A DNA stretch of 63,427 nucleotides, counting the filler, from Welwitschia mirabilis (lineage: Eukaryota): assembly GCA_051453625.1 (NCBI GenBank). It is 7 parts of one record of this genome, joined end to end, with 100 filler letters (N's around TTAATTAATTAA, not from the genome) between each part and the next. Parts side by side here need not be neighbours in the genome. Positions count along the whole stretch, not along the records: positions 7,144 to 27,763 come from JBOZIK010000001.1; positions 27,864 to 33,306 come from JBOZIK010000001.1; 5 more parts are not named here. The stretch is one strand, 5' to 3'. Below are positions 1-63,427 of this stretch, piece after piece. A model generated the notes under the pieces. It saw only the letters and a list, made by a program, of their open reading frames with translations. It was not told the DNA's origin and did not search any database. Numbering within the stretch: the stretch's first letter is position 1; each line of letters begins with the position of its first letter. A program made the position numbers and the translations under genes.

Positions 1-1601
1 AATAATAGATTTAAACAAAAGTGAACTAAAACTATAGAGCAAATACAAATTAAATGAAAAAGATCGAGGTTCAAGAGAAAGAAATCAAGCTTCTTAAAGA
101 AAAACAAGAATATCCTTCTTTTTTCATACTAGTGAATTATCCTTCATCAGAGAAAAATTTGATAATGGTTATAAATAATGAATTATCCTTAATTCCAGGA
201 AGAGCTAGACAGCTGTCCCACATCAAACTTCTCCTGCAGATTCTAAAATGCTCTTGTGATAAATTTTAAATTCCATCAAAGAAATATTAGTTCTTTCAAC
301 TAATCAAACCCGATAGAATAGCTAAAAGAAGAAAATAGTAGGGTACTTTATGAAAATAGGCTTTTAGAGGTCAGATTAGGTAAGAGAATAAGGTTTGAAG
401 ATGAGGAATTAAGAGTACTATGAAACACATACTTATACCCCCAAAAGCTGTATAATTATTTTGTTAATTATGAAAGAGTTATAAATTATATCATACAAAA
501 AATAGANNNNNNNNNNNNNNNNNNNNNNNNNNNNNNNNNNNNNNNNNNNNNNNNNNNNNNNNNNNNNNNNNNNNNNNNNNNNNNNNNNNNNNNNNNNNNN
601 NNNNNNTTATTTTGTTAATTATGAAAGAGTTATAAATTATATCATACAAAAAATAGAGAAGGGATGGGAGAGAATCATAAGAGTATCCAACCAAGTGCTA
701 GAAGAAGTAAATGCCACTAAAGATAAAGCAACAATGGGATAGAGTCAGAAAACATTAAGTAAGCTCCTCCAAGTTTGTGAAGGCTTCAAAAAGGACATTT
801 TCCTTTTTACCATCACCGAGCAAGATTTGAATTATGTAAATGATCAAAAACATCAACTTTTATCATGCATGAGAATGCTTAGAGAAGCCTTTACAAACAT
901 TTGTTTCAAGATGAAAGGAGGAGAAGAGATAAGTACTATCCTATATGGGATCTCTTCTAGAATTAGAGAATCAAAAAACCCTCTTCCACTTAACTTGTCA
1001 ATTTTAAAGGTATTCCAAATACCAAGAAAGATAAATAATTAAAAGGGAAGTAGACTAAGGTACCTCATTCAAATTAAGAAGATATAACTTTGGATGATAC
1101 AACCCTTTTGAAAGAATAAACTGAAGTAATAAAGCAGTTGAAGGAATCAAGTAAGTCATAGGCTAAGTCGGGGCTCAACATAGTAGAAAAGAAGAAGACN
1201 NNNNNNNNNNNNNNNNNNNNNNNNNNNNNNNNNNNNNNNNNNNNNNNNNNNNNNNNNNNNNNNNNNNNNNNNNNNNNNNNNNNNNNNNNNNNNNNNNNNN
1301 NNNNNNNNNNNNNNNNNNNNNNNNNNNNNNNNNNNNNNNNNNNNNNNNNNNNNNNNNNNNNNNNNNNNNNNNNNNNNNNNNNNNNNNNNNNNNNNNNNNN
1401 NNNNNNNNNNNNNNNNNNNNNNNNNNNNNNNNNNNNNNNNNNNNNNNNNNNNNNNNNNNNNNNNNNNNNNNNNNNNNNNNNNNNNNNNNNNNNNNNNNNN
1501 NNNNNNNNNNNNNNNNNNNNNNNNNNNNNNNNNNNNNNNNNNNAAAGTGCATTCAAGAAAAGAGATCATAAGAGGACAGGTTGTAAAGTTATTTTTTGAA
1601 A

Positions 1602-1612
1602 GCTCTAATACC
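1602..1612 (-). promoter_or_regulatory. tRNA-iMet-type primer binding site of a minus-strand LTR retrotransposon (LTR to the right from ~1613, internal region to the left)
   Basis: + strand GCTCTAATACC followed by TGTG...; the reverse complement reads ...CACA GGTATTAGAGC, matching TGGTATCAGAGC with a C>T change, directly after a CA LTR end. The internal region 1-1600 could not be assigned to a domain. Confidence 0.5.
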
Positions 1613-2099
1613 TGTGTGAAAATATAGGAGGAGTAAATATTTATACTTTTATTAAGTAATATAAGTTGTATTATTTTGAAAATAATCTTGTGTTGCTAAA
1701 GTATGTGATCTGAAAACATTACATGTTATTTCTTTTCTACTCTTAATATTAATGTTAGCTAGAATTAATATTAATATAGTATGATAATTAAAAATAATGG
1801 GTGCATGTGATCTATCTGCATTTCTTTTATTCTGGTTNNNNNNNNNNNNNNNNNNNNNNNNNNNNNNNNNNNNNNNNNNNNNNNNNNNNNNNNNNNNNNN
1901 NNNNNNNNNNNNNNNNNNNNNNNNNNNNNNNNNNNNNGGGGTCTTTTGCTTTTCATCATTCTGTAAACTAATATCCACAAGTAGGTTTTTATTAGAATAC
2001 TCTTTTTATCAAGAATAGTCATTCTTGATAAAGTCCATGTCCTAACTTTAGGTCTTCATTATAAGTCAAAACTAGAATGAAAAAAAGTTTCTTTATAAA

Positions 2100-3011
2100 A
2101 ACTTTAATGATTTCAGTCTGTGCATTATTGTGATAGGTTAAGATACATTATTTTTCTAGTAGTTTATTGAATCATAGTTTGTTTTTAAGCATTTTGTTAA
2201 ATTATTTTACTATTTTAAAAGTATTTTAGATACATTATAGGCTTATAATTTATCCAATCATCCTATATTAAAATCAATTTTGATTTTGGTTTTGATTTTG
2301 TTTTTGATTTTTAAGGTTTGAAGAATTTTGATTGAATTCACACATCTCTTCATAAATTTTCTCTTTATAACTTGATAATAAAGGACACTCTTGACTTACA
2401 TGATAGTTACCTTTATACAAATTACAAGTTGAAATCACACTCTTTTTATTTATCACTTTTGCATTTAAAGTCATTTGAGTATATTTTTCTAATGTTGTTG
2501 TAAAATACTTAATGATTTTTATTAGTTCTTTTTTTATTTTTACTTCCTCCTTTTCTTGTTTTACTTTTTTAAGATCTTTTACGATTTTATCTAGAGTATG
2601 ATTTTCTGTATGTGTTGGCTTAAGCTATGTTTGACTTATTCCACTAGTTATTCTAACAATCTTCATGCATTTTCTAATATGAGATTTATTAAATTTCTAC
2701 CACATGAAAAATATATAAGTTATTTGGTTTGGATATTTATTAAGTCCATTGTAGAAATAATCTACTAATTCTTCTTGAGTGAATGCATATATAGGAGTAG
2801 AATGTATTGCAATAAAAAATCATTCATAATTAGAGGCATAATATTAATTAGATTGTTGTTTGGTATTATCTTTCTTTCTTTTTCTTATTTTGTTTCACTC
2901 ATAAATATTTTTATAAAGGCTTCTTGAACTTAATTCCATGTTTTTAAGCTTTTATGTGGAATAATTTTAACCATAACTTTGCTTTTCCTTTTAATGTAAT
3001 AGAAAATATAA
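2100..3011 (-). pseudogene. Ty3/gypsy (Athila-like) gag, decayed
   Basis: Manual translation gives FSITLKGKAKLWLK..KSLKTWN*VQEAFIKIF (retrotransposon gag domain). ORF 2274-2474 (CNLYKGNYHVSQECPLL) resembles the knuckle CELCEENHSVTKCPFL of the gag at 50287-50553. Confidence 0.7.
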
Positions 3012-4140
3012 NNNNNNNNNNNNNNNNNNNNNNNNNNNNNNNNNNNNNNNNNNNNNNNNNNNNNNNNNNNNNNNNNNNNNNNNNNNNNNNNNNNNNNNNN
3101 NNNNNNNNNNNNNNNNNNNNNNNNNNNNNNNNNNNNNNNNNNNNNNNNNNNNNNNNNNNNNNNNNNNNNNNNNNNNNNNNNNNNNNNNNNNNNNNNNNNN
3201 NNNNNNNNNNNNNNNNNNNNNNNNNNNNNNNNNNNNNNNNNNNNNNNNNNNNNNNNNNNNNNNNNNNNNNNNNNNNNNNNNNNNNNNNNNNNNNNNNNNN
3301 NNNNNNNNNNNNNNNNNNNNNNNNNNNNNNNNNNNNNNNNNNNNNNNNNNNNNNNNNNNNNNNNNNNNNNNNNNNNNNNNNNNNNNNNNNNNNNNNNNNN
3401 NNNNNNNNNNNNNNNNNNNNNNNNNNNNNNNNNNNNNNNNNNNNNNNNNNNNNNNNNNNNNNNNNNNNNNNNNNNNNNNNNNNNNNNNNNNNNNNNNNNN
3501 NNNNNNNNNNNNNNNNNNNNNNNNNNNNNNNNNNNNNNNNNNNNNNNNNNNNNNNNNNNNNNNNNNNNNNNNNNNNNNNNNNNNNNNNNNNNNNNNNNNN
3601 NNNNNNNNNNNNNNNNNNNNNNNNNNNNNNNNNNNNNNNNNNNNNNNNNNNNNNNNNNNNNNNNNNNNNNNNNNNNNNNNNNNNNNNNNNNNNNNNNNNN
3701 NNNNNNNNNNNNNNNNNNNNNNNNNNNNNNNNNNNNNNNNNNNNNNNNNNNNNNNNNNNNNNNNNNNNNNNNNNNNNNNNNNNNNNNNNNNNNNNNNNNN
3801 NNNNNNNNNNNNNNNNNNNNNNNNNNNNNNNNNNNNNNNNNNNNNNNNNNNNNNNNNNNNNNNNNNNNNNNNNNNNNNNNNNNNNNNNNNNNNNNNNNNN
3901 NNNNNNNNNNNNNNCTTTGAATATTTTATGTATTTAAGGTATGCACACCTAGGTTTATTTCATAGTCAATCAAACCTTCTTAAATGTTTTCTTCAATCAA
4001 TAGCTACTCTTTCTAATATTTTGTTTTTTTTACTAGAGTTTACCATGTCCTAGCATGTTTAGTTTTATTTCTATATATGCCATCTTTTTGATCATCTGAA
4101 CAATGTGCATAGACAATAAAAGAAATAAAAAAAATCCAAA

Positions 4141-4420
4141 AAAAACCTAATTCTTATGAAAACAAAAAACCCTAAGTTTCATAGGCCGTTGTTACTACAT
4201 GTTGCCTAAATAATAAGGGAAATGACAGGGCATTATTTTTGGAATGCAAATAAAAACTAATAGTCATCTACTAAGTTACCTGAATGATAGAGAGAATGAT
4301 AAGAAAAACCTAATTCTTATGAAAATAAAAAACCCTAAGTTTCATAGGCCATTGTGACTACATGTTGTCTAAATAATAAGGAAAACTACAGGGCATTATT
4401 TTTGGAATGCAAATAAAAAA
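4141..4420. repeat. ~117-bp direct duplication (4141-4257 and 4304-4420) in the gypsy 5' leader
   Basis: AAAAACCTAATTCTTATGAAAA...GGGCATTATTTTTGGAATGCAAATAAAAA occurs twice with few substitutions and no N gap between the copies. Confidence 0.85.
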
Positions 4421-4540
4421 ATGTGAAAATAAAAACATATGTTTATATTATAAAGATATAATGTTACTATAGACAAATACCTAAATTAAAATTCAAACTA
4501 CTTATCTAAGCAATTATAATCCTGAACTCCAAGCAACCCT

Positions 4541-4557
4541 CCTCGATAATGGTGCCA
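4541..4557 (-). promoter_or_regulatory. Athila-type primer binding site, with the 5' LTR to the right from ~4561
   Basis: Reverse complement TGGCACCATTATCGAGG equals the Athila-type PBS TGGCGCCGTTGCCGGGG with only transition changes. It is next to TGTTG (LTR end on the minus strand) and upstream of the minus-strand gag. Confidence 0.6.
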
Positions 4558-5805
4558 AGATGTTGTGGTGCATATTTATGCAAATATTACATCCTTGTAA
4601 AAATATTAAAAATCACAAAAAATATATATTGCTTAAGACAATAAACTAATATATATGAAAGTAACCTNNNNNNNNNNNNNNNNNNNNNNNNNNNNNNNNN
4701 NNNNNNNNNNNNNNNNNNNNAAAGAAATAATTATGCACTTTTTAGTAGAACAAAATAACAATGCAAATGAGATGCAAGATCTATTTTAAATACAACATCT
4801 ATTTGATTACCAAATTAACCTATCACCAAGATCAGTCCTACATAACTTAGATTAATCAAGATAAGCTATACTAAACTAAGATTAACTTAAGCTATCAGGT
4901 GCCTCAAATAAAATATAAAAATAATGCAAAGTTAATCTAAGAGATGAAATGAAATGCACTTANNNNNNNNNNNNNNNNNNNNNNNNNNNNNNNNNNNNNN
5001 NNNNNNNNNNNNNNNNNNNNNNNNNNNNNNNNNNNNNNNNNNNNNNNNNNNNNNNNNNNNNNNNNNNNNNNNNNNNNNNNNNNNNNNNNNNNNNNNNNNN
5101 NNNNNNNNNNNNNNNNNNNNNNNNNNNNNNNNNNNNNNNNNNNNNNNNNNNNNNNNNNNNNNNNNNNNNNNNNNNNNNNNNNNNNNNNNNNNNNNNNNNN
5201 NNNNNNNNNNNNNNNNNNNNNNNNNNNNNNNNNNNNNNNNNNNNNNNNNNNNNNNNNNNNNNNNNNNNNNNNNNNNNNNNNNNNNNNNNNNNNNNNNNNN
5301 NNNNNNNNNNNNNNNNNNNNNNNNNNNNNNNNNNNNNNNNNNNNNNNNNNNNNNGCATAAGAAAAATGGTAAAAGTTTGGTGAATTATTATATTTAGATG
5401 TCATCCTACTTCATTCCTAAGGGATAATGCCATATCATATAAGATTCACATTAGCTATCAGATTAGTCCAGTAAGTCTCCTAGTTAGCATATGTTTTTTT
5501 TATTATCTATATGATCATCTAAACAATCAGGTAAATGATGGGCTTTGTAAAGATGTCTCTTGTATCAGATGAGCCTCTTTGATTACAGAATTTCTACTTT
5601 AGATAAGAAGTATTGTAATTTTCTTTAAATACTATCAAATGTAANNNNNNNNNNNNNNNNNNNNNNNNNNNNNNNNNNNNNNNNNNNNNNNNNNNNNNNN
5701 NNNNNNNNNNNNNNNNNNNNNNNNNNNNNNNNNNNNNNNNNNNNNNNNNNNNNNNNNNNNNNNNNNNNNNNNNNNNNNNNNNNNNNNNNNNNNNNNNNNN
5801 NNNNN

Positions 5806-7043
5806 TTAAAATTTTAGTATTATCTCTACAAAAAATAGTGCTGTAGGTAGAAGACATAGGCTACTAGCAGGAATTGCATGTCTTATTCAAAGTTTCCTAG
5901 AGCATCTTATCAAACTTAAAAAGGTGATTGATACAAATAATATATTTGGCTAAAAATTCATTACCATTATGGCTATGTTTATTTTACTATTTGTTATTTT
6001 GCTTCTATAGAATCATCTATTTATACTAACATAGGATTATATAAAGGTTTTTCTTTCTAATATTTAGAAGAAGATGTTGCATATTTTCAAATAAAAGGAA
6101 AGGTTTTCATTTGTGGAGATTTTAATTCTTGAATTAGATTGCAATAAATAGATCTTATATAATGGCATTATTAGAATGTGGAATAGATGCTTCTAATGTA
6201 AAGTTGTCTCAACACTCTATTAATAAGACTTTTAATACAACTAAATTTTTTTTTCTAAAGGTGATGGATCTATTGATCTGTAATGTTTTAGAAAGATTCT
6301 TTAGATTACAAATTTAACATTTATAAGGATCCAAGAAAATTCATGTATTAATTTCCTTCTATCTTCTTTTGAGGATATATAGTCTATGAAGGATTTTAGA
6401 GTAGGTAATGATTTGATGGAATCACACCATCATCATTTGGGGTTTGTGATAGAAATTACTTTAAATTTAAATAAGAATAAAAAATAAAAGAAGAAACACC
6501 ATTAGAGAATAATAATTCTAGAGGCAAAAGAAGAATTTAAATTAGTTGTACAAAATCTATGGAAATCTCAAAGAAAAACTAAAAATTTAGAAAAAAATTT
6601 ATTAAATGCAACTATTAAAACTTCTAAAGAAAATATTTAATGCATTCAAAATTCTTGGTTTGATGATGAATGTAAAGATGCAAGAAGAAATATTAAAATA
6701 ATAGATAAACATCAAAGGGAAGCAATGACAAAAAGATACAAAAGACTAGTTAAAAGTAAAAAGAGACAATTTATCAAAGATAAATAAGAACATTTCATTT
6801 GCATGATCGAAAAAGTTCCTAAGAAATTTTGAAATTCTTCCCAACATTAAGAATCCTTGATTTTAAATCTCTCTTTTTCTACAATATGTGATTTTTACAA
6901 AAATCTTTTTTTAAATGCAGATGAGAAAAGCTCTATTATTAATTATTAAAATCCTTTGCAATGTACTTTTAAAGAAGTTTTAGCTGGCATTAATAGATTA
7001 GCTAAGGAAAAGGCCTTTGATTTAACTAGTTTATACACTGAGC
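5806..7043 (+). mobile_element. LINE (non-LTR retrotransposon) ORF2 fragment: APE endonuclease, linker and start of RT; pseudogenised
   Basis: Manual translation shows GIACLI, YIWLKI, ICYF, GKVFICGDFNS (GDFN from 6115), ESHH (decayed SDH motif), SWFDDECKDARR (W at 6656) and EVLAGINRLAKEKA (pre-RT motif), with many stops. Confidence 0.8.
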
Positions 7044-7087
7044 NNNNNNNNNNNNNNNNNNNNNNNNNNNNNNNNNNNNNNNNNNNN

Positions 7088-7099
7088 TTAATTAATTAA
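7088..7099. other. Artificial scaffolding spacer TTAATTAATTAA within N runs (also at 27808, 33351, 41527, 53392, 59768)
   Basis: Identical 12-mer with stops in all six frames, flanked by ~44 N each side to give ~100 bp, seen six times. Confidence 0.95.
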
Positions 7100-7733
7100 N
7101 NNNNNNNNNNNNNNNNNNNNNNNNNNNNNNNNNNNNNNNNNNNATCAAGTAACATGTCCTAATAAAATTATGAACAAATGTGCAAGGTAAGAGAAAGTTT
7201 TATTTTAAGCATATTCATGATAATCAATTTGATTCACCAATTCACTGGCTCATAGTAAAAATCCTAATGAAGACACATAACCTTATTAGCAAAGTTTGAT
7301 TAATACTACATTCTCTTAGAATTAAAAGTAAAAGATGGAATAGCATCCCCAAAGAAAAGAGAACATGCAGATTATGTAATTTAGAAGCCCTTAAAGATGA
7401 ATGACTTATTTTACTTTTTTGTCATACTACAAAACCTATGAGAAAAAAATTCAATATCACTATAAGAAATCTCTTTGATTTTTATTTTTATATTGCATCT
7501 AGTGATTGTTGACCATTTTATTGAATCTATCTTTGTATTCCATGACATGATCATTTCCTCTATCTAATAAATCCTTTAGATCGTTAGACCTAATAAAAAT
7601 TTAGTTTTAGTTTTAGTTTCATAATTCTTAGGAAAGGATTATAAAGAATCCAAGGGTTATAGGGCTTTCGTCTTCCCTTTTCACTTATCTTGCACAGTTT
7701 TAGGTACTTTCCTAGAGTAGCCGATGATCTTAC

Positions 7734-8038
7734 TATTAGAAGGCAATGTGTTCTTAGTATCAAAACACTAAAATGCTCCTACATTAGAGTGTCAAAACAC
7801 TTTGGTAGATTATGTAATCTATCCTACTTAGTTAGCAATCTATTAGGAATTAGTTAATGTTGTTTAAGTTATTTCTATTTCTGTTATGATAAGGTATGAT
7901 TATCTTGATATAAACAATCATAACCCAGAATATTATGTTCTTGCATTTTGTGCTTTTAATAATCTAAGCTTTAAAAAGCTTTGCATTAATTTTCTTTGTG
8001 CTCTCTAAGATTTACTGCTTTCTCACTAAGAACCAACA
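7734..8038 (+). repeat. 5' LTR of the copia element (second partial copy 8754-8958 with PBS at 8959 after an N gap)
   Basis: Aligns by eye with 13880-14238 and 14339-14674; followed directly by the iMet-type PBS. Confidence 0.9.
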
Positions 8039-9294
8039 TGGTATTAGAGTAGGAATTTATCTCAAGTAGTAATAACTTTGTAATTGATAAAGCTAGTTTA
8101 TATGTCAACATAATAAATGATGAAGAAGTTTTTAATCTATTTGAAAATGATCCAATAGAAACCAGTGAATACTATATAGCCATTTAGTATGATAGATATT
8201 GCCATATCAAGGATAAAGAAATAGATGATTTATCATCATCCTTTAAATGGATGTTATTACCCCACAAGTGGAACTCACAGGAATTTTTGTTTACTGCAAC
8301 TATCTTCACAAATGCTGCATTACTTTATCTAGGTAAAAAAATAAAACTCAAACATAATGATTTCAATCTAGAAAATGAGGATCGATGATTTCATTGCTAT
8401 GTTGGAATTGAAAAGATATCTTAAAAGTCTAGTTTCAGATTACAAGGAAAATGAAGCTTACATAGTCTACCTGTGTATAGTTATAAACATTAGCAATGAA
8501 GTGTATCCCATGACTTATGGGAAAGAAAAATAACAAGATGTTTGGAGCTATCTTTCAAAGACCTTTGAACTAAAAAATAAGATGATGAAGTAATTCTTAA
8601 TGGTAGAATTACACTCTCTACAACTAGGAAAGAATAAAGATCTCTCTAATTCANNNNNNNNNNNNNNNNNNNNNNNNNNNNNNNNNNNNNNNNNNNNNNN
8701 NNNNNNNNNNNNNNNNNNNNNNNNNNNNNNNNNNNNNNNNNNNNNNNNNNNNNATTGATATAAATAATCATAACCTAGAATATTGTATTTATGTATTGAT
8801 CTTTCACTTTGGAAGATGTATAATAAATTACATTATTCTCTCTTCATATTTTAAGTGTTCTTGCATTTTGCGCTTTTAATATTCTAAGCTTTAAAAAGCT
8901 TTGCATTAATTTTCTTTGTGCTCTATAAGATTTACTGCTTTCTCACTAAGGACCAACATGGTATTAGAGAAGGGATTAACCTCAAGTGGTAACAACTTTG
9001 TAATTGATGAAGCTAGATTGCATGTCAACATAATAAATGATAAAGAAGTTTTCAATCTATTTGGAAATGATCCAATGGAAACCAGTGAATACTATATAGC
9101 CATTTAGTATGAGAGATATTGCCATGTCAAGGATAAAGAAATAGATGATTTATCATCATCCTTTAAATGAATGTTATTACCCCATGAGTGGAACTCATAG
9201 GAATCTGTGTTTGTTGCAACTATATTCACAAATACTGCATTACTTTATCTAGGTAAAAAAATAAAACTCAAACATAATTATTTCAATCTAGAAA

Positions 9295-12200
9295 ATGAGG
9301 ATCGATGATTTCATTGCTATGTTGGAATTGGAAAGATATCTTAAAAGTCTAGTTCCAGATTACAAGGAAAATGAGGCTCACATACTCTACCTGTGTATAG
9401 TTATAAACATTAGCGATCAAGTGTATTCCATGATTTATGGGAAAGAAAAATAACAAGATGTTTGAAGCTATCTTTCAAATACCTTTGAAGTAAAAAATAA
9501 GATGATGAAGTAATCCCTAATGGCAAAATTACACTCTCTACAACTAGGAAAGAATAAAGATCTCTCTAATTCAAAGAAGAAAATCATTAAAATCAAAATG
9601 GATATCTCAATACAGATGTGAAGTAAGATTGATGAAGAAATAGTTAAATTTGCCTTACTGAATGTGCTACCTTCCAAGTTTGACATTTTTAAAGAACCAT
9701 TGAAGTTCTTCAATTAGAGAAATATGTCTAAGACACTATTTACNNNNNNNNNNNNNNNNNNNNNNNNNNNNNNNNNNNNNNNNNNNNNNNNNNNNNNNNN
9801 NNNNNNNNNNNNNNNNNNNNNNNNNNNNNNNNNNNNNNNNNNNNNNNNNNNNNNNNNNNNNNNNNNNNNNNNNNNNNNNNNNNNNNNNNNNNNNNNNNNN
9901 NNNNNNNNNNNNNNNNNNNNNNNNNNNNNNNNNNNNNNNNNNNNNNNNNNNNNNNNNNNNNNNNNNNNNNNNNNNNNNNNNNNNNNNNNNNNNNNNNNNN
10001 NNNNNNNNNNNNNNNNNNNNNNNNNNNNNNNNNNNNNNNNNNNNNNNNNNNNNNNNNNNNNNNNNNNNNNNNNNNNNNNNNNNNNNNNNNNNNNNNNNNN
10101 NNNNNNNNNNNNNNNNNNNNNNNNNNNNNNNNNNNNNNNNNNNNNNNNNNNNNNNNNNNNNNNNNNNNNNNNNNNNNNNNNNNNNNNNNNNNNNNNNNNN
10201 NNNNNNNNNNAAAAGGGATATCTCGATACAGATGTAAAGTAAGGTTGATGAAGAAATAGTTAAATTTTCCTTACTGAATGTGCTACCTTCCAAGTTTGAC
10301 ATTTTTAAAGAAGTATTGAAGTTCTTCAATTAGACGAATATGTTTAAGATACTATTTACATAAGTTAACCAGGCTGACATTGAGTTGAAAATGAAAGAGA
10401 AGAAGATAAAAGTGGCACTAGGTATCCAAACTAAGCAAACGAGGAAACCTATCTACTACAAATTCTATAAGAAAAATGGATTTCACTTAGTAAGGAACTA
10501 TTTTAACAATTCCAAAAATCCCAGAAACAAGTTACAAAAAGAAGATAAAAAGGATGGGATAGCTTTTAAATCATTAAAGCAGAAGATAGTAGAAACATCA
10601 AAATAGCTAAATCTTAAAGAATTCTCTCCTATTTCCATCACAAAAGTTGTAGAAACCTCTATTGGTAGTGAAAATAACTAGTTTATAGACTCCGATGAAT
10701 CCATTCACATAATTGGAAAAAAAAATTACCTTTTAAGATTATGATCCTTACCAAATTCCTTGGTAAAAACTATCATAACTAATGATATAACAATACTACA
10801 GACTTATCAAGTTGGAGAGGTGGATATTTCCCTAATTAATTTAAAGGACGTTCTTTACATTTAAAATTTCAAGATGAACCTAATTTTAGTATCCTGCCTT
10901 ATTAAGGATGAATATAGGATAAGTTTCAAAGTAGAAGGAAATGATACAATCTATGTCATTTTAAAACATGACAACAAAATCGTAGCCAAATAGGATGAAG
11001 GAACTTATTTACTACATCCAAAATAATAAAAATCAATGATAGCTAAGGAGGATTAAGAAGTGAACATTTGGAATTAAAGGTTAGTACATGTAAATTTTAA
11101 GAAGCTAATTGGGTTACATAACAAGCTTCTTTGATACCAAAACTAAATAGTGAAAGGTTGGTTTACAAATCTTATCATATGGGTAAGTTTTTAAGAAAGC
11201 CATTTAAGGGATATTAATGCATGTTAACAAGCTCAAAGCTTGAACTAATACATAGTAATCTCTGTGGTCCCCTTCTCAAATCCATTAAATGTTAAAAGTA
11301 CATTTTGATCTTTATAAATGACTTCACATGTAGTGTTTCATCTACTTCCTTTGAAATAATATTAGATGATTGATGCCTTTAAGGTATTCCTACATCTTGT
11401 GAAGAACCAAACAGACTTGACTATGAAGCATCTAAGAATGGATGGAGGGGGTAGTATATTTTACAACTGTTTCAAGATTTTTTTTGAACTAAAAGATATC
11501 AAACACGAAGTTAATCCACTACACACTCCTCAACTAAATGGAGTAGCTAAAATAAAGAATTAGACCATAATGTAAATGATGCATAGTATTTTGTATAACA
11601 TAAAAATTCCAAAATATCTATGAATAGAAGCAGTAAGTACTATAGTTTATCTTCAAAACAAAATACCTACTAAGACCTCAAAAGGAGATATTCCATTAAA
11701 ATTATGATCTGAAAAAGAGATCTCCTATGCTTATCTTCATGTTTTTGAAAACAAGTATTTCATTTTGGATAATTTGAAACATGAAAAACTCTAAAACAAA
11801 GCCCTAATATGCTATCACTTGGATTAATCTAAAGAGAACCAAGCTTACAAAGTATGAAATCCTTACTCTAGGTAGGTGATGATATCCACAAATGTTAAAT
11901 TTTATGAGAGATCCATTAGCTATGTAGAAGACACATCAAAAACAAATGTGATATCAAAGCAAGTGCTTCGGGACATGTTCCAGGACATGATAACCAAGAT
12001 TAAGGGAAATGAGATAGAAGATACTCATTGCCCTAAGGTTATAATCTCTAAAATAAGAGATGATATCAGAGACACTGATACAGGGAACCAATCTAAGAAA
12101 TTTTCTCTCCAAAGAACTAGAGAAGAAGATGAGCTCTCTGAATTAAATAGCAAGATAGTCCAATGAGGAATGAAGCCTTAAAACAAGGTACCTAAGTAGG

Positions 12201-13840
12201 CTCAACAAATTCAAAATGACTTAAGGGATGCTGAGAAAAGTCTAATTAAAGAACAAAACACTAGTCATATAACTAGAAGTGGTTAATCATTTATTTTAAA
12301 AACAAATGTAAAAATAGAGGAACCAGAAAGTGTTGCAGTAGAACTATCCAATCCAAATTGGAAGTTGGTGGTGTAGGAAGAATATAATATGTTGATAAAA
12401 AATAACACATGGGTACTTGAGGAATCTAATTAAAAACCGATAAATACTAGATAGGTATTTTGAATCAAATATAATCAAGATGGCTTTATCAATAAATACA
12501 AATTAAGATTTATTATTAAAGCTTTCTCTCAAAAAGAGGGAATTAAGTTCAATGATACCTTTGTTCCTATAGCAAAAATCAGAATGATAAGAGTTCTATT
12601 AGCATTGGCGACATAATATGAATGGGATATAGTATAAATAGATGTCAAATCCACATTCTTGAATGGCAACTTAGATGAAAAGATCTTCATAACTTAACCA
12701 GAAGAATTCCAAGTACTAGACTCGGAGTAAAAAGTCTATAGGCTTAAAAAAATTTCCCTATGGTCTAAAACAAGATCCTTGTAACTGGTATGAGAAAATA
12801 AATAAATTTTTATTGGGCATCGAGTTTAGCTAGACAACTGCAGACAAAAACTTGTATGTGAAATAATACAAAAACTTGAGACATGTGGAAATACTGATTT
12901 TATATATCAATAACATAATAATAATAGGTGAGAATAAGTAGTCAATCAAAGATACTAATATCAAACTTGGTGAAGAATTTGAAATTTTAGACCTCGACGC
13001 ACTGAAATATTTCCTAGGATTCCAAACTAGGAGAGAGAAAAAATATTAAAAATATTCTAAGAAAAGTATACTAAGATATACTTAGTAACTGGAATATGGA
13101 GAATTGCCACATAAGAAAAAATCCGATGAAGCTAGCCTCAATTCTTGAGGTGATCAAAATAGACACAAAGATAGATGTCAAGTGTTACCAATGTCTTATG
13201 GGAAGATAATATACTTAACTAATACAAGATTGAACATTAACTTTATAGTAAATAAGTTAGCTAGGAGAATGCACGATCCATATGAGATTCACATGAATCT
13301 TAGCATTAATGTGTTAAAATACTTTACTAGAATAGTAAAGTATGATATTATGTTTCAACAAGGAAGTGGAGGCTTTACTAGACATACAAATTTATATTGG
13401 GTAGGAGCAGAGGAAAGATGCTCTACCACAGGGTTCGTGATTTAGTATAATAAGGCATCTATCTCATGGTTAAGTTAGAAGAAAAAGATTCCAACTCTTT
13501 CTTCTATTAAAGTAGAATATATTGCTGCAGTAACAATGTGCTATGAATTAAAATCACCACATTAAGTCTTATGGATCTTGGTAAAGTTATCAAGACACTA
13601 GTAAAAATATTCTATGACAATCAAAGTGCCATTAAGCTAGTGAAAAATCCTATATTTAATGAATGGATGTAACACATCAAAGTAAACCATAACTATATTC
13701 ATTATCTATAGAAGGAGAAGTTCATGGACCCAGACTATATCAATACATAGTGCAATAAAGTAGATGGCCTAAACATGCCACTCAGCAGATGTAAATTTTC
13801 ACAATTTCTTGAAGGCATCCAAATAACTAATGTTACCTAA
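9295..13840 (+). pseudogene. Copia gag-pol polyprotein pseudogene
   Basis: Decayed Zn knuckle YKFYKKNGFHLVRNY (~10456), protease *FIDSDESIHI (~10679), integrase ELIHSNLCGP and LRMDGGG...HTPQLNGVA, RT EEYNMLIKNNTW and IDVKSTFLNG, RNase H LSSIKVEYIA and IFYDNQSAI; many stops and frameshifts. Confidence 0.92.
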
Positions 13841-13879
13841 GTCAAGGAACTAGTTAGAGTAGTTTAGATTAAGAAACGG

Positions 13880-14674
13880 TATTAGACAACAACGTGTTCT
13901 AAGTATCAAAACATCAAAACACTCTTATATAAAAGTGTCAAAATACTTTAGGAGATTATGTAATCTCTCCTACTTAGTTAGCAATCTATTAGGAATTAGT
14001 TAAGATTGTTTAAGTTATTTCTATTTATATTATGGTAAGAAGTGACTATCTTGATATGAAAAGTGAAGACCCAAAATATTGTATTTATTTATTAATCTTT
14101 CACTTTGGAAGATGTACAAAAAATTACATTATTATCTCTTTATATTTTAAGTGTTATTGCATTTGACTTTTAATATTTTAAGCTTTGAAAATCTTTTTAT
14201 TAATTTTCTTTGCACTCTCTAAGATTTACTGCTTTTGTNNNNNNNNNNNNNNNNNNNNNNNNNNNNNNNNNNNNNNNNNNNNNNNNNNNNNNNNNNNNNN
14301 NNNNNNNNNNNNNNNNNNNNNNNNNNNNNNNNNNNNNNAAACACTCTTATATAAAAGTGTCAATATCCTTTAGGAGATTATGTAATCTCTCCTACTTAGT
14401 TTTCATTCTATTAGGAAATAGTTAAGATTGTTTAAGTTATTTCTATTTATATTATGATAAGAAGTGACTATCTTAATATGAAAAGTGAAGACCCAAAATA
14501 TTGTATTTATTTATTAATCTTCCACTTTAGAATATGTACAAAAAATTACATTATTATCTCTTTATATTTTAAGTGTTACGGCATTTGAATTTTAATATTT
14601 TAAGCTTTGAAAATCTTTGTATCAATTTTATTTGCACTCTCTAAGATTTACTACTTTTGTAGTAAATACCAACA
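13880..14674 (+). repeat. 3' LTR of the copia element, present as two overlapping copies across a 100-N gap (13880-14238, 14339-14674)
   Basis: Homologous to 7734-8038; ends ACCAACA followed by the TSD. Confidence 0.88.
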
Positions 14675-17600
14675 CTTACTACTTTGTCCATAGAGTCATC
14701 ATCACTAATGAGGATGACTTCATAAGAAGAACACCTTGCACTACTTGGCTTTTTTATGCAACCTTATAACTGTGTAGGATCCCCTTGCACTTATTTTCCT
14801 ACATCTACAGCTAGAGTATCCCCAAGGGGCTCCTTCTTAGAAGGGACCCTTTTAGAAGAGACCCCATCTTCTTCACTCATAGGCTTAGCACTCTTCTTGC
14901 TGAGATAGCCAAATCATTTCTCTACACTTGAGCTAGAAACCCTCTTGATATCCACTTCTTCTACCAAGTAAAATTAAAATTACACCCTCTAACATTAGCA
15001 TTGATTTGTGCCCTTTCTCATTTAACCTGTTGACCCTAGGCATTACCATGTAGTTGAGGATAAGGAGGGAGGTTTGAATTTGTATAGAAATTGATTAAAT
15101 AATAAAATAGACTAGAATTTATATTTCCTAGCCTCTTCTTTAATGTTTTTACTAAGCAGAATGGGATATTAACTCTTTGTCTTTCATGAAAAGAGTAAGA
15201 AGAAAAGAAAAATACAATTCTTTCAACTTTGAATGGTTACCATCCTTAACTAAATACCTATCCAAAACTTATGCTACCATGTATTAGCGCTCATGCACCT
15301 CTAAATTTTTAATGTAGATATATGATATTTTTGGGCTCCTCCTTTTAAAGAACCTATATGCATATGGATACAGCACCACTGAAGGAAAAAGTAAATCTCC
15401 TTCTTCAGTTACTCAAAGGGCTTAAGCAATCAGGTTTGAAGAAATCTCTACTTTCTTCTTCTAATATTTGTCCTTTCATTAACTATTACTTTACTCCTAA
15501 TAAATTTTAAATCCATACATAAGAAAACAAAGGGCTCTCACCCAATATTAATGATGCACTATTAAATCTTAGGGTTCTTCCTAAGCATTAAATCATTTAA
15601 ATGCTCATTCTAGGGATTCTTCCCCATTCTTCCTACTGATAGAGTACTATCTATTCAATATCTGATTCTCCAAAACATATAATGGATTTAAGGCTGCTTG
15701 CCTTAAAAAATGAGTTAATTTTGGTAACCCAAATATACCATAGAGGGACTTCTAAGAAGCATCCTATAGTATTAATCATTATAGTATTCTTTTTAACTTA
15801 ATCCTAACNNNNNNNNNNNNNNNNNNNNNNNNNNNNNNATTTTAGGACATGTCACATGCTATACAAGATATGAACAATGCCATAGAATCCTATCACACCT
15901 TTATAAAGGAAAATTTTTTGTAAGATATAAAGATTCATTTATTTTGTTGAATTAACTAGCTTATGTGGTCCTTGCTAAATGTCTAATTCATTTATCATAA
16001 TAATTATAGGATAAGGAGTCTGGCTTATTAGTTGATATAAGGGCTTCTTAATTATAGATTATAGAAAGAGGATTGTTGATCTTACATGTTTATTATGCTA
16101 GTNNNNNNNNNNNNNNNNNNNNNNNNNNNNNNNNNNNNNNNNNNNNNNNNNNNNNNNNNNNNNNNNNNNNNNNNNNNNNNNNNNNNNNNNNNNNNNNNNN
16201 NNNNNNNNNNNNNNNNNNNNNNNNNNNNNNNNNNNNNNNNNNNNNNNNNNNNNNNNNNNNNNNNNNNNNNNNNNNNNNNNNNNNNNNNNNNNNNNNNNNN
16301 NNNNNNNNNNNNNNNNNNNNNNNNNNNNNNNNNNNNNNNNNNNNNNNNNNNNNNNNNNNNNNNNNNNNNNNNNNNNNNNNNNNNNNNNNNNNNNNNNNNN
16401 NNNNNNNNNNNNNNNNNNNNNNNNNNNNNNNNNNNNNNNNNNNNNNNNNNNNNNNNNNNNNNNNNNNNNNNNNNNNNNNNNNNNNNNNNNNNNNNNNNNN
16501 NNNNNNNNNNNNNNNNNNNNNNNNNNNNNNNNNNNNNNNNNNNNNNNNNNNNNNNNNNNNNNNNNNNNNNNNNNNNNNNNNNNNNNNNNNNNNNNNNNNN
16601 NNNNNNNNNNNNNNNNNNNNNNNNNNNNNNNNNNNNNNNNNNNNNNNNNNNNNNNNNNNNNNNNNNNNNNNNNNNNNNNNNNNNNNNNNNNNNNNNNNNN
16701 NNNNNNNNNNNNNNNNNNNNNNNNNNNNNNNNNNNNNNNNNNNNNNNNNNNNNNNNNNNNNNNNNNNNNNNNNNNNNNNNNNNNNNNNNNNNNNNNNNNN
16801 NNNNNNNNNNNNNNNNNNNNNNNNNNNNNNNNNNNNNNNNNNNNNNNNNNNNNNNNNNNNNNNNNNNNNNNNNNNNNNNNNNNNNNNNNNNNNNNNNNNN
16901 NNNNNNNNNNNNNNNNNNNNNNNNNNNNNNNNNNNNNNNNNNNNNNNNNNNNNNNNNNNNNNNNNNNNNNNNNNNNNNNNNNNNNNNNNNNNNNNNNNNN
17001 NNNNNNNNNNNNNNNNNNNNNNNNNNNNNNNNNNNNNNNNNNNNNNNNNNNNNNNNNNNNNNNNNNNNNNNNNNNNNNNNNNNNNNNNNATATATTATAT
17101 TGGGAAAAATGAAGAAAGTAGTAAGACATGCTAGAAATTAGATGATATGCTAAATAATACTGATTTTTAAATATTTTTAATTATTCTAGTTTATTTTCAG
17201 CTACATAAATAAGAGAAAATAAAAATAATATTATTCTTTTAAGTAATAGAACATGCACATAATGATACTTAAATATGCTTTTCAACTTTATATTGAAATA
17301 TTAATTGTTACATAAAGATGCACTAAGTCTTATGTCATCCTTTTTAGGTAATATTTTGGAGTATGAAAAATTTTGTTGTTTCCTTTGCAAGATAGCTAGA
17401 GCTCTCTTNNNNNNNNNNNNNNNNNNNNNNNNNNNNNNNNNNNNNNNNNNNNNNNNNNNNNNNNNNNNNNNNNNNNNNNNNNNNNNNNNNNNNNNNNNNN
17501 NNNNNNNNTTCCTTGACCTTCTTGCTTAGTCTATTCCTATAATGTTTTGCTAAAAAGATTCCCATCTTTAATGGTAATCCCGTTATTATACCCTTGTTTG

Positions 17601-19770
17601 TTTTTATATTTACATTCTTTTCTCCTTAGAAATAGATATATGGTTAGGGTTATTAGAGCTTTTTTTCTACCTCAACCTTCTCTCTTATCTTCATGTCACA
17701 TGGCATCCTATACCTAAAACACAATAATAAAATATACATACTAACCTACTANNNNNNNNNNNNNNNNNNNNNNNNNNNNNNNNNNNNNNNNNNNNNNNNN
17801 NNNNNNNNNNNNNNNNNNNNNNNNNNNNNNNNNNNNNNNNNNNNNNNNNNNCTTGACCTTTTTGCTTAGTATATTCCTATAATTTTTTGCTAAAAAGATT
17901 CCCATCTTTAGTGGTGATCCCGTTATTATACCCTTGTTTGTTTTTCTATTTACATTCTTTTCTCCTTAGAAATAGATATATGGTTAGGATTATTAGTGCT
18001 TTTTTGCTACCTCAACCTTCTCTCTTATCTTCATGTCACATGGCATCCTATACCTAAAGCATAATAATAAAATATACCTACTAACCTACTAACATACTAA
18101 CTAACTAATCTATTGATTAGTAAGTATACTGATNNNNNNNNNNNNNNNNNNNNNNNNNNNNNNNNNNNNNNNNNNNNNNNNNNNNNNNNNNNNNNNNNNN
18201 NNNNNNNNNNNNNNNNNNNNNNNNNNNNNNNNNACCTTCTCTCTTATCTTCATGTCACATGGCATCCTATACCTAAAACACAATAATAAAATATACATAC
18301 TAACCTACTAACATACTAACTAACTAATCTATTGATTAGTAAGTATACTGATAAATAAAAACATCTATTATTATTTAAAATGCATAATTAATATAATTCA
18401 AACACTTCATTAATAAGTAAGAATTACATAAAAATTTATCGTCTTCAGTTCCCCCAAGCTCAAGGTTTTGTTAGTTCATTAACAAATAAACATATACAAA
18501 AGAGAGAAATAGATTCAGATTAGGGATGCTTATAACACTAAATTTTTAAAGGATGGATCATCCTTAGTACATTCATAGTACAAGAAGCTTAGCAAAGTAG
18601 AAGTTCAAATTTTTGAACTGCAATTTTAGTGCTTTACAGCTATCCTTACTTTCTAAAATTAAAATTAGCACTTTCAATCTAGACAACTGCATAAATGTGA
18701 GTATGATTCTCTTGGATTACATTGATCACTTTATATTCTATAGACCATGAATTTCTTACACAAAATTCATGAAGTATTTACAAGAACTCCTCATTAAGTA
18801 GATTCCTTTTGAAAATGTAACTTGGTTTCTTTGATTACTTTTACCTCTTTATCTCTTAGGAGCTTTTCTCCTATCAAAAAAACCTATTTTCTATATTTAC
18901 TTTGTCTAAATCTTTATTAATCTACTCCCTATAAAGTACCATTTTCATTCAAATGGAGCAAAGATCCATTTCCTAAGATATTTTATTTAGCTTTTCAAGA
19001 TAATCTTTTTACTTAAAACTTAGCTCAGAAAATTTCTTCTATAAATACCTAAGCTTATCATAGTAAGGTGGTCACTTTTCTTATGAAGAGGGTTTGATGA
19101 GGGTTGTAGAGAACTTTTTAATTATTAATGAAACCCAACGAACCCATTGTGATAACTTATATTCCTACTAAGAGTTCTCTTTGATATCCTTCTTTTTGAT
19201 ATCCTAGTCCACTTCCCAGAAGCTCTGATACTAGATGTTAGAGTTTGTCTTAAAAATTTTACATGAAGCTATCTTGTCATGCTTCTAAAAGCATGATAAA
19301 ACATAATAAAGCATGAAAATATAGGAGAATGTGAAATGTAAAAGTTACAATCCTAACTCCTACTTAATATAGTTAAAAACTTATAGTTGCATTAGTTACA
19401 CACAATCAAGAAGTAAATACAATCATGAACTAAAATTAAATCAAATGGGAATGGATATTTTTTGTACTCTAATGATGCTAAGAAAAAAAATCTGAATTAC
19501 ATGTTGATAAGGTATAAATTAAAAATATTTATTANNNNNNNNNNNNNNNNNNNNNNNNNNNNNNNNNNNNNNNNNNNNNNNNNNNNNNNNNNNNNNNNNN
19601 NNNNNNNNNNNNNNNNNNNNNNNNNNNNNNNNNNCTACTAACATACTAACTAACTAATCTATTGATTAGTCAGTATACTGATAAAGAAAAAATCTATTAT
19701 TATTTAAAATGCATAATTGATATAATTCAAACACTTCATTAATAAGTAAGAATTACATAAAAATTTATCC

Positions 19771-19790
19771 TCATCAGTTCCCCCAAGCTC
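19771..19790 (-). promoter_or_regulatory. Polypurine tract / 3' LTR start of a minus-strand gypsy-like element (duplicate at ~18432-18460)
   Basis: + strand CATCAGTTCCCCCAAGCT; the reverse complement AGCTTGGGGGAAC-TGATG is a PPT followed by a TG LTR start. Confidence 0.55.
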
Positions 19791-20550
19791 AAGGTTTTGT
19801 TAGTTCATTAATAAACAAACATATACAAAAGAGAGAAATAGATTCAAATTAGGGATGCTTATAAGATTAAATTTTTAAAGGATGGATCATCCTTAGTACA
19901 TTCATAGTACAAGAAGCTTAACAAAGTAGAATTTCAAATTTTTGAACTGCAATTTTAGTGATTTACAGCTATCCTTACTTTCTAAAATTAAAATTAGCAC
20001 TTTTAATCTAGATAACTGCATAAATGTGAGCATGATTCTCTTGGATTACATTGATCACTTTATATTCTATAGACCATGAATTTCTTACACAAAATTCATG
20101 AAGTTTTTACAAGAACTCCTCATTAAGTGGATTCCTTTCAAAAATCTAACTTGGTTTCTTTGATTACTTTTACCTCTTTGTCTCTTACGAGCTTTTCTCC
20201 TATCAAAAAAACCTATTTCCTATATTTAATTTGTCTAAATATTTATTAATCTACTCCCTAGAAAGTACCATTTCCATTAAAATGGAGCAAATATCCATTT
20301 TCTAAGATATTTTATTTAGCTTTTCAAGATAATCTTTTTACTTAAAACTCAGCTCAGAAAATTTCTTCTATAAATACCTAAGCTTATCATAGTAAGGTGG
20401 TTAATTTTCTTATGAAGAGGGTTTGATGAGGGTTGTATAGGACTTTTTAATTATTAATGAAAGCCAATGAACCCATTGTGATAACTGATCTTCCTACTAA
20501 GAGTTCTCTTTGATATCCTTCTTTTTGATATCCTAGTCCACTTTTCAAAA

Positions 20551-20570
20551 GCTCTGATACTAGATGTTAG
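20551..20570 (-). promoter_or_regulatory. iMet-type PBS and 5' LTR end of a minus-strand LTR element (duplicate at 19222-19241)
   Basis: + strand GCTCTGATACTAGATGTTAG; reverse complement CTAACA-TC-TAGTATCAGAGC. Confidence 0.65.
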
Positions 20571-23405
20571 AGTTTGCCTTAAAACTTTTACATGAAGCTA
20601 TCTTACCATGCTTCTAAAAGCATGATAAAATATAATAGAGCATGAAAATATAGGAGAATGTGAAATGTGAAAGTTACAATCCTGACTCCTACTTAATATA
20701 GTTAAAAACTTATAGTTGCATTAGTTGCACATAATCAAGAAGTAAATACAACCATGAACTAAAATTAAACCAAATGGGAATGGATCTTTTTTGTACTCTA
20801 ATGATGCTAAGAAAAAAAATCTGAATTACATGTTGATAAGGTATAAATTAAAAATATTTATTAAGTTAAAACTAAGATAATAGATGCTAACATGGTTGGG
20901 ATGATGTAAAACTAACATTACAATGAGGATCATCGAGAATAAGTAGGGATTATCAAGAATGAGTTTAGGTGAAATTCTAGAGAAATCAAAAGACATACTT
21001 AAGTGGTAACTACTCTTTGAAATATCAAGTTTAATAAGGATTGTTAAAAACTCTTGATTTCTTGACAAGGGCTGTCATATCTATTATGGAGCTAGTTAAA
21101 AGAGTTCTAAGATGGTCATTGAGAACTCTTGAGTTTTCAACAAGGTCATTTGATTATGATCACCATCATTATGAAAGCAATTAATAATAAAAAGCACATG
21201 ATAGAGTTATAGGGGAAAGTTAAGAGGGATCATCAAGAACAAGACTTTTCTCTTTTAGAAGCAAGTTTGAAGAGATAAGATTGACTTGAAATCTAATCCA
21301 AAGCTTTGGCTTTTGGCTGGTGTCAGTTAACTTTTAGAACTTACACTACGATAGTGTAGCTTAACATTTAATTCAAAGTTATGAATTTGAATCATTGTTA
21401 GTCAACTAAGTGTTCTTTATTTTTACTTATAGGATGAAGAACTAATTAGATTAGCTTAAAATCCAACTTGAAGTTTTGACTTCAAGTTAGTATTAATTAG
21501 TCACGTGATCTTATGTGATTATAGGTATTTTAAACATAAGAAAATAAATAAGTTGGCATGATATCTGACTCAAAGTTTTAACTTTGTTGATGTCAGCCAA
21601 AAGAATTTAAATTCTTATCATAATGGTTTGATCTAAAATCTGAGTCAAAGTTTTAGCTTTGGGTTGGCTTTAATCAACCAATTGATCTTTGATTTCAAGG
21701 CCTACTTCATGATGATATTCTATTGAAATAAAAACATTGGTAACTTTTATTTCTTATTCTTCCTTGAACCAAAATAAAAGAAAGTCTTTTTTGAGTTATT
21801 AAGTGTGGCCTAAAAAGTCTTCTCTTAATAAAAAATTATTTGTAGGGCTTTTAGTAATTTCTTAGCAATGTAGCTTATGTTGACAAAGATTAATGGATTT
21901 CTAAAATGGCATGTAACTTAGAAAACCTAAACTAATCATAAATCAATCTGAAGTTCTAACTTTAGATTGAACCTTGGTCTATTTGGGATTCCTTAATTCT
22001 AGACTTACTTTAAGATTGATGCTGATGCTTGGCACACTTTAGCTATTGGTAAAATAGGTATATTACTTTTACATAATCTTTTACTTCAAGATTGAACACT
22101 TTTAAACTAGGTGACTTAATATGAATTATACTTATTAAGCATAATAGTAAGACTTTATGCTATAAATCTCATTCCTTACATGCTAATCATTCATTATTAT
22201 TTACTTAAGATTTAGAATTTCTTCACTTAATCATTTTTCAATTCTTCTCATCTTTTCTTTGTGAATCCTCATGGTTTGCACTCCTCCTTCTTCTTCTCTT
22301 GTTATCTTTGTCATTAAGAAGGTAAAACATTATTTTTTCAACTTGGATTACACATAGATAGATATGTGCATTAGTGGTGTAGATCCCTAGTCACCTCAAA
22401 TCTCTGTTAGGTCTAAAAACATGGTATAATAGTTTTCATACTATGATTACAAATCAACTATTAAGGTCTTAGGTACCTTATATTCCTTCATTAGTAAGGC
22501 TAACAGAGATTTTTTTTAAAGCGGTATCATTCCTCTAAGTTTTAATCCCATGATCCATTACTTGGTGGATGAGTATCTGAGGATAAGAACTAAAGAACTT
22601 CATTAGCAATACAATTATGGGCATTTAGCTTGTGATGTTTCTTTTGGCTAGCTAGCTAAGTAGATGGAAGTACTAGAGAAAATGTTTAATCAGCTTTAAA
22701 GCATAAATCCTATCCTTAGTCTTATTGCATTGAGTTTTGATAAGGAAAATATAGAGAAGAAAATATGGGATGCTAAACCTTATCAAAACTTTTGGTGAGC
22801 CCATCTAGAGGAGATTAATATGCTATCTAAATTTCTAAGAGAGATGCATCTAATGCCCTCCAAATGAGACTTCTATAGGATCATCTAATAAGACTAGGAA
22901 TTCTCAAAGGAGAAATAAGTTTTCTGGCTACTTCAAAAATTAAGTTGCTTTAGTTGCTGATTTATTTACTTAGTAAGTTAAGAAATGTTTTCGCCCTTAT
23001 TCCTGTAACTAGATGTAATAAAACATTTTGCTTAATAAATTTTTTATTTCAAATAATATTGTCTTATGTTATTTTTATTTTATTATGTACATCAATTCCA
23101 TTAAAGGAAATTTAAACTAAACAATTTATTAAATTATTAAGATAATGTGAAATGATTCTAAAACTTTGAAAATTTCCCTTAGCTCAAACAAAATTTAATG
23201 ATTGTACATGATATTGAATTAAAAATATTTGGATATACATTCTATCATAGAATAGAATATCTTTCTTCTCTTTGTTTTCTCTATTAATCTTTCCTTTTTT
23301 AATATAAGTTATGATAGAATCATAATTTTGGTAACTAAATATATCTTAGATGATTCCTGGGGTATAAATATTCCTCAACTTTTTATTTTTTACAACTTAA
23401 GTTAA

Positions 23406-23589
23406 CCACAATGAGGAGAGTGCAACCACTATCAGTAAGGACCCATAGAATATATATTTATATTTTTTTTATATATCTAGATCATTGCTAACTGATCCCT
23501 CAATGCAGTTCTCATAGCTACCATATTATATTATCAAAGGCCCCTCCTAGAAATATTTGCCCTAGTGAATTTGTGATAGAACATCGTGG
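23406..23589. ncRNA. Putative structured RNA motif, copy A of 5
   Basis: Shares GAGTGCAACCACT, AACTGA-CCC, GCTACCA, AAAGGCCCCTC and GAACATCGTGG blocks with copies at 44665, 45625, 54173 and 59132; terminal CCACAATG/CATCGTGG complementarity. Confidence 0.45.
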
Positions 23590-25165
23590 TTTATTTTATT
23601 CCTCTCTTATATAAACACACACACACCCAGCCACCCACCATAGAAGGTATTTTGTTTTGTGATGGAATATGTCTTATTAAATTTTTTAATAAAGATAATG
23701 CATAATTCCCTATTAAAGACTTAATAGATTAGCTTCTTGCTATATAATTATTACATTTACTTTAAATAATANNNNNNNNNNNNNNNNNNNNNNNNNNNNN
23801 NNNNNNNNNNNNNNNNNNNNNNNNNNNNNNNNNNNNNNNNNNNNNNNNNNNNNNNNNNNNNNNNNNNNNNNATAATTCCCTATTGAAGACTTAATAGGTT
23901 AGCTTCTTGCTATATAATTATTACATTTACTTTAAATAATCTAGTAAATTGGTAGCCTAAATAAGCTTTAAAGAAATAACATGTCCTTTATTATCTAATC
24001 TTGGAATTTATTTTATAGGTAGAGTGAAAGTATTCTTTTGATCTTATTAGGGTTTTTCAAAATAATTTAGCACTAATTTATGATCATACTACATTCTTCC
24101 TTTTTACCTATTAACTTGGTAGGTTTTTTTNNNNNNNNNNNNNNNNNNNNNNNNNNNNNNNNNNNNNNNNNNNNNNNNNNNNNNNNNNNNNNNNNNNNNN
24201 NNNNNNNNNNNNNNNNNNNNNNNNNNNNNNGTTTTTATAAATAATTTATCACTAATTTATGATCATACTACATTCTTCCTTTTTACATATTAACTTGGTA
24301 GGTTTTTTTCATTAGGATTGTTCTATGGCTCTATTTCCTAGAAATTTTGTTATGGTATAGGGTCCCTATTAATTTTGTTCATATTTCTATTTTGAATGGA
24401 TTTTCTTAGGTCATAAATTAATATAGACACTTTCACATTAAAATGTATTTCACTATTTCTATTATCATGATACATTTTAGTTTTTTTCTATGTAAGTTCT
24501 TTATGCAGAAGTGCTTCTTTTCTATTTTCATATAAAACATTCATGTTTACTATTGTCACATCCATATTTCTTCAAGTTCAAAGATTTATCTTAAAAAATT
24601 AATTAAAGTAATTTTATTCTTATAGAGTCCTCAAGGTAGTNNNNNNNNNNTGCATGTATTTATTTTCTAGTTTCTTATGGTCCAAATTTTATTGTAAAAA
24701 TTTCATATACTAATCTCTCATATTTTGTAGTAGTCATAATGTTTCCTTTATTGAAAAATTTTTATGATTGATTCTTGTGGTTTAATTATTATAACTACTA
24801 CTACACTTTATCTATTTTAACTAGAAAATAGCTTTTATGTAGTTTTCGATTGCATCATAATCATTGTTATATTTTTTGAGATATAAATACACCTAGTGGC
24901 CTAGTAAGGAATGAAATGATGATTATTTAATCTTTATCAACTTTTGCCACCTTGAGCATCCTCCTTTATGATGTTTCATCTTCATATTCTTGTAATCCTT
25001 CACATTCCATAAAACCTCAGTTATAAATAGGACCCTTCTTCCTCCTTCTCCTTACATTTATTTCTAAAGAAGCCTTCACTACTAAAGCTTGGAACTTGGA
25101 TAAGCCTTTGAACTTTGAGCCTTTGAATCTTTAGAAGTTCTCAAATCTTTGTTTTTATTCAGGGA

Positions 25166-25279
25166 TGGTTTATGGTTATCAATTCTTTTCTTGGATGGTT
25201 TATGATTCTTCAATTTCTTTCTTGTATGGTTTTTATGATCTTTATTTAATTCTTGTATGGTTTTTATGGTTTTCATTTC
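25166..25279. repeat. Degenerate ~31-bp tandem repeat (about 3.5 units) in LTR-like sequence downstream of TATAAATA (25022)
   Basis: ATGGTTT(TT)ATG...TTCTTG unit repeated. Confidence 0.7.
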
Positions 25280-25592
25280 ATTCCTGTATGATTCTAGTTC
25301 ATTCTTACTTCCTTATTGGTCATTGTCTTATAAGTAATCCTTTTTCATATATCTATTGTATCTAACTTTCTTAAAAATATTGGTAATAAAGTTAGATGTA
25401 TGTAATGTTGATACTAAATAGATGCATTCCTAGATAGAAATCTTAGCTTCTACTACTTCTACTTAATGAGATTTTATTTGAATATAAATTTAAGTTGTTT
25501 TGTTAAGGGTTTATGTTCTGTTAATATACCTTTCTCATACTTCTCTTAATGTCTTTGTTTCTTATGATCTTATGAAAATGGGTATTTGACAT

Positions 25593-25956
25593 ATCATCGA
25601 ATGAGGTAGTGGGATGTAAGAATCAATAGATTGCAAAATGAGGTAGTGAAATTAATTGATTAATTAAATCGTAGATCATTAAATGAGGAAGTAGTCTTCA
25701 TAAATTATCAAATGAGGTAGTGGAGTGAAGAATATGAAAATATTATATGNNNNNNNNNNNNNNNNNNNNNNNNNNNNNNNNNNNNNNNNNNNNNNNNNNN
25801 NNNNNNNNNNNNNNNNNNNNNNNNNNNNNNNNNNNNNNNNNNNNNNNNNGATCACCAAATGAGGCAGTAGTCTTCATAAATTATCAAATAAGGTAGTGGA
25901 GTGAAGAATATAAAAATATTATATGATATCTACAGATCTTCAAATGAGGTAGTGGA
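25593..25956. repeat. Array of short direct repeats (consensus ATCAYCRAATGAGGYAGTGG) with variable spacers
   Basis: ATGAGGTAGT-like cores at ~25601, 25638, 25683, 25712, 25859, 25888 and 25943; the 25859 and 25888 units duplicate 25683 and 25712 across the gap. Confidence 0.8.
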
Positions 25957-26156
25957 AGGAATTAAAATTATATAGAAATTTATAAACTGGTTATTCTTAT
26001 TTCATGATCACAAGATCATCATCCTTGTAACAAGTTTCACCTTTAAAGTTCCTATTTTTGTCTTACCTATCTTAAGGTGTGGAAAACTCCTTGCCTAAGA
26101 CGTTATCATGGATCATACTAGAAACTGTGAAGGTTACAATTATCACAACATGCTTG

Positions 26157-29100
26157 TGCTACAAGAAATATAGGCTTAAAAGGCCTTTANNNNNNNNNNN
26201 NNNNNNNNNNNNNNNNNCCTTAAAAGCCTATGTGTTTTTAAGGTATTTAAATAAAAACACCTTAATAAGTCTTTTGAGGCATTGGTTTAACTCAAGAAAA
26301 AAAATTACATAAAATTTTGCAGTATCTCATCTTCTACTTTGCATTCTTCCTCAATGTTCATATCATCATCGTCAAAATTAAACTCATTCAATAGACTATT
26401 AGGAGATTCATGAATTATAGATCTCTTTAAATTTAGGGAATCAACTAAATGGAATTAAGATATCTTAAACAGATTGAACAAAATCAATGAAATCAATTCA
26501 ATGAAAACTCTACTATAATCTTAAACTCTAATATATATTAAATAATGGGTTTTAAAATTTTTTATATTTTATTTTTTGAGAGCGCTCTAATTAAATTTTG
26601 GTTTGTAGTATTTTCTTATTTGTTACTTTTTGGTTAAGCTAAATGATCATGAAATGTAATAGGTAATGACCAAAATCTTAACCTTAGCATTCCTAATATC
26701 CTTCTCTTTAATCCAAATTAGAATACAAAATTTTAAATTAAAATAGTGTTTCAAGTCACACTGATAACTAGATAACTAAAATATGATGGTGTAACTTTAT
26801 AATATGATGATACCTCTTCAAGCTAATGGAAGGCATGATACATACCTCTAAATATTTTTGAGAAAATTACATACCAAATCTAAGTATCCATAAAATAGAC
26901 CTACATGAAGAACTTGATTATAAAATTATTTGGAAGGCCCATTAACATTAAGATAGTATTATCTCATTAGCTAGGCCAAGTAAAATTAGATACGCTAGGA
27001 TGGTAAAGTAGCAATCTAGTATTATTGGAATCTAGAGAGAAATTAATGCAATAATGTATCAATTAAAGACCAAAAAAATAAGTAGCATGAAATAATATGC
27101 AGACCTACAGATTACTAAACATTTGAATCTATTAAGAAACTTAAGAATAAAAAATCCCTGGGAATCCTAACTAGTTAAACAAAAACTACAGTACAAGATA
27201 GTGCATAAAAAAGAACAAAATCCTATAAAGGATGGAACTCCTTAAGCTACTTAAAATTTTATGAGGATTTCACCCATACCTTGGTTAAGTGTATGCCATT
27301 TTNNNNNNNNNNNNNNNNNNNNNNNNNNNNNNNNNNNNNNNNNNNNNNNNNNNNNNNNNNNNNNNNNNNNNNNNNNNNNNNNNNNNNNNNNNNNNNNNNN
27401 NNTGCAACAACGTATCAATTAAAGACCAAAAAAATAAGTAGCATGAAATGATATGTAGACCTACAGATTACTAACGATTTGAATCTATTAAGAAACTTAA
27501 GAATAAAAAATCCCTGGGAATCCTAACTAGCTAAACAAAAACTATAGTACAAGATATTGCATACAAAAGAACAAAATCCTATAGAGGATGGAAATCCTTA
27601 AGCTATTTAAAATTTTATGAGGATTTCACCCATACCTTAGTCAAGTATATTCCATTTTGTTTTGATGTTTAATAAAGGAAAAATTGATCATTAGAAGATG
27701 ACAATCACATATAAGATAAACACTTAACAAAAATGCATTCCTAATTGAATATCCTTTAAAAGTNNNNNNNNNNNNNNNNNNNNNNNNNNNNNNNNNNNNN
27801 NNNNNNNTTAATTAATTAANNNNNNNNNNNNNNNNNNNNNNNNNNNNNNNNNNNNNNNNNNNNATATGTTCTACTTGAGTAGCAGTAATTTTTACATATT
27901 TTCCATGAAACCATTTTTTTTACAAATGTCACAGCATATCCAAGACTCATCAGAAGCATAATTTTTACCATAAGCACCACATAATATATCATCATGTTCA
28001 TCATTTTCTTCTTAATCTGCTGAATCATCTTCATCTTTAGGAGGTGGTAACTTTGGTGTTTTAGTTTGTGATTCAGAAGCTCATCATCCAGATTTATTCT
28101 TACTACTACTATTTTTAGCAATAAATGACTTTTCCTTTGATTGTTTCTTTGCAACACTAGTTATGACCTTAAAAATAGTTGGAAGGTCATTAATCATGTT
28201 AAAGAGCTACCTCCTGTCATTCTTCTTAAACCTAAATCTTGCTCTAAAATAAAATGTAATAGTAAGAAACCATGCATTATTGTGAACAGTAACCAAAGAT
28301 AATCAATCTTTTTCTTACATCCCATCTCTTGCAAATTTAATTTCCAAAGTAGGCTTAGGGATCTTAGAAGGTACTTCCTGAGTAGGAAGATTAACTTTGC
28401 AAGATTCATCTTGAAAATCATAAAGACATAATTTTTTTTTGGATTGCATTACTGGAAAAACTCATTACATCATTGGTAAGTGCCTTAATAATGCCTACTC
28501 TTCAGCCTCTATAATCCTTAATAACTTCCTAAACAATGCATGGACTATACTATCTAGAGCCTCCTCCTTTTATGGATTCCTTATGCTGTAGAATCTACTT
28601 GATAATTCTCTAATCTATTGTTTCCTCGTTCACGAGAATTGGATAGATGAGGATAAAAAATATTTTAGCTTTAAGCTCTAGCAACTCTAGATACCTGGTG
28701 AAGCGTATGCTTGTTTAGTTTATGTTATGAGCCTTTTTAATAAGATAATACAAACTTCTGATCACAACCTGACTTTGCGCCTTTATTAACTTCAAAAACT
28801 CCATATGTGCCTTTTATAAATAAAAAAAATCCTCTATTAATTTCAAAAATCATTCCTATTTTATTTCATGAATGCATGCAGATCTTGGCCTTTTTTTCTC
28901 TCTAATAGTATTTGTAATAAGACAAGTATTACCCTAAATTCAATGAAATAGAGGTTATCTTATATTAATAAAATAGAGGAAAGTTATGTGCCTTTTATGA
29001 TGTGTCAGTGTTTAAGAGGAGGAAACTCAAATAAAAATTTTAATTTATTACTAAAACATTATACAAGAGTAAATGAAATCATATTTCTTTAGAAGAATCT

Positions 29101-30034
29101 AAACTAACTCCATGAAAACACTAGATTATCCAAGATCCTACAAGAAAATGACAAAAGAAATAGAAAACAAAGTAGATTTNNNNNNNNNNNNNNNNNNNNN
29201 NNNNNNNNNNNNNNNNNNNNNNNNNNNNNNNNNNNNNNNNNNNNNNNNNNNNNNNNNNNNNNNNNNNNNNNNNNNNNNNTACAAGAAAATGACAAAAGAA
29301 ATAGAAAACAAAGTAGATTTTCAAATTATAAAGCTCTTACCTAGGGTTTTAATGATACAAAATCTTCCTTTAATCACATAAAGACAACTGAACCCTAGCA
29401 ATTTACCTACTTGCAAAGAATGTATCTTTGAATAACAAATGAATTTACCTGTAGAAGATCTGAAAATTGAAAACCTCCTAGAGATGCCAAACAACTATCT
29501 TAAATTGTAAATTGATAATAATTGAAGGACATTGTGAAGACCTATGTTCATATAAGTTAAGTAAAAAAAAGAATCAAGCTTTTTCCAAGGAATGAAAGAA
29601 AGCAGAGAAGAAAAAGAGATGACATATTTAATAGGTCATTTGTTTGATGAGAAAAATCACCTCATTGAAGCAATCATGCCAGATTTTGAAATGCCTCTAT
29701 GCACAAGGGTTTTATTTTTGGGAATGCACAAAAATTAGTTTTACAAGTAAACCAAGCATTTATGGCATTTATTAATTAAACTCCTTAAAATACATGGGAA
29801 TTTATGATGTTTCTTTGATTAAATTTCTTAAAAGATCAAAAGCATTTAAGTCATTTTTTATAAATGCCTTAAAAATCTTCGACAGGGGCTTTAAGGTGTT
29901 TATTCAAAAAACACTTTAAAAAGATTACAAATTTCTTTTTCAAACACGTTTATTAAAATGAATGCATTAAAATGGCTAATAATTAAGGTATTTATTTAAA
30001 TAAACACCTTAAAAGCCTCTATTTCTTATAGTTG
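26157..30034. mobile_element. Non-autonomous CACTA (En/Spm)-like DNA transposon carrying a captured gene copy
   Basis: Inverted termini CTACAAGAAATATAGGCTT (26159-26177) and AAGCCTCTATTTCTTATAG (30013-30031) match at 17/19 and resemble the CACTACAAGAAA consensus. Subterminal AAACACCTTAA/TTAAGGTRTTT repeats occur at both ends. Possible TTG TSD. Spans one scaffold spacer. Confidence 0.68.
27864..28573 (-). pseudogene. Processed (intronless) pseudogene of an Alfin-like PAL/DUF3594 + PHD finger protein; C-terminus lost in the gap
   Basis: Manual translation gives (ATG>ATA)KGGGS..YSP..EVIKDYRG*RVGIIKALTND..LCLY..VNLPTQEVP..INFARDGM-like..[73 protein letters not shown]. It has stops and frameshifts and no introns. 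Confidence 0.93.
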
Positions 30035-31384
30035 TTGTGTAGGAAATGTCTCAAGGAGTGAGGTGTAAATAAGTTAATGTTGGATGCTTTCTGTGTGTGA
30101 TTACATTTGAAAACATTATGTATCATTGAGCTTATATAGGAGTTAATCCTTGTGATTTTGCATTTAAGAGATTATGTACTTGAGTTTTTATGTGATGTTT
30201 TAAAAATAAATACTGAATTTGCATCTTTATTTTCTAGCTATTAGAAATGTATGAATTAATTGTGAATTAAGAAATTATTATGAACAATTTAAAATGCAAG
30301 AAAATTTCTTTGAGTATTTTGATTTCTATTAAGTAATAAATTTCTTCAAATATAGTCTATATTTCTTTTAACTCTTATAAGATTTTCAAGGATATTTAAG
30401 AGGATTTCATAAGAGATTAAGAAATTTTGGAATACTACTAATGTTCTAGTTTTTAAAAAACTTAGAAATACTTAGAGGGATGATGTTCAAATAGATAATT
30501 AATTTCATAAGATTAACATGTAGGCATCCCTTTAAATTATATTAGTTGTAATAACTCTTAAGATTAAGAGAGATTAAATAAAAATTATGTTTAACATTAT
30601 TAAGATCCAAACTCAAAACCTTTCTACTCTCACCTTATTATTAACCTGATAACCAGTTAGTTAGACATTATGAACTAATTAAAAAGGAGAATAGGTTGTA
30701 TCCAAGTTATTAAGATCACTTAGTTATTTAGGCATGCTAATTGCTATGTCCTCTAATTGTAACTTTCAACAAGCCATGTTCTTTCTTTCCTTCTTGCCCT
30801 CTTCTTAGCAGCACTAGTTTTAAAACTATAATCTAGGGACAATGTTATTTTATTAGTGCTCCTTATTTCCTCTCTTATGATTCTTCTTGTTCCTTTCTAT
30901 GGTGCTCTAAATCCTTATGTGCTGATATTTTGCTTTAAGATGCATTATGATGCTATTCCTATGTGCATGTATTCAATTTAGTTAGCAATGCATTTAACCC
31001 CAGTCTTTCATAACTTTAAAGTTATTTATGTCACTGTGAAAAGAATTCTGCTATGGAAAATAGAGTCTTTACAAGAAAAGGATTAGTTCATTTTCCAAAT
31101 TAAGGAATTCATTTTCATGCTGTCTCTAAGAAATCCCCAAGCATTGGTAATCCTAGTGGTTCTCTTGATTCTGTTGATATATAGTGTCTTCTATTTAATG
31201 CTTTCCTTACTAAGTAAAATTTGTTTTCATTAATCTATCCTTCCTTCCTTATATTTATGTAATTTCTTGATTCATCCTCATGTAAGTTTTTTTGCCTCAC
31301 TGTCTATTCTACAATAGGCCTCCACTAGCCACCTCCTTCCCTAAACATAATGCCGTTATTTTCTCTCTCATGTGTAAGTTCTAT

Positions 31385-31386
<2 letters not shown>

Positions 31387-31414
<28 letters not shown>
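31387..31414. repeat. (CT)n microsatellite
   Basis: About 14 CT units. Confidence 0.95.
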
Positions 31415-31418
<4 letters not shown>

Positions 31419-31784
31419 CTGCATGATCTAAAGCCTCTAATTCCTCCATCATGTTAACTTGCTAGATAAGCGGTATCCCATGAAAGGGAGATAACGCCTA
31501 TGAAACCCTAGTCCTTCAATAATACTCAAGGAAAATGTATGATAAAACACCTTCAAAATGACTTTCAGAAATATATATATTTTAGAAGAGAAGTCTAAAT
31601 CCTTTTTAATGGAATAAGATGTGCAGTTAAAAAAGGTTAAGATAAAGTATGAGTTGGATATTAAGAAGAGTTAAAAATCTAGAGGTTCCTCTTTCAAATC
31701 CTTATGATGACTTATTTAATTAATTTTAATTACTAGATAGTGTTCATTTCACCTATGGTTAATTTATAGTCTAGAATCCCTACC

Positions 31785-32082
31785 TAATATCTGAAATTCT
31801 TCATCTTTATCATGGTAATATTTGTGGAGAACACTTTAATAGACATAAAATAGCTATAAAATTCTCCATTATAGTTTTTATTAGCCTACTTATTTTTAGG
31901 ATTCTTTTGATTTTGCTAGAAGATCTGATCCTTATTAATATTATGATAGCCTTGTTCATTCTTAAGAAATGCTTCTTAGATCTATTCTTGAATGTAAACC
32001 ATTTGATTATTGGGATATTAATTTTATAGGCCTTATTAATCCACATTTTTCTAATAACCATTACATTTTAGGGGCTATAGAT
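31785..32082 (+). pseudogene. Ty3/gypsy integrase fragment (HHCC region and start of core)
   Basis: EILHLYHGNICGEHF...Y*PT...DSFDFARR and ILECKPFDYWDINFIG...HYILGAID. Confidence 0.85.
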
Positions 32083-32182
32083 NNNNNNNNNNNNNNNNNN
32101 NNNNNNNNNNNNNNNNNNNNNNNNNNNNNNNNNNNNNNNNNNNNNNNNNNNNNNNNNNNNNNNNNNNNNNNNNNNNNNNNNN

Positions 32183-33306
32183 AAAATTATTAAATTAATA
32201 AATATTGAAATTATTTATGCTATAGCTGATAGTGAATGGGTTAGCCCTTTGACAATAGTGCCTAAGAAATGTGGAAAATGGAGGATGTGCATTGATTTTA
32301 AAAAATTAAATGAAGTAATTAAGAAAGACCATTATCCTTTAATTTTTCTTAATTAAATACTTGATAGAATCCAAGGACATGCTTTTTATTATTTTCTTTA
32401 TGGGTATAAGGATTACAATCAGTTTTGTATTGCTAGTGAGGTTTATGCTAAAATTACTTTTACTTCACTTTTTAAAACTTTTACTTTTAGATTCATGTAT
32501 TTTGGAGTTTTTAATTCTCCTAGTACTTTTTAACATGCAATGATGAGTGCTTTTTCTAATATATTAGATGATTTAATAGAAAGTTATATAGATCATTTCT
32601 CAAGCTATGGTAAAATCTTTGAACAAAATCTTTAAAAGGTTAGATAAAGGACTTGATATATGTATTACTAGTGGCCTATGTTTGAGTTGGAAGAAATGTT
32701 TTAATNNNNNNNNNNNNNNNNNNNNNNNNNNNNNNNNNNNNNNNNNNNNNNNNNNNNNNNNNNNNNNNNNNNNNNNNNNNNNNNNNNNNNNNNNNNNNNN
32801 NNNNNNNNNNNNNNNNNNNNNNNNNNNNNATTTTGGATTTATTGTCTTTTTATTTATAATTATGAAAAATGTGTAAATTACTTTACTTGTTACTTTAAAA
32901 AAGAAGCTAAATTTCATTAAAATGAATCTTATTAGATTGATTTTAATACAGTTAAAGATAAAATATCTTTTACTCCTAGTGTAACAGGACTCAATTGGAA
33001 TAAAGATTTTGAGTTAATATGTGATGCTAGTAATATTATTGTAGGTGGGGTGCTTGATCAAAAATATAAAAATGATTTTAAGATTATATCTTATCATAGA
33101 AAAACTTTGTCTAAAGCTTAAATAAATTATGCTACTATAGAAAAAGAAATATTAGTGATTATTTTTTACCTTTATACCCTTAAACATTATCTTTTAGGCT
33201 TTTATACAAATGTTTATATTGACCATGCAATAATTAGATACCTAATGACTAAGAAAGATTCTAGTGCTAGACTGATTAGATGGATCCTCTTTATGAAAGA
33301 ATTTAA
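32183..33306 (+). pseudogene. Ty3/gypsy RT and RNase H fragment
   Basis: IADSEWVSPLTIVPKKCGKWRMCIDFKKLNE..KDHYPL, FELICDASN, NYATIEKEIL, YIDHAIIRYLMTKKDSSARLIRW. Confidence 0.9.
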
Positions 33307-33469
33307 NNNNNNNNNNNNNNNNNNNNNNNNNNNNNNNNNNNNNNNNNNNNTTAATTAATTAANNNNNNNNNNNNNNNNNNNNNNNNNNNNNNNNNNNNNN
33401 NNNNNNCTAGTTAAAATTTTATTTAGTAGAACTCATTTACCCCTCCTCCCTAAGATTAATAATCCTCAA

Positions 33470-34110
33470 TAATAGAAATTTTGATTTATGTAACCAATAT
33501 TAGACAAAACATATCATATGATATTGGTGTGTTATCAAGATATCTTCATGTGTCTAAGGTTACTTATTTAAACATTGTAAAGAAAGTATTGAAATACCTA
33601 AAAAAGATAAAATATTTAGATCTTACTTATAACAAAAACTCTCAATTTGTCCTTAGGACATACTTTGCCTTAAATTTCATCAGATAAACTAATATCCCAT
33701 TACCAATAGCAGGGTATATAATTTTCTTAGGAACATTACCTCTGTCTTAGAAATCAAAGCATCAAAAACGTGTAGCATAATCTTTTGATGAATCTAAATA
33801 CATAGTTACTTTTAAATCATGTAGAGAAATCAAATGGATAATAAAATTATTGGAAGCAGTAAACCTAAAACAAAATAAGGCAACAAAACTCTTCATTAAT
33901 AATAAATTAGTAATTTACATAGCAAAAGATCCATTACACTATGATAGGATAAAACAGTTTTTTGTTGGAATTCACAAAATTATAAAACTTATATATAATA
34001 AAATTATTACACCAATATACGATTTGACTATAAAAAAAGCTACTAATATCCTTATAAAATCACCTAGTTAAGAGAATTCTAATCCAAGATTAGATTGATA
34101 ATGCATTGAT
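33470..34110 (+). pseudogene. Ty1/copia RT C-terminus and RNase H fragment (a different element from 7734-14674)
   Basis: LIYVTNIRQNISYDIGVLSRYL..VKKVLKYLK, S*KSKHQKRVA*S..ESKYI, LFINNKLVIYIAKDPLHYDRIK. Confidence 0.85.
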
Positions 34111-34779
34111 TCAAACTTATGTNNNNNNNNNNNNNNNNNNNNNNNNNNNNNNNNNNNNNNNNNNNNNNNNNNNNNNNNNNNNNNNNNNNNNNNNNNNNNN
34201 NNNNNACAATTATGGTCTAGTAACATGGGATATATAGCACATATTTTGGCCTAGCATTATGAGATGTGTAAGGCATATAATAATCCTATTTACTATGCAA
34301 TGGGATGTATAGTAGTAAATTGACTACTTTTTTAACAAAGTAGTTTTCTAACATGATAACTCCTTTCTGAAGATTTTATTATAGGTTGTATTTCCAATCT
34401 CTTCCCCTAGGAACTTTGATTTTTTTCTTGAAAGAGAGTTTATTTCTATGTTAAGGTGGAATTTACTAAGGTTTGTGTACATCATGGTTATACACCTAGG
34501 GATATGTGAAAATCTTAATTATGTTCTTCCATTTATAAGCAATCTCTTTAATAAAATAATGGATGAGGAGAACTAAAATCTACTTTGCGAAAATCTTATG
34601 CTCTTTTTTTTGGACTCTCTTCTTTCCTAGCAAGTTTTTCCCTCTTTCTCCCAAAGTCAAATTTTATTTCTCTTTATTCATTATTTCATTGAAGAGATTG
34701 CTTATAAAAATAAGCACACCATTAGGGTTTTCACATATCCTTAAGAATGAGATCATAGTGTGCATAAACGTTAGCATTC

Positions 34780-35885
34780 TTCTCCTCTTGCATTCCCGTG
34801 CATAGGTACTTCATCACCCTTGTAATGCCCTTAAAATAGATAAAAATGGACGAAAAGATAACTGAAAATGAAANNNNNNNNNNNNNNNNNNNNNNNNNNN
34901 NNNNNNNNNNNNNNNNNNNNNNNNNNNNNNNNNNNNNNNNNNNNNNNNNNNNNNNNNNNNNNNNNNNNNNNNNAAATAGATAAAAATGGAAGAAAAGATA
35001 ACTGAAAATGAAATTTGAAAGGGAATAAGAGGCTGAAAATGGATGTTATAATACTAAAATATGAGAATGAAGAATGTGGAAATCTTTCAAAGTTAATATA
35101 AAGAGAAGGTGAGCCTAGGAGTGAAGAAATATGAGATACATAAGGTAGAAAATCTCTTCCCAATGCTTGAGAACGGCTTAAATCACATCAAAATGGCATA
35201 AAAATGGTAGAGTAAGGTTATTATTTAAGTTTATACATTTATTAAGATCTTTAAATTATACTTATATCAGTTTTAGGGTAAAAAAAGTTGCTAAAACCAT
35301 TACATTTTGACATGTGATTTATGAGATGTTATGGAAACTATAATATGATATTTTAACACCAATTTACTCATGAAAATGATGCTGCAACATCATAGTAGTT
35401 TGAAAAAGTAGCTATCCTAACTTTCAAAATACATATTAACTCATTTTTTTTTCCTTATAGCTAATATTATATGACAACATTAGATTTGACTAAAAAATGA
35501 CTAGAAATTACAAATTCTAGCTCTTAGAATGCAAATTTTGAAGGTGTTAATGTCTTAAAAGTCTTTGATCTCATCTAATATCATGCATCTAGTGTCAAAA
35601 TGAGTTCAAATCATCACATCAGAAAGTGAATGAGATATGATAATAGAAAATAGGCTACGAATCATTTATAGAGCTACTAGATTGAAGTAGTTCTTCATGA
35701 TCTACATTTTCACCCTTGATTTGTATCTCCTGTTCACAAGTATGATGAAAATCATTAAAAAGGATAATAATGAATTATTTTAAACTCATAGAGTATTCAA
35801 TTTTCTATCACTTAAAAAGTACAAAATACCTTTAAAAGCAGTATTGAAGTCTATAACATAATGCAAAATAATAACTATTAATGCA
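34780..35885. repeat. Diverged ~1-kb repeat, probably LTR-derived; second copy at ~39945-40885
   Basis: Colinear similarity, for example GTACTTCATCACCC...GATAAAAATGG and TCATGCATCTAGTGTCAAAATGAGTT in both copies. Confidence 0.75.
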
Positions 35886-38800
35886 CTATTTCACCAAAGA
35901 TTTAGGCTTCATTATACCCTCTGACTAGTATTCTTTGTATGTATCATGCAAGTGATGATGATAAGAGGAATGAAGCCTAAAAATAATTAAGATGTTTACA
36001 TCTCAAGTGAATGGTTATGTATCTGAATGCTAATCTATAAATAAAGCAACTTAGAAAGTAATAGNNNNNNNNNNNNNNNNNNNNNNNNNNNNNNNNNNNN
36101 NNNNNNNNNNNNNNNNNNNNNNNNNNNNNNNNNNNNNNNNNNNNNNNNNNNNNNNNNNNNNNNNNNNNNNNNNNNNNNNNNNNNNNNNNNNNNNNNNNNN
36201 NNNNNNNNNNNNNNNNNNNNNNNNNNNNNNNNNNNNNNNNNNNNNNNNNNNNNNNNNNNNNNNNNNNNNNNNNNNNNNNNNNNNNNNNNNNNNNNNNNNN
36301 NNNNNNNNNNNNNNNNNNNNNNNNNNNNNNNNNNNNNNNNNNNNNNNNNNNNNNNNNNNNNNNNNNNNNNNNNNNNNNNNNNNNNNNNNNNNNNNNNNNN
36401 NNNNNNNNNNNNNNNNNNNNNNNNNNNNNNNNNNNNNNNNNNNNNNNNNNNNNNNNNNNNNNNNNNNNNNNNNNNNNNNNNNNNNNNNNNNNNNNNNNNN
36501 NNNNNNNNNNNNNNNNNNNNNNNNNNNNNNNNNNNNNNNNNNNNNNNNNNNNNNNNAAAACATTAAAAAAAACATTAACACAAGCTAAATGAAATGAAAA
36601 TATACTCAAATATCAAATCAAAAAATAGTGTAATAGAGATATTAAATCACATAAATTTTACAAAACATGCATTATGATAAAAAATGATCAAGTATTAAAT
36701 ACAAAATATTGATAAAGATAGAGGTTTAAAACTTAAGAAACAACTAATTATATGTACAACTTAAATGAAAACTAGGATTTTAAGGTGAAAAATACATAGC
36801 TTGGCCATAATTCATTATAAAAAATAAAAATGANNNNNNNNNNNNNNNNNNNNNNNNNNNNNNNNNNNNNNNNNNNNNNNNNNNNNNNNNNNNNNNNNNN
36901 NNNNNNNNNNNNNNNNNNNNNNNNNNNNNNNNNNNNNNNNNNNNNNNNNNNNNNNNNNNNNNNNNNNNNNNNNNNNNNNNNNNNNNNNNNNNNNNNNNNN
37001 NNNNNNNNNNNNNNNNNNNNNNNNNNNNNNNNNNNNNNNNNNNNNNNNNNNNNNNNNNNNNNNNNNNNNNNNNNNNNNNNNNNNNNNNNNNNNNNNNNNN
37101 NNNNNNNNNNNNNNNNNNNNNNNNNNNNNNNNNNNNNNNNNNNNNNNNNNNNNNNNNNNNNNNNNNNNNNNNNNNNNNNNNNNNNNNNNNNNNNNNNNNN
37201 NNNNNNNNNNNNNNNNNNNNNNNNNNNNNNNNNNNNNNNNNNNNNNNNNNNNNNNNNNNNNNNNNNNNNNNNNNNNNNNNNNNNNNNNNNNNNNNNNNNN
37301 NNNNNNNNNNNNNNNNNNNNNNNNNNNNNNNNNNNNNNNNNNNNNNNNNNNNNNNNNNNNNNNNNNNNNNNNNNNNNNNNNNNNNNNNNNNNNNNNNNNN
37401 NNNNNNNNNNNNNNNNNNNNNNNNNNNNNNNNNNNNNNNNNNNNNNNNNNNNNNNNNNNNNNNNNNNNNNNNNNNNNNNNNNNNNNNNNNNNNNNNNNNN
37501 NNNNNNNNNNNNNNNNNNNNNNNNNNNNNNNNNNNNNNNNNNNNNNNNNNNNNNNNNNNNNNNNNNNNNNNNNNNNNNNNNNNNNNNNNNNNNNNNNNNN
37601 NNNNNNNNNNNNNNNNNNNNNNNNNNNNNNNNNNNNNNNNNNNNNNNNNNNNNAAAATAAAAATGAAAATAAAAAGATGTTTTTGGTTAGATTGCTAATT
37701 TTTGGAAAACAAACAGGAGTAGTTCCTCCCTAAAGCTCATCATAGTTCTCTTCAGCATAACTTCATGAAATAGATAGCTCCCATTTTATAATCTAAAAAA
37801 GTATTTATATTTTTAGATTTTAAAGAAATTAAAAACATAAATAACAAGATGTTTTTCATCTTTTGATTTTTTTACATTTGATCATATTTACATTTAAAAG
37901 ATAAATCAAAATAAAGGTAAACATGGAATGTATGATGAAGATGATTCATAATTATGCAAACATTAATCAATGCAAATACAAGTTTTATTCATAAATTTAT
38001 AGTATTGAAAAGGAAAAGAGATGAACAAAAGAGTAGCAAAATCTATAATGTATGCAAGTTTTTAAAGAAAAATATAATATTTCACATAAGAGTAATAAGT
38101 ATTCCTTAGTAACTATGCCAATTTGAATAAATAAAAAACTCAATTTTTAAAATAAGGAGATCATGCTTTGAGCCTTTGTAAAATAAATGTGTACTTAAGA
38201 TGATAATTCAACTAAAAGAAAAAAAATTCAAGTACAAAACATTTAAATTAAATCATAAAGAAATCTCTTAGGTAACATTGATATGTAGTAAAAGAACATG
38301 ATTATTAAACCTAAATAATACTTAACATGAATTCANNNNNNNNNNAATATTAGCTTATTAAACTATTACTTTACATAATAAAACAACTATTTCTTTCACA
38401 TGACATACAAGTAAGTGCAACACATAATTTATAATAATCATAAATGACTATATGCATAAAAATGTTATTTCATAAGATGTGAAAATGAAAATTCAATAAA
38501 ATGAAAAGAAGTAAATTTTTATAAATAGTTGCTATGATTTTAAAGATAATTTATAACTCATACAAATAAGCAAGAGAATTTAAATGGTAAAATCTACTAA
38601 AGTTATTTCATACAAAAATAATTTCCTTAAAATGTTCACTACTTAAAATTATTTAATAAAGATGTAATCAAGTAATTAAAACATCACATTTCATTTTACA
38701 TAAAAAGATAATAGTTGAAGTGCTAGATTATGCCTTTAACAAGAATTTTAGTAAATTTTGATACATTTGACTTAAAAAAATCTAATTGCTTATTGTGAAA

Positions 38801-39944
38801 TGAATTATAAATATACTAAAACATCTAAATTATGTTCTAATTTAATAGGTAATTTACAAGAACCAACATATGAATGCTTATAAAATTAAAGTAATACTTA
38901 GTTAATTTTAAGTTATTTTTGCTAGTGAAAGAGAGAAAATGGAGAGAGAAATTTAGAACAATGAACCTATAAATTATTAAAAATTCATAATACTTAAGAT
39001 ATACCCTAAAACAAGTTTTTAGAATTGAATATTGAAGACTAAGTAGAATTTATTGAAATGGATAAAAACAATTCATTTAGAAAAAACTAATAAAAATTTC
39101 AGGCGACTCCATTTTGGTTAAAAATATTAAGCCAACTATAAAACTTTAGAAAAATAAATTGAATATTCTAAATGTACTTAAAAAATCTAAAAACATATCA
39201 ATGATAACTAAAAAATTCACTATGCAAAATCAAGAAAACTATGATCTTACAATTTAGAAATGTTTCTAAGTAAAACTACAACTATGATTAAAAATGGTTG
39301 AAAATTGGGTTTTAGAGGCTGAAGTTGAATCTTGACTAATCGAGAATAAAAAATTTTTAATTATGAGAGGAATCTACTGACAAAAATGTAAAACTATGGG
39401 AGTTACAGAAAAAGAATTACAATTAAAACGAGCACTGAAATTTACTAGTCTACTTTAATTTTGTGAAGAGAATAAATAAAAGAGGGTAATTCATCCAAAA
39501 ATAGATAATTTCAATCTAAAATAAATGTATATAACATATTTACAAACCTATCTACTACTATTGGAAAGGATAAAATAGAAATTCATTATTATTTACCTTA
39601 GAAAAAAGATGGAATTATGTGAAAATGTACAAGAAAATGAGAAAAATGGAGAAAAGAAAAGAGAAGAGGAATAAAACACATAATNNNNNNNNNNNNNNNN
39701 NNNNNNNNNNNNNNNNNNNNNNNNNNNNNNNNNNNNNNCTAAATGTATAACAACCTAATTAGTACTAATTATGCAACATGCTACAAAAAGTCTAACTAAA
39801 TTGAAAGAAAATGATGAAATCAATGCATTAATTAAGTAATCAAAAGAATATAAACATAAGGAAAAGAACACTTACTAATTTCAAATGAAAAAAAAGCTAT
39901 TTTTATTAGTCTTTAATCTAATTTCTTATAATATTTAATTCCTT

Positions 39945-40885
39945 ATCCTTCTCCTGCATCACCCATTTACATGTACTTCATCACCCCTGCAATGCCCTCT
40001 AGATGGATAAAAATGGAAGAAAAGATGATGGAAAATGGAATTTAAAAGGGATTAGAAGGCTGAAAATGGATGTTATGATATAAAAATATGAATATGAAGA
40101 ATGTGGAAGGCTTTTAAAGCTAGTAACAGAGAAGATAAATGCGAAAATAAAGAAATATGAGAGAAATGAGAAAATCTCCTTCCAATGTTCTAGGATGGTT
40201 TGAATCACATCAAATTGGCATAAAAATGGTGAGTAACATTATTATTTAAGGTGGGATATTAATAAAGATTTTTATAGGTGCATTTCAATTGATTTTAGCC
40301 TGAGAAGTTGCTAAAACCATCACATTTCCATATGTAATTCATAAGACATTAGTGAAAACTATCATATGGTGTTGCAATATCAATTTACTCATGAAAATGA
40401 TGATGCAGCATCATAGATAGTTTTAAAAATTAACTACCTCAACTTCTAAAAATTAAATTAATTTAATTTATTGCTTTAAGCTAATATTACCTAAAAACAT
40501 CAAATTTGACTAAAATTAACTAGAAATACACATATTATAGCTTCCAAAATGTAAATTTTGAAGGTACTAATGTTCTAAAATGCTCTGATGTTATCCAATG
40601 TCATGCATCTAGTGTCAAAATGAGTTTGAATCATTTCATTAGCAAGTGGATGAGATATGATGATAGAATAGAGACTATAAATCATCTATAGAGCTGCTAG
40701 TTTAAAGTAGTTCTCTAAGATCTACATTTTCTCCCTTGATCATGATCCCCTAATTGCAATTATCACAAAGAGCTTTAAAATGGATAATAATGCATCATTT
40801 TAAGCTCATAGATTATCTAAGATCCCTGTCATCTAAAAAGTGTAGGAATGCCTCTAAAAATAATATTAAAGTTTGAAATGTAATG
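39945..40885. repeat. Second copy of the 34780-35885 repeat
   Basis: Same colinear blocks; ORF-track translations at 34831 and 39999 are visibly homologous. Confidence 0.75.
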
Positions 40886-41391
40886 TACAATAATAACTAT
40901 TTTCTGGCATCACCAATATTATGTTATCATTATTTGTAATATATTTCTTAGCTAACATGTAGGGTGGTGATGATAAATTTATGTTTTTCTATGCTACACA
41001 AGCTATATATAACCATAGAACTAGGGATAGCACATTACATAAGCTTCCACTCTAGTCCATGCTCACAACCTAATCCTATCATAAATGCTTCTACTTAGTA
41101 AGTATCACTCCTTATCTAGAGATACTTCAATAAGATCTAATGCAAAATATGATCCATTATAGCTTTTACTAGTTTATAAGGCCTTTCCATAAAGAGTATT
41201 ATCTCACCTAGTTGTGGGAATTCTACAAGAGGATAACTTTACATTATTGTGATCCCATCATTTAATATCCCAACCAGCTAGAGTGAGAAATTATAATTAA
41301 GTCATAAGTAAAACACATAAAGTTATATTACTAAGGCATTTTACAAAATGATTTCATCATCCCCAATGAAGGGACTAGTCCATATATGGAT

Positions 41392-43335
41392 TGTAACATC
41401 AAGGAGGAAAAACTAGATTTTTTTAGAGAAGTGGTTAGAGAAGAAGAGGCTTTAGAGACTTTAATGTTAAGCTTTGATAAAANNNNNNNNNNNNNNNNNN
41501 NNNNNNNNNNNNNNNNNNNNNNNNNNTTAATTAATTAANNNNNNNNNNNNNNNNNNNNNNNNNNNNNNNNNNNNNNNNNNNNGCCTCTCTAACTTATCCC
41601 TACTAAGATCAATCCTCTCCCCATATCTGGAAACCCCTACAACTATTGTAATGTGTTGTGTCTCAATGTATATGCAATGTCCTCCTATAATAGATCTAAT
41701 TTGGTTATAATGTAAACCATCCTACTTGGTGGCTGAAATAACCTCAAAGGTCTAGTAAAACTGAATAATCTCTACCTCATAGTAAGAGCCATGATCATGT
41801 AATAACTAGCCAAAAATATTGAACTCCTCCAGTGCATGGTCTAAGTCATGNNNNNNNNNNNNNNNNNNNNNNNNNNNNNNNNNNNNNNNNNNNNNNNNNN
41901 NNNNNNNNNNNNNNNNNNNNNNNNNNNNNNNNNNNNNNNNNNNNNNNNNNNNNNNNNNNNNNNNNNNNNNNNNNNNNNNNNNNNNNNNNNNNNNNNNNNN
42001 NNNNNNNNNNNNNNNNNNNNNNNNNNNNNNNNNNNNNNNNNNNNNNNNNNNNNNNNNNNNNNNNNNNNNNNNNNNNNNNNNNNNNNNNNNNNNNNNNNNN
42101 NNNNNNNNNNNNNNNNNNNNNNNNNNNNNNNNNNNNNNNNNNNNNNNNNNNNNNNNNNNNNNNNNNNNNNNNNNNNNNNNNNNNNNNNNNNNNNNNNNNN
42201 NNNNNNNNNNNNNNNNNNNNNNNNNNNNNNNNNNNNNNNNNNNNNNNNNNNNNNNNNNNNNNNNNNNNNNNNNNNNNNNNNNNNNNNTGGTCTAAGTCAA
42301 GATCTAGCCTCTAATTATAGTTACTAAGATGGATCTCCCTTTGGTAAATGATAGAAGCAAATATATGACTTCCCTCCTATAGAATAGCATTTTACTTCCA
42401 TTATTTTTCTACCCGGGTACTAATAGAGTATGTACATGTTTGAGAAGAGGATGTACTTGTGTCACTCATTTTGATGAAATATGATTGAATTTCTTAAAAT
42501 TAATAGCCCTAAAGGTAAAAGATGAGTGAGGCTCTTGAGAGGAGTTAGAGGAAACATGTGAGATAAGAATTGGTTATAAAATGAGGTATAAAAATGGATA
42601 TATAAAAACTCTATCGTGCTATTATCCCTTGTGTCATGGGAATAATAGTAGAGATGACACATGTGTCATTTGCTTAGTCATGCAGAAAATAATGGGCATG
42701 ACCATATAGAAAAACCAAAATAAAAATTATAGTCGTCATCCCACATGTCATGGGATGACATATCAAATGAAAGCATTCTTGATTTCTAATCAATCCTTAA
42801 TTTTGAAGTTGAACCTTACTAATGGAGGTAATTTCCATCATAAACTTAGTTTTTATGAATTTTAACATTGTACTTAGGAATTGTAAAAATGCTAATATGA
42901 TGAAGGTAAGCCTTAAAAATTTTTATTAAACTAGGTTCAAAGTTGATAAAAAGTCATGGATCTAAGATAAGTGATTTTTGAAGGATCTATTGAGATGGAT
43001 TAATTTGCTTAATTGGCCAAAATTAGCATTTGAAAGGGTCTAATGGAGAAGTCTAAGAAAATTTGATGATTTAGGAAATTTCTCAATTTTAATCTTATCC
43101 AAATTTAAGTGCTTTCAAGTTTTCTGATTAAGAAGAGGATAAGGATCATGAATCATTTAGTTAGTTTGCCAAAAATTAAATTTGAGTGTCATGTCCTTGG
43201 TCATAGGGATGATACAAGACATGATAGTATTACAACAAGTGTCATGGCCTTGGTTGTGGGAATGACATATGACACGATGGGATTTTAAAGGTACATGCAT
43301 AAGATAAATCTAGAATTGAAAGTGGGGTAGTTACA
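41392..43335. mobile_element. Probable solo LTR (TGTAAC...GTTACA) with 5-bp TSD TGGAT
   Basis: Inverted termini TGTAAC at 41392 and GTTACA ending at 43335; TGGAT at 41387-41391 and 43336-43340. Contains gaps, so hidden internal sequence cannot be excluded. Confidence 0.75.
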
Positions 43336-44664
43336 TGGATGTTAGAAAATATTTATGAGAATTAGGCATAATAGAAATTTAATGTAGAAATGGCTCATGA
43401 GGTGCTAGAGACATAAAAACTAGAAATTACAAATTGAGAATTGAAAATGAAATGCAAAAACTTAAGCCTTAACATGTTTATAATATATTTCAAGGCTAGT
43501 AGCTGGATGATAAAATGCATAGAGTTCATGATGAGTAACTTTACTTAACTAAAGAATTAAACCCAATAAGAATTTTAAAAGGATGCAACTTAATTTTGAG
43601 AATTTTTGACTTAACTATCAAAGTATAAAAGAAATGGATTAAATATAACATGAAGAAGGTTGGTTCCTTTTATTCTAGATGCCCACCTNNNNNNNNNNNN
43701 NNNNNNNNNNNNNNNNNNNNNNNNNNNNNNNNNNNNNNNNNNNNNNNNNNNNNNNNNNNNNNNNNNNNNNNNNNNNNNNNNNNNNNNNNNNNNNNNNNNN
43801 NNNNNNNNNNNNNNNNNNNNNNNNNNNNNNNNNNNNNNNNNNNNNNNNNNNNNNNNNNNNNNNNNNNNNNNNNNNNNNNNNNNNNNNNNNNNNNNNNNNN
43901 NNNNNNNNNNNNNNNNNNNNNNNNNNNNNNNNNNNNNNNNNNNNNNNNNNNNNNNNNNNNNNNNNNNNNNNNNNNNNNNNNNNNNNNNNNNNNNNNNNNN
44001 NNNNNNNNNNNNNNNNNNNNNNNNNNNNNNNNNNNNNNNNNNNNNNNNNNNNNNNNNNNNNNNNNNNNNNNNNNNNNNNNNNNNNNNNNNNNNNNNNNNN
44101 NNNNNNNNNNNNNNNNNNNNNNNNNNNNNNNNNNNNNNNNNNNNNNNNNNNNNNNNNNNNNNNNNNNNNNNNNNNNNNNNNNNNNNNNNNNNNNNNNNNN
44201 NNNNNNNNNNNNNNNNNNNNNNNNNNNNNNNNNNNNNNNNNNNNNNNNNNNNNNNNNNNNNNNNNNNNNNNNNNNNNNNNNNNNNNNNNNNNNNNNNNNN
44301 NNNNNNNNNNNNNNNNNNNNNNNNNNNNNNNNNNNNNNNNNNNNNNNNNNNNNNNNNNNNNNNNNNNNNNNNNNNNNNNNNNNNNNNNNNNNNCTTGGTT
44401 CCTTTTATTCTAGATGCCCACCTAATAAGAACCACATTGGATAATTGTTAGACTAATTAATGTAAAAGATATACATGACATAATGCTTTCAAGATGATAG
44501 ATTTAGAAGTAAGTAATTATGAAGAGATGTTCATCAAGGTACTCATAAATGTTTTTTTAGTGCTTTTTATCTTCCTTCATCATTCTTTCTCTTCCTTATT
44601 TCCATCTTTTAAAAATCGGGGTTTTATTTAAAGAGGGAGATTGAGTGTTAAGAGAGACTATTCT

Positions 44665-44823
44665 TCATGGTGAGGGAGGTGCAATCACTACCATAGGTAA
44701 AAACCCAATCATGACCAACTATCCCCTAGGTGGAGTCTCCACTGCTACCATGTTACATTGTTAAAAGAGAATGGACTCAAAAGCCAACTGTCCCTCTGGT
44801 GTGCTTGTGGCAGAACATCATGG
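44665..44823. ncRNA. Putative structured RNA motif, copy B
   Basis: Same conserved blocks; lies in non-coding sequence downstream of the minus-strand integrase. Confidence 0.5.
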
Positions 44824-45624
44824 AATTAAATACACTTCTATTTTTATTTTGAAGGTATTTAAACTTTTCTAATGAGGTAATTGATAAAAATCAAGTATTC
44901 ATAGGTATTTAAATACCTTGAGTTTAGATAAAGTCAAACTTATCACTTATTAAACATCATGAATCTTAATGATTGAGCATTGTTCATGTGAAGGACAATC
45001 AAGTAGTTTAATAAATCTGAGATAGATCAAGTTAAGAAGTCATCTAGACAATAACAAAGAGGAGGGACTCCTCTTTTTCAAAGAGAGGTTCCTCTAACTC
45101 AACTACTTCTATCATGTTCACTNNNNNNNNNNNNNNNNNNNNNNNNNNNNNNNNNNNNNNNNNNNNNNNNNNNNNNNNNNNNNNNNNNNNNNNNNNNNNN
45201 NNNNNNNNNNNNNNNNNNNNNNTAACTTGACTTAGCTAAAGAATTAAACCCAATAAGAATTTTAAGAGAATGCAATTTGGTTTTGAGAATTTTTAACTTT
45301 AACTATAAAATTATGAAAGACATGAATTTAAAGGGCATGAAGAAGGTTAGTCCTTTGTCTTTTAAGTGCCAACTTAACAAGACCTACATAGGATAATTAT
45401 CAGACTAATTAACGTGAAAGATATTCATGACATAATGCTTTAAGGTAAGAGATTTAAAAGTAAGTAATTATGAAGAGATGCTTATCAAGCTACTCATAGA
45501 AATTTTGAGTTCTTTGTTTATTTTCCTTCTCTTTCTTTCTCTTCCTCCTTCCCCTCCACTTTTTTTTTTTTTTTTTGAGTGTTTTATTTAAAGAGGAAGA
45601 TTGAGTATCAAGAGATACTATTCT

Positions 45625-45799
45625 TTATGATGAAGAGGATGCAACCACTACCATAGGAGAAGGGATCTGCAGGTAAAAACCCGATCATGGCCAACTATCC
45701 CCTAGGTGGAGTCTCCATAGCTACCATATCACACTGCCAAAAGAGAATGGACCCAAAAGCCAACTATTCCTTTGGTGTGATTGCGGTAGAACACCATGG
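45625..45799. ncRNA. Putative structured RNA motif, copy C
   Basis: Nested stems CTACC/GGTAG, CACACTG/TGGTGTG and AAGAGAATGG/CTATTCCTTT; about 300 bp downstream of the integrase end on the minus strand. Confidence 0.55.
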
Positions 45800-46112
45800 A
45801 ATTAAACACCATTTACTTTTTATTTTGAACGTATTTGTACTTTTCTAATGAGGTAATTGATGTGAATTAAGTATTCATAGGTATTTAAATACCTTGAGTT
45901 TAAATAAAGCCAAACTCATTACTTGTTAAACTTCATAAATCTTAATGATGGAGCATTAGTCATGTGAAAGATAACTAAATAGTCTGATGAATTCAAGATA
46001 GATTAAGTTAAGAGATAATTTAGACAATAACAAAAGAAAAGGCCTCCTCTTTTTCAAGAAGAGGTTCCTCTAACTCAACTACTTCTATCATGTTGACTGA
46101 GTAAGAATAATG

Positions 46113-49100
46113 ACTAGGTGATTGATAATGTTTTAAACATTATCTATTTACCTTCATTATTTCATTAGTTTTTAGGTTAGAAATATCAATTGAACCATTG
46201 GAATGGATCTTCTCAATTAGATATGGATCTAACCATTTAGAAGTCTGTTTGTTATGAATTAAATAAACTTTAGCATTAAAGAGTATAACATACTAGCCAG
46301 GGTAAAGTTCTTTATGCACAAGGTTTTTATCATATTCATGTTTGGCTTGGGTTTTGACTATAAGTTAGTGATGAAGATCCTAGATTCTCTTTTCATCAAG
46401 GTAGTTTAATTGAATTAAGTGTGCTTGAAGATTGTTAACATGAGAAATAATGCTAAGTTGATGAACTATTTTGTAATAATTATAACATACATCGACTAGA
46501 AGCACACACGTTTTACCATAGACAAGTTCATAAGGAGAGAAACCTAAATAATTATACTAAGTCATATGATAAGTCCAAAGGACATTATTAAGACAAAGTG
46601 CCCATGATTTTTGAGACTTTGATAAAGTTTGAAGAGTACTTTTTTGATCTCACGATTAGCATTTTCAGCTTGCCCATTTGATTGGGGATGGTAAGAGTTA
46701 GCTATTATATGTTTAATTTCAATTGAAAGTAAGAGTTTTTTAAGGATATTATTAATGAAGTAAGTACCTTGATCAGAAATGAAAATTCTAGGAAATTCAA
46801 ATCTTTGAAAGATGTTTGATCTAAGAAATTGGCAAACAGTTTTTGCATCATAAGTATGTAGAAATGGCTTCAACTCATTTTTTACATAATTAAATATCAC
46901 TAAGATATAATGCTTTCCACATGAAGGGGGTTTGAGAGTACCTACAAAGTCTATACCCCAATAATCAAAAGGTTCACATTTGAAGATAGGTGTAAGAGGC
47001 ATGTCATGAATTCGAGTAAGACCTCCAGATTCTTAGTAAGAATCACATTTCCTAGTGAAGTCAAAGGCATCTCTAAATATAGAGGGCTAACAGAATCCTA
47101 AATGTAAGATTTTTATAGCATTTTTTAGCAGTTTTTCATCATAAAATAACCTTCACAAACTCTGCCATGATAAAGAAGAAGAATTTCTTATTGCTCCTAT
47201 TCAAGATCACATTTGTGCATTATTTGATCTTTGCATTGCCTACACAGATGTGGTTTGATCCATTCATAGTTACCTATCCTATGGAAGAAAGATTTTCATT
47301 CATTTCTATTCTAGTGAGAAGATGTTTTAAGTATGACAAGATAATTTACAATATTACTGTACCAAGGAGTAGGTTGTTTTAAAGATATATCATAAAATTA
47401 TTCAATCAGGAAAAGTTGTTCATCTAGGAAATCATCATAAATCGGTTGATTGAAAGAATTAGGAGAAGTATTTGAAGGAATTCTAAAAAGATGATAAGCT
47501 ACTAGATTTTGTTTTCTTGCTTTATCCACTATCATCAAATTGAATTCTTGTAATAAGAGTACACATCACATCAGGCACATACTAGAATCTTTCTTTATCA
47601 TTAAATATCTAATGGTAGCATGATCTATATAAACATAAGTATGAAAACCAAAGTGATAATGTCAAAGTTTGTTTACACAAAAGATGATTACTAGCATCTC
47701 TTTTTTAATATTTGTATATTTAAGTTAAGCACTAGAAAGGGTTCTACTAATTTAGCTAATTACTTTCATCCCTTTCTCATTTTTTTAATCCTAATACTTC
47801 ACCTACGGTAAGATTACTAGCATCACATATTAGCTCAAAGTTCTTATTCCAATCTGGTCCACTCACTATGGGTTCATTGGTAATGGTAATTTTAAGATTC
47901 TTAAAGGCTTGTTAGCATTCATTGCTCCATTTATATTTAACATCTTTTTTTAAAATTTGATGAAGTGACTTACAAATTTTTTCATATCCTTTAATGAATC
48001 TGCGATAAAATCTATAATGTTTCAAAAATGATTGTACTTGTTTTATGTTAGAAGGGGTTGGAAGATTTTTTATGACATCAATTTTTGATGGGTCCATTTT
48101 TATACCTCTCATTGAAATATGATTTCCTAAAACTATCCCTTCATTAACCATGAAATGGCTTTTTTCCTAACTAAGGTGAAGTCTATTCTCAATACATCAT
48201 TCTAAGATTTGTACTAAATGATTTAAAGTTTGATTAAACTAATATTCAAAGACTAAAAAATCATCCATGAAAATTTTGATGGAGTTTTCTACAAGGTTAC
48301 TAAAATTCCCATCATAGCACATTCAAAGGTACCTAGAGCATTACATAAACGAAAAGTCATTCTTCTAAAAGAATAAGTACCAAAAGAAGAGGTGAAATTA
48401 GTTTTTACTTGATTTTTATTTACAATACATACTTGGTTGTATCCACTATAACCATCAAAGAAAGAGTATAATACATGTCCTTGTATTCTATCCAATACTT
48501 GATCAAGAAAAGAAAGAGGGCAATGATCCTTTTTAGTTACTTCATTAAGTCTTCAGAAGTTTATGCATACTTTCCACTTACCACCTTTCTTAGATACTAC
48601 AATTAATGGACTAACCCACTCACTATCGCTTATAAGATAAATGATATTAGCATTTTAAAGTTTAATGATCTCATCTTTAACCACTTGTTTTAGTGCTGGA
48701 TGTAGATGTATTTAAGGTTGTGTTATGGGTTTTGAATTGTCCTCTAGGTATATCTTGTGTTGAACAATATGTGGTGGAATAGGAGATATGTTCTTATGAC
48801 TTCAAGCAAAAGCTTCAGATTTAGATGTGAGAAGTGATACTAAGGCTTGCTCATCTTTTAGGTAGAAATGACTACTAATGATTACTTAGGATTGTTTTTG
48901 ATAAAAATGTATTTCAATCCCCTTTTAAGCTTCTTCAGATTCATCTTAAAGTTGACTCCTTCATGTCTATTAGAGATTGCATATCCATCCTCATAAAAAG
49001 TTGTCTCCATGGTTTTTACTTCTTTAATATCTTGAATTATGATGTTGTCAAATGTTTCTTTTATGAGGGGTTCCATATTACTATTAAGTTCATGAGGGTT

Positions 49101-51660
49101 GATGGAATTAAGACTACTTAAGATTGTTGAGAATTCCTTCATATCATTAAAAAGAGTTAGCTGTTCATGTGTGAGGGCCTTCAATTCAAGTGAATGATGA
49201 ACTACAAACATTGTTGATCTAACATATTTACTAATCTTATCATTTAAATTTCTTGTATCCTTTTCTACTACATTAAAGACTTGAACTTGGATCTTTTTAC
49301 TACCTACATGAAGTTCTGTGATTCCAGTTCTACCATCTATAATGTAGTGAATAGCAGCACAAAAAATTCTACCTAAAAGTAAGGGGTATTCACCCTTGTT
49401 ATTAATTTCTATAATGATGACATCCATGGGATAGTAGGCTTCCTCTCTTTGGATAACCAAATACTTAATAATTCTAATAGGTTTTCTCAATATTAAATTA
49501 GGAATTTCCAAGATAATTTTTATTGGTTCAATTCGGTTTTCTAATCCAAACTTTTTAAAATGTAGATAGGCATAATGTTGACACTTTCACCTATGTTAAT
49601 AAGGGCTTTCTTAATCTTTTTGTTGCCTTCTAAGATTATACTAATGGTTGCTACTCCTAGATCTTTGAATTTTAGACATTTTAGCATTACCAAGTTGGAT
49701 ATAGATTAGGCTAAAAACATTTTACTTGCTAATGTATATTTTTGCTTCCTCCTACAAAGGTCCTTTCATACTTCGACATACTTAGGTTGTCTTGAAGTAT
49801 GCGATAAAATGGTAGTATGACATTGACATCTTTTAGGATTGTTTTGATGTACTCATCATAATTTGGATTGAATTGAGTTGATATAATTAAGGGATAAGAT
49901 GTTTTATTTCTTTTTTTAATGATGCATTCTTGTTGGTTGAAGTGGAAGTAGAAGGAAAGTGTATCTTATCAAGGATTTATACATTTCATCCTTTCTTTTC
50001 TTAATTTTATCATTTGTAGATGGTTCTTTAAGTGTAGTAATACTGCTTTTTTCGGTGACTATCTTCCAAACCTTCTTTACATCATTGGAATTAGGTAATG
50101 TGTTAAAAGCTAATATGCCTTGTGGTCTTTGGTTAGCTAACATAATTTTTTGCATAATTTTAGTCAAATCTTGTATACTTTTTTTTGTTTGATCAATACT
50201 CTTATGGGTCTATTTGTGGATGCTTCTTATTTTTGTTATAGCTTCCTTAATTGAATCTTCTTTATGTTGTTTGTATCTTTTATATCTTAGGTTATATGGT
50301 TGTTTAAAGAAGGATTTATACTCGGGTTTGAAAGAAGGACCTGGTTGATGGTAAGGCTTCTTCTCATTGTGATAAGGTCCTTTGTAGTAATTATGTCTAA
50401 TTGGTTTGCATAGCATACTTCTTCCCTTACTACTTCCTTCACAATTATCAAAAATGGGCATTTAGTAACTGAGTGGTTTTCTTCACATAATTCACAAGTA
50501 GGAGTTGATTTAGTGTGGGCCTTTGCTAATTTTACTTCTCTGATTAGTTTCATTAGTTTCCTTACAAGTGGGTTGTCATTGTCACTACTATCGTCATCTT
50601 TATAAATGATTTGTTTTTGTTTGCCCTCTAGATGTTTTATATTATGGATTTTTCTTAAATATTGCTCAAGAATTTTCTTTTCTCTAGGCTTAGATCATGC
50701 TTGGTAAGGTTCAACTAAGTCTCGTAAATGTTGTTATACTTCATTAGTTGTGTGTTGAAATAAACTCCCTTCTCAAGAAAGATCTACAATTTGTTTTAGT
50801 ACACTAGTGAGGCTATTGTATAAATGATAGATTAATTCTTCTTATTTGAATTCATCTATGGGGTTGGTGAAAACTAAAATTAGGAATCTTTCCCAAGATG
50901 AAGCATAATTCTCATTGTCTTTCTATTGAAAATTGGTTATCTCTTAATGTCATTGCCTCAAAGTGGTTCCACTAAGGAATCATTTGATAAAGCTTTCTTT
51001 GATATCCTTCAAAGTTTTGAGACTTTCATAGGGTAAGTCCTTAAGCCAATTCTTTACTTTTTCACTCAGAAAAGACTATCATATAGTTTCTATCTATTGT
51101 GGATTTCTTTTCATTACATATAAGCATCAATTATTTAATGGCAACAATGTGTTCATAAGGATCTTCATGAGTTTCTCCATAGAAAGAGGGATAGACATTA
51201 AGATTTTTAATTTTTTTAATCATTTCCAATAGGAAGATCAAAAGGATTATGGATTTTTCTAAGTTTTATCCTTAAGAGTTGGTTGGTCATCACTAGAAAT
51301 TGTAGACATTATGGGAGTTGTAGGATTTTGATTTATACATTTATGATTCAAAGAATATGAAGTTGAAACTTGATTTGCAAAAGAATTTAAATTAGGACTA
51401 AAAGAAATTATAATAGAAGAGGTGATTTTTATTTTGAGATAGTATTTAGAAATCCTAGAAGATGATTTGATAGATAATGAAAAATTTTCAGAATGTAAAT
51501 TACAATCTTTTAGTAAATCAGATTTATCAAATTTAAAAATAAAAATTTCTCACCTTGAGTCCTTGAATTACATATTTGAATACCTTATTGAATTTCCTCT
51601 TTTAAAAATTACTTTCCATGTTGATAACGTATATTTTTTTCTTTGGAATTTGATTTCATT
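46113..51660 (-). pseudogene. Ty3/gypsy (Athila-like, non-chromoviral) gag-pol pseudogene, essentially complete
   Basis: Order gag (CELCEENHSVTKC), protease region (KALINIGESVNIM; YPLLLGRIF), RT (FFDGYSGYNQV; IFMDDF), RNase H (FELICDASN), integrase (PFDYWGIDFVG; FISDQGTYF; YHPQSNGQAE; KVNR*CLKHY). No chromodomain seen. Confidence 0.93.
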
Positions 51661-51699
51661 CCCTTGCTTAACCTGAAAAATCCCACCTTTTAAATCAAA

Positions 51700-53346
51700 A
51701 CCATTGTAGGCAATCTCTACGATTACATTAAAGTGCAAGGAGTAGACCCAATGATTAAGAGTAATGTTTTTTCATGGAATATTCATCTAGGATCTAAGAA
51801 AAAGACAGTGAAAGAATTCTTGTTATGTAATAATCCTTCTAGATCATACAAAGCACAAGAAGGTAGACCTATCAAGGTGAAATTATTGTATAAAAAAGAG
51901 AATAGAAAAAGAAGAAACAATTTGTAATAAAAATGGTACACAATATAAACAATAATTTGAAACAAGGTGTTACCATCTAAAGGTAAATAATCTTGCTTGG
52001 ATAGGGGTAGAAATATTTTCTTTGATCAAAAGGCAAGTAGATCTCTTTAGATAATCTCCTCGAAGCAAGTAGATTACNNNNNNNNNNNNNNNNNNNNNNN
52101 NNNNNNNNNNNNNNNNNNNNNNNNNNNNNNNNNNNNNNNNNNNNNNNNNNNNNNNNNNNNNNNNNNNNNNNNNNNNNNNNNNNNNNNNNNNNNNNNNNNN
52201 NNNNNNNNNNNNNNNNNNNNNNNNNNNNNNNNNNNNNNNNNNNNNNNNNNNNNNNNNNNNNNNNNNNNNNNNNNNNNNNNNNNNNNNNNNNNNNNNNNNN
52301 NNNNNNNNNNNNNNNNNNNNNNNNNNNNNNNNNNNNNNNNNNNNNNNNNNNNNNNNNNNNNNNNNNNNNNNNNNNNNNNNNNNNNNNNNNNNNNNNNNNN
52401 NNNNNNNNNNNNNNNNNNNNNNNNNNNNNNNNNNNNNNNNNNNNNNNNNNNNNNNNNNNNNNNNNNNNNNNNNNNNNNNNNNNNNNNNNNNNNNNNNNNN
52501 NNNNNNNNNNNNNNNNNNNNNNNNNNNNNNNNNNNNNNNNNNNNNNNNNNNNNNNNNNNNNNNNNNNNNNNNNNNNNNNNNNNNNNNNNNNNNNNNNNNN
52601 NNNNNNNNNNNNNNNNNNNNNNNNNNNNNNNNNNNNNNNNNNNNNNNNNNNNNNNNNNNNNNNNNNNNNNNNNNNNNNNNNNNNNNNNNNNNNNNNNNNN
52701 NNNNNNNNNNNNNNNNNNNNNNNNNNNNNNNNNNNNNNNNNNNNNNNNNNNNNNNNNNNNNNNNNNNNNNNNNNNNNNNNNNNNNNNNNNNNNNNNNNNN
52801 NNNNNNNNNNNNNNNNNNNNNNNNNNNNNNNNNNNNNNNNNNNNNNNNNNNNNNNNNNNNNNNNNNNNNNNNNNNNNNNNNNNNNNNNNNNNNNNNNNNN
52901 NNNNNNNNNNNNNNNNNNNNNNNNNNNNNNNNNNNNNNNNNNNNNNNNNNNNNNNNNNNNNNNNNNNNNNNNNNNNNNNNNNNNNNNNNNNNNNNNNNNN
53001 NNNNNNNNNNNNNNNNNNNNNNNNNNNNNNNNNNNNNNNNNNNNNNNNNNNNNNNNNNNNNNNNNNNNNNATCCTGACACCAAGGAGACTCCTTTCTATA
53101 GCACGAGATGGACCTCTCATCCTTCAAGATTCTGTTACAAGTATTAGATACAAAAGATGGGGTGAAAATGAAGGAGGAGAAGGGTATTTATATATTTTCA
53201 ATTGAGGGATTTGAAGGTAAACCCTAAAGATAGGAAATAGAAATTCTAACGATCCACATGAGTTATTTGACCTCATTTACAATGAAATTTATTATTGTAG
53301 TGTAGAAATAGTTGTTATCATGTCTTTCGTCCACATGACATAGGGG
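51700..53346 (-). repeat. LTR sequence; 53153-53346 is homologous to 55682-55877
   Basis: Shared AAAGATGG..GGAGGAGAAGGG..TTTATA..GATCCACATGAG..TCGTCCACATGAC blocks; left boundary uncertain. Confidence 0.55.
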
Positions 53347-54172
53347 ANNNNNNNNNNNNNNNNNNNNNNNNNNNNNNNNNNNNNNNNNNNNTTAATTAAT
53401 TAANNNNNNNNNNNNNNNNNNNNNNNNNNNNNNNNNNNNNNNNNNNNGAGGAGGACGACAGACTCCAAAACAGCTAATTTGAAGAGGAAGGTGAAACTTA
53501 AAAAAGTTAGAAAACCAGAAAATATAGGAATGCAACTAAACAAAGAGAGTGATCTAAGAAATAAAATGAATAAAGAGCCTAAAATGTGAATGCCTGATGG
53601 AGCAGTGGAAAATGATAATAGAGGAAAAATACACCAAGAAAAAAATACTATGCAAAGATGCCTCAAATATGCCCATATGCATAAAAAATTAAAACTCATT
53701 AGATCAAGAAAACCTACTAGAAAGAAACAACCATTCTCTAAAAATCATAAAAAAAAACTAGAAAATGATTAGGTCCATGATATGATGCTGAAAAGTATAA
53801 ATAAATGACTTTGAAAATCCACAAAATCACAAAAGAAAAATAAAAATGAAAATGAATAACTAGGAATATGAAGAAGATTGCTTTATTACCCTAAATGCTA
53901 ACCTAATAAATTCCTAGAGTAACAATGATAAAATAACTTGAGTAATGATTCATAACATAATGTATAAATTCATAAATTTCCACTCAATTAGGTAATGATT
54001 ATGATGATGTCAAAAATGCTAATGTTATCAAGCAATAAATGATTAGATAAAAAACTATTAAAATACATGGACTTATAAGCTACCATGTCAAAATAAACAC
54101 TAAACTCCAGAAAGTAGAGTGATCATGTGGAAGTACTAAAAATAAATAAATAAAAAAAAGCAATTGATTTTT

Positions 54173-54329
54173 CCATGATAAGGGGAGTGCAACCATTATC
54201 AGAGGAGTAATGACCTATATATCATGCTCAACTGACCCCTCAGTGGAGTTTCCACAGCTATCATATCATACTACTAAAGGCCCCTCTCAAGAATATTTAC
54301 TCCAGTACACTTGCAGTAGGACATCATGA
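54173..54329. ncRNA. Putative structured RNA motif, copy D
   Basis: Same blocks as copies A and E; inside the 53448-54560 region duplicated at 57900-59530. Confidence 0.5.
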
Positions 54330-55681
54330 TTACCATGTATGTAAAGATATAACATGAAAGAGCATGGTAATTTATTTCTTTTTTATTCTTCTTTTTTTCT
54401 TTTTTTTTTTGTGTATCATTCCACATAATCAAGTACTTATAAGAATAAAAGTAAAGAAATGAGATCAGTAATAAAATAAGATCCTACAAAAACAACTAAT
54501 TTAATTACATCATTGAAAGACAATAAAAGAATCAAGGCATCTTCCTTTTAAATAAAGTTCATAGATGTTGTGATGTAAATTTATGCAATCTGAGAATCAC
54601 TTTAGATAACCTATAGATCATATAAANNNNNNNNNNNNNNNNNNNNNNNNNNNNNNNNNNNNNNNNNNNNNNNNNNNNNNNNNNNNNNNNNNNNNNNNNN
54701 NNNNNNNNNNNNNNNNNNNNNNNNNNNNNNNNNNNNNNNNNNNNNNNNNNNNNNNNNNNNNNNNNNNNNNNNNNNNNNNNNNNNNNNNNNNNNNNNNNNN
54801 NNNNNNNNNNNNNNNNNNNNNNNNNNNNNNNNNNNNNNNNNNNNNNNNNNNNNNNNNNNNNNNNNNNNNNNNNNNNNNNNNNNNNNNNNNNNNNNNNNNN
54901 NNNNNNNNNNNNNNNNNNNNNNNNNNNNNNNNNNNNNNNNNNNNNNNNNNNNNNNNNNNNNNNNNNNNNNNNNNNNNNNNNNNNNNNNNNNNNNNNNNNN
55001 NNNNNNNNNNNNNNNNNNNNNNNNNNNNNNNNNNNNNNNNNNNNNNNNNNNNNNNNNNNNNNNNNNNNNNNNNNNNNNNNNNNNNNNNNNNNNNNNNNNN
55101 NNNNNNNNNNNNNNNNNNNNNNNNNNNNNNNNNNNNNNNNNNNNNNNNNNNNNNNNNNNNNNNNNNNNNNNNNNNNNNNNNNNNNNNNNNNNNNNNNNNN
55201 NNNNNNNNNNNNNNNNNNNNNNNNNNNNNNNNNNNNNNNNNNNNNNNNNNNNNNNNNNNNNNNNNNNNNNNNNNNNNNNNNNNNNNNNNNNNNNNNNNNN
55301 NNNNNNNNNNNNNNNNNNNNNNNNNNNNNNNNNNNNNNNNNNNACGAAAAGAAAGAAATAAATAATGAAAATCTAGTCTACTAAAACAAGTCAACTTTAA
55401 TAAAGGTTGTTCTTATGATTTAAATAAATCAAAGCTTGTCACTTAATTAAGATCAACTTAAATCATAAGGGAGATGCATGATAATGAGATGAAAAAAGAG
55501 ATTATATTAACTCAAGTAAAATTAGAACAACATCCACTTACAAATCAGAATAACATCCACTTACAAATCAGANNNNNNNNNNNNNNNNNNNNNNNNNNNN
55601 NNNNNNNNNNNNNNNNNNNNNNNNNNNNNNNNNNNNNNNNNNNNNNNNNNNNNNNNNNNNNNNNNNNNNNNNNNNNNNNNN

Positions 55682-56350
55682 AAAGATGGAAACGGAAATA
55701 AAGGAGGAGAAGGGTTTTTATAGATTTTCAAAAGAGGGATTTGGAGGCAAATCCTAAAGATGGGAAACAGGAACCCTAATGATCCACATGAGTCATTTAA
55801 CCTCATTTACAATAGAATTTATTGTTACAATGTAAAAATAGTTGTCATCTCATATGTCGTCCACATGACCTAGGGGATGACACCGCCTTAACGGCTTAAG
55901 CAGTGTATCATGTGCTGTCATTGGCCTTGTGGATTGTCATGCGAGCAGTCCCAATGCTATCATCCTCTCTATCATCTAGACGATTATATGGATGATGCCC
56001 TATCAACATGTGCACCATGTGCTGCTATCGGTATCGCAAGCTACTATCCATATCAGCAGTCTAGTCATTGTGTGTGTCATAGGGATGACGAGTGGGACAA
56101 TGGTCTTCTTTTGTTCTCCTCTCCAAGGTAAATCAGTCTTTGTCTTATATAGTCCATCTTCCAATTTTGCAATATTAGAATAGGCTCAAGAAATTACCAA
56201 AAATGCTAGATATCACATGTTTCCTGATCATCTTATCATAACTTCATAGCTATCAGTATTTTATTAAAAACCTATATGAATGTCCTACAAAGATACTCAA
56301 AATACACCATCAAATTCCAACAAATTGGCATTGCAACATAGCCCCCTACT
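55682..56350 (-). mobile_element. 3' LTR (starting TGTTG at 56338 and running left) and PPT (56339-56350) of the minus-strand gypsy whose pol lies at 59824-63427
   Basis: + strand CAACA-TAGCCCCCTACT; the reverse complement is AGTAGGGGGCTA-TGTTG. Confidence 0.7.
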
Positions 56351-56993
56351 TAGCCTTGTCAGTTCCTACAAAGTAAGCGATCAACTAAATTAGGAGCTAA
56401 TTTATTTAACAAAGCAATAATGCCTAAAAAATGTAAATTGAGTCTATATAAAATGATATCATCGACAAGTAATTAATACAAGCACTAGAAAATTCCTAAG
56501 CCCCCTACTTAAACATGTCACTACAGAATGAATTCAATATAGAAATCATAGAGTGAAACTTGATGGCTTCTAAAAGTAAAACTGTGTATGCATGTTAGAG
56601 AACAAAAATAATGGATCATCGCACATTTTAAGTAGTTAAAAAGATATGGTTATAAAAACATGTACAAGCACTACTGAATCCTATATGATAAAGTGTGTCA
56701 ATGTTCTGAAAATTTCATAAAGAACTCATACAAAATCATCCAAAATTAGATCATGTAGCTTAGAAAGGAAAAATTTTGTGCTGATCATAAAAGAGATTAT
56801 GCCTAGAAAGGTGTCCTATTCACCTCACAGGAAAAGCAAGACGTCCCAAATTTCATCTAAAACCAATAACACAAAAAAAAGTGTCATCCACTATGTCGTG
56901 TGGATGACATATGAGGACAATAGACAAATAGCTGATATGATGAGGAATGTGAGACCTGGAAAACTCAGAAAATCAGAAAATGTAGGGATGCGA

Positions 56994-56995
<2 letters not shown>

Positions 56996-57056
<61 letters not shown>
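56996..57056. repeat. (GA)n microsatellite running into a gap
   Basis: About 28-30 GA units. Confidence 0.95.
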
Positions 57057-59131
57057 NNNNNNNNNNNNNNNNNNNNNNNNNNNNNNNNNNNNNNNNNNNN
57101 NNNNNNNNNNNNNNNNNNNNNNNNNNNNNNNNNNNNNNNNNNNNNNNNNNNNNNNNNNNNNNNNNNNNNNNNNNNNNNNNNNNNNNNNNNNNNNNNNNNN
57201 NNNNNNNNNNNNNNNNNNNNNNNNNNNNNNNNNNNNNNNNNNNNNNNNNNNNNNNNNNNNNNNNNNNNNNNNNNNNNNNNNNNNNNNNNNNNNNNNNNNN
57301 NNNNNNNNNNNNNNNNNNNNNNNNNNNNNNNNNNNNNNNNNNNNNNNNNNNNNNNNNNNNNNNNNNNNNNNNNNNNNNNNNNNNNNNNNNNNNNNNNNNN
57401 NNNNNNNNNNNNNNNNNNNNNNNNNNNNNNNNNNNNNNNNNNNNNNNNNNNNNNNNNNNNNNNNNNNNNNNNNNNNNNNNNNNNNNNNNNNNNNNNNNNN
57501 NNNNNNNNNNNNNNNNNNNNNNNNNNNNNNNNNNNNNNNNNNNNNNNNNNNNNNNNNNNNNNNNNNNNNNNNNNNNNNNNNNNNNNNNNNNNNNNNNNNN
57601 NNNNNNNNNNNNNNNNNNNNNNNNNNNNNNNNNNNNNNNNNNNNNNNNNNNNNNNNNNNNNNNNNNNNNNNNNNNNNNNNNNNNNNNNNNNNNNNNNNNN
57701 NNNNNNNNNNNNNNNNNNNNNNNNNNNNNNNNNNNNNNNNNNNNNNNNNNNNNNNNNNNNNNNNNNNNNNNNNNNNNNNNNNNNNNNNNNNNNNNNNNNN
57801 NNNNNNNTCCAACACAGGAGAAGCAAGACGTCCCAAATTTCATCTGAAACCAATAATACCAAAAAAAATATTGTTGTCCTCTATGTCATGGGGACGACAG
57901 AGTAGGACGACAGACAACAGCTGATATGGAGAGGAATTTAAGACCTAGAAGACTCAAAAAATCAAAGAATGCAGGGATGTAATTGAAGAGAGAGAGAGAG
58001 ACCTGAGAAATAAAATAATTAAAGGGCCCAAATAGTGAATGCATGATGGATAAGTGAAAAAGGATCATAAAGTGAAAATGTAATAAGGAAAAATACTGCT
58101 CAAAGATGCCTTAAATATGCCCAAATGCATGGAAAGTTGAATGCATTAGATGAAAGGAACCTATCAGAAAGAAACAACCATCCTCTAGAAAACACTACAA
58201 AAGAGTAAAAATTATGTAGGCCCATGATATAATGCTTGAAAAAGTAGAAGGAAATAATTTTGAAAATTCCAACAAAACAACTAAGGAAAAACAAAATGAA
58301 AATGGACAACTAGAAACATGAAGAAGANNNNNNNNNNNNNNNNNNNNNNNNNNNNNNNNNNNNNNNNNNNNNNNNNNNNNNNNNNNNNNNNNNNNNNNNN
58401 NNNNNNNNNNNNNNNNNNNNNNNNNNNNNNNNNNNNNNNNNNNNNNNNNNNNNNNNNNNNNNNNNNNNNNNNNNNNNNNNNNNNNNNNNNNNNNNNNNNN
58501 NNNNNNNNNNNNNNNNNNNNNNNNNNNNNNNNNNNNNNNNNNNNNNNNNNNNNNNNNNNNNNNNNNNNNNNNNNNNNNNNNNNNNNNNNNNNNNNNNNNN
58601 NNNNNNNNNNNNNNNNNNNNNNNNNNNNNNNNNNNNNNNNNNNNNNNNNNNNNNNNNNNNNNNNNNNNNNNNNNNNNNNNNNNNNNNNNNNNNNNNNNNN
58701 NNNNNNNNNNNNNNNNNNNNNNNNNNNNNNNNNNNNNNNNNNNNNNNNNNNNNNNNNNNNNNNNNNNNNNNNNNNNNNNNNNNNNNNNNNNNNNNNNNNN
58801 NNNNNNNNNNNNNNNNNNNNNNNNNNNNNNNNNNNNNNNNNNNNNNNNNNNNNNNNNNNNNNNNNNNNNNNNNNNNNNNNNNNNNNNNNNNNNNNNNNNN
58901 NNNNNNNNNNNNNNNNNNNNNNNNNNNNNNNNNNNNNNNNNNNNNNNNNNNNNNNNNNNNNNNNNNNNNNNNNNNNNNNNNNNNNNNNNNNNNNNNNNNN
59001 NNNNNNNNNNNNNNNNNNNNNNNNNNNNNNNNNNNNNNNNNNNNNNNNNNNNNNNNCCGATCTATCCATAAAGTAGAGCAATCATGTGGAAGTACTTAGA
59101 AATAAATGAAGAGAAAAAGTGATTTATTATT

Positions 59132-59288
59132 CCATGATAAGGGGAGTACAACCTCTATTAGAGGAGTAAGAACCTGCATAGCATGGCCAACTGACCCCCC
59201 AGTGAAGTTCCCATAGCTACCATATCACACTGCCAAAGGCCCCTCTCAGGAAAATTTGCCTTGGTGTGCTTGTGGTAAGACATCATGT
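59132..59288. ncRNA. Putative structured RNA motif, copy E
   Basis: Stems CTACCA/TGGTA, CACACTG/TGGTGTG, AAGGC/GCCTT; lies between the integrase and PPT of a minus-strand gypsy. Confidence 0.55.
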
Positions 59289-59823
59289 TACCATGTGTAT
59301 AAGGATATAACAAGAAAGAACATGGTAGTTTATTTTCTTGTCTTTGTTGCTTCTCTTTCTTTTTTTTTTTTTTGAGATGAATATCATTCCACATGATTAA
59401 GTACTTGTATGGATAAAAGTGAAGAAATGAGATGAGTAATAAAATAATATCCTACACAAACAACTAGTTACTTATATTATTATAAAATAATAAAAGAATC
59501 AAGGCATCTTCTTTCAGAATGAAGTTCATAGACATACAAATGTCTGAAAATTGGATGAAGCCAATTTTATCATTGTAAATGCTCAAAGTAAAATCTTACT
59601 TATCATGGAAACTTTATAAGTAGCTACAGATGTCAAGTTAGAGATGTTTAAGTAATAACATGATGTTAACCAAAGGAATGAGTTAAGAGAGATTTTAGAT
59701 AATGGAAAAAGAAAGATCTTCCTNNNNNNNNNNNNNNNNNNNNNNNNNNNNNNNNNNNNNNNNNNNNTTAATTAATTAANNNNNNNNNNNNNNNNNNNNN
59801 NNNNNNNNNNNNNNNNNNNNNNN

Positions 59824-62800
59824 GTTTGAGGATGATAAGCGCAAGCAACTCTATGTTCAACACTAATGGGTAGAAGAAGTTTTCAAAAGAGGTGGTTAAT
59901 GAAATGGGTATCTTGATCACTAATTATAATATGTGGAAATCTAAGTCTTTGAAAAATATGAGTACATACAAAGTTAAAAACAGTTTGGCATCATTTTTGG
60001 TGGTAGGAGCAGCTTCAACCCATTTAGTAACATAATCAACTGTTATTAAAATATAATTTTTTTAATTTGAAGATGGTAAAATTGGGCTCATAAAGTTGAT
60101 TTCTCAATAATCAAAAGGTACGCATTCAAGTATAGGTTTGAGGGACATATCATGAGAATGAATAAGACTATCATAACATTGACAAGCATTGCACTTTCGA
60201 GAAAAGTCAAATAAATCCTTAAAAAGAGTCGGCCAATAGAATCTAGAGTAGACAATTTTCANNNNNNNNNNNNNNNNNNNNNNNNNNNNNNNNNNNNNNN
60301 NNNNNNNNNNNNNNNNNNNNNNNNNNNNNNNNNNNNNNNNNNNNNNNNNNNNNNNNNNNNNGAATCTAGAGTAGACAATTTTCATGACAGTCTTTTGGCC
60401 ACTAAAGTATCTCCCACAAACTCCATCATGACAAAGTATTAGGATTTCCAAGGTCTCCCATTCAGGCACACATTTATGCATAATTTGATCTTTGCAATAC
60501 CTATAAAGATGTGGCTCATTCCACTCATAGTCATCGATCCTATGGAGAAAAGTTTTTCATTGATTATGCTTCTAATTCTGAGGAGTTTTCATAGTTACTA
60601 GATAATTGACAATGTCAGCATACCAAGGAGCAGGATGAGAGGAAGAAATATCATATAATTGTTTAATTGCAAAAAGTTGTTCATCGAGAAAGGAGTCATT
60701 AATCGGAGCTTCATTAATGAAGCAAGTAAGTCGAGAAGGATGGTCGGCCATACTATTATGTTTCCCAGCTTTATCAATGATGGTAAGATTGAATTCTTCC
60801 ATTAAAAGGATCCATCTAATAAGTCTAGCACTTGAATTTTTTTTATCATGAGATAACAAATGGTCACGTGATCTATGTAGACATTAATGTAAAAGCCAAG
60901 AAGATAATGTCGAAGATGGTCCAAGTAAAAAATGATAACAATCATTTCTCTCTTAGTGGTANNNNNNNNNNNNNNNNNNNNNNNNNNNNNNNNNNNNNNN
61001 NNNNNNNNNNNNNNNNNNNNNNNNNNNNNNNNNNNNNNNNNNNNNNNNNNNNNNNNNNNNNNNNNNNNNNNNNNNNNNNNNNNNNNNNNNNNNNNNNNNN
61101 NNNNNNNNNNNNNNNNNNNNNNNNNNNNNNNNNNNNNNNNNNNNNNNNNNNNNNNNNNNNNNNNNNNNNNNNNNNNNNNNNNNNNNNNNNNNNNNNNNNN
61201 NNNNNNNNNNNNNNNNNNNNNNNNNNNNNNNNNNNNNNNNNNNNNNNNNNNNNNNNNNNNNNAGAATCCATCTAATGAGTCTAGCACTTGAATATTTTTT
61301 TGTCATAAGATAATGGATAGCAGTGTGATCAATGTAGACATTGATGTGAAAACTAAGAAGATAATGTCGAAGATGGTCCAAGGAAAAAATGATAGCAAGC
61401 ATTTCTCTCTCAGTGGTCATATAGTTGGATTGGGTATTTGTCAAAGTTTTGATAAGGTAAGATATAAATTTAAATCCATTCTCATATTTTTGACCTAGAA
61501 CCCTTTCCCCTACAGTAATATTGCTCGCATCACATATAAGTTAAAGTCTTTGTTCCAATCAGGACTTGTGACAATAGGTGCAAAAGAGATTTTTTCTTTA
61601 AGAGTTTCAAAAGCCAGCTCGCAAGAATCCGACCATTTGAATTTAACATCTTTTTCAAGTAGAGAATGGAGTGATTTACAAGTTTTAGCATAGTCATGGA
61701 TGAAGCGGTGGTAGAAACTAGTATGTCCAAGGAAAGATTGAATTTGTTTGACATTTGTTGGAGGGTTAAGGTTTTAATAATATCTATTTTCCTGGGGTCC
61801 ATCTTAATCCCTTCCTTTGAAATATGGTGACCTAAAACAATTTCATGTTGAACAAGGAATAACCCACTTTCGATACATTTATCAAGGACTTTTTCTAATC
61901 TTAACATAGTTTATTCAAAAGTGTCACCAAAGATGGAAAAATCATCCATAAAGATTTCTATAGAGTCTTCTATCATATTAGAAAAGATTTTTATCATGGC
62001 TCTTTGGAAAGTTCTAGGGCATTGCAAAGTCCAAAAGGCATTCATTTAAAAGCAAAGGTTCCAAAGGGAGATGTAAAGGTGGTTTTAGCTTGATCTTCGC
62101 TTGCTATGTAAATTCGATTATAGCCACTATATCCATCAAGACAACAATAGTAAGCATGACCTTAAATTCAACCATGAACTTGATCAAGAAAAGGCAAAGG
62201 ACAATGATCTTTTTTGATAACCTCATTAATTCTTTTAAAGTCAATGCACATTCTTCATTTTCCTCCTTTTGTTGGTACTACAGTTAAGAGACTGACCCAC
62301 TCACTATCAGATATGACATAAATAATCCTGGCATCCATAAGTTTAATTATTTCCTCTTTGATAACTTGTTTAAGGGCTGGATTTAGTCTTCTTTGAGGCT
62401 ACCTAATAGGTTTTGCATTATCCTCAAGATAGATTTTATGCTAAACTATGAAAAGAGGAATGGCATCTAAATCTTTATGCGTCCAAGAAAAGGCATTTTT
62501 CTTTGACTCTAAAAGTGAAGTTAAGTCCGATTCTTATTGAGGAGTAAGATTATCATTGATTATTATAGGTTCCATTTGATTTTTAGATAAAGATATGTAT
62601 TTTAGATCTTTGGGTAATTTTTTAAGATCATGGTTGTTAAGATGGGTTGTTGTCCTGTCTATTGTGGAGACGACAATAAGGGAATGATACTCTTCAAAGA
62701 GTTTTTTTATAAAGTAAAGATGTTAGATTTCTTTCTTATCCCCTAAAATTTCTTCCTTAGATTCAAAATAATTTATTTCAATTAGGTCATCATACAGAGT

Positions 62801-63427
62801 TGGCTTATGAAGCATAATTAATCTCTCCTCTATGAGCTAGTGTTGTAAGAATAAAGTTGGTCTTAAACCATCTTCAATGTTAAAATCAGTTCCTATGTTA
62901 TTTTCAGTAGCATCAAAGACCCTAATGGTAATTTCTTTATTGTTAAAGTGGTATCTCATCATTCCGGATTGAGTGTCAATGATACAATGAGCTGTAGCTC
63001 AAAAGACTCTTCCTAGAAGTAGTGGATACCCTCCATCATGATCTATTACAATTATGACCACATTAATGGGATAAAAAGCTTCCTCAATTTGGATTAGTAA
63101 GTCCTTGATGATTCCTAATGGTTTCTTAATTAAGGTATCAGGTAGCTCTAGGATAAAAGGTATAGGTTTAATTCTGCTTTCTAAACTAAGTCTCTTGCAT
63201 ATATGAAAAGGTATAATGTTTACACTTGTACCTATATCAATCAAAGCCTTTCTAATTCATTTATTTTCCTCTAAAGTAATGCTAACAGTTACAGCCCTAG
63301 GATCTTTAAATTTAGGACAATTCTTCATCACTAAGCTGAAAAGAGATTGGGTGAGAAATACTTTACTTAGGATGAAACATTTTTATTTTCTTCTCACTAA
63401 ATCCTTCAATAACTTAGAATATTTGGG
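59824..63427 (-). pseudogene. Ty3/gypsy (Athila-like) pol pseudogene (protease, RT, RNase H, integrase), running off the window
   Basis: KALIDIGTSVNIIP..YPLLLGRVF, ISDSEWVSLLTVV, DGYSGYN, IFMDDFSIFG, ICDASN, YMTTEREMLAI, PWYADIVNYL, CHDGVCG..FYWPTLFKD, ILECVPFDY. Confidence 0.93.

Follow-up and report, generated by a model that had tools for sequence, protein, structure and literature searches.

Introduction

Pack-CACTA and other Pack-TYPE elements are among the closest described counterparts of the locus analysed here. They carry a host gene between terminal inverted repeats (TIRs) bordered by a 3-bp target site duplication (TSD), and the published account is that they take up chromosomal sequence directly, at the DNA level, when neighbouring elements excise aberrantly (Catoni et al., 2019, PMC6379663; Gisby and Catoni, 2022, PMC8903248; PMC13317346). 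A term search of the main text of two of these papers (PMC13317346 and PMC8903248) finds no mention of intron-free or retrocopied cargo. In the Pack-TIR pipeline of Tan et al. (2021), intron-free copies of multi-exon parents are discarded as retroduplicates, and retrocopies inside TIR elements are thereby filtered out of the survey by design (PMC8277862). The mammalian ARF6 retrogene in a MER20 DNA transposon is likewise a near-complete retrogene inside a TIR element, and its authors regard recurrent retroposition as equally possible, the same ambiguity that attends the locus described below; ARF6, however, belongs to an animal and to an element of another superfamily and is expressed, whereas the copy here is dead (PMC8277862).

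Within the CACTA superfamily, the group comprising En/Spm (En1), Tpn1 and Tdc1 (PMC3193017) and Tgm-Express1 of soybean (PMC1947982) has the 3-bp TSD and the subterminal repeats in common with the element here. Tpn1 and Tgm-Express carry host gene fragments, while the passenger here is intron-free and its host probably a gymnosperm. From the side of the retrocopy, the nearest comparison lies in gymnosperm giga-genomes, where TE content averages about 70% and where 224,957 processed pseudogenes have been annotated in one genome (PMC13477047). The retrocopies described there (PMC13477047) are, like the one presented here, intron-free, derived from the full-length mRNA of a multi-exon gene family, inactivated by stop codons and frame changes, and located in repeat-rich intergenic DNA; ours differs in sitting between two CACTA ends and in having lost its 3' end at a scaffold edge. 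The literature on Alfin and CACTA that we searched describes no Alfin copy in a transposon.

Here we analyse a 3.9-kb interval within a stretch of Welwitschia mirabilis DNA of 63,427 nt, filler included (the window). We conclude, with a probability of roughly 0.6, that the interval holds an old Alfin-like processed pseudogene between the ends of an old, decayed and apparently non-autonomous CACTA (En/Spm-type) transposon (Table 1). The window has a GC content of 28.9%; the value for Welwitschia is about 29.07% and has been attributed to long-term deamination (PMC8275611), and the genome is probably of an exceptionally GC-poor, AT-rich gymnosperm type. Ten further ORFs of the window compared with Pfam gave one integrase core domain as their sole match.

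Table 1. Features of the interval and its borders, in window coordinates
Feature	Position	Strand	Description
Left TSD copy (putative), TTG	26154..26156	.	direct sequence reading; same letters at 30035-30037
Left TIR	26157..26189	+	degenerate, begins TGCTACAAGAAAT...; 28-N run at 26190 cuts the arm
Left subterminal repeat region	26218..26290	+	inverted homologue at about 29830-29900
AT-rich interior	26291..27763	.	without Pfam match; holds 256-nt direct duplicate around 100-N gap
Scaffold spacer N44-TTAATTAATTAA-N44	27764..27863	.	join of two scaffolds; the window has six such spacers
Alfin-like processed pseudogene	27864..28679	-	CDS remnant 27866-28573 and 5'UTR 28574-28679; 3' end lost at scaffold edge
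Low-copy interior	28680..29837	.	without Pfam match; includes 100-N gap 29180-29279
Right subterminal repeats and right TIR	29838..30034	-	TIR at 30001-30034
Right TSD copy (putative), TTG	30035..30037	.	direct sequence reading

Results

Termini and flanks of the interval

The termini, the 3-bp TSD and the subterminal repeats support the assignment of both ends of the interval to the CACTA type. The two TIR arms (26159-26189 and 30001-30031) are 81% complementary over 31 nt (25/31), a match that was reached in 0 of 200 shuffles, and a comparison of the right-arm reverse complement with the whole window returned the left arm as the sole match of at least 23/31. The TIR is related to the CACTACAAGAAAA-type repeats of the CACTA (En/Spm, DTC) superfamily and contains the En/Spm-type core CTACAAGAAA at 26159-26168, which matches positions 3-12 of the TIRs of En1, Tpn1 and Tdc1 letter for letter (TIR table, PMC3193017). 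Unlike in these three elements, each end carries mutations in its outermost two or three bases, so that the left end (TGCTACAAG) and the reverse complement of the right end (CAACTATAAG) are both non-canonical and the exact CACTA start is absent from each (left TGCTA..., right ...TAGTTG). Subterminal repeats, a further property of the superfamily, are present at both ends, where CCTTAAAA-type motifs cluster and where 26218-26290 can be aligned in inverted orientation to about 29830-29900.

The two ends are inverted relative to each other and lie 3.9 kb apart, with the same TTG immediately outside each (ACATGC-TTG ... TTG-TGTAGG). As a 3-bp TSD of the CACTA kind this trinucleotide gives moderate support, a chance 3-mer match being expected at ~0.03 per boundary choice from the window base composition and more often if the boundary is freely chosen. 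Within the window there is no empty-site paralogue and no further copy of the flanks or of the element except the duplicates beside gaps. The initial annotation had proposed that CACTA-like TIRs and subterminal repeats enclose the interval and that the host sequence rejoins as ACATGC-TTG-TGTAGG; the 25/31 arms, the CTACAAGAAA core and the inverted subterminal homology bear out the first proposal, and the flanking letters read as claimed.

Family depth was obtained by aligning public DNA contigs of three runs (X1, X2 and X4) to the right scaffold part only, and it shows that the right end marks where a very abundant repeat family terminates. Contig depth is 8955-23255 at 29979-30119 and 954-1452 at 29838-29978 versus 4-22 at 30684-31670, and 236, 281 and 318 contigs (X1, X2 and X4, respectively) diverge from the window after 30032. 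Past this position the flank consensus of the family is of low agreement (0.39-0.40) and starts with G in all three runs (3/3), which implies that the family end would read ...TAGTG. Members of the family also differ internally: a 107-nt segment (29876-29982) is missing from many of them, with the joint 29875->29983 found in 14, 9 and 9 contigs, and many variable joints fall within 29726-30020.

The Alfin-like copy and its relation to mRNA

The Alfin segment contains no introns and matches a spliced mRNA collinearly, starting at the 5' end of the mRNA and continuing to codon 237, which places it among processed pseudogenes. With a transcript-derived Alfin-like protein of 253 aa as query (P0002), tblastn aligned residues 1-39, 37-47, 47-221 and 220-237 collinearly from 28573 to 27866 on the minus strand, with 64-74% identity over residues 1-237 and no intron-sized insertion in the copy. 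When read through with X at stops, the translation matches the Pfam Alfin family (PF12165, DUF3594) with E=9.3e-33. RNA reads are present in every bin of 27864-28709, depth is zero in 28710-28991, and RNA molecule ends fall at 28676-28679. All 998 aligned RNA reads are <95% alike to the window (0/0/57/941). A parental gene that was itself intronless and decayed in situ was rejected, given this uniform divergence of the reads and the position of the copy between transposon ends.

Among the protein matches listed, the two best come from transcriptomes (74% and 71%), followed by assemblies (65-66%) and a Ginkgo-labelled model (63%); angiosperm homologues in the same listing reach at most 61%, below all of these, in line with a probable gymnosperm host. 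That the parental gene bears introns is assumed from angiosperm surveys and one pine observation, not from this genome. In Brassica napus, 27 of the 30 AL genes contain four introns at conserved positions, of which three fall within the N-terminal domain (PMC11396871), AL genes in seven angiosperms have 5-6 CDS segments (PMC10887727), and one pine ALFIN-like 4 gene has a TE inside an intron (PMC7602945).

The last 16 codons of the copy are cut off by the scaffold end at 27864. In the terminal part of the left scaffold, tblastn gave no match to the missing C-terminus and a comparison by eye was unconvincing. Because the 3' end is missing, together with any poly(A) and the copy's own target duplication, the hallmarks of direct retroposition are invisible.

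Loss of coding capacity

The Alfin copy is a dead processed pseudogene and not a working transposon-borne chromatin reader. It carries 10 in-frame stops and 3 frame changes, and its ATG has become ATA (M1 to I); two of the three frame changes fall in homopolymer runs and could be assembly errors at this draft quality. Of the features of a functional Alfin-like protein, the Alfin domain is present, while the intact frame and the C-terminal PHD are not. The PHD (PF00628) gave no Pfam match in the copy and is present in 120/120 homologues among the matches listed. Two Cys-to-Tyr changes in the PHD region affect residues that we take to be zinc ligands.

Differences between the copy and the mRNA are overwhelmingly C>T/G>A, with the window having A/T where the RNA has G/C at 131 places and the reverse at 26 (about 5:1), alongside 57 transversions (X17). 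Expression of the copy was not seen at two diagnostic sites: the derived letter of the window is absent from the RNA at 28208 (0/147 reads) and at 28227 (0/149), and the window letters at both positions are found in part of the DNA depth.

A TE-borne chromatin reader recalling VANC had been suggested for this cargo. VANC is an intact, expressed, element-specific anti-silencing protein of VANDAL (Mutator-like) elements, and the likeness extends only to the idea of a chromatin-related protein inside a DNA transposon: unlike VANC, the Alfin copy is untranslatable and its PHD finger is lost, and the stops, frame changes, lost ATG, undetectable PHD and missing derived letters in 147 and 149 reads all speak against such a role. 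What survives of the proposed Pack-CACTA-like element with an Alfin passenger is the CACTA ends, the near-full, intronless, mRNA-derived copy (residues 1-237 of 253 and the collinear 5'UTR) and the absence of a visible transposase; the working chromatin reader does not.

Intron-free relatives and possible amplification

It is possible, if rather doubtful, that a small non-autonomous CACTA subfamily acquired the Alfin retrocopy and transposed with it, the window representing one decayed member. In keeping with this, DNA contigs are collinear with the Alfin cDNA over 278-436 nt, a span that should cross at least one intron because three are expected in the N-terminal domain. These intron-free contigs include X1 record 1 (28136-28440, 52 other letters), X2 records 9, 10, 11 and 12 and X4 records 17 and 18. 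However, X2 record 11 (96%) and X4 record 18 (94%) may represent this very locus sampled from other individuals or species, the flank in X4 also being about 95% alike, while X2 record 12 (87% alike) is unlike the window for 174 nt beyond 28569, indicating at least one copy without this context.

Copy number hints that the unit may have been copied at the DNA level, with similar values for the non-genic, low-copy interior adjoining the pseudogene (4-6 DNA contigs per run at 28755-28923) and for the 5'UTR site 28629 (6, 4 and 5 contigs), and DNA depth does not drop across the 28679 boundary. Against this, among the matches listed (24 of 31,239 pieces) no contig from another copy bridges the Alfin/interior junction. 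Where every RNA read is unlike the window, part of the DNA depth keeps the derived letter, as at 28102 (33/71 in X1 and 27/63 in X4), but such sharing says little about common descent because C>T recurs at the same methylated sites, and Alfin-like genes may be repeated sources of processed pseudogenes.

More tentative still is the fuller scenario in which the retrocopy joined a subfamily of about 4-6 copies and spread by cut-and-paste before the two sampled organisms diverged, an intact copy perhaps having given the element an H3K4me3-reading protein. Processed pseudogenes are plentiful in the host genome, and the plainer reading, in which a transposon received a processed pseudogene, is at least as likely as amplified cargo.

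Assembly gaps and contiguity of the interval

The element is broken by four N runs (26190-26217, 27303-27402, 27764-27863 and 29180-29279), of which one is a scaffold spacer, and for this reason its contiguity, its true length and the absence of a transposase are unproven. As the initial annotation stated, the right TIR and the Alfin copy share one scaffold and the left TIR lies beyond the spacer; that the two TIR ends sit on different scaffolds counts against reading them as one element. Three 100-N gaps have duplicated sides, indicating a redundant, low-quality assembly: 27047-27302 and 27403-27658 form a direct duplicate (93%), 25674-25749 is duplicated at 25850-25925 (93%), and an identical 41-mer (100%) occurs at 29139-29179 and 29280-29320 around the gap 29180-29279.

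We regard it as unlikely that the two termini do not form one element or that the interval is mis-assembled, whether from non-neighbour scaffolds or from nested or adjacent family members, in which case the Alfin pseudogene would lie merely 1.4 kb from a solo CACTA end. A join of this kind is favoured by the spacer being one of six in the window, by the duplicated sequence around the three 100-N gaps, by the great abundance of the repeat family and by the two scaffold ends, between which no overlap or shared linking sequence was found; it is opposed by the left arm being the only match of its quality to the right arm in 63 kb, together with the inverted orientation, the 3.9 kb spacing, the homologous subterminal DNA and the common flanking TTG. 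Reasoning from the contig depths, a random scaffold join would very rarely give such a pair, even with thousands of copies in a multi-gigabase genome.

In the region 25850-31500 none of 42 ORFs of at least 35 aa matches a transposase family in Pfam (0/42), in agreement with the earlier statement that no transposase is visible, as far as the assembled part is concerned. On this evidence it can be no more than a non-autonomous CACTA member, although further sequence may be concealed in the gaps. A longer and possibly autonomous CACTA, with its transposase region hidden behind the spacer or other gaps, is favoured by the gap sizes not being fixed and by the length of autonomous CACTA elements, which typically far exceeds 3.9 kb. 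It is improbable, since the 42 ORFs on either side of the gaps hold no transposase remnant and the assembled interior is low in copy number (4-6 contigs), which a coding region shared by a family would not be.

Discussion

The order of events that best accounts for a processed pseudogene inside a decayed CACTA element would begin with a retroelement enzyme reverse-transcribing a full-length Alfin-like mRNA, the cDNA then integrating into a CACTA element that was there beforehand; a less likely order has the retrocopy in the genome first and CACTA ends enclosing it afterwards. The whole locus would subsequently have been methylated and have decayed together, leaving it with no present function, and any past mobility would have depended on an autonomous relative providing transposase in trans.

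Provided that the two scaffolds are truly adjacent, the locus resembles Pack-TYPE elements in being a non-autonomous TIR element with a 3-bp TSD, a host gene inside and no transposase in the assembled part. It departs from them in its cargo, which in Pack-TYPE elements is described as exon fragments with introns (PMC6379663, PMC8903248, PMC13317346) and here is cDNA-like, described as a complete CDS (residues 1-237 of 253 seen). The cargo thus does not keep the genomic structure of a transduplication but is collinear with cDNA over 236 codons and extends into the 5'UTR.

As it stands, the locus is ordinary genome debris. Methylation-driven C>T decay has erased the coding capacity of the Alfin copy, and the locus illustrates how Pack-type capture can be mimicked by a gene copy that lacks introns and lies between transposon ends. 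If the same Alfin/interior junctions were to recur in several elements with different TSDs, this would document a gymnosperm in which retrocopies feed into gene duplication by Pack-CACTA elements. Had the copy spread with a CACTA subfamily, gene duplication in a gnetophyte-like giga-genome would have passed from an RNA-mediated step to one mediated by a DNA transposon.

Terminal sequences point to a CACTA-type element

The putative element at 26157-30034 is bounded by TIR arms of 31 nt (26159-26189 and 30001-30031) that are 81% complementary. Other inverted repeats of like size are present in the same AT-rich stretch (window GC 28.9%, N excluded). Despite these the pair is specific: scanning all of the window with the right arm in reverse complement gave the left arm as the sole match of at least 23/31, and 25/31 was reached in none of 200 shuffles. 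The left arm includes CTACAAGAAA, the exact sequence found at positions 3-12 in the TIRs of En1, Tpn1 and Tdc1 (TIR table, PMC3193017). The outermost bases are degenerate (left end TGCTA; right end CAACTA, reverse complement). Subterminal homology in inverted orientation links 26218-26290 with ~29830-29900. Direct reading confirmed the flanks described in the initial annotation, with TTG on both sides (chance 3-mer match ~0.03, estimated from window base composition). As that annotation also noted, no transposase is visible: none of 42 ORFs in the assembled element region matched transposase families, though gaps could conceal one.

As a draft sequence the window is very gappy (53 N runs, 11,928 N in total), and the left element end and the Alfin-like segment lie on separate scaffolds with a spacer between them. 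The TIR pair spanning this spacer (27764-27863) suggests that its two scaffolds are truly adjacent. The spacer core TTAATTAATTAA is palindromic and places stops in each of the six reading frames, and the pieces it joins measure ~0.2 to 20 kb. Near-identical sequence astride three 100-N gaps makes the assembled element length of 3,878 nt unreliable; these repeats look like redundant or overlapping contigs set in tandem by the scaffolder. Contigs so placed inflate apparent lengths in the assembly.

Features of the window and DNA contigs collinear with Alfin-like cDNA (contigs from 24 listed of 31,239 pieces)
Feature	Position or record	Strand	Details
Scaffold-joining spacer, N44-TTAATTAATTAA-N44	7044-7143, 27764-27863, 33307-33406, 41483-41582, 53348-53447, 59724-59823		six identical copies
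Direct repeat flanking 100-N gap	25674-25749/25850-25925		93% identity
Direct repeat flanking 100-N gap	27047-27302/27403-27658		93% identity
Direct repeat flanking 100-N gap	29139-29179/29280-29320		100% identity
LTR-retrotransposon integrase core remnant	46565-47032	-	Pfam rve, E=9.9e-08, exactly at gathering score
GA/CT dinucleotide microsatellites	31386-31425, 56993-57056
cDNA-collinear DNA contig, 278-436 nt	X1 record 1		83% alike
cDNA-collinear DNA contigs, 278-436 nt	X2 records 9, 10, 12		86-87% alike
cDNA-collinear DNA contig, 278-436 nt	X4 record 17		87% alike
cDNA-collinear DNA contigs, 278-436 nt	X2 record 11, X4 record 18		96% and 94% alike

The family terminus and its surroundings

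Public-read evidence covers the right scaffold part only and comes from three sets of DNA contigs; X1 and X2 share a sample, and X4 carries a different organism label. Over 29979-30119 the contig depths sum to 8955-23255 and over 29838-29978 to 954-1452, against only 4-22 over 30684-31670. Past 30032, 236, 281 and 318 contigs in the three sets diverge into unlike sequence, with low consensus agreement (0.39-0.40) and G as the first letter in 3/3 runs, placing the family terminus at ~30032-30033 with the reading ...TAGTG, the CACTA signature. Relative to this family end the window copy has one additional T, and 29876-29982 is absent from many family members (14, 9 and 9 contigs show the joint 29875->29983). 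Sequence to the right of the element (30120-30683) is repetitive too (summed depth 45-1344), so that the element sits within another repeat.

A second very abundant repeat starts near 31858 (region 31671-32082; depth up to 27,089), preceded by loose ends of 84-123 contigs, and resembles 46941-47187 and 60090-60259 at 70-74%. The stretch 31378-31425, which holds one of the GA/CT microsatellites, was skipped as repeat in the read alignment. The integrase core is the only Pfam-confirmed LTR-retrotransposon signal in the window. Nine other long ORFs, retroelement-like by eye, gave no Pfam match at 0.001, which fits heavy decay.

The Alfin-like segment reads as a dead processed pseudogene

Minus-strand read-through with X at stops yields a 190-residue stretch containing a Pfam Alfin domain (E=9.3e-33); Pfam detected no PHD domain in this stretch, and both domains are present in all 120 homologues listed. 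Among the matches listed, the closest proteins are two transcriptome-derived sequences (74% and 71% identity), followed by assembly proteins (65-66%) and a Ginkgo-labelled model (63%), with angiosperm proteins (at most 61%) below all of these. Taken with the window GC of 28.9%, against ~29.07% reported for Welwitschia and attributed there to long-term deamination (PMC8275611), this ranking suggests that the host is a gymnosperm whose genome has decayed in a similar way, probably a gnetophyte. In a tblastn search with the best homologue, P0002, a transcript-derived Alfin-like protein of 253 aa, residues 1-39, 37-47, 47-221 and 220-237 map collinearly onto 28573->27866, the final 16 codons lying past the scaffold edge. 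Across the copy this alignment shows ten stops, three frame changes (of which two fall in homopolymer runs and might be draft errors), a Met1 to Ile change and, within the PHD region, two Cys-to-Tyr changes. The window has A/T where RNA has G/C at 131 places and the opposite at 26 (transversions, 57), the signature of deaminated methyl-cytosine.

The RNA reads (X17, raw oligo-dT reads from one run, of which about a quarter was read and whose organism label may differ from the window's) are all less than 95% alike on the Alfin copy (0/0/57/941 of 998 reads). They occupy every bin in 27864-28709, fall to zero depth in 28710-28991, and have molecule ends accumulating at 28676-28679, indicating that the copy is collinear with spliced mRNA from the mRNA 5' end on. 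The window letters at 28208 and 28227 occur in 0/147 and 0/149 reads of this partly read run of possibly different label; DNA depth does partly show them. A few X17 reads (depth 1-4.5 per strand), none at least 95% alike, fall on non-genic interior at 29274-29555 and may derive from a transcribed related repeat located elsewhere.

Support for parental introns comes from angiosperm and pine literature. In excerpts of these sources, 27/30 Brassica napus AL genes carry four introns whose positions are conserved, and three of the four fall within the N-terminal domain (PMC11396871); AL genes of seven angiosperms have 5-6 CDS segments (PMC10887727), and a pine ALFIN-like 4 gene has a TE within an intron (PMC7602945).

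The Alfin copy is best described as a dead processed pseudogene within a CACTA-type element. The initial annotation had rightly observed CACTA-type ends and inferred an mRNA-derived Alfin copy between them, and that half of its interpretation stands; the copy being dead, its suggestion of VANC-like anti-silencing cargo finds no support. We found no Alfin copy described in a CACTA or Pack-type element in the literature searched; supplements, outside that search, could hold cases.

Passenger by insertion or by capture

That the Alfin copy was amplified as cargo, spreading together with the element interior, is a minority reading. The non-genic interior beside it (28755-28923) recurs in 4-6 contigs per run, X1 record 2 being 99.6% alike, and 6, 4 and 5 contigs span the 5'UTR site 28629 with no depth drop at 28679, depths that fit co-amplification but fall short of demonstrating it. 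However, in no other copy is the Alfin/interior junction bridged by any of the 24 listed of 31,239 pieces; X2 record 12 departs from the window sequence at 28569, and recurrence-prone C>T changes make shared letters weak evidence. The landing of a processed pseudogene in a transposon is moreover expected from their extreme numbers in gymnosperm genomes, 224,957 being given for one species in an excerpt of PMC13477047. In their Pack-TIR survey, Tan et al. (PMC8277862) set intron-free copies aside as retroduplicates, and the sole retrogene-in-transposon case they report is ambiguous by their own account, for the same reason as here.

The cDNA-collinear contigs indicate several intron-free Alfin copies in both sampled organisms. 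Two of them, X2 record 11 and X4 record 18, may represent the same locus as the window copy, because the X4 flank is also ~95% alike; if so, the insertion would be older than the split of the two organisms.

Follow-up and report, generated by a model that had tools for sequence, protein, structure and literature searches.

What is the GC-richer block of about 170 nt that recurs near gypsy genes in Welwitschia mirabilis, and does it act as RNA or as DNA? To address this question, we analyzed one stretch of DNA of 63,427 nucleotides (hereafter the window), in which the first-pass annotation had marked five copies of the block and had proposed that they represent a cis-acting RNA of gypsy 3' non-coding regions. 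The window is a draft eukaryote scaffold containing 11,928 N in 53 runs, with a G+C content of 28.9% and a CpG observed/expected ratio of 0.14. At six places the same artificial join occurs, N44-TTAATTAATTAA-N44, a linker that carries stops in all frames. The contigs on either side of these linkers need not be neighbours in the genome.

Linker joins: 7044-7143, 27764-27863, 33307-33406, 41483-41582, 53348-53447 and 59724-59823

A motif shared by two families

The five copies are about 170 nt long (160-185 nt), can be aligned over their full length and have the same orientation in all five cases. They fall into two families, B/C and A/D/E.

23402..23592, minus strand: copy A (nhmmer, alignments)
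44661..44827, minus strand: copy B, C-type (nhmmer)
45621..45803, minus strand: copy C, the focal copy (nhmmer, alignments, N map, pol domains)
54169..54332, minus strand: copy D, E-type (nhmmer)
59128..59292, minus strand: copy E (nhmmer)

An nhmmer profile built from the five copies matched these five in the window and no others (E-values of 2e-41 to 9e-51; the next match had an E-value of 3.8), values that are partly circular because the profile was made from those very copies. Direct blastn comparison between the copies does not share this circularity: copy C matched copy E with 85.7% identity over 56 nt (45686-45741 corresponding to 59182-59237, E-value of 1.6e-13), and copy E matched copy A with 76% identity over 106 nt. 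The match between families is thus the independent evidence for the copies. The profile and the between-family comparison together thus recover the copies where the first-pass annotation had placed them.

The only sequence common to the two families is the motif block. Between families the motif is 64-70% identical in global alignment, while the identity of the flanks does not exceed a shuffled null (44.5 ± 7.3, maximum 57.7) except for one upstream value of 58.0. Both the earlier statement that the flanks differ between B/C and A/D/E and the expectation that the motif is better conserved than its neighbourhood are borne out by these values. The copies are also GC-richer islands as described, with a G+C content of 0.34-0.47 versus 0.23-0.29 in the 300-nt flanks. 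Conservation is highest in a core of 56 nt, which is 85.7% identical across families, compared with 65-72% for their pol DNA. Between element 1 (the element of copy C) and element 2 the pol DNA is 65-70% identical, and for the pol fragment on the plus strand the identity reaches 70-76%.

45686..45741, minus strand: 56-nt core common to both families, comprising the 3' strand of P2, P3 and the 5' strand of P4 (helices described below)

Within the families, the identity is 79% over 230 nt for C/B and 80% over 207 nt for E/D, and the motif has decayed at least as much as the flanks (78-79% versus 83-88% upstream). Such decay is expected since the copies are dead and methylated, and selection after insertion is therefore not indicated. 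It had been suggested that B/C and D/E might be assembly duplicates. However, they are only 79-80% identical, versus 93-95% for the obvious assembly duplicates of the window; they are therefore distinct copies, with some uncertainty as to where they belong relative to the gaps. Copies B and D lie on small contigs between gaps, that of copy B being 729 nt long, bounded by gaps and of uncertain placement, and copies B and C repeat at a spacing of about 960 nt. Copy A is solitary; it has kept CpG in the closing stem P1 and carries an AT-rich insertion in the variable region of P4.

Outside the window, a 20-nt word from the core had no match among viral contigs, and a degenerate 22-nt word had no match in either genome contigs or viral contigs. 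The sole metagenome-contig match to the 20-nt word (L001, 788-807) lies in a GC-rich bacterial contig and was set aside as a chance match.

Position relative to pol and to the polypurine tracts

We scanned 108 gap-free ORFs, each of at least 55 aa, with Pfam, and found gypsy pol domains confined to three regions of the window. A tblastn search with the window's own pol pieces returned the same three regions, with no match below 31966.

46565-47032, minus strand: rve (Pfam, E-value of 9.9e-8)
61262-61540 and 61513-61773, minus strand: RT_RNaseH (Pfam)
32183-33304, plus strand: RVT_1 and RT_RNaseH (Pfam)
46020..47032, minus strand: integrase core ORF (46565-47032) and continuing pol frame (Pfam rve, frame reading)

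In the database, the integrase is most similar to polyproteins of plant gypsy elements, at only 44-51% identity, and no lineage name resulted. The host is thus a plant, and the gypsy copies of the window are old and decayed.

Copy C is the only copy that shares a gap-free contig with gag and pol: the contig 45223-52077, the only long one without gaps, contains copy C together with gag, PR, RT, RH and INT, the genes being on the minus strand. The pol frame of element 1 has one internal stop and terminates at a TAA at 46020-46022, 221 nt before the start of P1 of copy C (45798). Since the adjoining pol is on the minus strand, the motif in the element sense is the reverse complement of the sequence as first read, and the strand given in the first-pass annotation has to be exchanged. 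Copy E lies on a contig of 667 nt that is scaffolded beside a minus-strand integrase. The start of this contig shows homology to element 1, covering the end of pol and the first untranslated bases (local score of 56 versus 22.4 ± 4.3 for shuffled sequences). By this homology, copy E has a context like that of copy C, with a spacer of about 400 nt. Copies A, B and D have no pol alongside. The 3' non-coding location in the pol sense is thus given by the gap-free contig for copy C and by homology for copy E; the earlier claim that B/C and D/E lie downstream of a gypsy integrase holds for these two copies and not for B and D.

Purine tracts accompany the motif at distances of 0-45 nt in all three groups.

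45521..45576, minus strand: A18 and polypurine run directly downstream of copy C, candidate polypurine tract (PPT)
45812..45826, minus strand: short purine run rich in A, abutting copy C on its upstream side, alternative candidate PPT
59350..59373, minus strand: A14 and purine run upstream of copy E
54386-54410, minus strand: purine run upstream of copy D, arranged as in copy E

The long A-run with its polypurine tract follows the motif in C/B and precedes it in D/E, and in copy A a purine run abuts the motif. The A runs are 12-18 nt long and lie 40-45 nt from the motif on opposite sides in the two families. When the long purine tract of C was compared with that of E, the score was 40, versus 27.5 ± 4.3 (maximum 42) for shuffled sequences, which does not establish homology. 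A search for the LTR pair of element 1, comparing 42288-45620 with 50700-54626, did not find one. From this arrangement, the motif would be located either just before the PPT or just inside U3, and in either case would belong to the 3' part of the full-length transcript. Because the order of motif and tract differs by family and the LTR borders were not found, the motif may lie in U3, which makes a role at the DNA level possible.

A separate purine word of the GAAAAAGAGGAG type occurs in the last pol codons and is kept in the sequences of both C and B (46043-46055 and 45068-45079). It stands after a near-complementary pyrimidine word and could be a PPT-like signal or mere coding sequence. The start of the copy E contig aligns from the last bases of this GAAAAAGAGGAG-type word onward.

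A predicted fold of four helices

RNAalifold assigned the minus sense -23.5 kcal/mol with 49 pairs, compared with -18.4 kcal/mol and 39 pairs for the plus sense. The minus-sense model contains four helices: P1, which closes the motif with 7 bp; the long arm P2; the small hairpin P3; and P4, a domain of long-range pairing. The first two are predicted whichever strand is folded and in both families, in agreement with the closing stem and long arm proposed before.

45792..45798, minus strand: 5' strand of P1 in copy C (RNAalifold on both strands; 94% of cells paired)
45626..45632, minus strand: 3' strand of P1 in copy C (RNAalifold on both strands)
45721..45789, minus strand: P2, long hairpin arm of copy C (RNAalifold, single-copy folds)
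45706..45718, minus strand: P3, small hairpin of the GUGGA-NNN-UCCAC type in the nested model (88% of cells paired)
45633..45703, minus strand: P4, domain with a GGGG/CCCC outer stem around the variable region 45653-45686 (RNAalifold)

The tip of P2 (45742-45770 in copy C) is unlike the A/D/E type in both sequence and length and retains its pairing, and the P2 hairpin also forms in single-copy folds of B, C and E. The previous observation of a distal stem that differs in sequence between the families and nevertheless pairs corresponds to this replaced tip. Likewise, the two variable regions to which the indels had been assigned both sit at hairpin tips.

In the nested model, 91.0% of 245 cells form standard pairs, versus 42-52% with slid partners, and none of 500 shuffles reached this value, although related sequences can exceed shuffles without any structure and the nested structure was derived from the same five sequences. 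Ten pairs are changed on both sides among the five sequences (two to three lineages), a number reached by 8 of 500 shuffles; most changes in the alignment are C>T/G>A decay, and the cells changed on both sides lie mainly in tips that may not be homologous. We also compared covariance models trained on A, D and E and scored on B and C. With the four-helix structure, copies C and B scored 89.0 and 80.3 bits, versus 66.4 and 53.3 bits for a sequence-only model and 66.3 and 61.3 bits for another structure; this result is supportive and not fully independent, because B and C had been part of the alignment from which the four-helix structure was derived. Minimum free energies of E and C on both strands were no better than those of shuffled sequences (z-scores of 0.30, -0.31, -0.84 and -0.01). 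Pairing of the copy C motif with the 5' region of element 1 was also at the shuffled level (-72.7 versus -73.1 ± 6.1 kcal/mol, 20 shuffles).

The third domain is ambiguous as modeled. The first-pass annotation had drawn it as a hairpin with two pseudoknot helices, a model in which 90.5% of 220 cells are paired (hairpin 92.5%, GGGG/CCCC 96%, and 76% for CCACU/AGUGG, the helix formed by the bases of P3). The nested and the pseudoknot models fit equally well, such that the pseudoknot stands as one of two candidate arrangements with neither favoured.

The strand can be considered from the G.U pairs. In the minus sense, 53 G.U cells stand against 13 A.C cells overall, and 19 against 8 in the helices that are predicted on both strands. 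The inner pairing of P4 is G.U-rich and exists on the minus-sense strand only, and the P2 tip of the transcribed variant, read by hand, pairs via G.U on the minus sense only. Within the limits of the model, the G.U excess may be taken as a mild hint toward the pol-sense strand.

Abundance and transcription of the core

We mapped the contigs of two DNA runs and the raw reads of two RNA runs, from the same or related species, on 45223-47200 at 80% likeness. The summed depth of DNA contigs peaked in the core bin (45685-45750), at 251k and 162k, while the two adjoining bins had 16-28k and the best integrase bin 116k and 89k. Public DNA contigs therefore pile up about tenfold on the 56-nt core relative to its flanks. 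The RNA depth in the core bin was 12.5 and 7.1 (both mate directions summed), versus at most 0.86 elsewhere, and the RNA reads of the untranslated region fall mainly in this bin. The core of the motif is thus transcribed. Both mate directions are present, so that the RNA libraries look unstranded and carry no strand information.

The unaligned ends of the core RNA reads run on as the A/D/E type, and in some reads the core equals that of copy C save for position 45713. In the transcribed copies, the CpGs at the tip of P2 are undecayed, and the tip can be read as a short stem of G and C with a GAGA loop on top. Reads with intact CpGs indicate that live or recently live copies exist. The first-pass annotation had restored CpGs in its consensus by reversing C>T/G>A decay. 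This restoration is matched in P1 of copy A and in the transcribed P2 tip, and fails at CCACGG/CTACCG, where the transcribed copies have no CpG.

Comparison with known RNAs and LTR-element modules

A search of the whole window with Rfam 15 at the gathering thresholds of the families gave no match, in line with the first-pass annotation, which could assign the motif to no family. When 44400-46100 and 59057-59723 were searched at E-values up to 10, two low-scoring rows overlapped a motif copy, MIR530 with 15.9 bits against a gathering threshold of 85 and mir-354 with 16.8 bits against 50; no ribozyme (including hammerhead), tRNA, 5S, 7SL or snRNA was returned for B/C and E in this search. ARAGORN found no tRNA gene in the whole window. 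Words resembling the A- and B-boxes, compared by eye with the consensus, have two mismatches each and a spacing that varies among the copies.

Two candidate assignments made from the motif itself were also rejected. A MITE would fit the 8-nt terminal inverted repeat, but the bases beside the borders of A, C and E show no target-site duplication and all five copies have one orientation. For a protein-coding segment, the few-stop frames of B/C are offset by one base from those of D/E, and the indels are of 7 nt and other lengths that are not multiples of three; on the sequence of the present copies, a coding origin can be regarded as already refuted.

Cassandra TRIMs contain a 5S-like block and retrozymes contain hammerhead ribozymes. 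The motif resembles these in being a GC-richer, foldable block of 100-170 nt in an LTR element, but has no 5S or hammerhead match at Rfam E-values up to 10. The CTE of Mason-Pfizer monkey virus and the RTE of IAP are structured elements of about 150-230 nt that lie past the last gene, ahead of the 3' LTR, and act in cis on unspliced genomic RNA, the CTE being one long hairpin with two identical internal loops. Compared by description only, the motif is similar to them in size and in its probable location before the 3' LTR, whereas the gypsy elements here give no sign of spliced products that would need a transport element. Our literature search for transport elements of retroelements found no plant case.

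[quoted passage not shown] ENEs are defined there by an internal loop whose U-rich strands, with G-C pairs on either side, clamp the poly(A) tail, and are reported in plant and fungal transposon RNAs (PMC12501189). The motif shares with the Evade ENE the character of a structured RNA in such a spacer (PMC12501189), but it lacks paired U tracts, belongs to Ty3/gypsy rather than copia and forms a multi-arm junction. We inspected the folds for an internal loop with U-rich strands on both sides and found none, and ENE-like folds near the A runs of E and D were not significant (z of 0.65 and 1.36). As judged from its folds, the motif is not a member of the ENEs.

The nearest descriptive precedent is the set of motifs of Sireviruses, Ty1/copia elements with multiple PPTs and an inverted repeat around the PPT/3' LTR junction (PMC2829016, from the portion available). 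There, too, highly conserved non-coding sequence with inverted repeats lies by purine tracts where the internal region ends on its 3' side, in otherwise diverged elements; by contrast, the Sirevirus arms are 19-28 bp long and enclose the PPT and the LTR start (PMC2829016, same portion). The motif is a module of 160-185 nt that stands beside the purine tracts without enclosing them, and the superfamily differs. The 3' untranslated region of Tat/Ogre gypsy elements is, in the available part of PMC7004042, hypervariable with tandem repeats downstream of pol. This region of plant non-chromovirus gypsy elements is the one in which the motif lies, and it has repeated units (PMC7004042), comparable to the B/C repeat of about 960 nt. 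However, the Tat/Ogre repeats are hypervariable between families, while the motif block is the conserved part. Our literature search found no description of the motif; a survey of plant LTR elements describes large non-coding regions and does not mention such a motif in its available text (PMC6317226).

A candidate RNA signal of the genomic transcript

Taken together, a plant gypsy lineage carries in its 3' non-coding part a module that is real, conserved, transcribed and foldable. This discrete module is what stands of the cis-acting RNA proposed earlier; its catalytic option found no support. We consider there to be about an even chance that the motif acts in cis as a structured RNA, within the untranslated 3' part of the genomic RNA, and that it is possibly an element for Gag recognition or packaging. 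It would then be a structured segment of the retrotransposon genomic RNA, encoded on the minus strand of the window and located downstream of pol, before the R region of the 3' LTR. Its fold would be a junction at which P1, P2 and the third domain meet, the tips varying in length and the core being conserved in sequence. The core and the junction may serve as the recognition site for an element-encoded protein, either Gag/nucleocapsid or RT, and binding of this protein would mark the RNA for packaging or reverse transcription. We infer the strand of action, the action at the RNA level and the protein partner. A recognition site of this kind would explain why the motif is retained in diverged families and in copies without pol, and the ENE in the ORF-3' LTR spacer of Evade, which drives the mobility of that element, shows that structures in such a spacer can matter (PMC12501189, available text).

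Were the motif located in the LTR, it could instead be a regulatory module at the DNA level, such as a U3 enhancer, promoter or CpG-island block, conserved through host or element factors that bind the double-stranded core, the inverted repeats being incidental or palindromic binding sites. The purine tract that precedes the motif in D/E and A could be the start of U3, the motif is a GC-richer island with CpGs in its transcribed copies, and the sequence of the core is conserved beyond the needs of its helices. The core-bin depth is about twice that of the best integrase bin, the ratio expected if each element has two LTRs, and Sirevirus LTRs have conserved repeated motifs that form CpG islands (PMC2829016, available portion). 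On the other hand, the long purine tract comes after the motif in C/B, and no second C-type copy is found 5' of element 1 within the sequenced 1.4 kb. Furthermore, helices 170 nt apart are kept, the replaced tips still pair, and the structure raises the scores of the held-out family by 23-27 bits. We regard the DNA-level module as unlikely, but as a live rival, like the passenger module considered next.

Sharp block borders with an 8-nt inverted repeat at the ends, the solitary copy A without pol, the varying position relative to the purine tracts and the weak likeness to pol III A- and B-boxes (by eye) would also suit a hitch-hiking module without a role for the element, in the form of captured host sequence or of a small mobile unit (tRNA-/SINE-like or MITE) spread between families by recombination. 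The similarity would then reflect recent exchange rather than constraint, and decay within families at least as fast as in the flanks (78-79% versus 83-88% upstream) would be in line with it. Yet ARAGORN is negative for tRNA, Rfam gives no likeness to tRNA, 5S, 7SL or snRNA at E-values up to 10 for B/C and E, the borders are without target-site duplications, the orientation is uniform in the five copies, and a conserved core with variable tips is unlike what recent exchange predicts, which leaves such a passenger improbable. Little more can be said for an RNA element of reverse transcription near the polypurine tract, active in RNase H positioning or strand transfer, or an ENE-like stabiliser of the 3' end, a reading that we find slightly less probable still. 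The closeness to purine tracts in the three groups (0-45 nt) fits it, as do the copia/Sirevirus inverted repeat at the PPT/3' LTR junction, proposed to aid primer formation (PMC2829016, available portion), and the Evade ENE in the same kind of spacer (PMC12501189, available text); but the motif encloses no purine tract, the side and the distance vary, the U-rich internal-loop strands flanked by G-C pairs are missing, and the A-run folds of E and D are null (z of 0.65 and 1.36). A self-cleaving ribozyme or a protein-coding remnant seems highly improbable. The multi-stem fold with its possible pseudoknot would allow the former, but no ribozyme family was returned at Rfam E-values up to 10. A plus-strand frame with few stop codons would allow the latter, but stop codons are expected to be scarce in a GC-richer block, the few-stop frames are one base apart between families and the indels are of 7 nt or other non-multiples of three.

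For the structured genomic-RNA element that we favour, a bolder form can be stated, which we think possible but doubtful: the motif may represent an undescribed class of RNA, a junction of about 170 nt with an invariant core that gives a lineage-wide signal to the element's own Gag or RT in packaging or replication. If this is true, the motif would serve a group of plant non-chromovirus gypsy elements together with their non-autonomous riders, and would be the first defined signal of such a kind in plant Ty3/gypsy elements. LTR retrotransposons make up the bulk of many plant genomes. To our knowledge, next to nothing has been learned of the RNA signals by which some of their transcripts are chosen for packaging and copying, or of how non-autonomous elements borrow the machinery. 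A block that has outlasted the divergence of pol, with helices kept and tips changed, and that is transcribed and more abundant in the genome than any other part of the family, provides a concrete candidate for a packaging or copying signal. Should the motif prove to be no more than a passenger or a promoter block of U3, the finding would be an ordinary one.

Other repeats and fragments in the window

The initiator tRNA-Met primer-binding word, searched in the whole window with at most two mismatches, had 8 matches versus 2.5 expected, none of them near element 1. These near-matches probably mark other LTR elements, and the pairs listed here fall within duplicated haplotype blocks.

19222-19233 and 20551-20562, minus strand: near-matches to the tRNA-Met primer-binding word
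8039-8050 and 8959-8970, plus strand: near-matches to the tRNA-Met primer-binding word

The duplicated blocks are arranged in tandem, flank 100-N gaps and are 93-95% identical. They resemble two haplotypes placed in series, and local repeat counts are inflated by them.

7936-8653 and 8856-9573: tandem duplicate
13917-14238 and 14339-14660: tandem duplicate
17512-17751 and 17852-18091: tandem duplicate
18305-19534 and 19635-20863: tandem duplicate
27047-27302 and 27403-27658: tandem duplicate

On the plus strand, an integrase fragment (31793-32070) lies upstream of the RT/RNase H region (32183-33304) with a 100-N gap between them. Since integrase before RT is an impossible order in one element, these are two fragments joined through scaffolding. 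A (GA)n microsatellite at 57014-57056, the translation of which reads RERERE..., leads into a 751-N gap. Finally, a direct repeat of about 900 nt (34976-35879 and 40003-40901, 76% identity, 5 kb apart), which is without the motif, may be the LTR pair of another old element.
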